This document shows positions 1 to 64,000 of a stretch of DNA of 64,000 nt, in pieces; positions within the stretch are counted from its first letter, which is position 1, and the number at the start of each line of letters is the position of its first letter. The notes under the pieces are model-generated. The model was not told the origin of the DNA and made no database searches. It saw only the letters and a program-made list of their open reading frames with translations. Source of the stretch: Phallusia mammillata (lineage: Eukaryota); contig OZ281497.1 of NCBI GenBank assembly GCA_965637545.1, positions 20,274,001-20,338,000 of the forward strand. The letters are read 5' to 3'. The position numbers were made by a program, and so were the translations under genes.

Positions 1-722
1 TACATGCCAGTTTTTGTTGTATTCCGAACTTTAATTTTAAAGATATCTCCGATTACTTTGTACGCATAAATTAGACGGTTCAGTCCAGCTTATAGTAGTC
101 TATGATGTGACGCAAATTTCGCATTTCACCGTGCTCAATCAAGCGAGAACAAAAGATTTCTCTGTACCCGGTAACCCGGCCTTGTTTTCGGAATGTCCCT
201 ATCGATTCGATTTTTAACAGCAAACAAACTTGGAAAGGAGTAGCATGTACATCATTCTGCACGAGCATATATTACCTTTTTTTGTGTGTAGTGTACTATA
301 CCACCACATCAAAGTTTACGGAATATGATTTGTGGTTTAAGTATACCAGAAGTTGTGTCTCGCAAGCGCCTTTTTAAGCCTTTCTGCTTTTCCACTGCAA
401 GCATTATGTACTAGGTGTTGTTTCAGATCTTGATCTTGTTTGTGAACAACAATCGAGCCCGTTTCAAAGCCTGCTTATTGATAGTGATTGAAAGCTTTCT
501 AACTGAAGCTTTCGATCTAAATTGTCTGAATGTCAAGTGTGCAAAAGTATTAAGATTGCCAATACTATAAAATATAGAAAAATAAACTATGCTTGCCAAA
601 TACCAATCAAAAAGCAGTGTTGATATGAGAATGTTTTTAATTTACTTAATTGTTTCCACAGCTTTTTTGTTATAATATTTATTAAAGATGGTAAGGTAAT
701 ACGCAAAGCCTCGTAAAAGTGC

Positions 723-3700
723 ATGGAGAAGTCTGCACCACAGTCCCGGCCCAAAGGGTTTGGCATGTTTCCAAGCATGCAAACTCAGGGAGCCTCAAAG
801 GGAAGACGAATGGATGAGGAGCTGCCACCTGGTGTGCTTCCTAATCAATTTAGTGGCAATCGACCAAGCTTTGAACCAATGCCTTTTGGTCAATTTAACC
901 CATACTCTGGCAACAACAGAAACGTTCCAGGTGGACTTACAGGAGGGTTTAACTTTCCCATGTCCCCTGGACAGACTGGTTTAAGTTCCCCAATGGAAGG
1001 ACTAAGTTTCACAGGGAAAGCTTCATCTCCTGGTTCAAAGTCCACTGATTCCGGCCGCTTTTTGCCTACATCTTCTTCCTCTGGCAGCATCAACACTCCC
1101 ACCAGGATGACCCCAGAGCATATTATCCGAACTTACAGTCAAGAAAGTGTTGGAAAGTTAAAGATTGAACCTGGCCATGAGGTGAGATCATGTATTTTAG
1201 ATTTTGCTTTGGTTTTTAATTACTCTACTGTTCTTTAAATTTGTAGTATATTTAGTGCAAGTGAACTGAGTAAAGTTGTTTTGAATGCTGCTCACAATTT
1301 GAACATTTTTTGATTTGCTGATTTAATTTGCGAATCATCTATTGTTACCAGGTTTGACTTGATTTTGTTTTTGTGTGATTTTTGATTTGGTAGCAGTGTG
1401 ATCATCTCTTGCAGTGATTTGTGTAAAATTATCCAACAGAAAAACAATAAATCATTATTACCAACAGTAAGGCATGAAATTTTTGAAAAGCAGAGTTGAA
1501 ATGTGGAAGTAGATTAAACTTTTTCAATGAAACCACCTCCAATTTGCATTCATTGTCAAAATTTTTTTGTCGAACCTGTGTATTTTCCACCTGTCAAGCT
1601 GAACAAGTTGCTGGAAATTAATAGCAGAAACTTTCTTTTTAAATGTTGTATTTTTGCGTAGGCTTTTGACTTTGTGGCTTCTGATCTTACTGACTATGGT
1701 GAGATTGGACGTGGAGCATTCGGTTCAGTTAATCGAATGGTGCACAAGAAGAGCAGAACAGAAATGGCTGTGAAGCGAATTCGATCGACTGTTGATGAAA
1801 GGGAACAAAAAAGACTGTTGATGGATCTGGATGTGGTAAGTTTAGCCTTAACTACCAAGGCAACAAGAAATAGGTTTTTGGTAACTTAAGATGAACATAA
1901 ATTCGTAACTGGGATCGAAGCTGACATGTGTAGCATATGAGACAGGCAACTGTGCTTGTGATTCCACTTTCGGCGGATTCTCCACTGAGCCTGCGTAGCT
2001 CAATTGGTAGAGCTGGAGTCCCGGATTGACTCCTGTCATGGGTTCGAATCCATATGGTGGTGAATGCTTGTTGACCGGCTGATTCGGTATGGCACCTTCA
2101 ATGGGCCTGGTGTACTCTGATTTTTGGTAACTTACTTGTTAAACATGATGCTCAAAATATAAGGTTCAAATGACTAACCATTGTGGTTCTTTAAAGGTGA
2201 TGAGAAGCAGTGATTGTCCTTACATTGTAAAGTTCTATGGTGCTTTGTTCTGGGAAGGCGATTGCTGGATTTGCATGGAACTAATGGCCACATCTCTGGA
2301 CAAGTTTTACCGCTTTGTCTACCACAGACAGAGTCAGAGAATTCCAGAGGAAATTTTGGGCAAAATTGCAGTTGCGACTGTCAAAGCATTGGATTACCTA
2401 AAAGTACAAGAGAAAAGTTTTTGTCAAGATTTTTTACATTGGTGCAATGTGTTACTTGTTTGTGATAAACAATTATTTGAACTTATTGGGTATGCTCACA
2501 CAAAAAGTACATTGCAAAATCTTATTCCAGTTGTGTATCAATAGTGCTAATTGAAAAAACAGAAAGTTTGTTCCTAATAAGAACATTTTTTGGTTTGCTG
2601 TTAGCGGTTGAGTTTCAAAACACTTGTTAAATTTCGATACAAACTAGGATTTTTTATGGCAATTCCCTGTGTATGGTGTTTACAGGATTGTATTGATTTT
2701 TGTGTGACTTTAAATGACTGTTTTGCGTTTCTAGGAAAAACTTCAGATCATCCACAGGGATGTAAAGCCTTCGAACATTCTCATCGACCGGGGTGGAAAC
2801 ATTAAGCTTTGTGACTTTGGTATTAGTGGCCATCTTGTTAATTCCATTGCACGCACAAGAGATGCGGGTTGCAGACCCTACATGGCCCCTGAGAGAATTG
2901 ACACCAGCAAGTCTCGTAATGGTAAGCCATTTTGCACTATACCAAGCAACCAAAGTGATAGCTCTGTTTAAATGTTTAGGTGCTGATGTTATTTCTGTAT
3001 TAAAAATATGTGGTTTTGTAGCAAATCATATTGATTGTTTTTTTACAGCAGCAAATCGTATTGATTAAATATGCTTTTTGTCAGTGGTGTTTGTTTGGGT
3101 TTTGCATTGGCAAGTGTTTGTTAAAATATACCTCACCTATTTCTTAGTGATAATTTATTAAAGCAATGATAAACCATGTTTTCACAATGGCAAAGCATGG
3201 TTTAACTTTTAGTCACTCTTTTGTATTGTTATCATATTGCTTACCAATGCCATGCCTCACATTTATGTTCAGGATATGATGTTCGTTCAGATGTGTGGAG
3301 TCTGGGAATCACTTTAATTGAACTCGCCACTGGCAATTTTCCATATCCTAAATGGAACAATGTGTTTGATCAGCTTACACAGGTTTGCTTGTGATCACTG
3401 TTAGCAATCTTTATTTAGTTGTAATGATATAAGGTCTTTACTTGCAGCATTGTTCGTTATTGTTTCATTCTCCATGGGTTGGCAATCACCATTAGTAAAC
3501 TGTTAAGCTGTCTGTTTTATTTAAAGTCTATTGAATCTGTTTTATTTGAATGTTTTTTTACTTGGGAAATTAATGATTACATGATTTGGTTTAATCCATG
3601 AGGTCTTCTAGTTTAGGGCAATGCCACCAAAGTTTTTTGCTGTTGCACACAGGTGGCATAGATAGGATTTAGCTAACCACTCAGCCATCATGTGGAAAAA

Positions 3701-4140
3701 GGTGTTTACATACACTTTACATGTATTGTTCTTGGTGCCATTTAAAAGTCTCCTGATCATTTTGTAAAAAGATGTGGCAACGGCAGAGATAGGGTAAAAT
3801 GTGCACAAACTGCTCTCATATATTATTTCTAAGCTCTGTGTTTTCATTGTGGACTTAATATTTTGTTTATATCCAGGTCGTGCGTGGGGAACCACCCAAG
3901 TTGCGTAGCAACATAAACGGCTTGGTTTTCAGCGATGGCTTTGTCAATTTTATAAACATGATGACCATTGCCGATTCGGATCAACGTCCCAAGTACGACA
4001 AGCTGCTGGCGGCCGATTACCTGCGCGCCATGACCCTACACCACGTCGACGTTGCTTTTTACTTTTGCTCGGTGCTGAACAGAATGACTGAAGCCGACTT
4101 TATGGGAGCCCCAGTGGTCGAAGATGGATTTCGTTACTAA
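723..4140 (+). CDS. MAP2K4: Dual-specificity MAP kinase kinase 4 (MKK4/SEK1), 6 coding exons, ~466 aa
   Basis: Exons 723-1181, 1662-1835, 2197-2403, 2735-2921, 3273-3382, 3877-4140 join in frame (1401 nt) with GT-AG introns. Motifs: [123 protein letters not shown]. These are MKK4-diagnostic (vertebrate activation loop GQLVDSIAKTRDAG). An in-frame stop at 714-716 precedes the ATG. Confidence 0.95.
1989..2060 (+). mobile_element. tRNA-derived SINE head or tRNA pseudogene in MKK4 intron 2
   Basis: A box TAGCTCAATTGGTAGAGC and B box GGTTCGAATCC at tRNA spacing. GGAGT/ACTCC anticodon-like stem with a 9-nt loop. The acceptor stem does not pair, so it is not a functional tRNA. Confidence 0.65.
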
Positions 4141-4230
4141 AAAAATTTGACAGTCACTTTTTTTCTCTGGAGGGTGACTTTGTTTTGAGAAGAAAGTTTG
4201 GCCCTCGCAGAATTTGTGGTTGTTCGTGCG

Positions 4231-4267
4231 TGACGTCATATCCCTTGTCCGCCGAGTCGTGACGTCA
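4231..4267. promoter_or_regulatory. Tandem full CRE palindromes (TGACGTCA x2) next to GC-box-like motifs, just 3' of the MKK4 stop
   Basis: TGACGTCA at 4231-4238 and 4260-4267; CCGCCC motifs follow at about 4284-4299. Function is not demonstrated. Confidence 0.3.
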
Positions 4268-5266
4268 TCAAGCGTGTTTGCATCCGCCCACTCCGCCCCC
4301 GTTTTGCCTTCTAGTATTATGTGATACGTTGTGACTTTGCTGTGTTTCTTGGCATATGTTGGATGAACAAACTGTCTTAGTTTTCCAGCATACTCGCGTT
4401 TTATCGTGTTGGACGTTTTACGTTTTAACTGTTAAAACAACCGCTGCAACTTTGCTCTCCTACTTACTTTTCCAGAACATTGCCTTTTTGGTTTTAGAGG
4501 TTTGAGTCACAAAAAAACGGATGCATCTGTGTTTGGTTCTCTGACTGGTTGGAGGTATCGAATGCTCCAAGCTTTACAAAAGCCTTTACTGAACCTGTGA
4601 CGTGACCTTATGAATCATGGGAGTGGGTTAAACGAGTGAATAAAAACACATAACACACAACCCGAGCGCCCTAATCCGCGCCGAGCCTATAGAGGTTAAA
4701 TTGATCCGACAAACTGGGAAATAACGAAACCTGGCAGTTGTGTGTTTGGGCCCCTTATAATATTTTGCCTTGAAAACATTTCACCTTGTAAGAGTTGGGT
4801 CGTTGATTTTTGTTCCAGTGGACAGTTGTGTATACTGTACCGCTTTGGCAATTTAGCGGTCAGGCAATACCCAGTGAATCATACAGATCGAAATGGGAGT
4901 CGCCAATCGATTTATTGGCATCCTGAAGTCGCCACAAACTTCTTAGTGACCTCTAACGTTGGGCTAATAATCGATTGTTGGTCGATGGAGACCAAACAAG
5001 GTTCGTCGCGAGGCACCCAGTTGAACCCGAACATTAGTTTATATTTTGTTCATTTTGTAAAACCTTCCAGGCCATAGCATCTCCCTGTTGCCATTTTCAA
5101 TGCGTACAAATTATTTGGATTGGTGCGATGTCAATTCTGTATGAACATTTTGCTTCGAATCGCAATTGAACGCTGATGGAAAGCTGCTTTGTTTGTATTT
5201 GCCGGCAAAAAACTTCCCTTAGCCCTTGCCAATGATTTTTACCACTATATTTTTCACAGTTACAAC

Positions 5267-5443
5267 CAGTGGTGGGATTAAGTTTTTTGTCTGCTGGTTC
5301 TATAACAAAACTTATATTTTTCAGCCGGTTCTGTTACAAAAAGTCCATCGACAGTAACCAGTAATGCTAAGGTTCGCTGATATCATAAAATTCCGTGAGA
5401 CGGTTCTATAGAACCGGTGCGAGCCGGCTGAATCCCACTACTG
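5267..5443. mobile_element. hAT-type MITE (177 bp)
   Basis: TIRs CAGTGGTGGGATT / AATCCCACTACTG. 8-bp flanks GTTACAAC / GTTAGAAC (7/8 TSD match). A related copy in the opposite orientation lies at 47571-47741. Confidence 0.85.
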
Positions 5444-7276
5444 GTTAGAACCCCTTCGAAATCGATTTCAGTCGTACTGTTGAATGCTTTTGAAATACTG
5501 GCCAAACTACGTTATTAAAGGTCTCTAAAATATTGGTTCAAATAACAATGCTCTGCTCTGAGTTTGTTGGTCAACAATTGCCTTGCTGCTTGCTTAACTG
5601 TTTAATTTTGATCCAAAACGTTTTTACGCTAACAAGCATTCTTTTCTTTCTGTAAGATCGTGTGCTTTACCTCGTTATGATTTGAGCAATGTATCAATTC
5701 AAAAACTTACTGGTCGCATTTTCCTTATCAAGCGATTTTACACTTTTTGAACATATAGAATGCTGCAGAAAGTATGTTGTCCACCTCAAAAACTTTAAAA
5801 ACGGCTCACCACTAGTAAAGTAGCATGCGTATGGAGTAACATGCAGTTTAATTGAAACCCTATAGTTCATGTACCGAAAACACGTGCTGCTGCCAAAGTC
5901 TTGGTCAAGACAAGCATTCTGCAATGGAAAAAGATTCCTTACTTTTACACCCACTAAACGCACGGTGTGAAAGAACACGGCATTCAAACAGTGTAGCACT
6001 CTTTTATTCAGCGACAAATGTGTGTTTCTGCTTGTACTTTTGCAAACGGCATTCCACGTGACGAAGGTTACTGTCGGTCGTTTGTCGTAAGAATATTATC
6101 GACGTCATATAAGAGTGTGTTGTGCGTTTGTAAGAAAGTGAACATTCCCTGTTTCTTCGCAGTTCAAACTTTTATGTGCGTGTCGCCGATTCTTCACCAA
6201 ACGCATTTTATCTATTGCCCCGCGTGTTCTATATTGCTGGGCACCCGTTAACGGTCCACGGCTGTCGCATTTGTTTGATTGCAATTTCTCTTTTAAAGAA
6301 ACTGGTTTAAATACACCCAAAAACAGTAACAAACTTGTGATGCCCATTTTGCTTACTTCGGGTCTTCTGGCGGTTTTCTTTTTTAATAATAGCTTGTTTA
6401 CCAAGCAAGTAATCCCAACTTCCAACATTGAAGCTCCCTGCTATTGTTCTGAAACCTCCGACTTAAAAAATGTCAAGCTCTTTTTTGTTTGAACTCCCTG
6501 AAAAGAATTGAGGCGTATTTTTTCGAATCACTAAATTGGCGATACTATCAGCTATGTTATTACTTCAAATTTGACTCATTTATTGTAGTTGTGGTATCCG
6601 CTTTTTTCGATGACTATCGATATATAGGTGCGATGTGGTTTACAGAAGGCACATCTTTCAAATGTGGAATGCCAATGCGATATGTGAACCGATGTTGTTT
6701 CGTTTGCATGCGAGTCGCCAACGCCGCGCACATAAGAAACAAATAAACCGCTTATAACTGTGAACTGAACGAAAGTCAGATCCGAAAGAGTAGTGCATTA
6801 CTGGTTGGAGTAAAAACTCTGTCCTCATTGAAGACACAAGAGTGGTTGAGAACGAAATAAGAAATTTCACATTTTCAAACAAAAGAGGAAAGTCTTTATC
6901 GTCAGTGCAGCTGAATGTTAGTAATCTTGCGAGTCGAATTCTAATAAACAACTGTAAACATTATTGTCAAAAATGAATTGTTCGGTATTTCGCAAATTAG
7001 AATTATGAGAGAAAAAGATATGCAGTCAACGTCACCTGAATGCTGAAATGCACACTTGGATTGCGTAATCAACTCACAGTCGGTTTCCGTTCTAACAATC
7101 AAATGTCAACATTACACCAAAACAATAAAAATATTGTAGAAATGCCAACAATGCGCCTAAATTAATAGCCGATTGCATGCATTGTAAACAAGGTCAAGTT
7201 TTGATACTTTTTGTTGAAACCGCCGTGAATCTGTATCACGAATCTTCAGCATCCTACTATTCTTGACTCACGATCA

Positions 7277-7288
7277 TGCGCATGCGCA
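7277..7288. promoter_or_regulatory. NRF1-type palindrome TGCGCATGCGCA in a CpG-richer segment
   Basis: Exact match to the NRF1/Ewg consensus. The gene it serves is unresolved. Confidence 0.35.
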
Positions 7289-8235
7289 ATTAAGCCACGT
7301 TTTTAACGAAAGGTCGAACTCACCGCTTCGGCTTGGATAGTTGGTTTGTAGTGCGGGTTACTACGTAGGGCGCGTAATTGGAAAACGTTGCAGTCCCTCA
7401 TGAGTTCTTCAGCAACAAAGGCGCACGAAGAGTCTTCTAAGCTGCCAGGTGGGTATTTATTGAATCAGTTGTATGTCAGTGATAAACTTTTTGTACCGCC
7501 AGTGCTGTATATAATTGTGTTTGAATATCCGGCAGTTTATTCTTACATGACAGATTGCGCCATCTTTGTTTCCTTTTTCTCTTGGAATAGGGTGTATCAA
7601 AATCGCGGGTATTTTGTCTGCAGAGTGCCTGCTGAGAAAAAAGATCAGCAAATTATTGTTCGTAGTACCACTAGTACGTCCTCACATACTAGTGCCCGCT
7701 TGTATAATTGCTACAATTGGTTAACGTTTAGTTTAGTCGTACTCGTAGTCGTACGGCAACACATGCAAAGTTGGATTATATGTTGAATTTATTGGGCCTC
7801 GTATGGAATGGTTCTGTATTATTTTATTCATCCTCGGCAAAGTTTATACACGTGTCTCATGCTGTTTTGTTTCACACAATATGTCTTCGTTTTGCAAGGA
7901 ATTTACTCGAGTCAATGAACAGTTTTTAAAGTTTTGTCACTTTGCCAAACCGAAAAATCTTCTCTGAAATCAATTGACCCTTTGTTTGTTGCTTCGAGGT
8001 GTTTCTTTGTGGTATTTTCGTAGCTTGCGCAGGGCATTGGGCACTGTAAAAACAAACACAGATCGGACCAAAACCTAGCCTATTAAAAATTATGGGATGC
8101 CCGTAGTCCATGGCAACCGACAACACGTGATCAATGGCGCCCATTGACGTGGAACGTAGAGAATAACTGATCGTCGTTTTAATCAGCAAACGCAAAGGCG
8201 CTTAACTGCAGTTTGTATTACGACCGCGGATAGTC

Positions 8236-28214
<19,979 letters not shown>

Positions 28215-29081
28215 CAAGACCATACACCTTGCTGCTGTATAAAAATAGGCATAATATGCTTTAAGCCTGCAAATATGCTCACACGTTGGGGAAATGCGCC
28301 TTTTGTGAAAAACGGGGTTATTCTGTGGCGGCGCCCATGTTAAAAAGCCCAATACGAAATGTTTTGTATCATAAGTGTACACAAGCGTGTTCTGGTCTTT
28401 TGAGGCAACACACTGACTTAACTTCATTATTCCTTCATTCGTCCGCTGTTACGCTTCCAGTTTGGTGCAACGGAATGTTTTCATCGCTTTCGTATTTTGT
28501 TGCCATTACAGGTGAACCGTGACTTAGAAAATTGTCGTTGTTTTCTTATTGTTAACCAAGTTCTAGACACTTCTGTTGGCGTATCACATACGCTTTATTT
28601 ATGTCTTGCGCAAATTCTTGTCGTTTCGAGCTTCGTCAATAAAAAATTCAATTGAACCAGTTGTTTGTAGTTTGAAACAATTTGTTCGTTTGTTATGCAC
28701 CGTGGACATATTCAACGTTGGGCCTCTTAAATTGGATGCTACTACGTCACCTTTTTACATTTGTTGTGTGGAACAAATATGGTCGAACAATAACCAGTTA
28801 TGTTTGTGCCGATATATTCAGAATAGTGTTATGGGGTGAAAGGTTGGTCAGCACTGGTATAAATTTGCGAAGGTTTGTGCTGTCATTCAAATCAATTAAC
28901 GCGCTTTTGTGATGTCATAGTCGTTATCATTCGGCTCTAGCCTTCAGTTTTTCACTTCGCGCATTTTTTTACACACTTGATACCGATGCCCTCGGGCTAC
29001 TAACGTTAAGCTGTTTGAAACGCCCGATAAATGATTCGAGTAGTTTTGTCAGCGAGGCTTGTATACAGCACAGTTTTCATC

Positions 29082-32000
29082 ATGAATTATAAATGGTGCC
29101 TTTTAAGTTTTGTTTGGGCTGGGCTTCTTGCAGGAAAATGTGTCAACTGTCAGGAAATAGGTAAGTGGAACTATAGTCATAAATATGAAGTAAAAGTAAA
29201 GGAATGTGTCTTTATTGAAGTATGCACTCTTCGTTTCAATACAGGTCTAACAGAGCGAATGTTTAAACACATATGAATGGTAATGTTGCCTAGTCTTGTA
29301 GGACCATCAAGCAATGCCGAATTTACAAATTGCGCTTTGTTGGTTTTGTGAAAAAAGTAATTATTTTGCATTTGTCATTTTATTCCTTGCAGTCATTCGT
29401 TCCAATGCAACCAGCACTAATTCTTCAACAACTACTACAAATGCCACGACTACAGAAGCAACGACAACGGCAGCTCCCATTACAATTGTTGATCCAAGTA
29501 AGACGTTAATATCAAAATGTTAGCATACCAAGCTTCCGATTGTAACTTTGTTATCCTTAAACTCGTTTCTCGACTTCAGCCATAAACCTATGCTTTTTAC
29601 ACAACATGCATTTTACAGCAGGAAACCTATGCTTTTTAAGGCAAGGAGACAGTTTTAACAAAAAAACACAACAAAATGTGGGATTACTTTTAATGTTGTT
29701 TTTAAATGAATGCAACTGAACAGATATTGTAACAATCTTTAATTTTATTTAGATCTTCCGTTTCCTACCAACATTAAAAAACTGCGAGAAACGTCCACCC
29801 AACTGACACTGACCTACCTGCCTCCTTCCAACTACCGAACGGACACTCGATATTCCCATTTTATAGTAGAGTTTCGAAGGGAAGGTGCAGCATCGAGCAA
29901 TATCTGGTAAGTCATGTCTTAACACAAACAATCGAACAAAGAAGACAAAGAATGTGGACAAACAAAAACAAAGATCTAGTTCTTTCTGTGCAGGTTCAGC
30001 AAAGAGATTGCTAAGACGTCCAATCCGAACTCACTGCAGTTAAATAATTTGCACAGCGGTGTGTTGTACAGCATACGAATGAGAAGTCTGAATATTGTTG
30101 GGAATAGACGAAGTATTTCACAGCCCTCACAAGCTATATTGGCAAGAACAAGTAAGTGCTTTATTGTGGTCCAATACTTGCGCAGGTTGACTCAAAAGGT
30201 TATGGTTTTTATAGAGCCTCCACCTATCTTTGATTTGAAAGTAAAACAGTCAGCGACTAAATGGACTGAAGTGAATGTAGCATGGAGCAGGGCACCATTC
30301 GAATTTCGCGGCCATGAGTATGACAAGGCGGTTTTGACTTATTACATACAAGGTAAACTTCGAATTTGAGTGATTTTAGATGCAAACTTCATACAACATT
30401 GTCTTTTTAAGGTATGAACGACGCACTGCGTTTAAGATACCCGCCACAAAATGTCACCGTACCTTACGTGCAAGCGGTTCTGGGTTCAAATACGCCGCCT
30501 GCTAGAGAGAACATCACACTATCCAACATGATCCTCGGAGCGTCATACGTATTTGATGTTGTGATGTTCAGCGATGGGGTCCAGCCGACAAAGAGTCATA
30601 TAGTGAGATCAAGTCTGACCACCAGTAAGTAGACATTCGATACTGGAATGGGTTTTTGCACGATAATGTTAACTGCATAGTATCAGTTTACTAATTCGTT
30701 ATATTATTCAAAACCCACAAAAACTATGGTATCAAACAAAAAAGAAAACTATGGTATCAAAATTTAAGATGCATATTTTTTTAGATACAGATGTTTCTGC
30801 TTAAAAGCAACTCTTTGCCAAGATTTTACCAGCAAATAACCCAAATATATGCAAAGATTATGATTAACTAGAGTCGCCTGTGCTTTAATACTAATGTTTA
30901 ACTATTAACTTACCAATAAAGAAACTTCATTGGATCACCTGGCTTCTTGAATTGCAGAGGTTCCGGGTCCCGTAGGTTTTACTAAACTTGGAGCAAGTGA
31001 AACAACGTTGTCAGTTGCATGGGAGGATAATCCGATTCTGGAAAATATTACTGGTTATCGACTTACGCTTACACGTCCCGATAACAACGCAACATCTAAA
31101 CCCTATACCACAACATCAAGAAACATTACAGTGGATTTTCTGCTTCCCGGTGCACTGTATGTGGTTCGTGTCGCCGCTGAACGTAACAACAGCGAGTTTG
31201 GAAAACTGTCAGAAGAATACGTGGGATATGCACGAACAAGTAACTATACTTTTGCAATTTATTATTTGAGTTAAAAGAAAAAAGCTATGGCAAATAAGGC
31301 CGATAAAGAGTTGTCTGTGGTCTAAACTTCCCCCGAACCCCAAAGCACAAGCACCCGGTCCAAACCATTTTTTGAAACGAAGCCAGTAGGCCCAAAGTTG
31401 GTAAAGTTGTGGCATAACCGATGCCGAGTGATTTTTATTACGGACCCATGTGGAATTAATTTGCAGTTTTACATTGTTTAGTTTGAACAAGTTCCTTCAT
31501 TTTCAAAGAACGCTACGTTTTTTGCTTGATTTTGGTTTGAAGTAAGGTTTGTCTTAAATGACATTCCTATCTAAACCAATTTGTGCCGGCCGGTAAAATA
31601 TTTTATGTTCCTTTAACAATGTCGATTCTCATTTTTTAGTTCCTTCAGCACCGCGCAACTTGAGTGTCGTGGATCGTAGCGAGCAAACAGCGTCCGTACG
31701 ATTTACTCTGCTCGCATCCAGTTTTTATAGTTTTTACTACATCACATCCAAGACAGCGGACAACAACACACAAGCAGTACTGACTTCAGATGTAGCCGTA
31801 AACAGTTCTGCTCGGGACCAAATAATTACTGTAAGTATTAGCTCTGGCAATTTTTGCTTTTGGGCCTTACTTTGAAAAACTTGAAATATACACTTTTATG
31901 CAGCATTTTCTTACCGGTTTACGATCAGGAGCACTATACAATTTCACAGTAACAGCTGTGAGTAAGAGCAATCTGTCTGAGGATGTAACGTTCAACTCAA

Positions 32001-35000
32001 ATACAGTTTCCGCAAGAACAGGTGAGACAACAGGATATTTCTCAGGGTTCATTTTTTTCGTTCTGATTTGCTACATAACGATTAGGATTTGACTGTTTAA
32101 AATTTGATGAATGCATGTTTACAGTTATCTCAAAGAACAAAAAGGGGCCTTTTGTTATTTTTTATGGTTTTATATTCAGTTCCACCGCCTCCTGCAAACT
32201 TCGAAGGTTCGTCTGCGCGTGGGACGATTTACCTCACATGGGGAGTTCCCCCTCTTTTATATTGGATCACGAGCGCTCATTACGTCATCGAGTACTATCC
32301 TCAAAATGCGCCGTAAGTTACAATTCCAAAATTGACCAAATATTGCTCTTTCCTGCACTTTTTATATTTTTATTTCTTATTAGCAAGAACAGCAGTACGA
32401 CTTGTCGCAACAAGGGGCAAAATGTCCAACAGGTGTTGCTGCGTGACCTTCGACCTGGAACAGCATACGTCATCTACATTAAAACTGTAGCTGGTCGACT
32501 GTGCAATTCCCAAGCAACCAGCTTCGATGACGTCACGACCAGTTCACCCGCAGGGCCTATCACTGTTTTGACGCGTAAGTTATGAAGTTCGGAAAGCTTT
32601 AGGATACATTTGTTGCTTATAAAGCTTTAAATACCTTCGAGCATGGAGCAAGCTTATTCCTTCTTGTAGTGGGCCAGTTATAAAGCATAAGAGACCATTT
32701 GAATTTATTCTATCATAAACCACGGTGAAGTCTGGTCGGGCTTCTCGATTTAGTTTTGAATAAAACAGGTTTGATTCGGGCGTGACTTGAGACGTTTTTA
32801 TGTCGCAGTTTTACCAATAACAAATTCGGGTTCGGGGTGGGATTTTTGACTTGTAAATTTGAGTTCGGGCCTTAATTTAGGACCCGCTTACTCTGAAATC
32901 CAACTTATTGTTTCTGCACAGAACCAAACTTTCCTAGCGTTCAGTTCTGGAAGCAAATCACTCTCAACAGTGTTCGTGTTGCCTGGAACGAACCAGGTGT
33001 CAACCCAGAAAAGATTGACATGTACGTTATTGACGTTGAAAAATTACAAAGTGGAAACGGGTCAAGCTACTTGTTTGAACAGTCCATTGAGGTTTCCAAA
33101 AGTGAGTGCCTGCATTTAACCTTATTTATGTCCCGAATTGCTCATTTTTATTGTTGTTTGTTTTGTTTTAAATCACAGATCAAACTTACTACGATATGAA
33201 ACTCGCTCAGGGTTTAACCTATCGAATCAACGTCACAACTGCCGTGACATCAGGGGAGCAGAGGCGACGAAGCATGGTTGTTCCGAGAATTAACTCAATT
33301 GAAATTAAAACATGTATGTAAAGGGTCTTTTGGTCAGTTCGTACAGTCAAATGTTTTTTATGTGTGTACCCTGTGCCTATAGTACTTGCTGTGTAATTTC
33401 ATGACATGACATCGGGTTTTTATTTAGTTTATTGTTGGTTACGTTCGGAAATAAGAAGTCGAAATGACATGAGCTTGTAACATTTTATGCCTCTTTTGAC
33501 TTGTTCGATATTGTATGATTGTTTTCGGACAGCTTATGAAGAAACACTTATGTTTCTAATGTAGCGTTTGGGGTGAAACATTTGTTTTAGTAAATGTTCG
33601 TTCTCAACCGAGATTGTTTTTTTTTACAGGGCACCCGTACAACGATCACTTTCTCTATCCTACACTACGTTGGAGGTTTACAACTTGCAAAAGGTCAGGG
33701 CGATTCGGTCCACTTCAGTCCTTATGTGACCTCGAGTATAAAGGCAGTAGCTTGGAGGATTTTGTAATCGTAGAGAATGGAATTCAGCGTTGGAAAGCTC
33801 CTGTTCAAGGTAGGATGACATATTTGTGAAACACCGTTTATGAAATTGAATGTACGGCTGTGAAAATCTGTTTGTGGAATGGAATCGTTGCTAATATATG
33901 GTTGTTGTTAAAAATAGTGATTTGAGTGATTGCCCAAACAAACCATATTCTTTGCTGGAAACATTTTCATTAAATTAGGACGTCTAAACATATATTGCAT
34001 GAATGCGTTTTTAAAAATAAAAATGATCTAACGCAGTTGATTGATAAAACGATCTTTAAAGAAAAAGTAGTAAGAGTGTTTCAAGCGAAAAATGTTTTCT
34101 GTTCTTATCTAAAAAATAAAAAAGTAGAATCTTTATCACAAAAAGGAAAACGTGAGATTTTATTTTTTATGGTAAGTTCTTAAAAACATCAACAACAACA
34201 TTTCCAGGTTTATATCAAGTCACTGCTGCCGGTGCTGGTTACCAGGGTCCCGGCGGATTGGGAGCAACTGTGTCCAGTTTTTTCTTCCTTAAAGAAGGTG
34301 CAGGTCTACAGATAGCCGTTGGTCAAGCAGGTAGAGGTCGAAGTTCAATGTTATATGGTGGTGCTGGGGCAACCTACGTAGTTGCTGATGACGAAGACGG
34401 TCAAAGATTTTTTGATATTGATGGAAGTCAAGTTATGCTTGTGGCAGGTATGTAAAAAAACTGCAGGAATTGGTTGAAGCTGTTTGTAAGCACAGAAAAA
34501 CAACTTTTTTGACCCACTTTATGTTTTTCGGTATTAGTTATATTCGCAAAACAATTGTGGTTATCTGACCATTCTAAGTTATTTTTTACCCAATTTCTGC
34601 ATGCGCGTTTAAATATGGTAAAAAACGTTCTGATTCTTACCCCAAGCTGTCCCGATAACGTTAACATCAACATATTATAACAAACTCATCTTTAACCGCT
34701 AGGTGGCGCTGGAAGTTCGGTTTTCGACGCACCTCCTACAAACCAATCATCGGGTAGAATAAGCTACGATGGCGGAAATGGGTCTTATGTTGGGATCGAA
34801 ACGGGGCGAGGTGGTGTTGGAGATGGGGTGGGAAGTCCTCACGGGGTCGGTGGTGAAGTGGGTACAGGAGGTGGAGCTGGAATAAACGGGTTCGCCACTG
34901 CCCCACCTGTCATACGCCCTGGAGACAGGACATTCTCTGCATGTGGGTTTTATCCGCATTTAGGAAATGGCGAATCTCTTTCTGAAGATGAGCTGAAGGA

Positions 35001-37004
35001 TTATGTTCCATTACAAGGCGGAAGGTAAATAAGCACTCTAGTTAATTTCCCAACGCTGTGCTCACCAATAAGTTTCAAATAAAGATACAGGCGTGTTAGG
35101 TAGGCTACATGACCTCATAATGATTTAGCTGACCTATAACTTAGTAAAGTTCAATATCACACACTAGCTTCTTAGTTTTCCTTTTCTGATAATAAAAAAG
35201 TAACGTTAAGAAACATGTAGTAAAACTATAAAGAGTGTCACACAATTATACTCCAGGAATACATTTTATTTTTTGTGCAAAGTAAATTGAAATACCTTCC
35301 ATAAAATAACAATTAAATAGCAAACTTTTAAATGATTCGTTGTAGCCTGAACACTCGGTAAGTCACCCTGAGCAATTTATATGAATAAAACATTAACCAT
35401 TTAATCCTTCCTACTTATGTCAGGTACGAGCGATCGCTTTTTCTATTCTCCGAGGGCGGTTTCGGTGGAGGAGGTGCGGGTTACATGACTGGGTCAGGGG
35501 GTGGGGGTGGGTATAGCGGTGGGGGCGGGGGACCACAGGGTGGGTACTCGGGAGGTGGAGGTTCCTATATAAAGTTCACCGGAGGTCAACAGATGGCAGA
35601 AGTAACCAATGACGCAGCCGGATTTGTCGTCATCAGCGTCGTAGGTAAGAACGTCACACAAAGTTTAAAAAAATCAAATACGTTTTAAGCTGCAGTGCTG
35701 TTTATAACCATCGAATAACTTTAAGTACGGAGTCTTTATAATTTTTGTCTCATTTTGCAGGTCTATCTGCAACACCACCAGTCCCTCTTACATTTTACCT
35801 AGTTATAGCAGCCGTAGCTGGAATAGCATTCACTATTTTATGCGCGTGTTGCCTATACGGGGTCGCCAAGTAAGTAGTCTGTTATCTTGTAAATAAATCA
35901 TCGAAGTTTTGCACGTACGAAAGTAAGTAAATTATATTGTTTCAGATGTACTGATAGATATATAGACCGACTTGACAAAGAGAAAAAATCAGATGACACA
36001 GCAAAGCCTGTTGCATCTATGAACATTTCAGGGTATGTAGACCTATAGTAAATCAACTATTGCATGCTGTGATTTCTCAATGCCCACTTTTATCTCCGCA
36101 GACCAATTCATTACAGCAACGGTGAAGCAGCTACCACAGAATTTAACGAAGAAAAAACGTCAGGTAATATAAATTCGGCCACCTCAAAACATTTGTTTTT
36201 TAATATAGACTACACTGTCCATACTAGGCCTAATTACTTTCGTGATTTTCTTTAAAAAAATTGTCATTGCATTATTGCATCGTTCTATAGTCGGCGCAAC
36301 GAAGTATTGTGCAGTGCTACCGTGCAGCATAGGCTACATTGAAGCACCATCGCACTCACTTTGACTTTGAGCCGTCAATTGTTACCGATATAGCCAGCTA
36401 CTTCTAACCTCCAGTAATTGCATGCTTATATGTTACAATTTTCCACTATTTCTGTTTAGCGGAACGTCATTCGTATACGGACAGTGACAGTCCTGACCAA
36501 CTTGCATCACAGGACCACAACCTAATGACATCAGCCATTGAGCGATGGAGAGCAAAAGCTGATTTTCCACGACCTCCTGTGCAGGAACAGGCTGGTCTCG
36601 ATTCAGATAGTGAATCAACTGCTTCTAGCGTGTCATCGATGGCGACTGGAGTAAACGACGGGAAATTCGTCGTCGATACCCCGACGGGCAAGCTTAGATA
36701 TCGCGGCCGAAAAATCTCTCGAATGAACTCATCGTTTACCGGATTCGAGAGCACCGACGCCGAAACGTCAACCATGGCTGGCCATGACTACAGCGATGAT
36801 GATGACGAGGAAGGGGGTAGCTTGCCACCACCACCTCCAACCCCACCCCTTACTCCGGGGATTCCAGATGAGCTTGTTAGCGAGGAACAAAAACAAGAAT
36901 TTCGCCAAAAACTGAACATGTTTCACGAAATGGCGCTACGCAGCAGGGGTCATGGGTCAAACGTTGAGAGTCACCCAACTTTTGTGCCAAGTACAAATTT
37001 GTAA
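29082..37004 (+). CDS. Type I membrane protein: signal peptide, Thr-rich stalk, 6x FN3, ALK/LTK-like TNF-like/glycine-rich module, TM, kinase-less cytoplasmic tail (~1280 aa)
   Basis: Exons 29082-29160, 29393-29497, 29753-29906, 29994-30151, 30215-30352, 30412-30624, 30958-31239, 31640-31830, 31904-32021, 32180-32312, 32384-32574, 32922-33101, 33179-33313, 33630-33809, 34208-34447, 34703-35024, 35424-35644, 35761-35869, 35946-36032, 36102-36163, 36460-37004 sum to 3843 nt in one frame. FN3 hallmarks (LSVAW, YVVRVAA, LRSGALYNFTVTA). WRFTTCKRSGRFGP...GIQRWKAP..GLYQVTAAGAG and EGGFGGGGAG...GGGGGYSGG resemble the ALK/LTK module. TM is FYLVIAAVAGIAFTILCACCLYGV. An upstream in-frame ATG exists at 29031. 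Confidence 0.88.
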
Positions 37005-37934
37005 GATCAGATATATATTCTCGCAAGTTGCTTTGGCATTTTCTTCGATGTGAACTGGTCTTAATGCCGCCAAAATAATTATGTTTTTGTTGGTTGGTAT
37101 TGGTAATGATGTGTCGATTAAAGACAAAATTAGACGTGGTGTGGTGATTTTACACCTATTTTTGTTTACACCAAAGTCACCGATTCATCAACTGCTAAAA
37201 CGAGGAAGTTGTATACGCAATAGCTAAAGGCAGAACACAAGAACTTGGTTTTGTTTACTTTTTGTTCTTAAATATAGATTACTCTGGATAAGACACCTTT
37301 TCTTTTTCTACTCACAAACCTCATTATGTGCGTGACGTATCCGTACTATGAAGTAGTTGATCATATGTAAAGGTCATTGGTGTATGTACAGGTATGACGT
37401 AGTTATGACGTTGGGTCATGAAAGTATACCAGACCCCAAACCTGGTGTCATGTTATAGAGTAAAGTTTTTATTAAGCAATTGATTTTGAATAAATATATA
37501 CAGAACATTGGGTTGTCGTTAAAGGTAGACTAGCTGTTGAATACATATAAATACTGCTTTTAAGTGCTTTTTTTAAAGTTGAAAATGTATTTAATTTTGC
37601 CCATAAAACCCCAAAATAATAGTTCATTTTTGCATTATGCCAAAATAACAGTTGCCCAGTTGGCAGTTAATTTTACGGTAACTTCTTGTCTACCTGCATA
37701 TTACATTAGTGGTTGTTGGTCCTGATTATTACTTTAAATTAAAGAAAATGTTAATATGCATAAGTTAAAAAAAAACTATTTTAGAGTCTTTTTCCCAAAA
37801 CTTAGTGTGGGCTTCTTAAATTGGAAAGCATACTGCTTTAATGCTTTTTCTTATACTATTACTATACTATTACTATATACTATTTAATGTATTTGTCGAA
37901 AGTTTTATTTAGTAAAGGATGGTTTTATTTCATT

Positions 37935-37937
<3 letters not shown>

Positions 37938-37980
<43 letters not shown>
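37938..37980. repeat. (TA)n microsatellite; a second tract at 38629-38654 flanks the other end of the hAT element
   Basis: Direct reading. Confidence 0.95.
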
Positions 37981-37983
<3 letters not shown>

Positions 37984-38630
37984 GGCTGCCAATGAGAATT
38001 TCAACAAAACCCAAGACTCACAGCAAAATAACCCAAGAATTTAAATGAAAACCCAAGAATGCAAAATGTGGTTAGAAATGCAATTAATTAGGAAATTTAC
38101 TTGTTTCATTGACAAATATTTGACAATTTACAGTCCGGAAATGCAACTTTACAAACTTTTGGTAGGAAATGGTCAATGCAAGCAAAGGGAATATTATGTT
38201 CAATAAAATATGCAGCAATCGCCAGTTCACTCTTGGCTGTTTGATGATCATCATCTGTTTTCTTTTTCATAAAATTAGTAATGTCTACAGTATATTTAAA
38301 AGCTTTAAAACTTCTTTGATGGTTCGCAGTTTTTATGTTTAAACATTGATCTATTTGCATTTTTAAGTGTAACGATTGCTTTCACTGTATACTTATCTAG
38401 AAAGAATTAAGGTCTCGAATGGAGAGAAAATAAAAGAGATGATAAAATGGCCCAAACAGTGAAGCTACCCGAAAAACTTTTCTCGTTAAAATAGTTCTTA
38501 CATATATCTATTTCATCAATAAGACTCAAAACCCAAGAATTGCTATAATTTTCAAAATAAAACCCAAGAACCCAAGACGTCAAGTAAAAACCCAAGATCT
38601 TGGGGCAAAACCCAAGCTTTGGCAGCCTTA
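37981..38630 (-). mobile_element. Internally deleted hAT-like DNA transposon with a transposase remnant
   Basis: TIRs CAGGGCTGCCAA / TTGGCAGCCTTA and subterminal AACCCAAGA repeats at both ends. Minus-strand ORF 38106-38360 includes KSELAIAAYFIEHNIPFACIDHFLPKVCKVAFPDCK, the EHNxPF..DH...FPDS-type motif of hAT-related transposases. Related termini at 49059-49150 and 51119-51175. Confidence 0.75.
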
Positions 38631-39125
38631 TATATATATATATATATATATATATTCTTGTGTCAATTTTATCCATTTAAAATTGTTAGTGTAAGTTTGA
38701 CCGTAGTTAATTGACTGCTTGACCCTTTGACACCTAAACTGATAATTTTTCATATAATATCCATATCTCATAGTGTGTGATTACATTTTGCAATAAAAGT
38801 CACTTTATTATTTTGATGCATATGTGCCCTAGGCTTTAATTTGATCAGTGTTGCAAAGGTGCTTTATCACATACATGTTAATCAAAGATGAGATTGTTTA
38901 ACTTTGTTTGTTTACAGCTTCTTAACAAAACGTTTAGTTTGGTTTTATTAATCTAAACAACAATTGGGACAAAAAACAGTTGAAATAGAGCTGTTTTAAC
39001 CAATTTAAATGTTTGAAAATATAATTACAACAAATATTCCAACAACTCCAGATCATCACAAGTATTGAAAACTTTTATTTTGTGTCAAAACAAAAAAGTA
39101 GCATTGCTGCAATTTTGTTCTTAAG

Positions 39126-42100
39126 ATGTTTCAAGATGTAAGTTTGAAAAAGTTTTAAAACATGCTTTTATAATATGTATTGTATACACAGCTTGTAATA
39201 TTAGTAATATTTTATTGCAGGATAAGACACCGATTGCAGCAGATGCTGATGCTGATGCAGATATTATCTATCCAGGTATAAACTGACATAAAATGTACTG
39301 TGGTGATTATAATTGATGATGTCTGAGTACCTTTTTTATATATTTGTGAATACAGTATACCTCGGTTAATCTCCATCATATTTGACAAATAAATTATCCA
39401 CACTGGGCGAAGATCAGTTTTAGCTAAAGTCCTATCCAACCCTTTTGCCTTTTGCAAACCCTTTTTGATAAGCTTATTGTCGACCCCTTGTTTTAACTTT
39501 TGTTTTCTGCCCTGAAGTCAGTTCGTGCACTTTTGACACCTAATCTTCGATGGATTCGAATAATTTTTACAGATGGTGGATATGGTAATGTAGATGTGTA
39601 ATCTTCTTCGTTTGTCTTGATAACCTAATTAGTACTTACCCCGCTAACCTCCAAAGTGTAGAACATTTTCGTATGTTGCTGGGCACCACAAACTTAACGG
39701 TTTCTGTGATGTAATAGTGTTATGAAGGCAACAAAACATAAGTTACTTGTTTTGTACATTGCCTGGTGTACGTTTTTGCACAATGGCAGTTAGAGAATTC
39801 ACAGCCTTATGCTGTAAGAAGCAATGACGGTTGTTGCTCAAAACACCTCCAGTGGTCACGGTTTTAAACATTATCCAAACGGGACAAAATTATACAGGAC
39901 TGTTGCTGATTAGGTCATTATGGTTTCATATTTTATACTGATGAGTTAAAACCTCAACAATTACCCCATTAACCCCCTGAAATGGGTGGATTTATTAAGG
40001 ACAGCATGTAAAATTTGCCATCTATGGGTGTCAACTGTTGTGTTTAACCCTTCAGTCCCAAGATTTACCCCACTAGTCCCCTAAAATGGGTGAATTTTTT
40101 TAATAATGTTAAAATTGAATGGAATTTGGATAGCTTGTAGTAAAGTGATTGTTTAAGCCCAGTACTGATCACTGTGTTTTTCAACACCAAACTTTGTCAT
40201 GGTTATCTCTTGAAATGCAATACTTTTAACTTTGCATGTGTGGAGATCCATGAGTTTTTGTTTGCAGAATCAACTAGAGTTATAAAAGACAGTGGCTAAT
40301 ATGGGACCCAAAATAAAATAAGTGTAGGGAATATATTTACGTTTCCTAAAAGGTTATAGTGTATGTGCAATGGCAAAATGTGCTCATCCACCTTTCTAAT
40401 TTTTTTGTCCCTTTTTCCAACTACGTCACTATTCGCAAGATACCAAACATATAAGCCACTACATTGCTGAAACATGTGTTGGTGTACAAAAGTATAAACC
40501 ACTACATTGCTGAAACATGTGTTGGTGTACAAATTTGCTATTGCAACAAAAAAAATTTGTATCAGAAAAGCTAGAAATATGAACCAAAGATAACCCAAGT
40601 GTACTGTATTTGTCATTGTAAAAGGTGTAATGTACCTGCGTAGTATATAATTGTTTACAAATTTACTGTCTAAAGTTAATGGTTTAATGTAGTCTAGTGC
40701 TTTTGTGTATGTTTTGTCATTTAATGAAAGCAATTAAGTGGTACAAAGGTACTGCACCACTTTCAAGTGACTTTACAAGGTGTTTTTGTCATGCAGATGA
40801 AGTTGTCCAAGTCTTGAAAGATCAACTTTCAATAGTGAAGAAAAAAATGGACGTAAAGTTGTCACATGATGTAAAATGTGGACCAGCAATTGATACAGTT
40901 CCATTTTTTACATCTGGTAGTTCATTGGTGGAGCATGAAATTCAAGAAAAAGGTGTTAAAGAGATAGGCTGGGCAGGATTTGTTAATGGCGTGCTTGAAA
41001 ATGAACTTTCAGCCGTTGTTGGTTCGTTTGGCTCTGGAAAATCTACAATAGCAAAGCAGCTTGTTGTTCAATGCACAGAGAATGAAGATGCATGTCCAAT
41101 TTTCTTCAAATTTTCTAAAATGAATTTTGATGATAACATCTCCTTTAAACAGTTGATTAGTTTTGGCAATCCTGATATTTCACCAACCCAATGTAAAGAA
41201 GCATTTGATTGGTTTGTAAAGAACCAAAAAAAGCTTTTGTTTATTTTGGATGCATGTGATGAGGCATCCTGGTGGGGCCACATGAATGAGGAAGTTCCAC
41301 TTTGTGACTATTACAAGGAAGTACCTATTTGGCATCTTGTTGGAAATTTGTTAAACGGTCATCTTTTTCGATCCTCTCCTAAGGTGTTTACCTCTCGTTA
41401 TTCAAGCTTGTTAGGTTTACACCATTCTTTTCGCCCAACCATTTGCTATCGAGTCAACAACCTCAGCGATTATAACATCCAGCAAATTGTAATATCTCAT
41501 TCTGAACCGAATAAAAATGAGTGTGATATGTGGTCCAACATGCTAAGCTGTGGTGAAGAAATGGTTTTGCTTGGTGGTAACCCTTGGTTTCTTCAGTTTA
41601 TAATACAAAATCTTCAGTCCCCCAAAAATTCCACACTTACTGGTTGGATGTGCAGCATTGTGGAAAAAATGTGCTCTAGTTCACATTCACGCTTAAGTAG
41701 AATGCATGAAAAATTACATGACATACAGAAGCTCGCCTCCCGGGTTCTGGAATCAAATTGCAACTGGTTTGGTTTGGAGGTATTGAATGAAGTTGGTTTA
41801 GACATGGAAGCAGTACAGGATTTAGTTGTTGCTTCTCCTGGTACAAGTCATCAGAATGACAAAATTGTTTCCGAAAATATTAGGCTGCGCTTTTTTGATC
41901 CAGTTATAATGGATTACCTCATTGCTTGCCATGTAATGTCACTAAATGAAGATCAATTTGAAGGATGGCTAACAGACAAAAAGTCAAATCGACAGATTCG
42001 GTTCATTTCAGGATTACTATTTTCTAAACAAAGAAGTTAGTAACTTTGTGTTTGTCTTTAATACGTCCATCAAATATGACCTCCAAAATTTGCATTCAAG

Positions 42101-45100
42101 AATGTAATATTAATCTTCTTTTGCTTTTTTTCCTTGTTAATTGCTTGGTTAGTAACTGTGCATTCTTTTAATTTGAAGGCAGAAATTTGTGTACATAGGC
42201 GAATAAAGTTGTGCTCTGTTGTTTATAGTCCCAAGCTAATGCATTTATTAATATGTAGACCTTTGAAAGGAGAAATGATTTTTCTGAAATATGGCCATTA
42301 TTTTGAAAATAAATAACCTAGCTATTTTGTATTTCAAAGATTGATGCAGTTCAACAAGTTTAAAAGCATTTAATGCTTATTTTTTTCAAAATATCAAGAA
42401 ACAGCATGCATAATTTGTGGGCATTCTATGTCAAAAGTTACTTACTATATTATTTGCAGATGCATCTAACATTGGCAAGCAGAATATCTTTGTTTCATTT
42501 TTAAAGAAGCACAAAAAATATTTGCAAGGTAACTTTTGTTACTATTAGAATATGTTTCATAAATCAAACTGTTCAAAAAAGTATTTAACCAATTTTTATT
42601 TGAAACTTATAGACACTGGTTTCTAAATTGATTAATAGTTTTTGTGTCTTTAGATAATGTACTCCCATTGCTGGAAATTGTTTTTGAGGGTGGTCAACCG
42701 CTTTCTGAAAGGTTTGCCAATGATTTTCCTCTGTCACTAAACTTATCAAAATCAAGTCAGTTGACCTTCCACCAAGTGAAAGCAATTTGTAATTGGCTGC
42801 TCCATACCAATGTCCCCATTCAGCAATTATTACTTGATGATTGTGGTCTTGATGGCAAAAGGTTTGAACTTATTGCACAAGCAGTGGAGCAATTACAAGT
42901 AAAGGTATGAAACTTATTCTGTGTTGCTTACTTAACTTTTTGCTTGGAGTTTGGTAGCTTACCCACTAATTTAGCATACTATGCTTAAAGGTCTTATACT
43001 TGGTGTTTAAGTATTGTCTACATGTTGTTGTTTCATAAATAATATTTTATTGTTTCATAACTTTATGTTATATTCCTTTTTCGGTGCATTTTTTGTACAA
43101 AATGATCATTCTTTGTGTTAAGTTACAATATTTAGTTTTTTGAAGAATTGTTTTCAAAGCAAACCATATTCAAGTGTGATTTTTTTGGTTTGATCATGCT
43201 AGAATGTTGTTTTTAGATTGATACTATGGATATTTCAAACAATTTACTTGAAAGTGAGACAATTCTCAACATGGAATCAGAATTTTTGGAAAACCTTGAA
43301 CGGACTCTTATAATGAGCAATTGCATTATTGCTGAAAAAACTAAAAGGAACTTAAATGATGAAGAAAAAAGTCACATGAAAACAATAAATAATAAAAAAC
43401 AGGTATTTTTGCTTGACCATTAATGATTGCCATCAGTAATACTATTTTTTGTTTAGCCTGTTAAACTGTCATTTGACCCTGAGGACAGTGAAGGTAGCAA
43501 TTCAGGTGTGTGCACCACATGTTACTTTTATGAAAGAAAAGTTTAAGTTTATAACTTTTTGTAGAGTTTGATGGTAGGACATTTCTATCTGTGGAAACAA
43601 ACCTCAAAGAGGAAGAGCCTTTTGACGATGTTGAAAGCACTGAATTGAATGTGGTATGTAGGTTTTAGGTGAAAAATGTTAAATTGGATGGTATCTTGAC
43701 AGTTTCTAACCTGTGGCAATGTGGTGTATTGATTGTTTCGTATTACTCCAGATATATATACATACTCTGCCCGATTTAGCCAAATACATACTCAATTACA
43801 CACCCTGTAACCCCCTGTTTTTGTAAAATTGTAAACAATGTTAACACAATTTGACACTGTTTGTATGTCATTGTAAACACCTATAACTCTGTGTATGAAG
43901 TAACCCATAAGTTTTAGAATGTGGAAATCAATGAAGTGATAAGAACGTTTTTTTTAACCTGGATCCCAATGTAAAATAATTTAATAGTATATATCCTTTT
44001 ACAAAGAGGTTATAGTGCAATTGCAATAAACGTTAAGTAAAGATATTTATTCCTAATGTTTGTGTTTAAATAGGGTTTTATTTTATATTGGTTGTCGATT
44101 TTGTTTTTTAGAACCAAAAACTTCAGGCAAGTGCAGAGTATTTACAAGAGTGCTTTGGAAAAGGTTGGTTTTATTATTATATGTGATGTCTTCTGTATAG
44201 GTGCACCTGTCTTGCAAAACACAAGAAAGTAATAGACAGTACAATTGCTTACTTTTACAGATCCTGTTTCTTTTGGTTCAAAGTACATTAAAGGTGAACT
44301 GATTACTAGTGGAACAGCGGGATCAAAAATTCACAAGTAAAATTTTACATTACTATGACTATTTTTTTTATTTGTTTCATAGCAAAGTGATGCACAGTGG
44401 ACTGCTAAATTTCTAAACTTTCTTGTCCATATACTATTACAAAATATAAACAAGTATTTTTGCACAAATACTTCAAAACATCAACTTCGCAGGTGCAAAG
44501 GAACATGCGATAATGAACTGTATGTTACAAAAGTTCTGGACACTGATTTGTATGATTTAAAAGATGCAAAAACTGAAGTGACCTTTTTGCGCGAATGTCA
44601 AAGTGAAAACATAGTTAGGTACTACAACTTTTGCTCTGGGGTAAGTTTTAGTAAGTATGAGTTATTTTTTAACTAGCCCAACCTTGTTTACAAACAATGC
44701 TTTAAACAAATGCTAAAAACAATACTTTATGTTTATTTTAACACATGATAGATATATAATTGAACAGTCAAGCTATAATTATTTTTTTATAGTTCCAACA
44801 ATGTTTGTGTTTTATCAAGACCACTACCAATTTACAATTGCCTAATTGCTCACCAATTTGTTTATAAACGATGTTTGCTGTTCTTATTTTCAGATATGAT
44901 GCTACCTTTCTAGTTTCTGAAACAATACTTTTTTTGGTCATTTGTGCATATACATCTTGTTGTTTGCATTTTATTTGCTAAATTAACAGTTTCGTATTCC
45001 CTTAAAATCAAATACAGTCAATGCTCAAATAAATTCAGTGCCTTTTGGGGCTTTAAGTACAAATGTGTTCATATACTAAAACAAGATGCAACAAAATCAG

Positions 45101-48068
45101 TTTAAAAGCAATGTCAAAATGAAATCATGGGTAAATTGAACAGCAAATGTAATCTTCTGTATGTCATAAGTCCTTCTGAACGAGAGGTTTACAAACTGTG
45201 GGCTAACAATGCAAAATACACCGCAAGCATAAGACGTCATAAATAGTTTTGTCAGACTGTTTAAATTGATGTGTGCATTAAGTTAGAATTAATCTGGGCA
45301 TTTCAGGCACCATAAGATGTTATATATATGAGATAAACCTGTTTTTACATCAGTAATTTTGGGACAAAACCAAAAAGACACTTGGTGACTGTAATGAAAG
45401 AAGGATCTTTAATGCAACCATCATAGCTAAAAGGTTGTGCACCCCTGTTCTAAACTAACATAGTACTATTTTATATGGCATTTTTGTTGAATGAAATAAA
45501 GTCACTCTTCTTAAAATTGTGGTTAACACAGCAGTATATTGGTGGCTTTAAAAAGCTATGTGTACCGCCAACTAGTACTAATATGCCCATAAAATCATAA
45601 CATTGTGCATTGGAGCTTATATTGTATTATCCAGTCATCCCTAATATGTATTGACAAGTTTTGATGTTTAGTAAATTACTAAATCTTTACAAAAAATTTA
45701 TCGCAGAACACACCGACAACACTTTATGTTGTGATGGAAATGTGTGCCACATCTGTATATAATGTATGTATATTAGCTATAAAGTATGTGCTTAAAAGTA
45801 ATTTATAGCTTTTACATGCTACATGATTTTGTTTTTTGTTATAGTTCTTTTAAATGAATCATATAATATTGAAACATATTTCATTTATACATGTAATGTT
45901 TTTTAGTTTGTCAAAAATGGAGGTTATCTTGATAACAAAGGAAATTTGGAAACAACTGGTGCTAAAAAATACCTGAGCATTACACCACTCCAGATTGTAA
46001 AGGATGCAGTAAAGGGAGTTTTATGTCTACATGAAAAAAAATTGAGTGAGTGTCGTTGTTTTCGCACAAGTATTTTGTTGTTTAGTCATTATATGACTTA
46101 GTACATACATATTACTGAATAGAGGCTAATTAAGTAAGTATTTGAGTTTTTTTGTATCAGCAGTAAATGGTAAAAAAATGTTGTTGAAAAAACACAAATT
46201 TTTTAGAAAACTGTCAATGCCTTATGTAGCCATTTTTAAATGATCTTTGTTGTTTGTGGCCTTTTTCAGTACACCGAGACTTGAAGCCCCACAATTTCTT
46301 GGTGTCATTTGACAATCGAGTAAAAGTTGCTGATTTCGGATTCTGTCGCAAATTAAAAAATGACAAATCTTACCACCGAAGTAGTTCTCGTAGTGCAGAA
46401 ACTTTTCTTGCTCCAGAAAATCACGAGAAACTTTATGTAAGTGAAAAATTCCTTTGCTAGTGGTAGTATAGTTAATGTTTTCCTTGTGAATTGTTTTGAC
46501 TTAAAACTTTTTGTAGAAACAAAAATCAGATGTTTATGTTCTTGGGTTGTTTTTTTACTTTGTGCTGAGTGATGGTGATCATCCATTTGGTGAAGAAAAT
46601 GATCAACGACACAACATGACTAAAGGCAAAGCACCAAACCTAAACCTATTCAAAAGTAAGCTGTGGCTGTCAAATGACATGCAAGGGTGTTTCAAATAAA
46701 CTTTTTGCAGAAGAGAATGTAGAACATTACATTACTATCAGTGGCTTAATGGAATCAATGTTACAAAAAGAGGTGGATAAACGTCCCACTATACAAGAGG
46801 TGGCTATGCACCCAGCCTTGTGGGACTCCAAACAAAAGTGTGAATATCTTACTGTAAGTACTTTTGGATGTTGATTTTTGACCAGGTTTTATTTTTTGTT
46901 GAAACTGACAAATAGTGTTATAGTAAGAAGAAAACAGTATATTGTTCTTCTAGTCATTTTGTCATATTTTTAGACTATAATTCATCTAAAAATATTTACG
47001 TAGCAATGGTGCAAATTTTCAGTACAACGATTACAGGTGCTGGAGAAACCACACTATTTGGCATCTTACACTGTTATACATCATGCTTTGAACATAAAGC
47101 ATAGTCCAATGTACAACATAGATTGCTGTATTTAAAGCTTGTGTCCAAAAACAAAACATAGTTTTAAGCCCAAAATGCTTACAAAAAGTCTGGTGCAAAT
47201 TGTAGTTAATTTAAACTGAAGAAATAACATTCAGGATTTGCACAAATTCATTGAAGAAAAGAAAAATTTAACCTCTGATCTCCTTGAACAAATGAAGAAA
47301 TATCCTGCAAATTTGTTGAGGGATGGTGATAAAACTGAAGAGGAGTTCAAAATTTTAAAAAGTAGTTTGCCAAAATCTGTTCTTGAAGACAAAGCACATC
47401 CAGTAATTTCATGTGAAACAGTGGTGGACTTTCTTCGAGTATTCAGGAACAAGGTAGGTTTCTTAAGAGGGTCATGTTTTAGTTTCTTATTTTCATGAAG
47501 CTAGCTCATGCACTTTTGTCATAAACACGGCTCAATAAAATATGACAAATATTAGAACTATATCGGTACCCAGTGGTGGGATTCAGCCAGTTCGCACTGG
47601 TTCTATATCATAAAATTTTATCTGATCAGCGAACCGTTAGCATTACTGGTTACTGTCAATGAATACAGTCAATAAACTGGCTGAAAAATATGACTTTTGT
47701 GATAGAACCGGCTTACAAAAAATTTGAAACCCACAACCATGTAAAAAAATAATAGGAAACAGTTTTGTACAAGAGTATAAAGTTGCATTTGAATGTTTTT
47801 TTTTGTTTACTTTATTTAGGTTAAATTAACTACCAACAGTAATGATCTTACAAAATTTGCTTGGTAAAAACAAATCTATTTCTGTTTTAAGAAAAGCCAC
47901 GGAAATCTCACTACTGCTGAGAAAATGGAATTTGGGCACAATGAAACTAATGGCTGGGACAATTTTGTGGACGTGTTTTTAAAACCCTATCCCCAGCTTC
48001 TTGTACATTTGTATGATCTTTTTAGGGGAAAAGCAATTGAAAATCGTACTAAGTACTATTCTGCATAA
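39126..48068 (+). CDS. NACHT-LRR (NLR) fused to an IRE1-like Ser/Thr kinase and KEN ribonuclease domain, 18 exons, ~1088 aa
   Basis: Exons 39126-39137, 39221-39275, 40797-42035, 42460-42528, 42654-42904, 43217-43402, 43457-43505, 43565-43653, 44112-44163, 44261-44336, 44493-44640, 45707-45763, 45907-46045, 46270-46436, 46517-46655, 46711-46853, 47235-47453, 47892-48068 sum to 3267 nt with no internal stop and matching phases at all 17 GT-AG introns. The first two small exons are the least certain. Confidence 0.85.
39472..40399 (+). mobile_element. Second copy of the Helitron/Helentron-like family (intron 2 of the NLR-kinase-KEN gene)
   Basis: Shares ACAGATGGT(A/G)GATATGGT(T/A)ATGTAGATGTG and the 3' block TTATAAAAGACAGTG...ATATGGGACCCAA...AAAATAAGTGTAGGGAATATATT...GGTTATAGTG...CCACC(C/T)TTCTA with 13179-14373. 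Confidence 0.7.
40797..42035 (+). CDS. NACHT NTPase module (single large exon) of the NLR-kinase-KEN gene
   Basis: Walker A GSFGSGKST, Walker B LLFILDACDE, sensor-1 VFTSR, GxP motif GGNPWFL, winged-helix motif FFDPVIMDYLIA. Confidence 0.9.
42654..43402 (+). CDS. Short RI-like LRR region of the NLR-kinase-KEN gene (2 exons)
   Basis: LSLNLSKSSQL, IQQLLLDDCGLDGKRFELIAQAV, IDTMDISNNLL, TLIMSNCII: about 3-4 degenerate LxxLxLxxN/CxL units. Confidence 0.7.
44261..46853 (+). CDS. IRE1-type protein kinase domain (7 exons) of the fusion gene
   Basis: YVTKVL (beta3 Lys), KTEV (alphaC Glu), YVVMEMC, IHRDLKPHNFLV, KVADFGFCRKL, FLAPE, SDVYVLGLFFYFVLSDGDHPFG, RPTIQEVAMHPALW. The last two closely parallel IRE1 (YYVISEGSHPFG; RPSAKHVLKHPFFW). 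Confidence 0.9.
47235..48068 (+). CDS. KEN (IRE1/RNase L-type) ribonuclease domain (2 exons) of the fusion gene
   Basis: VVDFLRVFRNK|KSHGNLTTAEKMEFG...FVDVFLKPYPQLLVHLY aligns by eye with IRE1 [25 protein letters not shown]...FVCYFTSRFPHLLAHTY. Confidence 0.85.
47571..47741. mobile_element. hAT MITE, inverted paralog of 5267-5443, in the last intron of the KEN domain
   Basis: Begins CAGTGGTGGGATTCAGCC; the interior is the reverse complement of 5267-5443 with substitutions; the right TIR is degenerate. Confidence 0.75.
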
Positions 48069-49252
48069 ATGTAATTGTCATGTATACAATATTCAGATGC
48101 TCTTATTTAGTTTAAAAAATGTAGAGTAATTTGTTTAGGATTTAAAATATCCTTGCAAAATTGTGGACTATCACAAAGAATATTTTCTAAGCCAAACAAT
48201 TGTTTCTGTGCAATTACTTTGCTTCCAAAGCACTAAAAATTTTGTATTTTTTTACAATATATTGGGTCAAACCCAAAATCAAATATGTGCACTTAATTTG
48301 TTTTCTCCACTGTTTAATTGTTGAACTGTATTGTGATTAAGTGCCCATTTGATACTACTACATAGAAACATATTTGGGTAATGTACCACAAAAAGTTCAG
48401 GACACAACTGCGAAAACCTAGTGGTTATAAATTCAGTAAAAGAACAGTAAAAGGGAGTAAATAAAGGTAAAAATCACAGCAGCTGTACCTAATGAGGGGA
48501 AAATGGCCTAAAAAGGCTGCAATCCGGCCACAGAATCGAGTGGCCTCAAGGGCAACAAATGGATGGATAGTGGCCATATCATGATTAGCTAATATCTCTA
48601 TGCACTTATTGGCAGAAAGTTCAAATGAGTTTCAATCCACTTTTTATACTTTTTTATGCGGCATTACGATGTGAAATTTATTTGTTTATTTGAAAGTCTA
48701 AAAACATTCGGTTATTTTAGGTTTGGGATTTAAATGATGGCAAGAGTCTAATCGCAGTGATTGTACCTATAATTTGTTTACATTGGTAAATAACGTGTGT
48801 TTTTTTCTATCTTGTGGTTCTGCTGCTCCAGCGTTTTGTTATTGTAATTTTTGTAAATTTGATACACTGTAGCCAATAAACTGTCCATTAACTTGACGAT
48901 GTGGTTGACTTAAGCAGGTTAAAGAAAACATGCAGACTTCTAACACAGATGTATTTGACCTTTTTTGTGTAGGATGTTGAGAATTATTGCTCTCACTGTT
49001 GCATTTGTTCAATAACGGATCTTTAGACTACACACGACTCTGGAGTTGTAGTTGTATGCTGGGCTGCCACTACTTGAGATTTTTCCCAAGATCTTGGGAT
49101 TTTAGTCGTTAGTTTGGGATCTTGGGAAAAACCTTGAAACCTTGGGACGAGTGATAAAGAATAAAATAATACAAAACGGATCTGAATTACCATAGACCTG
49201 AGTCACCTGACTGTCGAGAGTGGACCAATACAAGTTTGGAGGCCCATTTCTG

Positions 49253-49612
49253 TTCAATCGAATATTTCGCTTAAGCAAGTCTTCCGTTTCCTGATAATCG
49301 AATATTCCGTTTATTCGAATATTTCGTTTAATCGAATATTCCGGATAATCGAATATTACGGATATTCCGGATAAACGAATATTACGGATAATCGTATATT
49401 CCGTTTGATCGAATATTTCGTTTAAACGAATATTCCGGATAAACGAATATTCCGGATAATCGAATATTCCATTTAATCGAATATTCCGGATAAACGAATA
49501 TTCCGGATAATCGAATATTTCGTTTAATCGAATATTCCGTTTAATGGAATATTCCGGATAAACGAATATTCCGTTCAATCGAATATTTTAGACAATCGAA
49601 TATTTCGCTTGA
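49253..49612. repeat. Minisatellite of ~17-18-bp units (AATCGAATATTCCG[GAT/TTT]); continues at 50304-50389 after a MITE insertion
   Basis: About 20 units built around the palindrome core GAATATTC; produces the spurious repetitive ORF 49102-49578. Confidence 0.9.
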
Positions 49613-49614
49613 TC

Positions 49615-50304
49615 CAGTGGTTCTCAAACTGGAGTCCGTGAGCCAATTTTGGGGGGCCGCGAAAAATTTCGGATTTTAACATTTTCCTGACATTACAAGC
49701 TTAATTTCTTTTTTTTCATGTACGTTGGTCGCTTTTTTTCATGTAAACTTTAAATATTTGGATTCAGCGTGCGTTATCAAGCTCAAATGTTAAAACCCAA
49801 AAGTTTTATTTGATTTGGCCTATTAAATTCGCGTTAAAGCCTACCGGGTTGTAAAAATTAGACAATTTATGTATTTTTCCCTATACCTGCTGTATTAATT
49901 CGGACACAAAATGGCGTTCATGCGGCTCTATCGCGTAACAATGGGTTGGACTATTTGTGTTTTGTATATACTTTGGTTTGTGCCTCTGACTCAGTTTAAA
50001 TCAAAGTAGGATTGAGAATCGTCTGTCTTTATTGCTAAACAATAGCCTGTATTGTATCTGCATGACAACTAAGAAAAAAGCAACTGTTCCCGCACAATTG
50101 TAATGTTTTTTTTATCTTGTTTGTGTTGTCACAAGTTTTCTTTGGGTCATAGTTGTGAGCGATTTTGCATGACTAGCTATAATCCTGCAATCAACTTTCC
50201 GTTTTCTAAAATACACATTCAGGCCTAACGACCGCGAGCCCCTAAAATAATAGTCAAGGGACCGTTTTTTAAAAAAAAATATGAAAAAGTTTGAGAACCC
50301 ATCG
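49615..50304. mobile_element. hAT (Charlie-like) non-autonomous element nested in the minisatellite
   Basis: CAGTGGTTCTCAAACT ... AGTTTGAGAACCC termini; the array resumes on the right. Another CAGTGGTCTTCAACC-type left end starts at 50390. Confidence 0.65.
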
Positions 50305-52988
50305 ATTATTCCGTTTAATCGAATACTTCGGAAAATCAAACATTCTGTTTTTTTCGAATATTTCGGACATTTGAATATGCGGTTTAATCCAGTGGTCTTC
50401 AACCTTTTAGGCGAAATCGCCCCCTTCTTAGGAAAAATCGCCCCCCATTATATTTTTATTTTGTATTAAAGTTCCTGACTCTTGGGCAGTTGTGTGCAAT
50501 TAGATTTACCCAGCTCCACGTAAGCTTATGATAACAGCTAAAACCCAGTTTAATTGCTACAACAACACTAAGGGTCAATTTAACGCTATTCTAACGCATC
50601 TACGTTTGGGACGTCATTATAGACAAGATAACATTATACGATTATGCGCAAACAATAGCCTTTTTTGTTAATTTGATTGAAATAATTGAGCATTATACTC
50701 GCTATCAGAGAAACCTATACATTCCACATTAACAACTTACATTAGATTTATCAAATTAAATGCTACAAAATCAGGCCTATAGAAAGTGTACAAGTGAAAC
50801 AAGTTTGAGGGAAAGCTCGTTACCTTTATATTAAGAAAGGTATAGCCGGTCACCGTGTGGCCAAATAAACAGCCCAACCTTGCTCTCGACATCACAAAAA
50901 GTACAAACGAATCACCAAATGCAATTTATTCAAATGGCAGCAAAAACTTATGTGCTCCATGCCTGATGTTTGATTTGCCAGTCAAATAAAATTTGCTTGT
51001 AAGTTAGCTTAGTCTCACATTTCGCGTACATTTTTAAATGTTCAGTAATTTTGAAGTCGCCCCACTTGGAAGTAAAATAGCCCCCCAAATCCCAAAACCG
51101 CCACTCTCACCTCCGTTGCAGGGCTTCCACTCCTTGGGATTTTGGGAAAAACCTTCAAAACCTTAGGATTTTTAATATTTTACGTTGATTAAGTCTTGAA
51201 TTTACTTATCATTATTGCTGCCAACAAAAAAAAAATTCAGATGTTGATCAGATCTTAGAAATGACGGTTTGCGTGACAGAACATTATCAATTTAGTGTTT
51301 GAGGCTTTGTCCGGTCTGTTTCAACCAGTAAACCAAGCCTGTAGTGGGTTATTTTTTATTTGCTGTTGCAACAATGCCTTTATCTGTACCTTGCTCGGGT
51401 TAGGAGAAAAAAGTCCAGCTGCCTTTATTGTCATTTTTGCTGCGTTTACAGCAATTTGCAGTAGGGACAGTTTTCTAAACTACTAATGCAAATAACTTGA
51501 TCGCACTGTGGTAAGAGGTGGCCCGGCGAATTAACTATTGAAAAATTATATTGCCAATGCAAGTTTAATCGATTTAAATCGAATTATGTTTCGTTGTAAT
51601 AACAAAAACGTCCATTATGCACGAAGGTGGCGTGTTTAGAAATAAACGTATGGGCAAATGTCAGCTTGCTCTGTAGATTTGTATTTGTATGGGTCCCTCA
51701 CACTGGATTCCAAATGAAATGTTTTTACCCACGATATGAAATTGGACCGGCTTAAAATATTCACCAAGTTACAAATTAACAGTACCTATAAGAACTTTCA
51801 TATTTTTTGAGCGCTTTCTTAGCAGTAATATGCATTTCCCTGGTAATGACCGATATAGTCCTAAAAAGATCGGATTTGTCATATTTCATGAGGTGCATTT
51901 AAGTCACGAAAAGTGATAGTTAAAAAAGAACCTTACTTCACCGTTTCAATATAACCTTCTTACCGTCACGTACTCCGTGTTTCCTTAAATCACGACCAAG
52001 CCTTTTCTTCAAACTCTGCGGCTTGCAGCTGGTGCTGCAGTTCTAGCCAGAGTTGTAAACGGAACTGAAATGCAACCCCGAACCCCAAAGTACAAGCCCA
52101 AAACCCGCCCCAAATCCGAATCGTTCTCGAAAGCTTGTTTAGGCCCGAAATTTTAATTGACAGGTCTGTGCATTGAAGCCCCTGGATAAACCAAGACAAC
52201 AAACACAATGTACAATAATATACAATTGGGCCGAAACAAGGCGTTTTATGGCTGTTTGTTATTAGATCGGGTCCAGCAACTGGTTACTTAGCCAGTTAAA
52301 TTTTTTCAAAAAAATACTGACGCAGAGTGTTAAGTCAGACCTGAACCAAACCTGTTTTTTAAAGTAAGCTAAGTCCGAACCCGACCCGACTTACTATAGT
52401 CTGGTTCAAGCATCTCCAAGTTGTCCTACTGGCGCATATCTTTTTCTGCGCGACGAATCTCTTCCACGCCTTTTCATTTCTTCGTTCCGTCTGGCCTACC
52501 CCTTCTCCTACTTCTGCGCAGTATTATGAACACCAAGACGCGCGAGCAGTGTGTTTTACTGTTAGTAGATTAACTAGAGCGCCTACTTCGTCCGCAGAAC
52601 GAGTCGTTGTCCGTTGGACTCTTATCACAGCTTCCGCCTGGACTAACTATGTTAACAAAACACTTCCAGATGGAGAATTACCTCACGAACCCAGTGAGAA
52701 ACTCAGTCATCGAATTAAGCCTTATTTTTGGTTACGCTTGCAAGTCCGTCTGCGAGATCGAGACGCGCCTCGTAGGCATCAACAGCATCAGAAAATGTTT
52801 TACTTTTGTGCTGCAGGTTACATTGACTATTATTTCGTTATCGAAAGTCATGCGATAATAGCACAACGAACTGCTGGTTTTTCTAACTATAAGGGAACTG
52901 GCTATTTGCCTGAAATATCCTTGACGTAACAATTTACGAAAAGAACGTCTGCATTACGAACTTTAATAGAACGAATTTTGACCTAGCG

Positions 52989-53204
52989 CAGTGGTTCTCA
53001 AACTGTGCGTCGCGACGCCCTGGTGCGTCGTTTCAATTTTCCAAGGGCGTCGTAGAATAGTTTCGTTTCGTGGCTTTTTGTTGTCGTATCAATAAACACA
53101 ACTTTAATAATAAGTTTCCTCATTAACTTTTATTTGCTGGTGCGTCGCAAGTTCAGAAAAACTTATCCAGGGGCGTCGCAACAAAAAAAGTTTGAGAACC
53201 ACTG
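52989..53204. mobile_element. hAT (Charlie-like) MITE, 216 bp
   Basis: TIRs CAGTGGTTCTCAAACT / AGTTTGAGAACCACTG with a perfect 8-bp TSD ACCTAGCG (52981-52988; 53205-53212). Confidence 0.92.
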
Positions 53205-53239
53205 ACCTAGCGTAAAACCTAGTTACGTGCTTATTGCCA

Positions 53240-53851
53240 AACCTAAGTTTGGTTGCATTTGTACTGTTCTGTCGCTTTCGTTTAATTTTCAAAAAACAAA
53301 GCGATTTTTCTCGGCGTGTTGTTATATTTCTTGGTGTGCGCTACATTTCAGTTGTAATCAGCGATTTTACCAGATCAGCTCATCGGCTGCTAGTGTAGTG
53401 GTTGTCATGCAAAAAGCATTACATTTAAAATCATTCCTGTCAAAATTCTGTCAAAAAGTTGGCTTTTTTGTATGACTCCTTATGAGCAACTCTTTTACGC
53501 GTGTTCGATCGCAGAACAAAATAGTACAAACAAACAGACAAAACATATAACCGAAAGGTTTCAATGTTTTAATGACTCTACTGATATGCGTATGGTACAA
53601 AACAATGCAGTACAAAAACGTTATTACTGTTACCTGCAGCAAGTGCGTAAACACAGTAAGTTTTTGCACAAAGATTATCGATGCGCTTCACATGCACCAC
53701 ACGGCGCCGCTTTTAAAAATAGAAAAAGAAAACTAACTGACTTCCTTTAAAAACTTAAACAATGTACGGCAAAACCGCTAGTCAGCAGTTGCATTCAGAA
53801 CATTATTAACAAGCAAGATAACCATTGTAGCGACCAATATGGCAAATCATT
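53240..53851 (-). pseudogene. Remnant third copy of the secreted-peptide locus (3'UTR-like and upstream-module homology; coding exons largely missing)
   Basis: 53240-53365 resembles 61290-61420, and 53450-53851 resembles 55490-55800 and 62220-62622. Only a short ...AADELIW* end sits where the last exon would be. Confidence 0.5.
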
Positions 53852-54433
53852 AGGCCTACAGAACTTTTGCCAAAAATTGAAGAAAAATCCGATTTTGAGT
53901 GGGGTTTCGCCGGAACATTCCAGTTTGAAACTGGTTTTAGCCGGTTTTTGCCTTCTGCCGAACTTCCTAACCTAAAAACTCACAAAGGTTTTTTCCATTT
54001 TACGGTTTTGGAAAGTCAAAAAATAAAGAAAAATATGGCGTGTACAGCCTTTGATATTGTTTTAGATTCAACAATACGTACAAAACTGGCCTAAAAACAA
54101 AAAAATGGCACGCCCAGTTGTGTCATTGGGTACTTCGGGGTATGTAAGGTAAATACATTATACTATTGACTTCTTTGTTGATCCTAATTGCAATTTTTGA
54201 TTTACTCCGACCATTTTTATTGCAACGATAAAGCGGAGAATATATCAATTTTACTTACTTCTCAGAAAAATACATTTCTTTTTGTGTTTACTTTGTTTAT
54301 TTTTTTGCTTCTGTGCAATATACACTGTTTGAGACTATCGCATAAAAGTAGGCCTAGGTGTAAAAAACTATTGTGCACAAGCTTTTTTGATAAAATGCTG
54401 CCTCAATGAAGTCTAAACATTTTCCCAACACTC

Positions 54434-54750
54434 GCATCACATGATCACAACCCAATGACGCCAGCCATTAAGCGCTGGAGAGCAAAAGCTGATTTTCCAC
54501 GACCTCCTGTACAGGAATAGGCTGGACTCGATTCGGATAGTGAGGCGATCGCTTCTAGCGTATAATCCATGGCGACTGGTGTAAACGACAGGAAATTTGT
54601 CGTCGATACCCTGACGGGGAAGGTTAGATATCGTAGGCGAAAGATCTCTCAAATGTTTACAAAATTTGAGAGCACTGACACCGAAACGTCAACCATGGCT
54701 GGTCATTACTACAGCGATGGTGATAACAAGGAAGGGAGTAGTGTTTTACC
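54434..54750 (+). pseudogene. Degraded copy of the 5' part of the FN3-TG receptor's last exon
   Basis: Homologous to about 36504-36825 (AGAGCAAAAGCTGATTTTCCACGACCTCCTGT..., ATGGCGACTGG, CCGAAACGTCAACCATGGCTGG) with in-frame stops and a deletion. Confidence 0.9.
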
Positions 54751-54768
54751 TCTTTTTTTACTCGTTTT

Positions 54769-55351
54769 TTACTCGTCCTTTCCACCGGCTCCCGTTTCTT
54801 CTGAAAAATTATTGTCGTCAATTGCTCCTCCATCATTAGACCCAATTCCACCGACGGGTTTGGCAACATGTTTGAATGCTGCAGCAGAAGCTATTTTACT
54901 CACACAATGTACTTGTATGTTAATACGACTCTATGCAAAAAGAAATCTTTGTGTTGCTCTTTTTAATAGCAATAATGCTTTATATCATAGCAATAAAAAT
55001 TTTCGAAACGTTTATTTAATGAAATGTTTGAAATAATTGACATTAGTTTGTAAGAACCAAATTAGGTTTCAACACAAGCAAATGTACTTTGATCATACAT
55101 TTATTGACGGATAGTTATACGTAATTCGACTTGCAAGCGCAGTTTCTTATTCTAGACGTTGATGAGAATATTATTCAAAACATGCAAAAAAAATTTTTAG
55201 GTGTGTTGTGAAGCCTAAACATTTTTAGAATTACGTGAAATCGCAACAAAGCAGAAAATATTTTGTACCTCCAAAAGGCCCGAATTTTGTGATTCTTCCG
55301 TCATTACCGATCATACAGAGTACAGACATCAGCAAATAACAGTTTCAACAT
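54769..55351 (-). pseudogene. Small secreted-peptide gene copy A (2 exons), +1 T frameshift in the signal peptide
   Basis: Exons 55351-55269 and 54878-54769, GT-AG, phase 1. Removing one T from TTATTTGCTG gives MLKLLLLMSVLCMIGNDGRITKFGPFGAFKHVAKPVGGIGSNDGGAIDDNNFSEETGAGGKDE*. Confidence 0.75.
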
Positions 55352-55809
55352 CTTCTTGTTCCTTTGTATGTTCTTGTCACAAACCAATAACTTTTTAGGG
55401 TATGTGATTACACTACGTTGAGTTTCTGCAAAAGTGTTCAAAAGTTCAAACAAAGAAAAACAAGGATAATTTAAGTGGCTACAGATCAGAAAAGTTGGCT
55501 TTCTTTGTTGACTTTTTGTGAGCAAATCTACAAAAATGTTTGCGTATTCGATCGTAGAACAAAATAGAACAAACAATATTGTATTTCAGACAAAACAAAT
55601 TACCCAAAGTTTTAAATCTTTTTTATAATGACAAATATTTTGCGTATGACACAAAGAAAAAACAGTGCGAAAACGTTACTGCGACCTGTACAGGCGTATA
55701 CACAACCAGTTTTTATCTTCAAAGACTCACATGCACCATGCGGCTTTTAATAATGCAAAAAGTAAACTTGCCAACTTCCTCAAAATCTTGTCATGACAAT
55801 GTACGACGG

Positions 55810-56103
55810 TTTGGGGGTAAAAAAATCGAAGAAAAATCCCGTATTCGGTGGGTTTTCGCAGGAATATAGAGGTTTCAAACCGGTTATGACCGGTTTCTGC
55901 CTCCTGTCGAACCCCCAAGCCGGTTGTTTCCACCCGATTTTCGAAAAAATCCTAAGGCCGTAGCCTTTCCGTTTTTTCGATTTTGGGCGGTCAAAAAATC
56001 GAAGAAAAATACGGATTCGGTGGGTTTTCGCTGGAATATTCCGGTTTCAAACCGGTTATGACCGGTTTCTGCCTCTTGTCAAACACCAAAACAGGTTTAA
56101 ACC
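55810..56103. repeat. Palindrome-rich satellite (~170-195-bp units, AAACCGGTTATGACCGGTTTCTGCC...); continues at 60117-60600; shorter copies at ~53870-54030, ~62980-63020, ~63770-63900
   Basis: Unit core at 55878, 56049, about 60224 and 60421; the array is split by the LTR element. Confidence 0.85.
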
Positions 56104-59100
56104 TGTCATGAACGCACACACGTTTAAGCGGTTACCTGTATTGACTGCCACGTTTAAGACGCGGTACACGGTTATATACGAAACGTGACGTCATAACTCA
56201 GGGACGACATCTAGCGGTAAATACATACATCACAACTTCCCTTCGTTTAAATTGAACTTAACTGACGTCTCGAAGGGTAAGGATTCACAATAACATTCAA
56301 TGGACGTAAATGAACACGATTACGCCGATATAATACACCATCACTAGTTTTTACAAGATAAGAGCGATGAGATAACTGTTTTTCTATAGTTCCCTGTTGA
56401 TCCCATAGTTTGTTTTGGGTATTGTAAATTTTTACAGGAGTGTTCACTTGTAATTGCAGCATGTTTCTTGTTCCCCTGTCATAATACTTCTTTTGTTGTT
56501 TTCTTTCTTTTCCAAACGGACGGCAAGTTGAACTTTTTAACTTTTCGATATCCAGGGGCATCGTGTGTCTGATTTGCCGATCCATGAGAAGCTGTGCAGG
56601 CGATTTTCCGCAAAGGAGAGGAGCACTCCTAAATATTAACAAACTTTTGTTAAAATCCTGTACACTGGCGTGAGCTTTTTTAAGTAGTTGCTTCGTTGTC
56701 TGGACACTCCTCTCAGCCAGTCCGTTAGATCGTGGATAATGTGGACTCGAGGTTAAATGAAGAAAGCCCCATTCCTCGGCGAATTTTGCAAACTCCTCAC
56801 TAGAAAACTGAGGACCGTTATCACTGATAACAGTTTCGGGAATTCCAAACCTGGAAAAAATAGTTTTCAAACCACTTATAACAGACGCCGCAGAAGTTGT
56901 AGTCAACGGGGTTACTTCTGGATATCCGGAGTAGTAGTCCACTGTTACCAAAAACATTTTTCGGTTCCAATAGAACAGGTCAGTTGCCACTTTCTGAAAC
57001 GGATAAGAAGGAGCTTGGTGAGGTTCTAACGGTTGGCGTTGTTGCTGTGACCTGAATTTTGCACAAATGGCACAGGAAGAAACCAAACCAGATATGTCGT
57101 TGGATAACCCAGGCCAATATATACTTTCCCGAGCTCGTCCTTTGCATTTTACTTCACCCAAATGGCCTTCATGCACACGTTCTAAAAAATAACTGCGCAT
57201 AGACATTGGAACAACTATTCGAGATCCACGAAACAAAATACCGTCAACAACAGAAAGTTCATTTTTGACATCCCAAAAGGGTTTTGCTAAAACAGGACAA
57301 GCACGCTTATGTAAAGGCCAACCATTATTTACAAGACGCGTCACAATTTGCAACTGTTCGTCACATATGGTTTTACTTTGTAACTTTTGTTTAACTAATG
57401 GCATACAAGCAATAGCGGATACAATTAGATCTACATATTCACATACACTATGACAAGAAAGCGATTGAACGGACACACTGTTCTCCACACATCTTGATAA
57501 CAAATCAGCTGTGTGCATGAATTTACCTGGAGTAAACTCTGCGGTGAAATGAAATCTTTGCAACCGGATCATTAGACGTTGAATGCGCAACGGACAGTTA
57601 TTTAACTCCTTGAGAAACAACGCTATGAGAGGTTTGTGATCAGTTTCTACCACAAACTTCTGACCATAAACATACTGATAAAATCTTTCACATGCAAAGG
57701 TGATAGCAAGCAATTCTTTTTCAATTTGTGCATACCTTGTTTCAGCGGTTGTTAAAGCTCTTGCCGCATAAGCCACTGGCTGCCACATGTTGTCATGCTG
57801 TTGCAAAATTACAGCTCCAAGTCCATGTTTAGATGCGTCTGCCGAAATTTTGATCGATTTCTTGGGGTCGAAAAACCGAAGTACTGGGGCAGTTGTGACC
57901 AGCCGTTTTAAATTCCTCCATTCCATTTCGTGTGCTTGCGTCCACTCCCAGTTGCTCCGTTTATGCAATAACAAACGCAAAGAAGATGTTTTAGTAGACA
58001 AGTCGGAAATGAAACGACCTAGGTACGTGACCATTCCCAAAAATTTCAGCAAGTCACCCTTAGACTGAGGACGCTTTAGTTGCTCTATTGCATGAACTTT
58101 ATTTGGATCAGGTTGAACACCTGAAGCACTAACAACTTCACCAAGAAAAGTAATCTTGTCTACACCGAACACACATTTTTCCTTATTGAGTTTCAGATTA
58201 TTGCGTTGCAAAACCGTTAACACATTTTTAAGCCTCATGTCATGTTCCTGCTTAGTTGAACCCCAAACCACAATATCGTCCATAGAGGTAACAACGCCGT
58301 TCATGTGTTCAAACATCATGTACACCAACTTGTGAAACACTTCTGGCGCAGAACAAATGCCGAACGGCATGCGCAAAAATCTATACCGTCCAAACGGAGT
58401 GTTAAACGTACAAAGCTTAGAACTATCTTCATCCAACTTTACTTGCCAAAACCCAGACAAAGCGTCGAGTTTAGAAAATACTTTAGCATTTGAAAATTGA
58501 CTAATAATTTCTTCTCTAGTCGGAAGACAGAAATGCTCACGCAAAATTGCTTTGTTTAAATCTCGCGGATCTAAGCAAACTCTTAGTTTTCCGTTTTTCT
58601 TTTCTACTATTACAAGAGAGTTCACCCACTTAGTTGGTTCTTCTATTCTTTTGATTACTTGCATGCTTTCCATTCTTTGTAGCTCCTGTTGTAGTTTGTT
58701 TTTAAGTGCAAATGGAATTTTTCTGCTGGGACGGACTACGGGACAAACTCTGCTATCGGTCTTTATTCGGTGACAACCTGGAACACAACCCAACCCTTGA
58801 AATAAATCTGAAAAGCTGGACAGAAAATTTTGTTCGTCACTGACAATAGGTTCCAGTCTATTTATTAGGCCAAGAGTTACTGCTCCATTTAATCCTATAA
58901 TAGGCAATGCATTAATCTCCACAACAACAAATGGTAGAGTAAATGATTGCTCTCTGTATTGAAGTGTTAAACTAATTGTCCCACAAACTGGAATATGGTG
59001 GCCAGTATATGAGATCAATCGAATATTAGTAGAAGAAACATATGGACGTTCCTGAAGTTTTTGAAAATCATTCCGTGACAAAATATTAACTTGGGCTCCC

Positions 59101-60116
59101 GTATCTATCTTAAAACGAAGTGTACATGAAAGCACAAAAATGTCAACAAGCCAATCTTTTGGTGAACTAGTAGTACTTACAGATTGCATGTTGTACGTCT
59201 GAATTGTATCCGCGCGTTGCGCTTGCGGGTGATTAGCTGCACTGCAACATCGAGCGAAGTGGTTTCTTCCACCACACTTCAAGCATCGCCTTCCCCAGGC
59301 AGGACACGCTCTGACGTCATGTCGCAAGGCACAAAATCTGCAAACTCGAGGCGCTGGTAATTGATTACCACGTGGTTCGCGTTGAACAGCATCCAAGCTA
59401 AAACTTTTAGAATTTGTTGATCGAAACATTGTCATTTGCGATCTTACTGTTTCGTTTGTTATGCACATTTTAATAGCTTTTTCAAGCGTTAGTTCCACTT
59501 CCCGCAGCAAACTTTGACGAAGTTGATCACACTTGATACCAATAATAATTTTGTCTCGGATTAATGAGTCGCAAAGTTCACCGAAATCACAGCTTTTAGA
59601 CAGTTTTTTTAAATCGGTTATAAAAACATCTATTCTTTCACCATCATTTTGATTTCTAGAAAAAAACCTGTATCGCTCGCTGGTGATATTCTTCCTCGGA
59701 CAACAGTAGCTTTCGAAGGCATTGACCACAGTTTCAAAGTGCATTTCTTGTCCTTCTTCAAATTTAAATGTTGAGTGGATGGTTTGACCTTGCTCTCCCA
59801 ACACGTGGAGCAACATAGATGTTTTAACTTTTGCAGCCTTTCCGTCATAACCAACAGCTGTCAAATAAAGCCTAAATCCCCTAATAAACTTAACCCAGTT
59901 TTGTGACACATTGCCACTCCATTGCATAGCTTCCGGCAGTGAGAACGAACCTTCCATTTTATTTGAAAAACCACTTCTGACACCATGTCATGAACGCACA
60001 CACGTTTAAGCGGTTACCTGTATTGACTGCCACGTTTAAGACGCGGTACACGGTTATATACGAAACGTGACGTCATAACTCAGGGACGACATCTAGCGGT
60101 AAATACATACATCACA
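56104..60116 (-). mobile_element. Full-length Ty3/Gypsy LTR retrotransposon (Mag-like), 4013 bp
   Basis: Identical 131-bp LTRs at 56104-56234 and 59986-60116 with TG...CA ends. 5-bp TSD AAACC (56099-56103; 60117-60121). PBS TGGTGTCAGAAGTGG (59985-59971), complementary to a tRNA-Leu 3' end. Purine tract AAACGAAGGGAAG next to the 3' LTR. Confidence 0.97.
56247..59957 (-). CDS. Gag-Pol polyprotein (2 zinc knuckles, protease, RT, RNase H, integrase), 1236 aa
   Basis: CRFCALRHDVRAC and CLKCGGRNHFARC knuckles; KIDTGAQVNIL protease; LDALSGFWQV and TSMDDIVVWG RT; ADASKHGLGAV RNase H; HEGHLG...CAIC, ATDLF, SDNGPQF, NGLAERSV integrase. PR-RT-RH-IN order is Gypsy-type. Confidence 0.97.
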   Translation of the reverse strand: MEGSFSLPEAMQWSGNVSQNWVKFIRGFRLYLTAVGYDGKAAKVKTSMLLHVLGEQGQTIHSTFKFEEGQEMHFETVVNAFESYCCPRKNITSERYRFFSRNQNDGERIDVFITDLKKLSKSCDFGELCDSLIRDKIIIGIKCDQLRQSLLREVELTLEKAIKMCITNETVRSQMTMFRSTNSKSFSLDAVQREPRGNQLPAPRVCRFCALRHDVRACPAWGRRCLKCGGRNHFARCCSAANHPQAQRADTIQTYNMQSVSTTSSPKDWLVDIFVLSCTLRFKIDTGAQVNILSRNDFQKLQERPYVSSTNIRLISYTGHHIPVCGTISLTLQYREQSFTLPFVVVEINALPIIGLNGAVTLGLINRLEPIVSDEQNFLSSFSDLFQGLGCVPGCHRIKTDSRVCPVVRPSRKIPFALKNKLQQELQRMESMQVIKRIEEPTKWVNSLVIVEKKNGKLRVCLDPRDLNKAILREHFCLPTREEIISQFSNAKVFSKLDALSGFWQVKLDEDSSKLCTFNTPFGRYRFLRMPFGICSAPEVFHKLVYMMFEHMNGVVTSMDDIVVWGSTKQEHDMRLKNVLTVLQRNNLKLNKEKCVFGVDKITFLGEVVSASGVQPDPNKVHAIEQLKRPQSKGDLLKFLGMVTYLGRFISDLSTKTSSLRLLLHKRSNWEWTQAHEMEWRNLKRLVTTAPVLRFFDPKKSIKISADASKHGLGAVILQQHDNMWQPVAYAARALTTAETRYAQIEKELLAITFACERFYQYVYGQKFVVETDHKPLIALFLKELNNCPLRIQRLMIRLQRFHFTAEFTPGKFMHTADLLSRCVENSVSVQSLSCHSVCEYVDLIVSAIACMPLVKQKLQSKTICDEQLQIVTRLVNNGWPLHKRACPVLAKPFWDVKNELSVVDGILFRGSRIVVPMSMRSYFLERVHEGHLGEVKCKGRARESIYWPGLSNDISGLVSSCAICAKFRSQQQRQPLEPHQAPSYPFQKVATDLFYWNRKMFLVTVDYYSGYPEVTPLTTTSAASVISGLKTIFSRFGIPETVISDNGPQFSSEEFAKFAEEWGFLHLTSSPHYPRSNGLAERSVQTTKQLLKKAHASVQDFNKSLLIFRSAPLLCGKSPAQLLMDRQIRHTMPLDIEKLKSSTCRPFGKERKQQKKYYDRGTRNMLQLQVNTPVKIYNTQNKLWDQQGTIEKQLSHRSYLVKTSDGVLYRRNRVHLRPLNVIVNPYPSRRQLSSI

Positions 60117-60608
60117 AAACCGGTTTCCAAAATCGAAAATTTCGATCCGATTTTCGAAAAAAACCTAAGGCTATCGAAGAAAAATGCGGTTTTCGGAGGG
60201 TTTTCGCGGGAATATTCCGGTTTCAAGCCGGTTATGACCGGTTTCTTTCTCCAGCCGAACTCCCAAACCGGTTCAAACTGGTTTTCAAAATCGAAAATTT
60301 CCACCCGATTTTCGAAAAAACTTTAAGGTTATAGCCTTTCCGTTTTTTCGATTGTGGGGAGTCGAAAAATCGAAGAAAAATCCGGTTTTCGGTGGGTTTT
60401 CGCGAGAATATACCGTATTCAAACCGGTTATGACCGGTTTCTGCCTCCTGCCGAACCCCCAAACCGGTTCAAACCGGTTTTCAAAATCGAAAATGTTTAC
60501 CCGATTTAAACCGGTTTTCAAAATCGAAAATTTTGATCCGATTTTCGAAAAAAACCTAAGGTTTTTTTTTTTTTTTTTTTTTCGATTTTGGGGGGTCAAA
60601 AAATCGAT

Positions 60609-60905
60609 GACGGGGAAAGTAAGATATCGTGGGCGAAAAATCTTTTGAATGAACTTATTGTTAGATTTGAGTACTGACCCCGAAACGTCAACCATGGCTG
60701 GTCATGACTAACAAGGAAGGGGGTAGTTTACTTCCCCCACCTCCAACCCCACCCCTTACTCCAGGGCTTCCAGATAAGTTTGTCAGCAAAGAAAAGAAAC
60801 AAGAATTCGCGAAAAATTGAACATGTTTCACGAAATGGCACTGCGCTGCAGGGGTCATGGGTCAAACGTTAAAAGTCATCCAACCTTTGATCCCAGTACC
60901 AATTT
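60609..60905 (+). pseudogene. Degraded copy of the 3' part of the FN3-TG receptor's last exon
   Basis: Homologous to about 36682-37001 (CCACCTCCAACCCCACCCCTTACTCC, AACATGTTTCACGAAATGGC, GGGGTCATGGGTCAAACGTT, ACCAATTTG) with stops and indels. Confidence 0.9.
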
Positions 60906-61418
60906 GCAAAACCTGTGCTGCGGGTCGCTTTGTATTTGGTATGGACGCGATGAAAGGCTATGCAGTAGCATATATCTACGTGCAGATCTTGAATTCGTGA
61001 AGAATAAAACCGAAACCTGGATTTTGCTCCTTGTAGAAAGACAAAACGAAATTAGCCTATTTGTTTAAATTATTTTATGTGACCCAGGAAACACTGAATA
61101 TTTTATCATCACTGGCGCAATATGATGCTATTTTCACAATATGAAATTTCGAATGACAACGTCTCTGAAAAATATTGACGTTAGTAAACTTGGAATAATA
61201 GTCCAACACCTGCCTTTTAAATTGCAACACAAAGACCCTTTATGAGCTTAATGGCATTAGTACATTATTATGCCGAATCTACGCATGTTTGCATGTTTGC
61301 ATTTTTCTGTCGACTGTCGCTTGACTTTCAACAACAAAACAAAAAAACAAAATGAATATTATTAGTGCGTTGTTTTATTTCTTCCCTCTGCGCTGCATTT
61401 TAGTTGCAATCTTTAATT

Positions 61419-62027
61419 TTATTCGTTCTCTCCGCCGGTTCCCGGTCTCTCTGAAAAATTATTCTCGTCAATTGCTCCTCCATCATTAGACCCAATTCCA
61501 CCGACGGGTTGGGCACCATCATCGGAATCTGCGGCAGAAACTATTTTACTCACACAATGTATTTGCATGTAAAAAATGACTCTCAATTAAAAGAAATCAT
61601 TGTGCTGCTCATTTTGATAGCATTAATGTTTTATATTATGACAATAACAGCGTTTGCAACGTTTATTTAATAAAATGGCCACAAAATGTTTGAAATAAAT
61701 GACATTAGTTTGAAAAACTCCATTTAGGTTTCAAATCCAGCAAATGCACTTTGATCTTTGATCATACATTTATTGACGGATAGTTATACGTAATTATGTA
61801 ACTTTTTGACGTGCAAACGTTGTTTCTTAATTTGGACTTTGCTGACGATATTATTCGAAACACGCAAAATCCAAAATTTCCATGTGTGTGTGAAGCCTAA
61901 ACATTATTAGCATTACGTGAAATCCCAACAAGCAGAATATATTTGTACCATAAACACGTAGTACGGGGTATCTTCCGTCAGTGCCGATCATACAGAGTAC
62001 AGACATCAGCAATAACAGTTTCAACAT
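61419..62027 (-). CDS. Small secreted-peptide gene copy B (2 exons, intact, 62 aa)
   Basis: Exons 62027-61949 and 61528-61419 (G|GTACAA donor, TTTCTGCCGCAG| acceptor, phase 1) encode MLKLLLLMSVLCMIGTDGRYPVLRVYDSDDGAQPVGGIGSNDGGAIDENNFSERPGTGGENE*. Hydrophobic signal peptide; splice sites and exon-2 length (110 nt) are conserved in paralog A. Confidence 0.75.
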
Positions 62028-62430
62028 CTTCTTGTTGCTTTGTATCTTCTTGTCACAAACCAACTACTTTTTAGGGTATGTGATTACACCACGATGGTTT
62101 TCTGCAAGAGTGTTTAAAATGGCAAACGAAAAAAAAGATTGTGTGTTGGCGACGTTAATCACTGCCGTGAATTGTTGAAAGTGTTTACAACAAAAGAGAT
62201 CAGAATTTTTTTTTAATTTTGAAAAGTTGTCTATCTTTGTATGACTTTTTGTGAGCAAACGAAAATGTTTTACGTATTTGATCGTAAAACAAAATAAAAC
62301 AAACAATATTGTATTTCAGACACTAATTACCCAAACTTTAAATATTTTTTGATGATGACAAATATTTTGCGTATGGTACAAAGTAAAACAGTGCAAAAAC
62401 GTTATTACTGTTACCTGCACAGATTGCGAG

Positions 62431-64000
62431 ACACAACAAGTTTTTATCATCAAAGATTCACATGCATCACACGGTGCGACTTTCAATAATGGAAATATAA
62501 AACTGGCTACCTTCCTTTAAAATATTGTCATGACAATGTATGACAAACTGCCGTCAGCAGTTTGCATTAAAACTTCGCTAGCAAATAAGACAGCTTGTAG
62601 CGATCAATATGGCAAATCATTACGTAGGTTTCGCCATGTAAAAATGTTTACACTGTTTGTATGAATGTTTGTACTTTGGTTAATTGACAGTAAAAATAAC
62701 AACTCACAAAAGCCAATACCATTGCGGTTATATTTGCCCCTTGAATAAAGATATATCTCCAACCTTTTTTAAACTATATTTACAACTGATTTACCGAAAT
62801 GATTGAAAAAGATAAATATATACTGAGTTTTAGCTAACAACTCAGTATATTTATCTTTTTCCAATCATTTCGGTAAATCGGTTGTAAAAGACCATTAGCA
62901 TAAGTGAGAGCAAGCGTTTTTAAGTTGTAATACATTTGCAAATTATTTTCATGCAGAATGCAGAAATGAAACACCGATTTCTGCCCCCTACCGAACCCCC
63001 AAACAGGTTTAAACCGGATTTTGAAGCAACAAATTTACCTGCTCAGAATTGCGAAGGTGTAGACACAACAAGTTTTTATCATCAAAGATTAATTATCAAT
63101 GCGCTTCATATGCATCACACGGTGCCGCTTTTAATAATGAAAAAGGAAACTTGCTAACTTCCTTAAAAACTTGTGATAACAATGTACCTCAAAGTGCCCG
63201 TCAGCAGTTGCATTCAGAACTTTATTAACAAACAACACAACTTGTAGCGATCAATATGGCAAACCATTACAGAGCTATAGCCAAATAAAACATGTTTTCA
63301 CTTTTTGCATATAACGCATTGGTTAATTGCAAGTGAACGAATCGCAGAACCGCAACACACAAAAGCCAATGTTTTTGCGGTAATATTCGTTCCTTGAATA
63401 AAGATATAACTCTTTTTGAATTATATTTACAACCGATTAACCAATTTTTTGGAACAGGATCAAAATCCTGAGTTGTGGGATAAAATAAGCACTGCATGTC
63501 ATGTGCAATCGGCAATTTCTTTTTTACGACGATTGGCATAAGGGAGAACAAGCGTTTTTATGTTAAAATACATTTACAAATTACTTTCATGCAGAAAGCA
63601 GAAATTAAACGCACAATACCACTTTTTAGTTCTTTTTTTCTTTACAGTGCGCAGACAAAATATGCGTGCGCAAAAACAACTTAATCTTGTGACAAAGTAA
63701 ACGACATTTGCAACAGAATATTTTGCACATTAGAATACGGGGACTGGGTGCCAAGCAGTTTCTCGTTTAACGGTTTTCGGGGTCCTAAATTTAAAAAAAA
63801 TTCGGTTTTGAGTGGGTTTTCGCCGGAATATTCCAGTTTCAAACTAATTTTAGCCGGTTTCTGCCACTCACCGAACCCCCAAATAGATTTACACCAGAAT
63901 CGAAAACAACAAGTTTTCCTGCACATAATTGTGGGGGCGTAGACACAAAAAAATTTAATCATCAAAGATTTTATCAATGCGCTTCATAAGCACGCTTCAT
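62431..64000. repeat. Tandemly repeated upstream module of the peptide gene (units begin at ~62431, ~63063, ~63943)
   Basis: Recurring blocks ACACAACAAGTTTTTATCATCAAAGATT, CATGCATCACACGGTGC, GTCAGCAGTTGCATTCAGAAC, TTGTAGCGATCAATATGGCAAA and CCTTGAATAAAGATATA; also present at about 53640-53851 and 55700-55800. Confidence 0.8.
62779..62888. repeat. 110-bp near-perfect palindrome centred on TTAGCTAA
   Basis: 55-bp arms pair apart from one substitution and a few small indels. Confidence 0.9.

What the first reader, a model, noticed from the sequence alone, without database searches (positions are those of the whole stretch)
29082..37004. Orphan receptor: six FN3 repeats plus an ALK/LTK ligand-binding module but no kinase
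Seen: SP, Thr-rich stalk, 6 FN3, then FTTC..SGRFGP / GIQRWKAP / poly-Gly segments, running directly into the TM with no EGF-like module, and a ~260-aa disordered tail ending at a stop with no kinase. Known: the TNF-like/glycine-rich (TG) module is the cytokine-binding unit of ALK/LTK, preceded by MAM/LDLa in ALK and followed by EGF-like, TM and tyrosine kinase. I know of no described FN3-TG-TM kinase-less receptor. Inference: a decoy or co-receptor for an ALK-type ligand, or an adhesion/guidance receptor that reuses the TG fold.
Basis: partly seen in the sequence, partly recalled or inferred. Interest (0 to 1): 0.75.

Follow-up and report, generated by a model that had tools for sequence, protein, structure and literature searches.

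The report
Kinase-less ALK-type receptor of sea squirts
This is a real, expressed sea-squirt gene for a membrane receptor that carries the ligand-binding module of the ALK/LTK cancer kinases under six fibronectin repeats but has no kinase; it is conserved across tunicates, a group reported to have lost ALK, and I found no description of it.

Summary
A 21-exon gene on the + strand (29082-37004) encodes a 1280-aa type I membrane protein. It has a signal peptide, a Thr-rich stalk, six FN3 repeats and an ALK/LTK-type TNF-like/glycine-rich (TG) module that abuts the membrane helix with no EGF module. A 232-aa tail follows, with no kinase.

Spliced contigs from three studies confirm the junctions from exon 13 to exon 21. 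They run through the stop and end near 37.44-37.51 kb. No ALK-type kinase lies anywhere in the 64 kb.

Full-length colinear homologues, all named "uncharacterized", exist in Ciona, Clavelina and Styela. The Ciona gene has the same upstream CHD/Mi-2 neighbour.

The TG module is the best conserved part (52-57% identity). I could not fold the window's own spliced protein, so I folded the Ciona module, which is 57% identical and aligns without gaps. It gave pLDDT 90 and matches human ALK and LTK at Z 32 (rmsd 2.4 Å over about 250 residues).

The tail is not merely disordered. It holds conserved motifs, including poly-proline and a C-terminal ...FVPSTNL.

The decoy reading is weak: ALK is reported lost in Ciona, and the tail is conserved. 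TG modules also occur widely in prokaryotic surface proteins and in other kinase-less proteins of the same clade.

Verdict: a new architecture built on a known domain. Its function is inferred only.

The parts
29082..29160 (+). Exon 1: start codon and signal peptide (aa 1-24). An in-frame alternative ATG lies at 29031.
   Evidence: Gene model; donor TAGgtaagt; N-terminus aligns with the orthologues; sequence read
29393..29497 (+). Exon 2: Thr/Ser-rich stalk with N-glycosylation sequons
29753..30151 (+). Exons 3-4 (29753-29906, 29994-30151): FN3 repeat 1
   Evidence: aligns with the orthologues' FN3 region
30215..30624 (+). Exons 5-6 (30215-30352, 30412-30624): FN3 repeat 2
30958..31239 (+). 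Exon 7: FN3 repeat 3, a whole domain in one exon
   Evidence: Pfam PF00041, E 8e-9, 36 bits
31640..32021 (+). Exons 8-9 (31640-31830, 31904-32021): FN3 repeat 4
   Evidence: Weak fn3 hit on exon 8; repeat alignment
32180..32574 (+). Exons 10-11 (32180-32312, 32384-32574): FN3 repeat 5
   Evidence: fn3 hit on exon 11, E 1.4e-3
32922..33313 (+). Exons 12-13 (32922-33101, 33179-33313): FN3 repeat 6
   Evidence: fn3 hit on exon 12, E 1.5e-3; the end of exon 13 is read in the loose end of the RNA contigs
33630..35644 (+). Exons 14-17 (33630-33809, 34208-34447, 34703-35024, 35424-35644): TNF-like/glycine-rich (TG) module, aa 693-1016, flanked by phase-1 introns
   Evidence: Exon 14 hits ALK/LTK in the PDB at E 6e-7. 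The family profile hits only ALK, LTK and SCD-2. The orthologue's fold scores Z 32 to ALK and LTK. All junctions are seen in spliced contigs.
35761..35869 (+). Exon 18: short linker, transmembrane helix (about aa 1024-1048) and a juxtamembrane Cys cluster
   Evidence: Hydropathy; conserved block aa 1018-1059; junctions
35946..37004 (+). Exons 19-21 (35946-36032, 36102-36163, 36460-37004): cytoplasmic tail with conserved motifs, C-terminal FVPSTNL, and the stop at 37002-37004
37005..37507 (+). 3' UTR. Contigs end at 37436-37507; AATAAA at 37489.

Best explanation
This is a genuine, transcribed tunicate gene for a non-catalytic single-pass receptor.

Shown:
- An extracellular stalk of six FN3 repeats carries, next to the membrane, one ALK/LTK-type TG module: a TNF-like beta-sandwich interleaved with a polyglycine lattice.
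- No EGF-like module and no kinase follow.
- The gene is conserved, with synteny in Ciona, across ascidians.
- The TG module is the most constrained part of the protein.

Inferred:
- TG is the binding unit, for a protein or glycan ligand that is still unknown.
- The FN3 array acts as a spacer or a cis/trans interaction surface.
- The signal or anchorage passes through conserved short motifs of the tail rather than through catalysis. These motifs are juxtamembrane cysteines, an acidic Ser cluster (DSDSESTASSVSSM), GKLRYRG..SR.NSSFTGFESTD, LPPPPP.PP, the helix EEQKQEFRQKLNMFHEMAL, and a C-terminal T-N-L that looks like a class I PDZ ligand.

In short, it probably works like an adhesion or scaffold-coupled receptor, or like the ligand-binding subunit of a complex whose catalytic partner lies elsewhere.
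For: - Gene model.
- Transcripts: spliced contigs of three studies confirm the junctions from exon 13 to exon 21 and the 3' end, with no onward splice.
- Kinase: tblastn with a fish ALK kinase finds nothing in the 64 kb.
- Homologues: full-length colinear matches to Ciona LOC100184156 (43.6% over 1249 aa), Clavelina LOC143461040 (41%), Styela LOC120340514 (33%) and unlabelled assemblies.
- Synteny: in Ciona a CHD/Mi-2 gene lies directly upstream on the same strand, as in the window (note s1-366371).
- Conservation by region: TG 52-57%, FN3 30-40%, tail 26-45%.
- TG homology: exon 14 against PDB ALK at E 6e-7; the family profile against the PDB hits only ALK, LTK and SCD-2, best E 3.8e-15.
- TG fold: AlphaFold model of the Ciona module at pLDDT 89.7 and pTM 0.90. 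Foldseek's top 21 hits are all ALK, LTK or SCD-2. VIA-align gives Z 32.4 to ALK and 32.3 to LTK, rmsd 2.3-2.4 Å over 248-255 residues at 31-33% identity.
- Tail motifs: shared with Ciona and Clavelina.
Against: - No ligand, partner or expression pattern is known; the function is inference from anatomy.
- The fold was predicted for the Ciona orthologue, not for the window's own protein. The two are 56.8% identical over 324 aligned residues with no gaps.
- The C-terminal FVP.TNL is absent from the Styela-type sequences, so it is not a family-wide feature.
- The runs are only guessed to be RNA, although their GT..AG-skipping joints show a spliced origin.
- Depth from contigs says nothing about tissue or level.
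Confidence: 0.6

Rival explanations
1. It is a decoy or co-receptor for an ALK-type cytokine. The TG module captures, or presents to a true ALK kinase, the same ligand that ALK binds.
For: The TG fold is very close to the ALKAL-binding modules of ALK and LTK. The protein has no kinase.
Against: ALK is reported lost in Ciona, and the paper's only stated ALKAL/AUG-like finds are in lamprey (PMC7851593); that ALKAL ligands are restricted to vertebrates is my recollection of that paper, not checked here. The EGF-like module that follows TG in ALK and LTK is missing. The tail carries conserved motifs, which a pure decoy does not need. No note on an ALK gene exists for this genome, which is weak evidence.
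Confidence: 0.12
2. It is a remnant of ALK. The family descends from the ancestral chordate ALK/LTK gene, which in tunicates lost its kinase (and its MAM/LDLa and EGF parts) and gained an FN3 stalk and a new tail by exon shuffling.
For: Structural identity to human ALK and LTK (31-33%, Z 32) exceeds that to the nematode ALK homologue SCD-2 (25%, Z 20). TG sits next to the membrane, as in LTK. The module is bounded by phase-1 introns. In the TG tree, the best tree found joins the tunicate-type clade with fish ALK/LTK: it scores 23.6 lnL above the free quick search, p-AU 0.84. ALK itself is reported missing in Ciona.
Against: Only two ALK/LTK sequences, both on a very long branch, could be included. 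The group was named after the tree had been seen. Prokaryotic TG proteins score as high as or higher than vertebrate ALK/LTK in sequence searches. No invertebrate ALK was available, and intron positions were not compared.
Confidence: 0.25
3. The TG module came from bacteria by horizontal transfer and works as a glycan or surface adhesin, as in bacterial surface proteins and phage tail-fibre tips. It has nothing to do with ALK signalling.
For: TG modules are abundant in Bacteroidota T9SS-type and other prokaryotic surface proteins. After the family itself, these are the best sequence hits, at E 1e-29 to 1e-9, ahead of fish ALK/LTK at 1e-5 to 1e-4. A cyanophage receptor-binding fibre has the same fold. 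Tunicates are known recipients of bacterial genes such as cellulose synthase (PMC13390645).
Against: A tree that holds the tunicate-type clade together with ALK/LTK is not rejected and is in fact the better tree. The gene has many introns and animal-type FN3 and tail parts. The recent Ciona HGT screen names eight gene groups; the text passages I read name only enzymes and contain no mention of glycine-rich, fibronectin or LTK, but I did not read its full list.
Confidence: 0.12
4. It is an artefact: an incomplete or chimeric gene model whose true product continues into a kinase or another gene.
For: A + strand gene with a kinase-like domain (NACHT-LRR-kinase-RNase, note s1-366349; HRDLKPHN-type exon seen) starts about 2 kb downstream.
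Against: The contigs read through the stop and end at 37436-37507, with no joint downstream and no coverage at 38622-39400. Ciona and Clavelina proteins end at the same ...FVP.TNL C-terminus.
Confidence: 0.02

Closest known systems
ALK/LTK receptor tyrosine kinases (TG supradomain; PDB 7NWZ, 7NX0, 7LS0, 7N00, 7LIR)
   Same: One TNF-like/glycine-rich module with the N-terminal F-x-x-C-G-x-x-G-x-x-G-P-x-Q-x-x-C and GIQ-W-x-P motifs. Z 32, rmsd 2.4 Å, 31-33% identity. Type I membrane topology with the module near the membrane.
   Different: No tyrosine kinase, no EGF-like module and no MAM/LDLa. Six FN3 repeats sit in front. The tail is conserved and non-catalytic. The ligand is unknown.
R3-type receptor tyrosine phosphatases (DEP-1/PTPRJ-like FN3 arrays)
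   Same: A long array of FN3 repeats in a single-pass receptor. A profile of the family pulls fish R3-type phosphatases through the FN3 region (E down to 1e-36), and Pfam Dep-1 Fn3 models give weak hits.
   Different: No phosphatase domain. A TG module lies between the FN3 array and the membrane. FN3 similarity is generic.
Prokaryotic PF12810 'glycine-rich' surface proteins and the cyanophage Pam3 tail fibre gp24
   Same: The same TG-type module, often in several copies, in secreted or surface adhesin-like proteins. The Pam3 fibre scores Z 7.6 and is described as resembling SCD-2 (PMC9608196).
   Different: The contexts are prokaryotic or viral (T9SS sorting domains, CHU_C Ig, cadherin-like, LamG). 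There is no FN3-TG-TM-tail layout and there are no introns.
Other kinase-less TG proteins in the same clade
   Same: Their TG modules group with this family at SH-aLRT 99. One type is signal peptide-TG-CCGP-TM-tail (P0036, P0096, P0146, P0226). The other is a coiled-coil/COLFI-like domain plus TG, secreted (P0208; P0217 = Clavelina LOC143446175).
   Different: They have no FN3 array and different tails. All are uncharacterised, and most come from unlabelled assemblies.

Membership tests
ALK/LTK receptor tyrosine kinase family | TNF-like/glycine-rich (TG) ligand-binding module | tested here: met
   The profile search of the PDB hits only ALK, LTK and SCD-2. The predicted fold of the Ciona orthologue scores Z 32 to ALK and LTK. 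Window exon 14 scores E 6e-7 to ALK.
ALK/LTK receptor tyrosine kinase family | Intracellular tyrosine kinase domain | tested here: not met
   The tail has no Pfam hit. tblastn with a fish ALK kinase finds nothing in the window. Transcripts end after the stop. The orthologues also lack a kinase.
ALK/LTK receptor tyrosine kinase family | EGF-like module between TG and the membrane | tested here: not met
   Only about 8 residues, none of them Cys, separate the last TG strand from the membrane helix. The same holds in the orthologues.
ALK/LTK receptor tyrosine kinase family | MAM/LDLa region (ALK proper) | tested here: not met
   The N-terminal 690 aa are FN3 repeats only.
Pfam PF12810 (ALK_LTK_GRD) domain family | Score at or above the gathering threshold (24.5 bits) | tested here: not met
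   P0019 scores 23.8 bits. Styela, Ciona, Clavelina, P0204 and P0205 give no hit at E <= 0.01. Single window exons give none. The spliced window protein could not be submitted. Homology is nevertheless clear from the profile and the fold, so the family simply falls below the model's reach.
Tunicate FN3-TG-TM family (defined here) | Colinear signal peptide, 6 FN3, TG, TM and conserved tail over the full length | tested here: met
   blastp of the window model against Ciona: 43.6% over 1249 aa, E 0. Against Clavelina: 41% over 1261 aa. Alignment.
Tunicate FN3-TG-TM family (defined here) | Conserved gene neighbourhood (CHD/Mi-2 gene upstream, same strand) | tested here: met
   Ciona locus L009 has a CHD-type gene ending about 600 bp before the gene. 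In the window, the end of Mi-2 is noted at 28214 (s1-366371).
Class I PDZ-ligand receptors | C-terminal S/T-x-hydrophobic residue that binds a PDZ domain | not testable with these tools
   The -T-N-L end is shared by the window, Ciona and Clavelina. Binding is untested.

The most novel reading that the evidence does not exclude
Tunicates, reported to have lost the ALK kinase, kept its ligand-recognition module in a rewired form. On this reading the family is the surviving descendant of the ancestral chordate ALK/LTK ectodomain, now coupled to an FN3 stalk and a scaffold-binding tail. It belongs to a small tunicate radiation of kinase-less TG proteins (FN3-TG-TM, TG-TM, COLFI-like-TG). That would make ALK-type ligand sensing separable from kinase signalling. 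It would also give a simple chordate model in which to look for the ancestral ALK ligand.
Probability: 0.25. Interest if true: 0.8.

Novelty: new variant of a known kind. Interest (0 to 1): 0.62.

Why it matters
In animals the TG module is usually presented as the hallmark of ALK and LTK, two kinases of medical importance whose ligands were found only about a decade ago. Here the same fold, at Z 32 to the human receptors, sits in a conserved receptor with no kinase, in the sister group of vertebrates, where ALK itself is reported missing.

This bears on three questions:
- How did the ALK ectodomain arise and get shuffled? The module is bounded by phase-1 introns and has relatives in bacteria, in a compact archaeal or protist-like contig, and in a phage fibre.
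- What did the module bind before ALKAL cytokines existed?
- Can TG-mediated recognition signal without a kinase?

It also shows that Pfam and InterPro-style annotation misses a whole family: the scores fall just under threshold, and every member is named "uncharacterized". Ciona and Phallusia are tractable by electroporation and CRISPR, so the questions can be tested.

Tried and rejected
- Pfam on single TG exons gave nothing.
- phmmer of exons 15, 16 and 17 against the PDB gave only chance hits. Only exon 14 carries enough signal on its own.
- blastp of the window TG against fish ALK/LTK aligns only the first ~100 residues, because composition correction removes the Gly-rich part.
- The first AlphaFold run, with an 8-row alignment, was useless (pLDDT 38.7). 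An 87-row alignment fixed it.
- A profile search with the four full-length ascidian proteins was swamped by FN3 phosphatases and added no members.
- The window's own protein was not found in the protein collections. A spliced sequence has no reference, so I did not type it in. I folded the Ciona orthologue instead and compared the window model with it in scripts.
- Paper searches for the three LOC identifiers found nothing. A hit on 'ALK' in a tunicate HGT paper turned out to be 'alkyl'.
- The primary ALK structure paper tried (PMC8639777) is not held, so I did not map ligand-contact residues.
- Three rows that sit near ALK/LTK in the free tree proved not to be an animal group: one comes from a compact archaeal or protist-like contig, one from an operon, and one has no context.
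- The onward-splicing idea was rejected.
Full report
**1. What is in the sequence**

The window has no N and about 38-40% G+C around the finding. It is intron-rich eukaryotic DNA. From open frames on the + strand and GT..AG sites I assembled 21 exons between 29082 and 37004.

The protein reads as follows:
- a hydrophobic N-terminus (aa 1-24)
- a Thr/Ser-rich stretch with several N-x-S/T sites
- six units of about 100 aa
- the glycine-rich module (aa 693-1016, 24% Gly)
- one strongly hydrophobic helix (about aa 1024-1048)
- a 232-aa tail that ends at TAA 37002-37004.

Each of the six units starts at a phase-1 exon border with P-x-P and holds the W of strand B and the L-x-x-G-x-x-Y tyrosine corner. 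Pfam fn3 scores 36 bits on the one repeat that lies in a single exon, and it scores weakly on half-domains of three others. Only about eight residues, none of them cysteine, separate the last strand of the module from the helix, so there is no EGF-like module.

An in-frame ATG at 29031 could add 17 residues. The orthologues' N-termini favour 29082.

**2. Is it transcribed, and does it stop there?**

Four runs from three studies hold about half of the sampled words of 33500-37300. That is what exons alone would give. Their contigs, laid on 33500-39400, skip exactly the seven predicted introns, all GT..AG: 33809|34208, 34447|34703, 35024|35424, 35644|35761, 35869|35946, 36032|36102 and 36163|36460.

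The unaligned part before exon 14 spells VPRINSIEIK, which is the end of exon 13. The longest contig carries 2137 nt upstream of exon 14. That matches my exons 1-13 (2077 nt) plus about 60 nt of leader.

The contigs read through the stop into a 3' UTR and end at 37436-37507 (AATAAA at 37489). No joint leads further, and 38622-39400 has no cover.

The next + strand gene starts near 39.1 kb. Another note calls it a NACHT-LRR-kinase-RNase gene (s1-366349). It has a Ser/Thr-type kinase-like exon but is not joined to this gene. A tblastn with a fish ALK kinase domain finds nothing in the whole 64 kb. One caveat: the runs are only guessed to be RNA, but contigs that skip introns can only come from spliced molecules.

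**3. Relatives**

Exon 14, searched with HMMER against 1.84 billion representatives, gave 178 hits. Most are large proteins with several copies of the motif. Two have the window's size and hit at the same position (P0019 and P0021). In scripts, my model aligns with them from end to end.

Word-based searches then named the family:
- Ciona intestinalis LOC100184156
- Clavelina lepadiformis LOC143461040
- Styela clava LOC120340514
- a Logan transcript (P0019)
- a second Logan transcript (P0205)
- an intronless 1761-aa ORF on a TARA metagenome scaffold (P0204).

All carry the name "uncharacterized protein" or no name. The window model is 43.6% identical to the Ciona protein over 1249 aa and 41% to the Clavelina protein.

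In Ciona a CHD/Mi-2-type gene ends about 600 bp upstream on the same strand. In the window, the end of Mi-2 lies at 28214 (note s1-366371). This supports orthology. I could not check that directly, but it fits Ciona being the closest relative.

No member turned up outside tunicate-labelled or unlabelled marine data. Absence elsewhere is not proven, because the searches are word-limited and length-limited.

**4. The glycine-rich module is a TG module**

Sequence evidence:
- Exon 14 alone matches the start of the human ALK and LTK ligand-binding regions at E 6e-7. It shares the F-T-T-C...G-P-x-Q-x-x-C and G-I-Q-x-W-K-x-P motifs with them.
- A profile of the family's module hits only ALK, LTK and C. 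elegans SCD-2 in the whole PDB (best E 3.8e-15).
- Pfam's PF12810 stays just under threshold in one member (23.8 against 24.5 bits) and is silent in the others. This explains why the architecture is not catalogued.

Structure evidence:
- I could not submit the window's spliced protein, so I folded the module of the Ciona orthologue. It is 56.8% identical to the window's over 324 residues with no gap.
- With 8 rows the model failed (pLDDT 38.7). With 87 rows it reached pLDDT 89.7 and pTM 0.90.
- Foldseek's 21 best PDB matches are all ALK, LTK or SCD-2 (E 7e-14 to 2e-7). The cyanophage Pam3 fibre comes next.
- VIA-align gives Z 32.4 to ALK (rmsd 2.4 Å, 255 residues, 31% identity), Z 32.3 to LTK (33%), Z 20.3 to SCD-2, 7.6 to the phage fibre and about 5 to TNF-family proteins.

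The second refuting condition is not met either.

**5. TG is not private to ALK/LTK**

The best non-family sequence hits are prokaryotic. They are Bacteroidota proteins with T9SS sorting domains and CHU_C Ig domains, and cadherin-like or LamG-containing proteins, often with 2-13 TG copies. The phage Pam3 receptor-binding fibre has the same two-part fold and was compared with SCD-2 by its authors (PMC9608196).

More to the point, a starred clade (SH-aLRT 99) joins the FN3 family with two other kinase-less layouts:
- signal peptide-TG-CCGP-TM-tail (P0036, P0096, P0146, P0226)
- a coiled-coil/COLFI-like domain plus TG (P0208, and Clavelina LOC143446175).

The position of fish ALK/LTK is uncertain because of a very long branch. 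In the free quick tree they sit near this clade, together with three rows that are not an animal group. A search that holds the clade and ALK/LTK together finds a tree 23.6 log-likelihood units better, with p-AU 0.84. Descent from an animal ALK-like ancestor is therefore compatible with the data and mildly favoured, but it is not shown. Only two ALK/LTK sequences were available, and I named the group after seeing the tree.

**6. How it probably works**

The TG module is the most conserved part (52-57% identity, against 30-40% for FN3 and 26-45% for the tail). I take this as the mark of the functional binding unit.

The tail is not featureless. The window, Ciona and Clavelina share these blocks:
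- aa 1018-1059: the helix plus C-A-C-C and K-C-T-D-R-Y
- aa 1144-1169: DSDSESTASSVSSM
- aa 1176-1204: GKLRYRG..SR.NSSFTGFESTD
- LPPPPP.PP
- aa 1227-1265: EEQKQEFRQKLNMFHEMAL
- the C-terminus FVP.TNL, which has the form of a class I PDZ ligand.

The Styela-type sequences keep the proline run and the helix but not the C-terminal motif.

My best reading (0.6) is a non-catalytic receptor or adhesion molecule. It binds an unknown extracellular partner through TG and is coupled to scaffold or cytoskeletal proteins through the tail. All of this paragraph is inference from anatomy.

**7.

The architecture and the absence of a kinase are right.

The decoy or co-receptor idea is weakened for three reasons. 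[quoted passage not shown] Second, the EGF-like module is missing. Third, the tail is conserved.

That same report makes the finding more interesting. The TG module survives in tunicates without the kinase. Whether it is a remnant of ALK (about 0.25) or has an independent or transferred origin (about 0.12) needs the phylogeny and intron comparison listed under next steps.

**8. Novelty and limits**

The domain is known. The layout of six FN3, TG, TM and a motif-bearing tail, conserved across tunicates and unnamed, appears undescribed: a search for the three LOC identifiers found no paper, and the ALK evolution paper and ALK review I searched by keyword mention no such protein. I class it as a new variant of a known kind.

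Limits:
- The fold is that of an orthologue.
- The ligand, the partners and the expression site are unknown.
- Taxonomic absence rests on capped searches.

Noticed in passing
window 54430-54741 and 60609-60909 (+): There are two partial, diverged copies of this gene's last exon: 36500-36820 at 84% identity and 36683-37004 at 80%. The second includes the ...FRQKLNMFHEMAL...STNL end. They lie either side of a 1246-aa ORF on the minus strand (56250-59987) that looks like a retroelement. They overlap the stretch another note reads as a 'two-exon secreted-peptide family' (s1-366360), so that reading should be checked against a pseudo-exon origin.
   Followed up: partly
window 36157-36163 / 36460-36461 (exon 20/21 junction): In two runs a minor contig form replaces the nine letters around the junction with CCGCCAACA. 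It keeps the same length and changes about three residues. It could be an allele, a paralogue or an assembly variant. Unspliced intron-20 contigs also occur at low depth.
   Followed up: no
window 37989-38620 (-): Contigs of all four runs cover a minus-strand stretch between this gene and the next. It carries several differences and 3-nt indels. The 91-aa ORF at 38109-38381 looks to me, from memory, like a fragment of a hAT/GTF2IRD2-type transposase. It is probably a transcribed repeat.
   Followed up: no
P0036, P0096, P0146, P0226 (loci L002-L004); P0208; P0217 (Clavelina LOC143446175): These are two further kinase-less TG architectures whose TG modules group with this family: signal peptide-TG-CCGP-TM-long Ser/Arg-rich tail, and coiled-coil/COLFI-like plus C-terminal TG. 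The organisms behind the first type are unknown.
   Followed up: partly
L005 (TARA metagenome scaffold), 313-5598: A family member of 1761 aa is encoded by one uninterrupted ORF in metagenomic DNA. Its cytoplasmic tail is much longer and different. It may come from a pelagic tunicate with a compact genome.
   Followed up: no
L009 (Ciona intestinalis AP043574.1), 20091-31064: In Ciona the orthologous gene spans about 25.7 kb. Two other called genes, an ankyrin-repeat protein and a succinyl-CoA-ligase-like protein, lie inside its range on the same strand. The window's gene is only 7.9 kb and has none.
   Followed up: no
L006 (Logan contig), 5001-7652: A TG-domain protein (P0142) sits in a compact intronless contig beside a ribosomal protein S17e gene and a methionyl-tRNA synthetase. 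This suggests an archaeal or protist host for a TG module.
   Followed up: no

What the first reader, a model, noticed from the sequence alone, without database searches (positions are those of the whole stretch)
39126..48068. NLR-kinase-ribonuclease fusion: NACHT-LRR sensor wired to an IRE1/RNase L-type effector
Seen: one continuous 18-exon frame (~1088 aa) ordered short acidic leader, NACHT, short LRR, acidic linker, kinase, KEN; no TM, signal peptide or ankyrin repeats. Known: kinase-KEN modules become RNases only on dimer/oligomer formation, driven by a luminal stress sensor in IRE1 or 2-5A-binding ankyrins in RNase L. NACHT proteins oligomerise on ligand sensing, and animal NLRs normally use N-terminal death-fold effectors. 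I know of no described animal NLR with a C-terminal kinase-RNase. Inference: a cytosolic immune receptor converting pathogen sensing directly into RNA cleavage (translation shutdown, antiviral or anti-TE decay, or cell death), a single-chain analogue of OAS-RNase L and of bacterial STAND-nuclease defence proteins.
Basis: partly seen in the sequence, partly recalled or inferred. Interest (0 to 1): 0.95.

Follow-up and report, generated by a model that had tools for sequence, protein, structure and literature searches.

The report
NLR fused to IRE1-like kinase-RNase
A probable sea-squirt gene joins an innate-immune NACHT sensor module to an IRE1/RNase L-type kinase-ribonuclease in one spliced reading frame, a domain combination I found described nowhere, which suggests a receptor that could cut RNA directly once it oligomerises.

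Summary
On the + strand, 17 GT..AG exons (39126-48068) give one open frame of 1062 aa. The order is a short acidic leader, an NLR-type NACHT/NOD module, three to four LRR-like repeats, an acidic linker, an IRE1-family kinase and a KEN (HEPN) RNase domain.

- **Domains.** NACHT is solid (Pfam 2.6e-18; AF2 model matches NOD2/NLRP3). Kinase plus KEN match an IRE1 profile built here as one domain (204.9 bits). A KEN-only profile scores 33.3 bits against at most 11.4 in 5000 shuffles.
- **Transcripts.** Spliced RNA contigs join the last LRR-like exon through the linker to the first kinase exon, and join the later kinase exons to KEN. No AUG lies between LRR and kinase hinge.
- **Gaps.** No RNA junction was seen for NACHT exon > exon 4, exons 9-12 or the 5' exons.
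- **Catalytic residues.** Walker A/B, K/E/HRD/DFG and R-N-x3-H are kept. The IRE1 catalytic Tyr is Ile.
- **Relatives.** The nearest NACHT relatives are all tunicate NLRs, and none of 155 carries KEN. No paper found describes NACHT-kinase-KEN; NACHT fusions with other HEPN families are known.

Function (oligomerisation-triggered RNA cleavage) is inferred, not shown. I class it as a new variant of known kinds.

The parts
39126..39137 (+). Exon 1: putative start ATG, MFQD, donor GTAAGT
   Evidence: Sequence only. No RNA was laid here.
39221..39275 (+). Exon 2: acidic leader (DKTPIAADADADADIIYP), ends in phase 1
   Evidence: Its phase fits the NACHT exon acceptor. Inferred, no RNA evidence.
40797..42035 (+). 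Exon 3: NACHT/NOD module (aa 23-435). Walker A GSFGSGKST 98-106, Walker B LLFILDACDE 169-178, sensor-1 VFTSR 219-223.
   Evidence: Pfam NACHT 2.6e-18. AF2 pLDDT 85.6, best PDB matches NOD2, NLRP3, NAIP5/NLRC4. RNA contigs cover 41600-41981.
42654..42904 (+). Exon 4: post-NOD, LRR-like repeats (aa 436-519)
   Evidence: BLASTP collinear with tunicate NLRs across the exon 3/4 junction. RNA contig 42652-42839. No Pfam LRR hit.
43217..43402 (+). Exon 5: last LRR-like repeats (aa 520-581)
   Evidence: Homology to NLR tails up to aa 555-585. RNA joint 43402>43457.
43457..44163 (+). Exons 6-8 (43457-43505, 43565-43653, 44112-44163): acidic linker, aa 582-644
   Evidence: RNA joints 43505>43565, 43653>44112, 44163>44261 in contigs of runs X3 and X2. 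9-10 D/E per 30 aa.
44261..46853 (+). Exons 9-15 (44261-44336, 44493-44640, 45707-45754, 45907-46045, 46270-46436, 46517-46655, 46711-46853): IRE1-family kinase. G-loop 660-666, K683, E698, HRD 783-785, DFG 803-805, APE 829-831, GDHPFG 857-862, HPALW 917-921.
   Evidence: IRE1 profile hit aa 645-1052, 204.9 bits. PDB phmmer of exon 46517-46654 hits IRE1 only; exon 46713-46853 has IRE1 on top. RNA joints 46045>46270 and 46853>47235. Exons 10-11 have no RNA cover.
47235..47453 (+). Exon 16: first part of KEN, ends ...VVDFLRVFRNK (R1002, N1003). Ile989 stands at the IRE1 catalytic-Tyr column.
   Evidence: KEN-only IRE1 profile 33.3 bits against at most 11.4 in 5000 shuffles. RNA contigs 47235-47453 with a loose end that equals the start of exon 17.
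47892..48068 (+). Exon 17: rest of KEN (KSH1007..., FVDVFLKPYPQLLVHLY) and stop TAA 48066-48068
   Evidence: Pfam Ribonuc_2-5A positions 92-117, E 0.12-0.16. IRE1 profile alignment.
48460..48465 (+). First AATAAA after the stop (possible poly(A) signal)
   Evidence: Pattern only.

Best explanation
This is one real, expressed gene of an animal, very probably a tunicate. It encodes a cytosolic 1062-aa protein built from an NLR-type NACHT/NOD NTPase, three to four LRR-like repeats, an acidic linker of about 60 aa, an IRE1-family protein kinase and a KEN (HEPN) endoribonuclease.

Proposed mechanism:
1. The NOD module is held off in the resting state. It oligomerises on nucleotide exchange when a ligand or a disturbance is sensed through the LRR-like region.
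2. This brings the C-terminal kinase-KEN units side by side.
3. As in IRE1 and RNase L, juxtaposition (with nucleotide binding or trans-autophosphorylation of the Ser-rich activation loop) assembles the RNase-active dimer or oligomer.
4. The R1002-N1003-x3-H1007 site then cuts RNA.
5. The outcome is translational arrest, antiviral or anti-transposon RNA decay, or cell death.

Shown here: the frame, the domains, the motifs, expression, and splicing across the LRR-linker-kinase junction. Inferred: activation by oligomerisation, RNase activity, and the immune role.
For: - **Single frame.** 17 GT..AG exons.
- **RNA junctions.** Contigs from four runs are exon-restricted, with zero depth in the long introns. 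They show joints 43402>43457, 43505>43565, 43653>44112, 44163>44261, 46045>46270, 46853>47235 and 47453>47892. The two contigs of runs X3 and X2 overlap on exon 7 and together link the LRR-like exon to the exon that encodes the kinase G-loop.
- **NLR half is one unit.** Exons 3-5 are collinear with single tunicate NLR proteins: model 96-555 vs Clavelina P0007 155-654 at 6e-36, and 52-585 vs P0012.
- **No separate start.** No Met lies between aa 574 and 728, so a separate kinase-KEN cistron has no start in these exons.
- **NACHT.** Pfam 2.6e-18; AF2 pLDDT 85.6 with NOD2/NLRP3/NAIP5 as best folds.
- **Kinase-KEN.** One-domain match to a 45-sequence IRE1 profile, 204.9 bits. The profile's sources are verified as IRE1 by Pfam and by source names. 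KEN alone scores 33.3 bits against at most 11.4 in 5000 shuffles.
- **IRE1 type.** The PDB hits of exon 46517-46654 are IRE1 only.
- **Motifs kept**. In yeast Ire1 the His gives at least 3e5-fold and the Tyr hydroxyl about tenfold (PMC3149027).
- **Context.** Ascidian NLRs are reported to lack N-terminal effector domains (PMC11508797). Tunicate NACHT relatives carry other C-terminal modules: Pkinase in P0055, BIR in P0019.
Against: - No RNA junction was seen for exon 3>4, 4>5, 9>10, 10>11 or 11>12, and exons 10-11 have no RNA cover. The 5' exons and the start codon are inferred.
- One contig (X4) retains the 55-nt intron 14, which would truncate the protein before KEN.
- The IRE1 general-base Tyr is Ile989, the SDR stretch at the KEN start is not kept, and the first Gly of the G-loop is Thr.
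- The kinase-KEN sits on a very long branch of 7.5 substitutions per site. That could mean relaxed constraint.
- Only one relative above 30% identity exists for the NACHT exon (P0001, 49%). Its 3-kb contig says nothing about a kinase.
- No experiment bears on ligand, oligomerisation or RNase activity.
Confidence: 0.6

Rival explanations
1. There are two adjacent genes (or a tunicate operon): an NLR that ends after exon 5, and a separate cytosolic IRE1-like kinase-RNase. The joined contigs would reflect a minor read-through or chimeric transcript, so no fusion protein of consequence is made.
For: Tunicates have operons and spliced-leader trans-splicing (general knowledge). No RNA junction was seen for NACHT exon > exon 4. 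Retention of intron 5 would end the frame 6 codons after exon 5, giving an NLR-only product. RNA depth is low, 3-9.
Against: The cis-spliced joints from exon 5 to exon 9 keep the frame open with no stop. There is no AUG between aa 574 and 728, so the kinase N-lobe has no start of its own in the observed exons. Exon 5 is NLR-homologous and exon 9 is the kinase G-loop, so the joints cross the domain boundary itself.
Confidence: 0.12
2. The fusion gene is real but the C-terminal module is not an active RNase. It would be a pseudo-enzyme scaffold or kinase-only signalling domain (NLR-kinase signalling, like the NACHT-Pkinase proteins of Clavelina), or a young lineage-specific fusion drifting toward loss.
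For: Ile stands at the catalytic Tyr column, the SDR stretch is lost, and the branch is very long. Without the RNKKSH stretch the KEN profile score falls to 12.3 bits. An intron-14-retaining form exists. No orthologue was seen in annotated ascidians.
Against: R-N-x3-H, the determinant of HEPN/KEN catalysis, is intact. In yeast Ire1 the Tyr hydroxyl is worth only about tenfold. All 17 exons are intact and the gene is expressed, and a sibling copy or allele is also spliced correctly. The kinase catalytic residues are all kept.
Confidence: 0.22
3. Assembly artefact: the NLR half and the kinase-RNase half come from different loci and were joined by mis-assembly.
For: Only the window's own assembly and DNA runs that may be its source hold the stretch. 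A sibling copy exists.
Against: Spliced RNA contigs from independent RNA runs bridge the boundary exon by exon. DNA runs hold 97-98% of the sampled words of 40800-46800. There are no N runs. Composition is even across the locus.
Confidence: 0.03

Closest known systems
IRE1 (ERN1/ERN2, yeast Ire1p)
   Same: The kinase is directly followed by a KEN RNase. IRE1-specific C-lobe signatures are present (GDHPFG, KRPT..HP.lW, DFLRvfRNKksH, yPqLLvhlY). K/E/HRD/DFG and R-N-x3-H are kept, and the activation loop is Ser-rich. The model matches an IRE1 profile as a single domain.
   Different: There is no lumenal sensor and no TM segment; a NACHT-LRR module sits upstream instead. The catalytic Tyr is Ile. 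Best identity is about 30% and the branch is very long, outside all canonical IRE1 sampled.
RNase L (OAS-RNase L pathway)
   Same: Both are cytosolic kinase-fold plus KEN proteins whose RNase would be switched on by ligand-driven self-association of an N-terminal sensor. Both suggest an innate-immune logic.
   Different: The sensor here is NACHT-LRR, not 2-5A-binding ankyrin repeats. The kinase keeps all catalytic residues, whereas RNase L is a pseudokinase (general knowledge). Exon-wise PDB searches hit IRE1 and not RNase L. A direct phylogenetic test was not possible because no RNase L sequence was available in the sandbox.
Animal NLRs (NOD1/2, NLRC4, NLRP3; ascidian NACHT-LRR proteins)
   Same: It has a NACHT/NOD module with Walker A/B, WH and HD2. 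The best folds are NOD2, NLRP3 and NAIP5/NLRC4. The nearest sequences are NLRs of Styela, Phallusia, Ciona and Clavelina. Like those, it lacks an N-terminal death-fold.
   Different: It carries an enzymatic effector at the C-terminus, after a very short LRR-like stretch. Known animal NLRs signal through N-terminal CARD, PYD, DEATH or BIR.
NACHT-HEPN fusions of the CXorf38 and DZIP3 families (Anantharaman et al. 2013, PMC3710099)
   Same: An animal NACHT NTPase sits in one protein with an Rx4-6H HEPN RNase domain. The authors proposed that these link sensing to RNA degradation.
   Different: The HEPN family is different (KEN, circularly permuted, always kinase-attached), and an active-looking kinase lies between NACHT and RNase. 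That survey's table lists no NACHT fusion for KEN.
Bacterial STAND/NLR-related defence proteins with nuclease effectors (Avs, bNACHT)
   Same: A STAND NTPase sensor is fused to a nucleic-acid-cutting effector, with activation by oligomerisation (general knowledge; bNACHT preprint listed).
   Different: Those proteins are prokaryotic, their effectors are usually N-terminal and of other folds, and they carry no kinase-KEN. The likeness is analogy, not homology of the effector.

Membership tests
Animal NLR (NACHT-LRR) family | NACHT NTPase with Walker A and Walker B | tested here: met
   Pfam PF05729 66.9 bits against a cut-off of 26.7. GSFGSGKST 98-106 and LLFILDACDE 169-178.
Animal NLR (NACHT-LRR) family | NOD fold: NBD followed by helical, winged-helix and HD2 subdomains | tested here: met
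   AF2 pLDDT 85.6, pTM 0.86. Foldseek best hits are NOD2 at 5.9e-15 and NLRP3 at TMq 0.74, then NAIP5 and NLRC4. Atlas neighbours carry NACHT, WHD_NOD2 and NLRC4_HD2.
Animal NLR (NACHT-LRR) family | C-terminal leucine-rich repeats | tested here: inconclusive
   No Pfam LRR hit on exons 4 and 5, even at E 10. By eye there are about 3.5 repeats of 28-29 aa of the RI type (aa 459-570). The region is homologous to the post-NOD tails of tunicate NLRs, one of which (P0067) has Pfam LRR_6 next to the aligned stretch.
Animal NLR (NACHT-LRR) family | N-terminal death-fold (CARD/PYD/DEATH) or BIR effector | tested here: not met
   Only about 95 aa precede the P-loop, and no family hits them. The upstream exons are inferred. 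Ascidian NLRs are reported to lack this domain in general (PMC11508797).
IRE1 family | Protein kinase domain directly followed by a KEN domain, IRE1-type sequence | tested here: met
   Single-domain match aa 645-1052 to a 45-sequence IRE1 profile, 204.9 bits. PDB hits of exon 46517-46654 are IRE1 only.
IRE1 family | KEN catalytic set (yeast Y1043, R1056, N1057, H1061) | tested here: inconclusive
   R1002, N1003 and H1007 are kept. The Tyr column holds Ile989. In yeast the Tyr hydroxyl is worth about tenfold and the His at least 3e5-fold.
IRE1 family | Lumenal stress-sensing domain and a single TM segment | tested here: not met
   The best 19-residue hydropathy mean is 1.2. The N-terminal half is NACHT-LRR. 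True IRE1 ORFs show the PQQ-like lumenal part.
RNase L | N-terminal ankyrin repeats that bind 2-5A | tested here: not met
   No ankyrin hit in any exon scanned. The region upstream of the kinase is NACHT-LRR plus the acidic linker.
RNase L | Pseudokinase plus KEN closer to RNase L than to IRE1 | tested here: inconclusive
   Exon-wise PDB searches list IRE1 and never RNase L. The kinase keeps K/E/HRD/DFG. No tree including RNase L could be built.
Pfam Ribonuc_2-5A (PF06479) | Score above the gathering cut-off of 23.3 bits on the domain | not testable with these tools
Exon 17 alone gives 12.5-12.9 bits at the right profile positions, 92-117. My own KEN-only IRE1 profile gives 33.3 bits.
HEPN superfamily | Rx4-6H motif at the end of helix 3 | tested here: met
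   R1002-N-K-K-S-H1007 is Rx4H. The motif definition is from PMC3710099.

The most novel reading that the evidence does not exclude
Tunicates, whose NLRs lack death-fold effectors, evolved NLRs that carry their effector at the C-terminus. This one would be a self-contained 'sense-and-cut' receptor: NACHT oligomerisation directly switches on an IRE1-derived RNase. That would be an independent, single-chain counterpart of the vertebrate OAS-RNase L pathway. It might even be a relative of the cytosolic kinase-KEN lineage from which RNase L arose in the sister group of tunicates.
Probability: 0.3. Interest if true: 0.9.

Novelty: new variant of a known kind. Interest (0 to 1): 0.78.

Why it matters
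Kinase-KEN RNases are known with only two kinds of switch: an ER-lumenal stress sensor (IRE1) and 2-5A-binding ankyrins (RNase L). A third switch, a STAND/NLR oligomerisation motor, would show that the module is a portable, proximity-activated effector.

It would also give animal NLR biology its first receptor with a built-in RNase of this type. That bears on an open question, namely how ascidian NLRs, which lack CARD/PYD/DEATH domains, signal at all.

It offers a eukaryotic parallel to bacterial STAND-nuclease defence proteins as well.

The idea is directly testable: express the kinase-KEN part, force oligomerisation, assay RNA cleavage, and change His1007.

Tried and rejected
1. **Spliced protein not submitted.** The 1062-aa protein has no reference, so it could not be handed to Pfam, the protein databases, AlphaFold or the Atlas. 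I left those steps out. I worked exon by exon with the tools and full-length only inside scripts.
2. **KEN exons alone.** They hit nothing relevant: PDB phmmer, Atlas, and the 5.8-billion-protein search (no candidate).
3. **Scaffold alignment.** Aligning the exons to a metagenomic IRE1 segment, to make a searchable profile, gave a scrambled MAFFT alignment. I dropped it.
4. **Related species.** P0001's contig (L001, 3 kb) holds only the NACHT exon, so it cannot show whether the related species has the fusion.
5. **Literature.** The combinations NACHT + Ribonuc_2-5A, NLR + Ribonuc_2-5A and kinase extension nuclease + NOD-like receptor gave no paper.
6. **Tree.** The window's kinase-KEN is too long a branch to place, and RNase L sequences could not be brought into the sandbox.
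7. **18th exon.** The search of intron 2 gave only a weak candidate, 39522-39584.
8. **Pseudogene reading.** Rejected: no stop or frameshift in 17 exons, the gene is expressed, and it is spliced.
Full report
**What is in the sequence.**

The region is AT-rich (GC 0.28-0.39), and the window has no N. Six-frame reading shows a 447-codon open stretch (40697-42040) and a string of short open stretches downstream on the + strand.

I placed splice sites by hand and checked them by script. Fifteen GT..AG exons from 40797 to 48068 give one frame of 1039 codons without a stop. Two small upstream exons fit the phase of the NACHT exon acceptor: 39126-39137 (ATG TTT CAA GAT | GTAAGT) and 39221-39275. With them the model has 17 exons and 1062 aa.

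I found no convincing extra exon. Intron sizes are 54-1521 nt. The first AATAAA lies about 390 nt after the stop.

**Transcript evidence.**

RNA runs of the same organism hold part of the stretch. I laid four of them on 41600-47599. The contigs are confined to exons, with depth 0 over 42000-42599, 43000-43199 and 43800-43999.

The joints seen, with their canonical GT..AG cuts, are:
- 43402>43457 and 43505>43565, in one contig of run X3;
- 43653>44112 and 44163>44261, in one contig of run X2 that overlaps the former on exon 7;
- 46045>46270, in X2 and X4;
- 46853>47235, in X2 and X4;
- a loose end after 47453 whose letters are the first bases of exon 17 (47892).

Not seen joined are exon 3>4, 4>5, 9>10, 10>11 and 11>12. 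Exons 10 and 11 have no cover at this low depth (3-9).

One X4 contig runs through the 55-nt intron 14, which would stop the frame after 14 codons. One X2 contig comes from a sibling copy or divergent allele. It is about 88% alike in exon 14 and 98-100% alike in exons 15-16, and it is spliced at 46436>46517 and 46655>46711.

**Do the two halves belong to one protein?**

Three arguments bear on this.
1. Exons 3-5 align as one collinear block with single tunicate NLR proteins across both exon junctions. Model 96-555 matches Clavelina P0007 155-654 at 6e-36, 77-584 matches Phallusia P0003, and 52-585 matches P0012. So exon 5 is part of the NLR unit.
2. Exon 9 encodes the start of the kinase N-lobe according to the IRE1 profile. 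The RNA joints therefore run from an NLR exon through the linker into a kinase exon, in frame.
3. There is no Met between aa 574 and 728. A separate kinase-KEN cistron would have no start codon in the observed exons.

I put the fusion at about 0.85.

**The NLR half.**

Pfam NACHT scores 2.6e-18 on exon 3. Walker A, Walker B and sensor-1 are present. An AlphaFold2 model of the exon, built on 36 aligned sequences, has pLDDT 85.6 and pTM 0.86. Its best PDB matches are NOD2, NLRP3 (TMq 0.74 to 8ej4_A) and NAIP5/NLRC4. Atlas neighbours are NACHT/WHD_NOD2/NLRC4_HD2 clusters.

A search of 1.84 billion cluster representatives gave 135 hits. Only one was above 30% identity: P0001 at 49%, a 3-kb genomic Logan contig holding just this exon. 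The named top hits are all tunicate: Styela, Phallusia, Ciona and Clavelina. The organism is therefore most likely a tunicate.

The 'LRR' is short, about 3.5 RI-type repeats by eye, and it is not recognised by Pfam. I rate it inconclusive.

**The kinase-KEN half.**

Exon by exon, Pfam sees Pkinase in exon 13 (2.6e-12) and more weakly in exon 10 (E 0.0031) and exon 15 (E 0.05-0.07); Ribonuc_2-5A appears only at E 0.12-0.16 on the last exon. PDB phmmer with exon 14 returns 16 hits, all IRE1 (best 1.6e-4). With exon 15 the top 15 hits are IRE1, aligned over KRPT..HP.lW..k.e.L. Exons 13 and 10 hit generic kinases. The two KEN exons alone hit nothing.

To test the whole domain I needed IRE1 sequences in the sandbox. 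I scanned metagenome contigs with a back-translated DLLRxxRNKxxH[YF]xxLP pattern, which gave 120 loci. Of these, 118 carry the motif in an ORF. Four long ORFs are IRE1 by Pfam, with Pkinase about 1e-40, Ribonuc_2-5A 1e-37 to 1e-46, and a PQQ-like lumenal part.

Results with profiles built from these sequences:
- tblastn of the model's last 149 aa aligns over nearly its full length with their KEN domains, E down to 2.4e-6.
- A profile of 33 non-redundant kinase-KEN segments scores the model at 176.9 bits.
- A profile of 45 segments, including 12 named metazoan IRE1, scores 204.9 bits as one domain, aa 645-1052.
- A KEN-only profile gives 33.3 bits, against a maximum of 11.4 among 5000 shuffles. 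With the RNKKSH stretch masked it gives 12.3 bits.

The KEN call therefore rests mainly on two hallmark blocks in the right order and spacing: VVDFLRVFRNKKSH and FVDVFLKPYPQLLVHLY.

**Active-site reading**.

The kinase keeps K683, E698, HRD 783-785, DFG 803-805 and APE 829-831, and it has a Ser-rich activation loop. Its G-loop is TSGTAGS, so the first Gly is lost.

KEN keeps R1002, N1003 and H1007, an Rx4H HEPN motif. The motif is split by intron 16. The column of the yeast Y1043 general base holds Ile989, and the SDR stretch at the KEN start is not kept. In yeast Ire1, H1061 contributes at least 3e5-fold and the Y1043 hydroxyl about tenfold (PMC3149027). RNase activity is therefore plausible but not assured.

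**Relationship to IRE1.**

In a quick ML tree the window's kinase-KEN lies outside all 45 IRE1 sequences on a 7.5 substitutions/site branch, and its place is unresolved. It is a highly diverged member of the IRE1/RNase L family, not a recent copy of the housekeeping IRE1. I could not include RNase L.

**Is the architecture known?**

- None of the 155 NACHT relatives fetched has a KEN: the best score is 6.8 bits, against 33.3 for the window.
- One Clavelina protein (P0055) has NACHT plus a generic Pkinase, which scores only 39.7 bits on the IRE1 profile. Another (P0019) has NACHT plus BIR.
- The best 120 IRE1-like proteins listed all have Pkinase and Ribonuc_2-5A without NACHT, as expected for orthologues.
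- Papers: no paper holds NACHT with Ribonuc_2-5A, NLR with Ribonuc_2-5A, or 'kinase extension nuclease' with NOD-like receptor.
- The HEPN survey (PMC3710099) lists KEN fused to kinase, ankyrin, CCCH, UBI and BRCT, and solo KEN expansions in Oikopleura, but no NACHT fusion. It does describe NACHT fused to the CXorf38 and DZIP3 HEPN families in cnidarians and cephalochordates, with the same functional idea.
- A 2024 survey states that ascidian NLRs lack N-terminal effector domains (PMC11508797).
It is unchecked, but it fits a pattern of C-terminal effectors on tunicate NACHT modules.

**Limits.**

- The architecture search from the KEN side could not be run, because the spliced protein cannot be submitted.
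- The protein databases evidently lack this species.
- The absence of relatives is therefore weak evidence.
- Function is inferred from the known behaviour of NLRs (ligand-driven oligomerisation) and of IRE1/RNase L (RNase switched on by self-association). This is established knowledge of those families, not something tested here.

**Verdict.**

Noticed in passing
window 47567-47597: A 31-nt stretch inside intron 16 is matched by very abundant RNA contigs (depth 130-350 in three runs) whose flanks do not fit the window. It is probably a 31-mer shared with an abundant transcript or repeat elsewhere.
   Followed up: no
window 46656-46710: One RNA contig (run X4) retains the 55-nt intron 14. The frame would stop after 14 codons, giving a form without the kinase end and without KEN.
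   Followed up: partly
window 46399-47453 (RNA contig 8 of run X2): A sibling copy or divergent allele is expressed and correctly spliced. It is about 88% alike in exon 14, 98% in exon 15 and 100% in exon 16. This uneven divergence hints at a paralogue, gene conversion or a hypervariable exon.
   Followed up: partly
window 2744-2893 (+): tblastn of the HRD/DFG part of the model hits here at 36% identity, E 1e-5. This is another protein kinase gene near the start of the window.
   Followed up: no
window 40440-40545: A near-tandem duplication of about 45 nt lies inside the 1521-nt intron 2.
   Followed up: no
P0055, P0019, P0026 (Clavelina and other tunicate proteins): Tunicate NACHT relatives carry other added modules: NACHT + generic Pkinase (P0055), NACHT + BIR (P0019) and TIR + NACHT (P0026). 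This suggests lineage-specific shuffling of effectors onto NACHT.
   Followed up: partly
L056:17-4426 (metagenome contig): A protist IRE1 with C-terminal CCCH zinc fingers, an architecture that the HEPN survey also mentions.
   Followed up: no
window 40799-42034 (AF2 model m94ba2cffcf7a): The predicted NOD module superposes best on active-state NLR structures: NLRP3 disk 8ej4_A at TMq 0.74, and NAIP5/NLRC4. It fits ADP-bound closed forms less well. The usual WHD His of the F.H..QEF motif appears to be Asp (FFDPVIMDYL). This may be a modelling matter.
   Followed up: no

Follow-up and report, generated by a model that had tools for sequence, protein, structure and literature searches.

A 64,000-nucleotide stretch of Phallusia mammillata DNA (the window) and the DNA just past its end carry two-exon units that form a probable young, lineage-restricted family of orphan secreted peptides. 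The units share a common plan, comprising an ATG, an 18-residue hydrophobic leader ending in (T/N)DG, a phase-1 GT..AG intron, a variable segment, and a conserved, acidic, Gly/Asp/Asn-rich tail. Judged from their sequences and from comparison among them, copies A, B and C probably are, or until recently were, real coding genes. An earlier sequence-only reading of the window had called for a check for more paralogues; queries of the complete assembly, using DNA as well as either exon separately, yielded only two intact copies (B and C), the broken copy A, a stump of exon 1 (L004) and a 39-nt scrap (L005).

Copy B lies in the window and has an intact frame encoding a 62-residue product, with GAT (Asp) as the codon split in phase 1 by the intron. 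Its features are as follows:

62102..62107, minus strand: TTGCAG, a candidate 3' splice acceptor, kept in A, B, C and L004
62028..62101, minus strand: putative 5' UTR, 74 nt (identity 89% to A, 97% to C)
61949..62027, minus strand: exon 1, translated as the leader ending GTDG, then RYPVLRVY
61974..62027, minus strand: signal-peptide codons 1-18, ending GTDG (identity 96% to A, 98% to C)
61949..61973, minus strand: hypervariable segment, RYPVLRVY and base 1 of the split Asp codon (from comparison with C and A)
61529..61948, minus strand: intron, 420 nt, GT..AG, phase 1 (splice-site reading)
61419..61528, minus strand: exon 2, acidic Gly/Asp/Asn-rich tail and stop (translation)
61374..61379, minus strand: AATAAA, 40 nt past the stop codon (sequence reading; also in C, absent from A)

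The copy B donor reads G/GTACAA at 61948 and the acceptor, TTTCTGCCGCAG, ends at 61529. In both B and C an in-frame stop (TAG in B) precedes the ATG by 13 codons, and no other ATG occurs in the 120 nt upstream. A and B are 81% identical upstream of TTGCAG and 89% identical downstream; as a candidate acceptor, the motif would mark the 5' boundary of the mature mRNA, reached either by spliced-leader trans-splicing or by splicing from an upstream exon. A model in which the intron is read through (a 58-aa frame in B) was rejected, as 1-nt indels early in the intron break this frame in A.

Copy C is intact, encodes 63 residues, and is an inverted twin of B located 6 kb past the window end, with an AATAAA after the stop codon as in B. 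The two-exon unit originally proposed, with its hydrophobic leader, variable segment and conserved acidic tail, is read in B and is intact in C as well. L004 is truncated within exon 1 and runs into satellite DNA; in the hydrophobic core of its signal, all five of the five changes keep a hydrophobic or small neutral residue.

Copy A, which had been presented as an intact 63-residue precursor, does not encode one. It can be divided into three elements:

55269..55351, minus strand: exon 1, 83 nt, with one extra T (translation and comparison with B, C and L004)
54879..55268, minus strand: intron, 390 nt, GT..AG (splice-site reading)
54769..54878, minus strand: exon 2, open frame (FKHVAKPVGG... 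tail) and stop (translation)

The extra T sits in signal codon 6 (TTT at 55334-55336, where B, C and L004 have TT), and because of it the frame from the copy A ATG stops after 15 codons. A contig from DNA run X2 (record 4) spans positions 55088-55613 of copy A with 0 differences, and reads therefore support the extra T. The peptide RITKFGPFG/AFKHVAK... is readable solely in the frame downstream of the break. Five nucleotides past its stop codon, copy A is joined to a repeat that in B sits ~670 nt further downstream, and as a consequence the AATAAA-bearing 3' flank is missing. Read in this way, copy A is a recent pseudogene. A downstream ATG was considered as its start and rejected, since it would leave a hydrophobic core of 6 residues, which we judged to be no signal.

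The pattern of substitution between copies looks like that of a coding gene, with a conserved signal, a variable core and a conserved tail, and comparison with the intron gives statistical support to this pattern as first described. Between A and B, the variable part differs at 21 of 45 positions compared with 60 of 387 in the intron (p=4.9e-6), and the signal and tail core at 3 of 102 (p=1.7e-4 against the same intron positions). The 25-nt variable segment is 48% identical between A and B and the intron 84%. The longest identical run in the A/B alignment, 46 nt, falls in exon 2; the last 16 tail codons contain 7 replacements and 3 silent changes. Coding length differences between copies are multiples of 3, save for the copy A lesion. 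Most of the A/B intron indels (1, 1, 1, 3, 11, 7, 11 and 1 nt) have lengths not divisible by 3, and read-through frames are consequently not preserved.

Over 1.78 kb, copies B and C share 98.6% identity, and their differences are concentrated in the coding sequence (8/189, compared with 16/1587 in non-coding DNA; p=0.0023). The 25-nt variable part contains 5 substitutions, 5/5 of them replacements, and one 3-bp in-frame indel, an excess over the 19/1752 differences elsewhere (Fisher p=1.3e-5). Such focal hypervariability between near-identical copies is a trait of defence-peptide and toxin families. Alternatively, the clustered B/C differences could represent a short gene-conversion patch rather than selection on point mutations.

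Searches for transcripts gave no sign of the exons. Words from copy B were present at 0.00 in 12 runs guessed to be RNA (tissues not known). Contigs from X3, X6 and X8, which can show presence and not absence, were compared with copy A at 80% likeness, a threshold low enough to admit transcripts of B and C as well, and none matched any exon; the only match in this comparison was a 56-nt piece of repeat at 54664-54719. Adult immune cells may be missing from the RNA-guessed runs, which are small and limited in number.

These results bear on the chief competing explanation, that the units are not working genes and instead represent chance or decaying open reading frames in a recently duplicated 2.8-kb segment of a satellite- and transposon-rich region, yielding no stable spliced mRNA. 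We consider this unlikely, if a serious competitor. It accommodates the missing RNA words, the lack of relatives in any search (see below), the frameshift and 3' truncation of A, and the entry of L004 into satellite; the close likeness of B and C leaves their intact frames with little evidential weight. Also counting against a gene are the donor GTACAA, which deviates from consensus at +4 to +6, the repeat- and duplication-rich surroundings with an assembly gap nearby, and the fact that one of three copies is already dead. On the other hand, the mosaic of conservation (signal and tail core above intron, intron above variable core) has boundaries that match the coding model, and the B/C length change is in frame. 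The gene anatomy (ATG, hydrophobic leader, GT..AG phase-1 intron, tail ORF and stop) is retained in three copies, splice sites and intron phase being preserved in A despite 16% intron divergence from B. The size and uncertain tissue origin of the RNA runs also weaken the argument from missing transcripts.

Relatives were sought exon by exon. A word search with exon 2 (41-aa reference) found no relatives, Pfam gave no family match for either exon searched separately, and the best score in the ESM Atlas was 0.80, below the useful range. A profile (HMM) search of 1.84 billion proteins returned one match (P0001) and no accepted relative. P0001, a zinc-ribbon repeat protein of bacterial type in which Cys occupies the positions of Gly in the tail, was rejected as a chance match; its score is a sum over three repeats. 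The family peptide strings did not occur in the literature searched. The absence of direct homology to a known family, asserted in the sequence-only reading, is borne out by these blank searches, and for the same reason the conservation described here is that among the copies in this genome. An RTX-like Ca-binding motif in GGIGSNDGG was also considered and dropped, as it comprises one imperfect unit only and gave no Pfam match.

In B and C the leader has a Lys-containing n-region followed by a hydrophobic core of 12 residues, and its c-region, TDG, conforms to the -3/-1 rule; in B, residues 2-15 have a mean Kyte-Doolittle hydropathy of 2.34. Signal cleavage is predicted, by applying the -3/-1 rule by eye, after (T/N)DG. 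The residues that would then precede the first Asp are RYPVLRVY (8) in B and RHLILWRFC (9) in C, each with a net charge of +2. The exon-2 product has a net charge of -8 in B (split codon included), -7 in C and -4 in A, consistent with an anionic C-terminal proregion, and the whole secreted product has a net charge of -5 to -6. The boundary between the two parts is marked by acidic residues with no basic motif (RVY/DSDDG in B, RFC/DSDDG in C).

We propose that the units represent a young family of secreted prepropeptides, now two intact genes, one pseudogene and one stump, from which a variable peptide is freed; we judge the chances for and against this explanation as a whole to be evenly balanced. 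The 18-residue leader would take the 62-63-aa product into the ER and be cut off after TDG, leaving a 44-45-aa propeptide. Its 8-9 N-terminal residues, rich in Arg and in aromatic/hydrophobic side chains, are different in every copy. The acidic Gly/Asp/Asn tail (net -7 to -8) may keep the short peptide neutralised or chaperoned while it is stored, and cleavage N-terminal of the first Asp, in the way reported for styelins and clavanins, would free it. Relative to the intron, change is faster in the variable core and slower in the signal and tail core; the freed peptide therefore most likely meets a fast-changing partner. The likeliest single function would be a host-defence, antimicrobial-type role, which is plausible but, taken by itself, less likely than not.

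The analogy to antimicrobial precursors holds in part. Ascidian antimicrobial precursors are reported to consist of a signal, the active peptide and an anionic proregion, to be devoid of basic processing sites, and to undergo cleavage on the N-terminal side of D/DD (PMC7387483). The layout and the Asp boundary of B and C agree with this scheme. The showcase for the analogy, the cationic segment following the signal in copy A (~19 residues, +4, with Phe, Gly and His among them, and with 2 Pro and 4-5 Gly in all), belongs to a broken copy, and in neither B nor C is the signal followed by a cationic amphipathic helix of ~18-30 residues. Homology to a described antimicrobial-peptide family was not detected in the word, Pfam, Atlas or profile searches. 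The predicted boundary of B and C fits ascidian antimicrobial-peptide processing, and the predicted peptide size does not.

A different division of labour, in which the working molecule is the acidic tail, or else the anionic 44-aa product in full (a matrix, metal- or calcium-binding, or tunic component) and N-terminal variability reflects relaxed constraint near the cleavage site, appears improbable. The most conserved stretch is indeed the tail core (PVGGIGSNDGGAI), the site of the long identical A/B run, the secreted product is anionic overall, and the cleavage site is a predicted one. However, relaxed constraint alone does not give a variable part that outpaces the intron, the end of the tail varies too between A and B, and the Pfam and HMM searches gave no match to a known acidic matrix or Ca-binding family.

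The neuropeptide or hormone precursor raised earlier as an alternative has in its favour a small secreted precursor and the Gly after the variable segment in copy A, but is disfavoured to the point of being very improbable because the B and C products contain no dibasic or related convertase site (KR, RR, KK or RXXR), and also lack a conserved active peptide, a Gly at the Asp boundary, and any neuropeptide-family match in Pfam or the HMM search. In neuropeptide precursors the active part is conserved; here it would be the hypervariable part.

The closest architectural parallels to the proposed secreted-peptide family are the Ciona precursors, Ci-MAM, Ci-PAP and 22 candidates (PMC7387483), which like B and C are in the range of 50-100 aa, with a family-conserved signal, a variable active peptide and an anionic C-terminal proregion, and which likewise have acidic residues and no basic processing motif at the boundary. 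Searches found no sequence similarity between the two sets, and the signal consensus sequences given in PMC7387483 do not match the family leader. The active part in Ciona is an amphipathic helix of 18-30 aa, compared with 8-9 aa and +2 in B and C; the Ciona proregion is a predicted anionic helix, whereas the family tail is Gly-rich, and the family is predicted from DNA sequence. Clavanins and styelins of Styela clava and botryllin of Botryllus are blood-cell prepropeptides cut N-terminal of D/DD to release the active peptide (PMC7387483; PMC9966394), and B and C offer such a boundary. The mature peptides of these precursors have 23-32 residues and are helical and His- or Lys-rich, and no homology to the family was detected.

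The mosaic of rates also resembles that of the frog preprodermaseptin-type and cone-snail toxin families, in which the signal and propiece are conserved and mature codons diverge faster than adjacent non-coding DNA; applying this concept to the present family is our inference. Those families are unrelated to the sea-squirt family in sequence and taxon, and only two live genes are present here. The concept of a conserved signal joined to a hypermutable mature domain is cited in PMC7387483 (ref. 23).

If expressed, the units would be one more family of orphan, effector-type secreted peptides in a chordate without adaptive immunity. Many such orphan precursors are already known from sea squirts, and the family adds a member to a known kind of precursor and no new principle. 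Since B and C differ almost only in the 8-9 residues predicted to be released, they provide a natural experiment on defence-peptide diversity (selection versus patchy gene conversion), and the predicted peptides are so short that they are cheap to synthesise and to test in sea-water salt.

Plicatamide of Styela plicata is an aromatic, basic blood-cell octapeptide whose last residue is a Tyr-derived dehydrodopamine (PMC3039461), and the biosynthesis of its class has been called unexplored (PMC3039461). The predicted free peptide of copy B is likewise an octapeptide, ending in Tyr before the acidic tail, a resemblance that we take as a lead only; the two have no sequence likeness and come from different ascidian orders. 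It is conceivable, at a very low probability, that B and C encode ultrashort blood-cell peptides (8-9 residues, aromatic and Arg-rich) that are cut before Asp and then modified or cross-linked at the C-terminal Tyr (B) or Cys (C) in the manner of plicatamide, morulin or tunichrome. Were this so, they would be the first genetic precursor of that sea-squirt peptide class, diversified by focal hypervariation of a 25-nt segment.

Copies A and B of the proposed two-exon secreted-peptide gene share one common layout and both lie on the minus strand of the window (G000:C4:20274001-20338000). We searched the whole 240-Mb assembly using the DNA sequence and the translation of each exon. The sequence-only reading had suggested looking for further paralogs; besides A and B, the census yields only a third intact copy (C) outside the window, an exon-1 stump (L004) and a 39-nt scrap (L005).

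Members of the peptide-gene family (window positions unless a contig is named)
62027 (ATG)-61949, minus: copy B exon 1, 79 nt; 18-residue hydrophobic leader ending GTDG, then RYPVLRVY
Following exon 1, minus: copy B intron, 420 nt; donor G|GTACAA, acceptor TTTCTGCCGCAG|
61528-61419, minus: copy B exon 2, encoding DSDDGAQPVGGIGSNDGGAIDENNFSERPGTGGENE and a stop
61379-61374, minus: AATAAA 3' of the copy B stop, read from the sequence
55351-55269, minus: copy A exon 1, splice sites as in B
54878-54769, minus: copy A exon 2, splice sites as in B
C4:20344001-20344612, plus: copy C, third full copy, 6 kb past the window end
C4:20348016-93: stump L004, exon 1 only; leader MLKLLLLIALLCLVGTDAG
G000:C4:16111938-16111976: scrap L005, 4 Mb from the other copies, lacking an exon 2 in its neighbourhood

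The predicted product of copy B is 62 aa, and the first Asp of its tail is a codon split across the splice junction (G|AT). An in-frame TAG lies 13 codons 5' of the ATG, with no upstream ATG; the donor GTACAA departs from consensus at +4 to +6. Exon 1 of copy C ends ...GTDGRHLILWRFC, its tail differs from that of B at two residues, and its product is 63 aa. L005 is 95% identical to the 5' UTR end and first signal codons of the family and is probably a dispersed fragment.

Copy A had been put forward as an intact copy encoding a cationic peptide, which does not hold. Where B, C and L004 carry TT, copy A carries TTT (55334-55336); read from its own ATG, it gives MLKLLFADVCTLYDR and then a stop, and the peptide RITKFGPFG / AFKHVAKPVGG (+4) can be read only in the frame that follows this break. 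The extra T is present in the reads and is not an assembler slip, since a 526-nt contig of the DNA-like run X2 spans 55088-55613 with zero differences and zero gaps. In a deeper X2 contig, which stems from B and C, one base is omitted at 55334. The next in-frame ATG of A was rejected as a start because it leaves a hydrophobic core of just 6 residues, which is not long enough for a signal. From 5 nt past its stop, A continues into a repeat that in B is located ~670 nt further downstream, and the 3' flank with AATAAA has therefore been lost. Copy A is most plausibly a pseudogene, and a recent one given that its splice sites and exon-2 frame remain intact. The proposed two-exon family and its mosaic conservation stand, without the copy chosen to showcase them.

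The substitution pattern indicates that the two-exon units are probably coding. In tests whose segments were set by the gene model, not blindly, B and C are 98.6% identical, with 24 substitutions in an alignment of 1777 bases; 5 of these, all amino-acid replacements, fall in the final, variable 25 nt of exon 1, which also carries a 3-bp in-frame indel, against 19/1752 elsewhere (Fisher p=1.3e-5), and the entire CDS has 8/189 against 16/1587 for non-coding sequence (p=0.0023). Between A and B, with segments defined in the same way, identity is 84% in the intron and 53% in the variable part (21/45 differ, p=4.9e-6), and the signal and tail core differs at 3/102 positions (p=1.7e-4) and holds the longest identical run in the alignment (46 nt). 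Intron indels between A and B measure 1, 1, 1, 3, 11, 7, 11 and 1 nt, so a read-through frame through the intron is not kept; coding length differences are all in frame except for the lesion in A. The L004 leader has five changes in its hydrophobic core, each of which retains a hydrophobic or small neutral residue, lending weak support to coding status. The cluster of B/C differences could instead stem from conversion over a short tract, with another copy as donor. Overall, we consider it fairly probable that the two-exon units are real genes.

The run search found copy B in two DNA-like runs, X1 and X2, and took in 12 RNA-guessed runs with the same species label. A spliced copy B transcript is expected to contain roughly 0.4 of the sampled words; 12/12 RNA-guessed runs, whose tissues are coded and whose contigs show presence, not absence, contained 0.00. 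Contigs of three RNA-guessed runs (X3, X6 and X8), aligned to copy A at 80% likeness so that B or C transcripts would match too, covered no exon, with the same restriction to presence. The only match of X3 and X8 is to 54664-54719, a 56-nt repeat piece just downstream of A (also near 60690-60740), at 90-95% through a 167-nt contig (depth 454 in X3, 41 in X8); a copy of this repeat at some other site is thus transcribed at a high level.

Relatives were sought exon by exon. A word search with exon 2 gave no relative, Pfam no match for the exons, and Atlas no relative (best score 0.80), in agreement with the earlier statement that there is no direct homology to a known family. The three tails, combined into a profile and searched against 1.84 billion representative proteins, gave a sole match, P0001. 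This zinc-ribbon repeat protein of 250 aa has CxxC in the place of the Gly of the peptide tail; we rejected it as a chance match with a score inflated by three repeats. The predicted peptide strings do not occur in the literature searched.

Signal cleavage of the intact copies (B and C) would leave 44-45-aa propeptides, with a head of 8-9 residues rich in Arg and aromatics (+2) and a tail of -7 to -8 (net -5 to -6). Ciona antimicrobial precursors comprise a signal, a cationic region and an anionic proregion without basic processing motifs, and cleavage of styelins and clavanins takes place on the N-terminal side of D and DD (PMC7387483). A comparable predicted cut-before-D boundary is available in B (Y|DSDD) and C (C|DSDD), so a defence-peptide precursor is compatible with both the layout and the evolutionary mode. 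The antimicrobial analogy drawn from sequence alone is partly supported in the sense of "works like" and is not supported as membership of a described family. The fit is incomplete: the predicted free peptides fall well short of Ci-MAM, Ci-PAP, clavanins and styelins in length and positive charge, and the tail is Gly-rich, not helical. A defence function for the product is the leading single candidate, at less than even odds. The head of copy B is an octapeptide ending in Tyr, like plicatamide, an ascidian octapeptide ending in Tyr-derived dehydrodopamine, of a class whose biosynthesis has been called unexplored (PMC3039461). A relation to that class is a speculative and very unlikely lead. 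That the units encode a neuropeptide precursor, also entertained previously, is argued against by the absence of any dibasic site in the precursors. The terminal Cys of copy C recalls halocidin and dicynthaurin, single-Cys ascidian peptides that act as disulfide dimers.

A 2.8-kb inverted duplication (97% identity; window 60173-62972 versus G000:C4 20343052-20345832) carries B and C in head-to-head orientation. Between them, in the region L006:1-5100, nested 2-kb direct repeats (99.9% identity) flank an assembly gap of 200 N (L006:1399-1598); this stretch may be uncertainly assembled or collapsed, and could hide further copies. A AACCGGTTTG...-rich satellite with ~185-238-bp units occupies window 55807-56100 and 60118-60640 and L006:7400-10000. 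It flanks every peptide-gene copy and cuts short stump L004, which runs into it, and may drive local duplications and deletions. Inserted in the satellite array between A and B is a 4-kb Ty3/gypsy-type LTR element (56101-60117, minus strand). Its gag-pol reading frame stays open for 1236 aa and contains the Pfam domains RVT_1, RNase H and integrase. The 99.3% identity between its two LTRs (135/136 nt) suggests that it inserted very recently. A tandem array at 49293-49604 (period 17/34 nt, about 9-18 copies, 76-78% matches) separates the neighbouring NLR-type gene from the peptide cluster.
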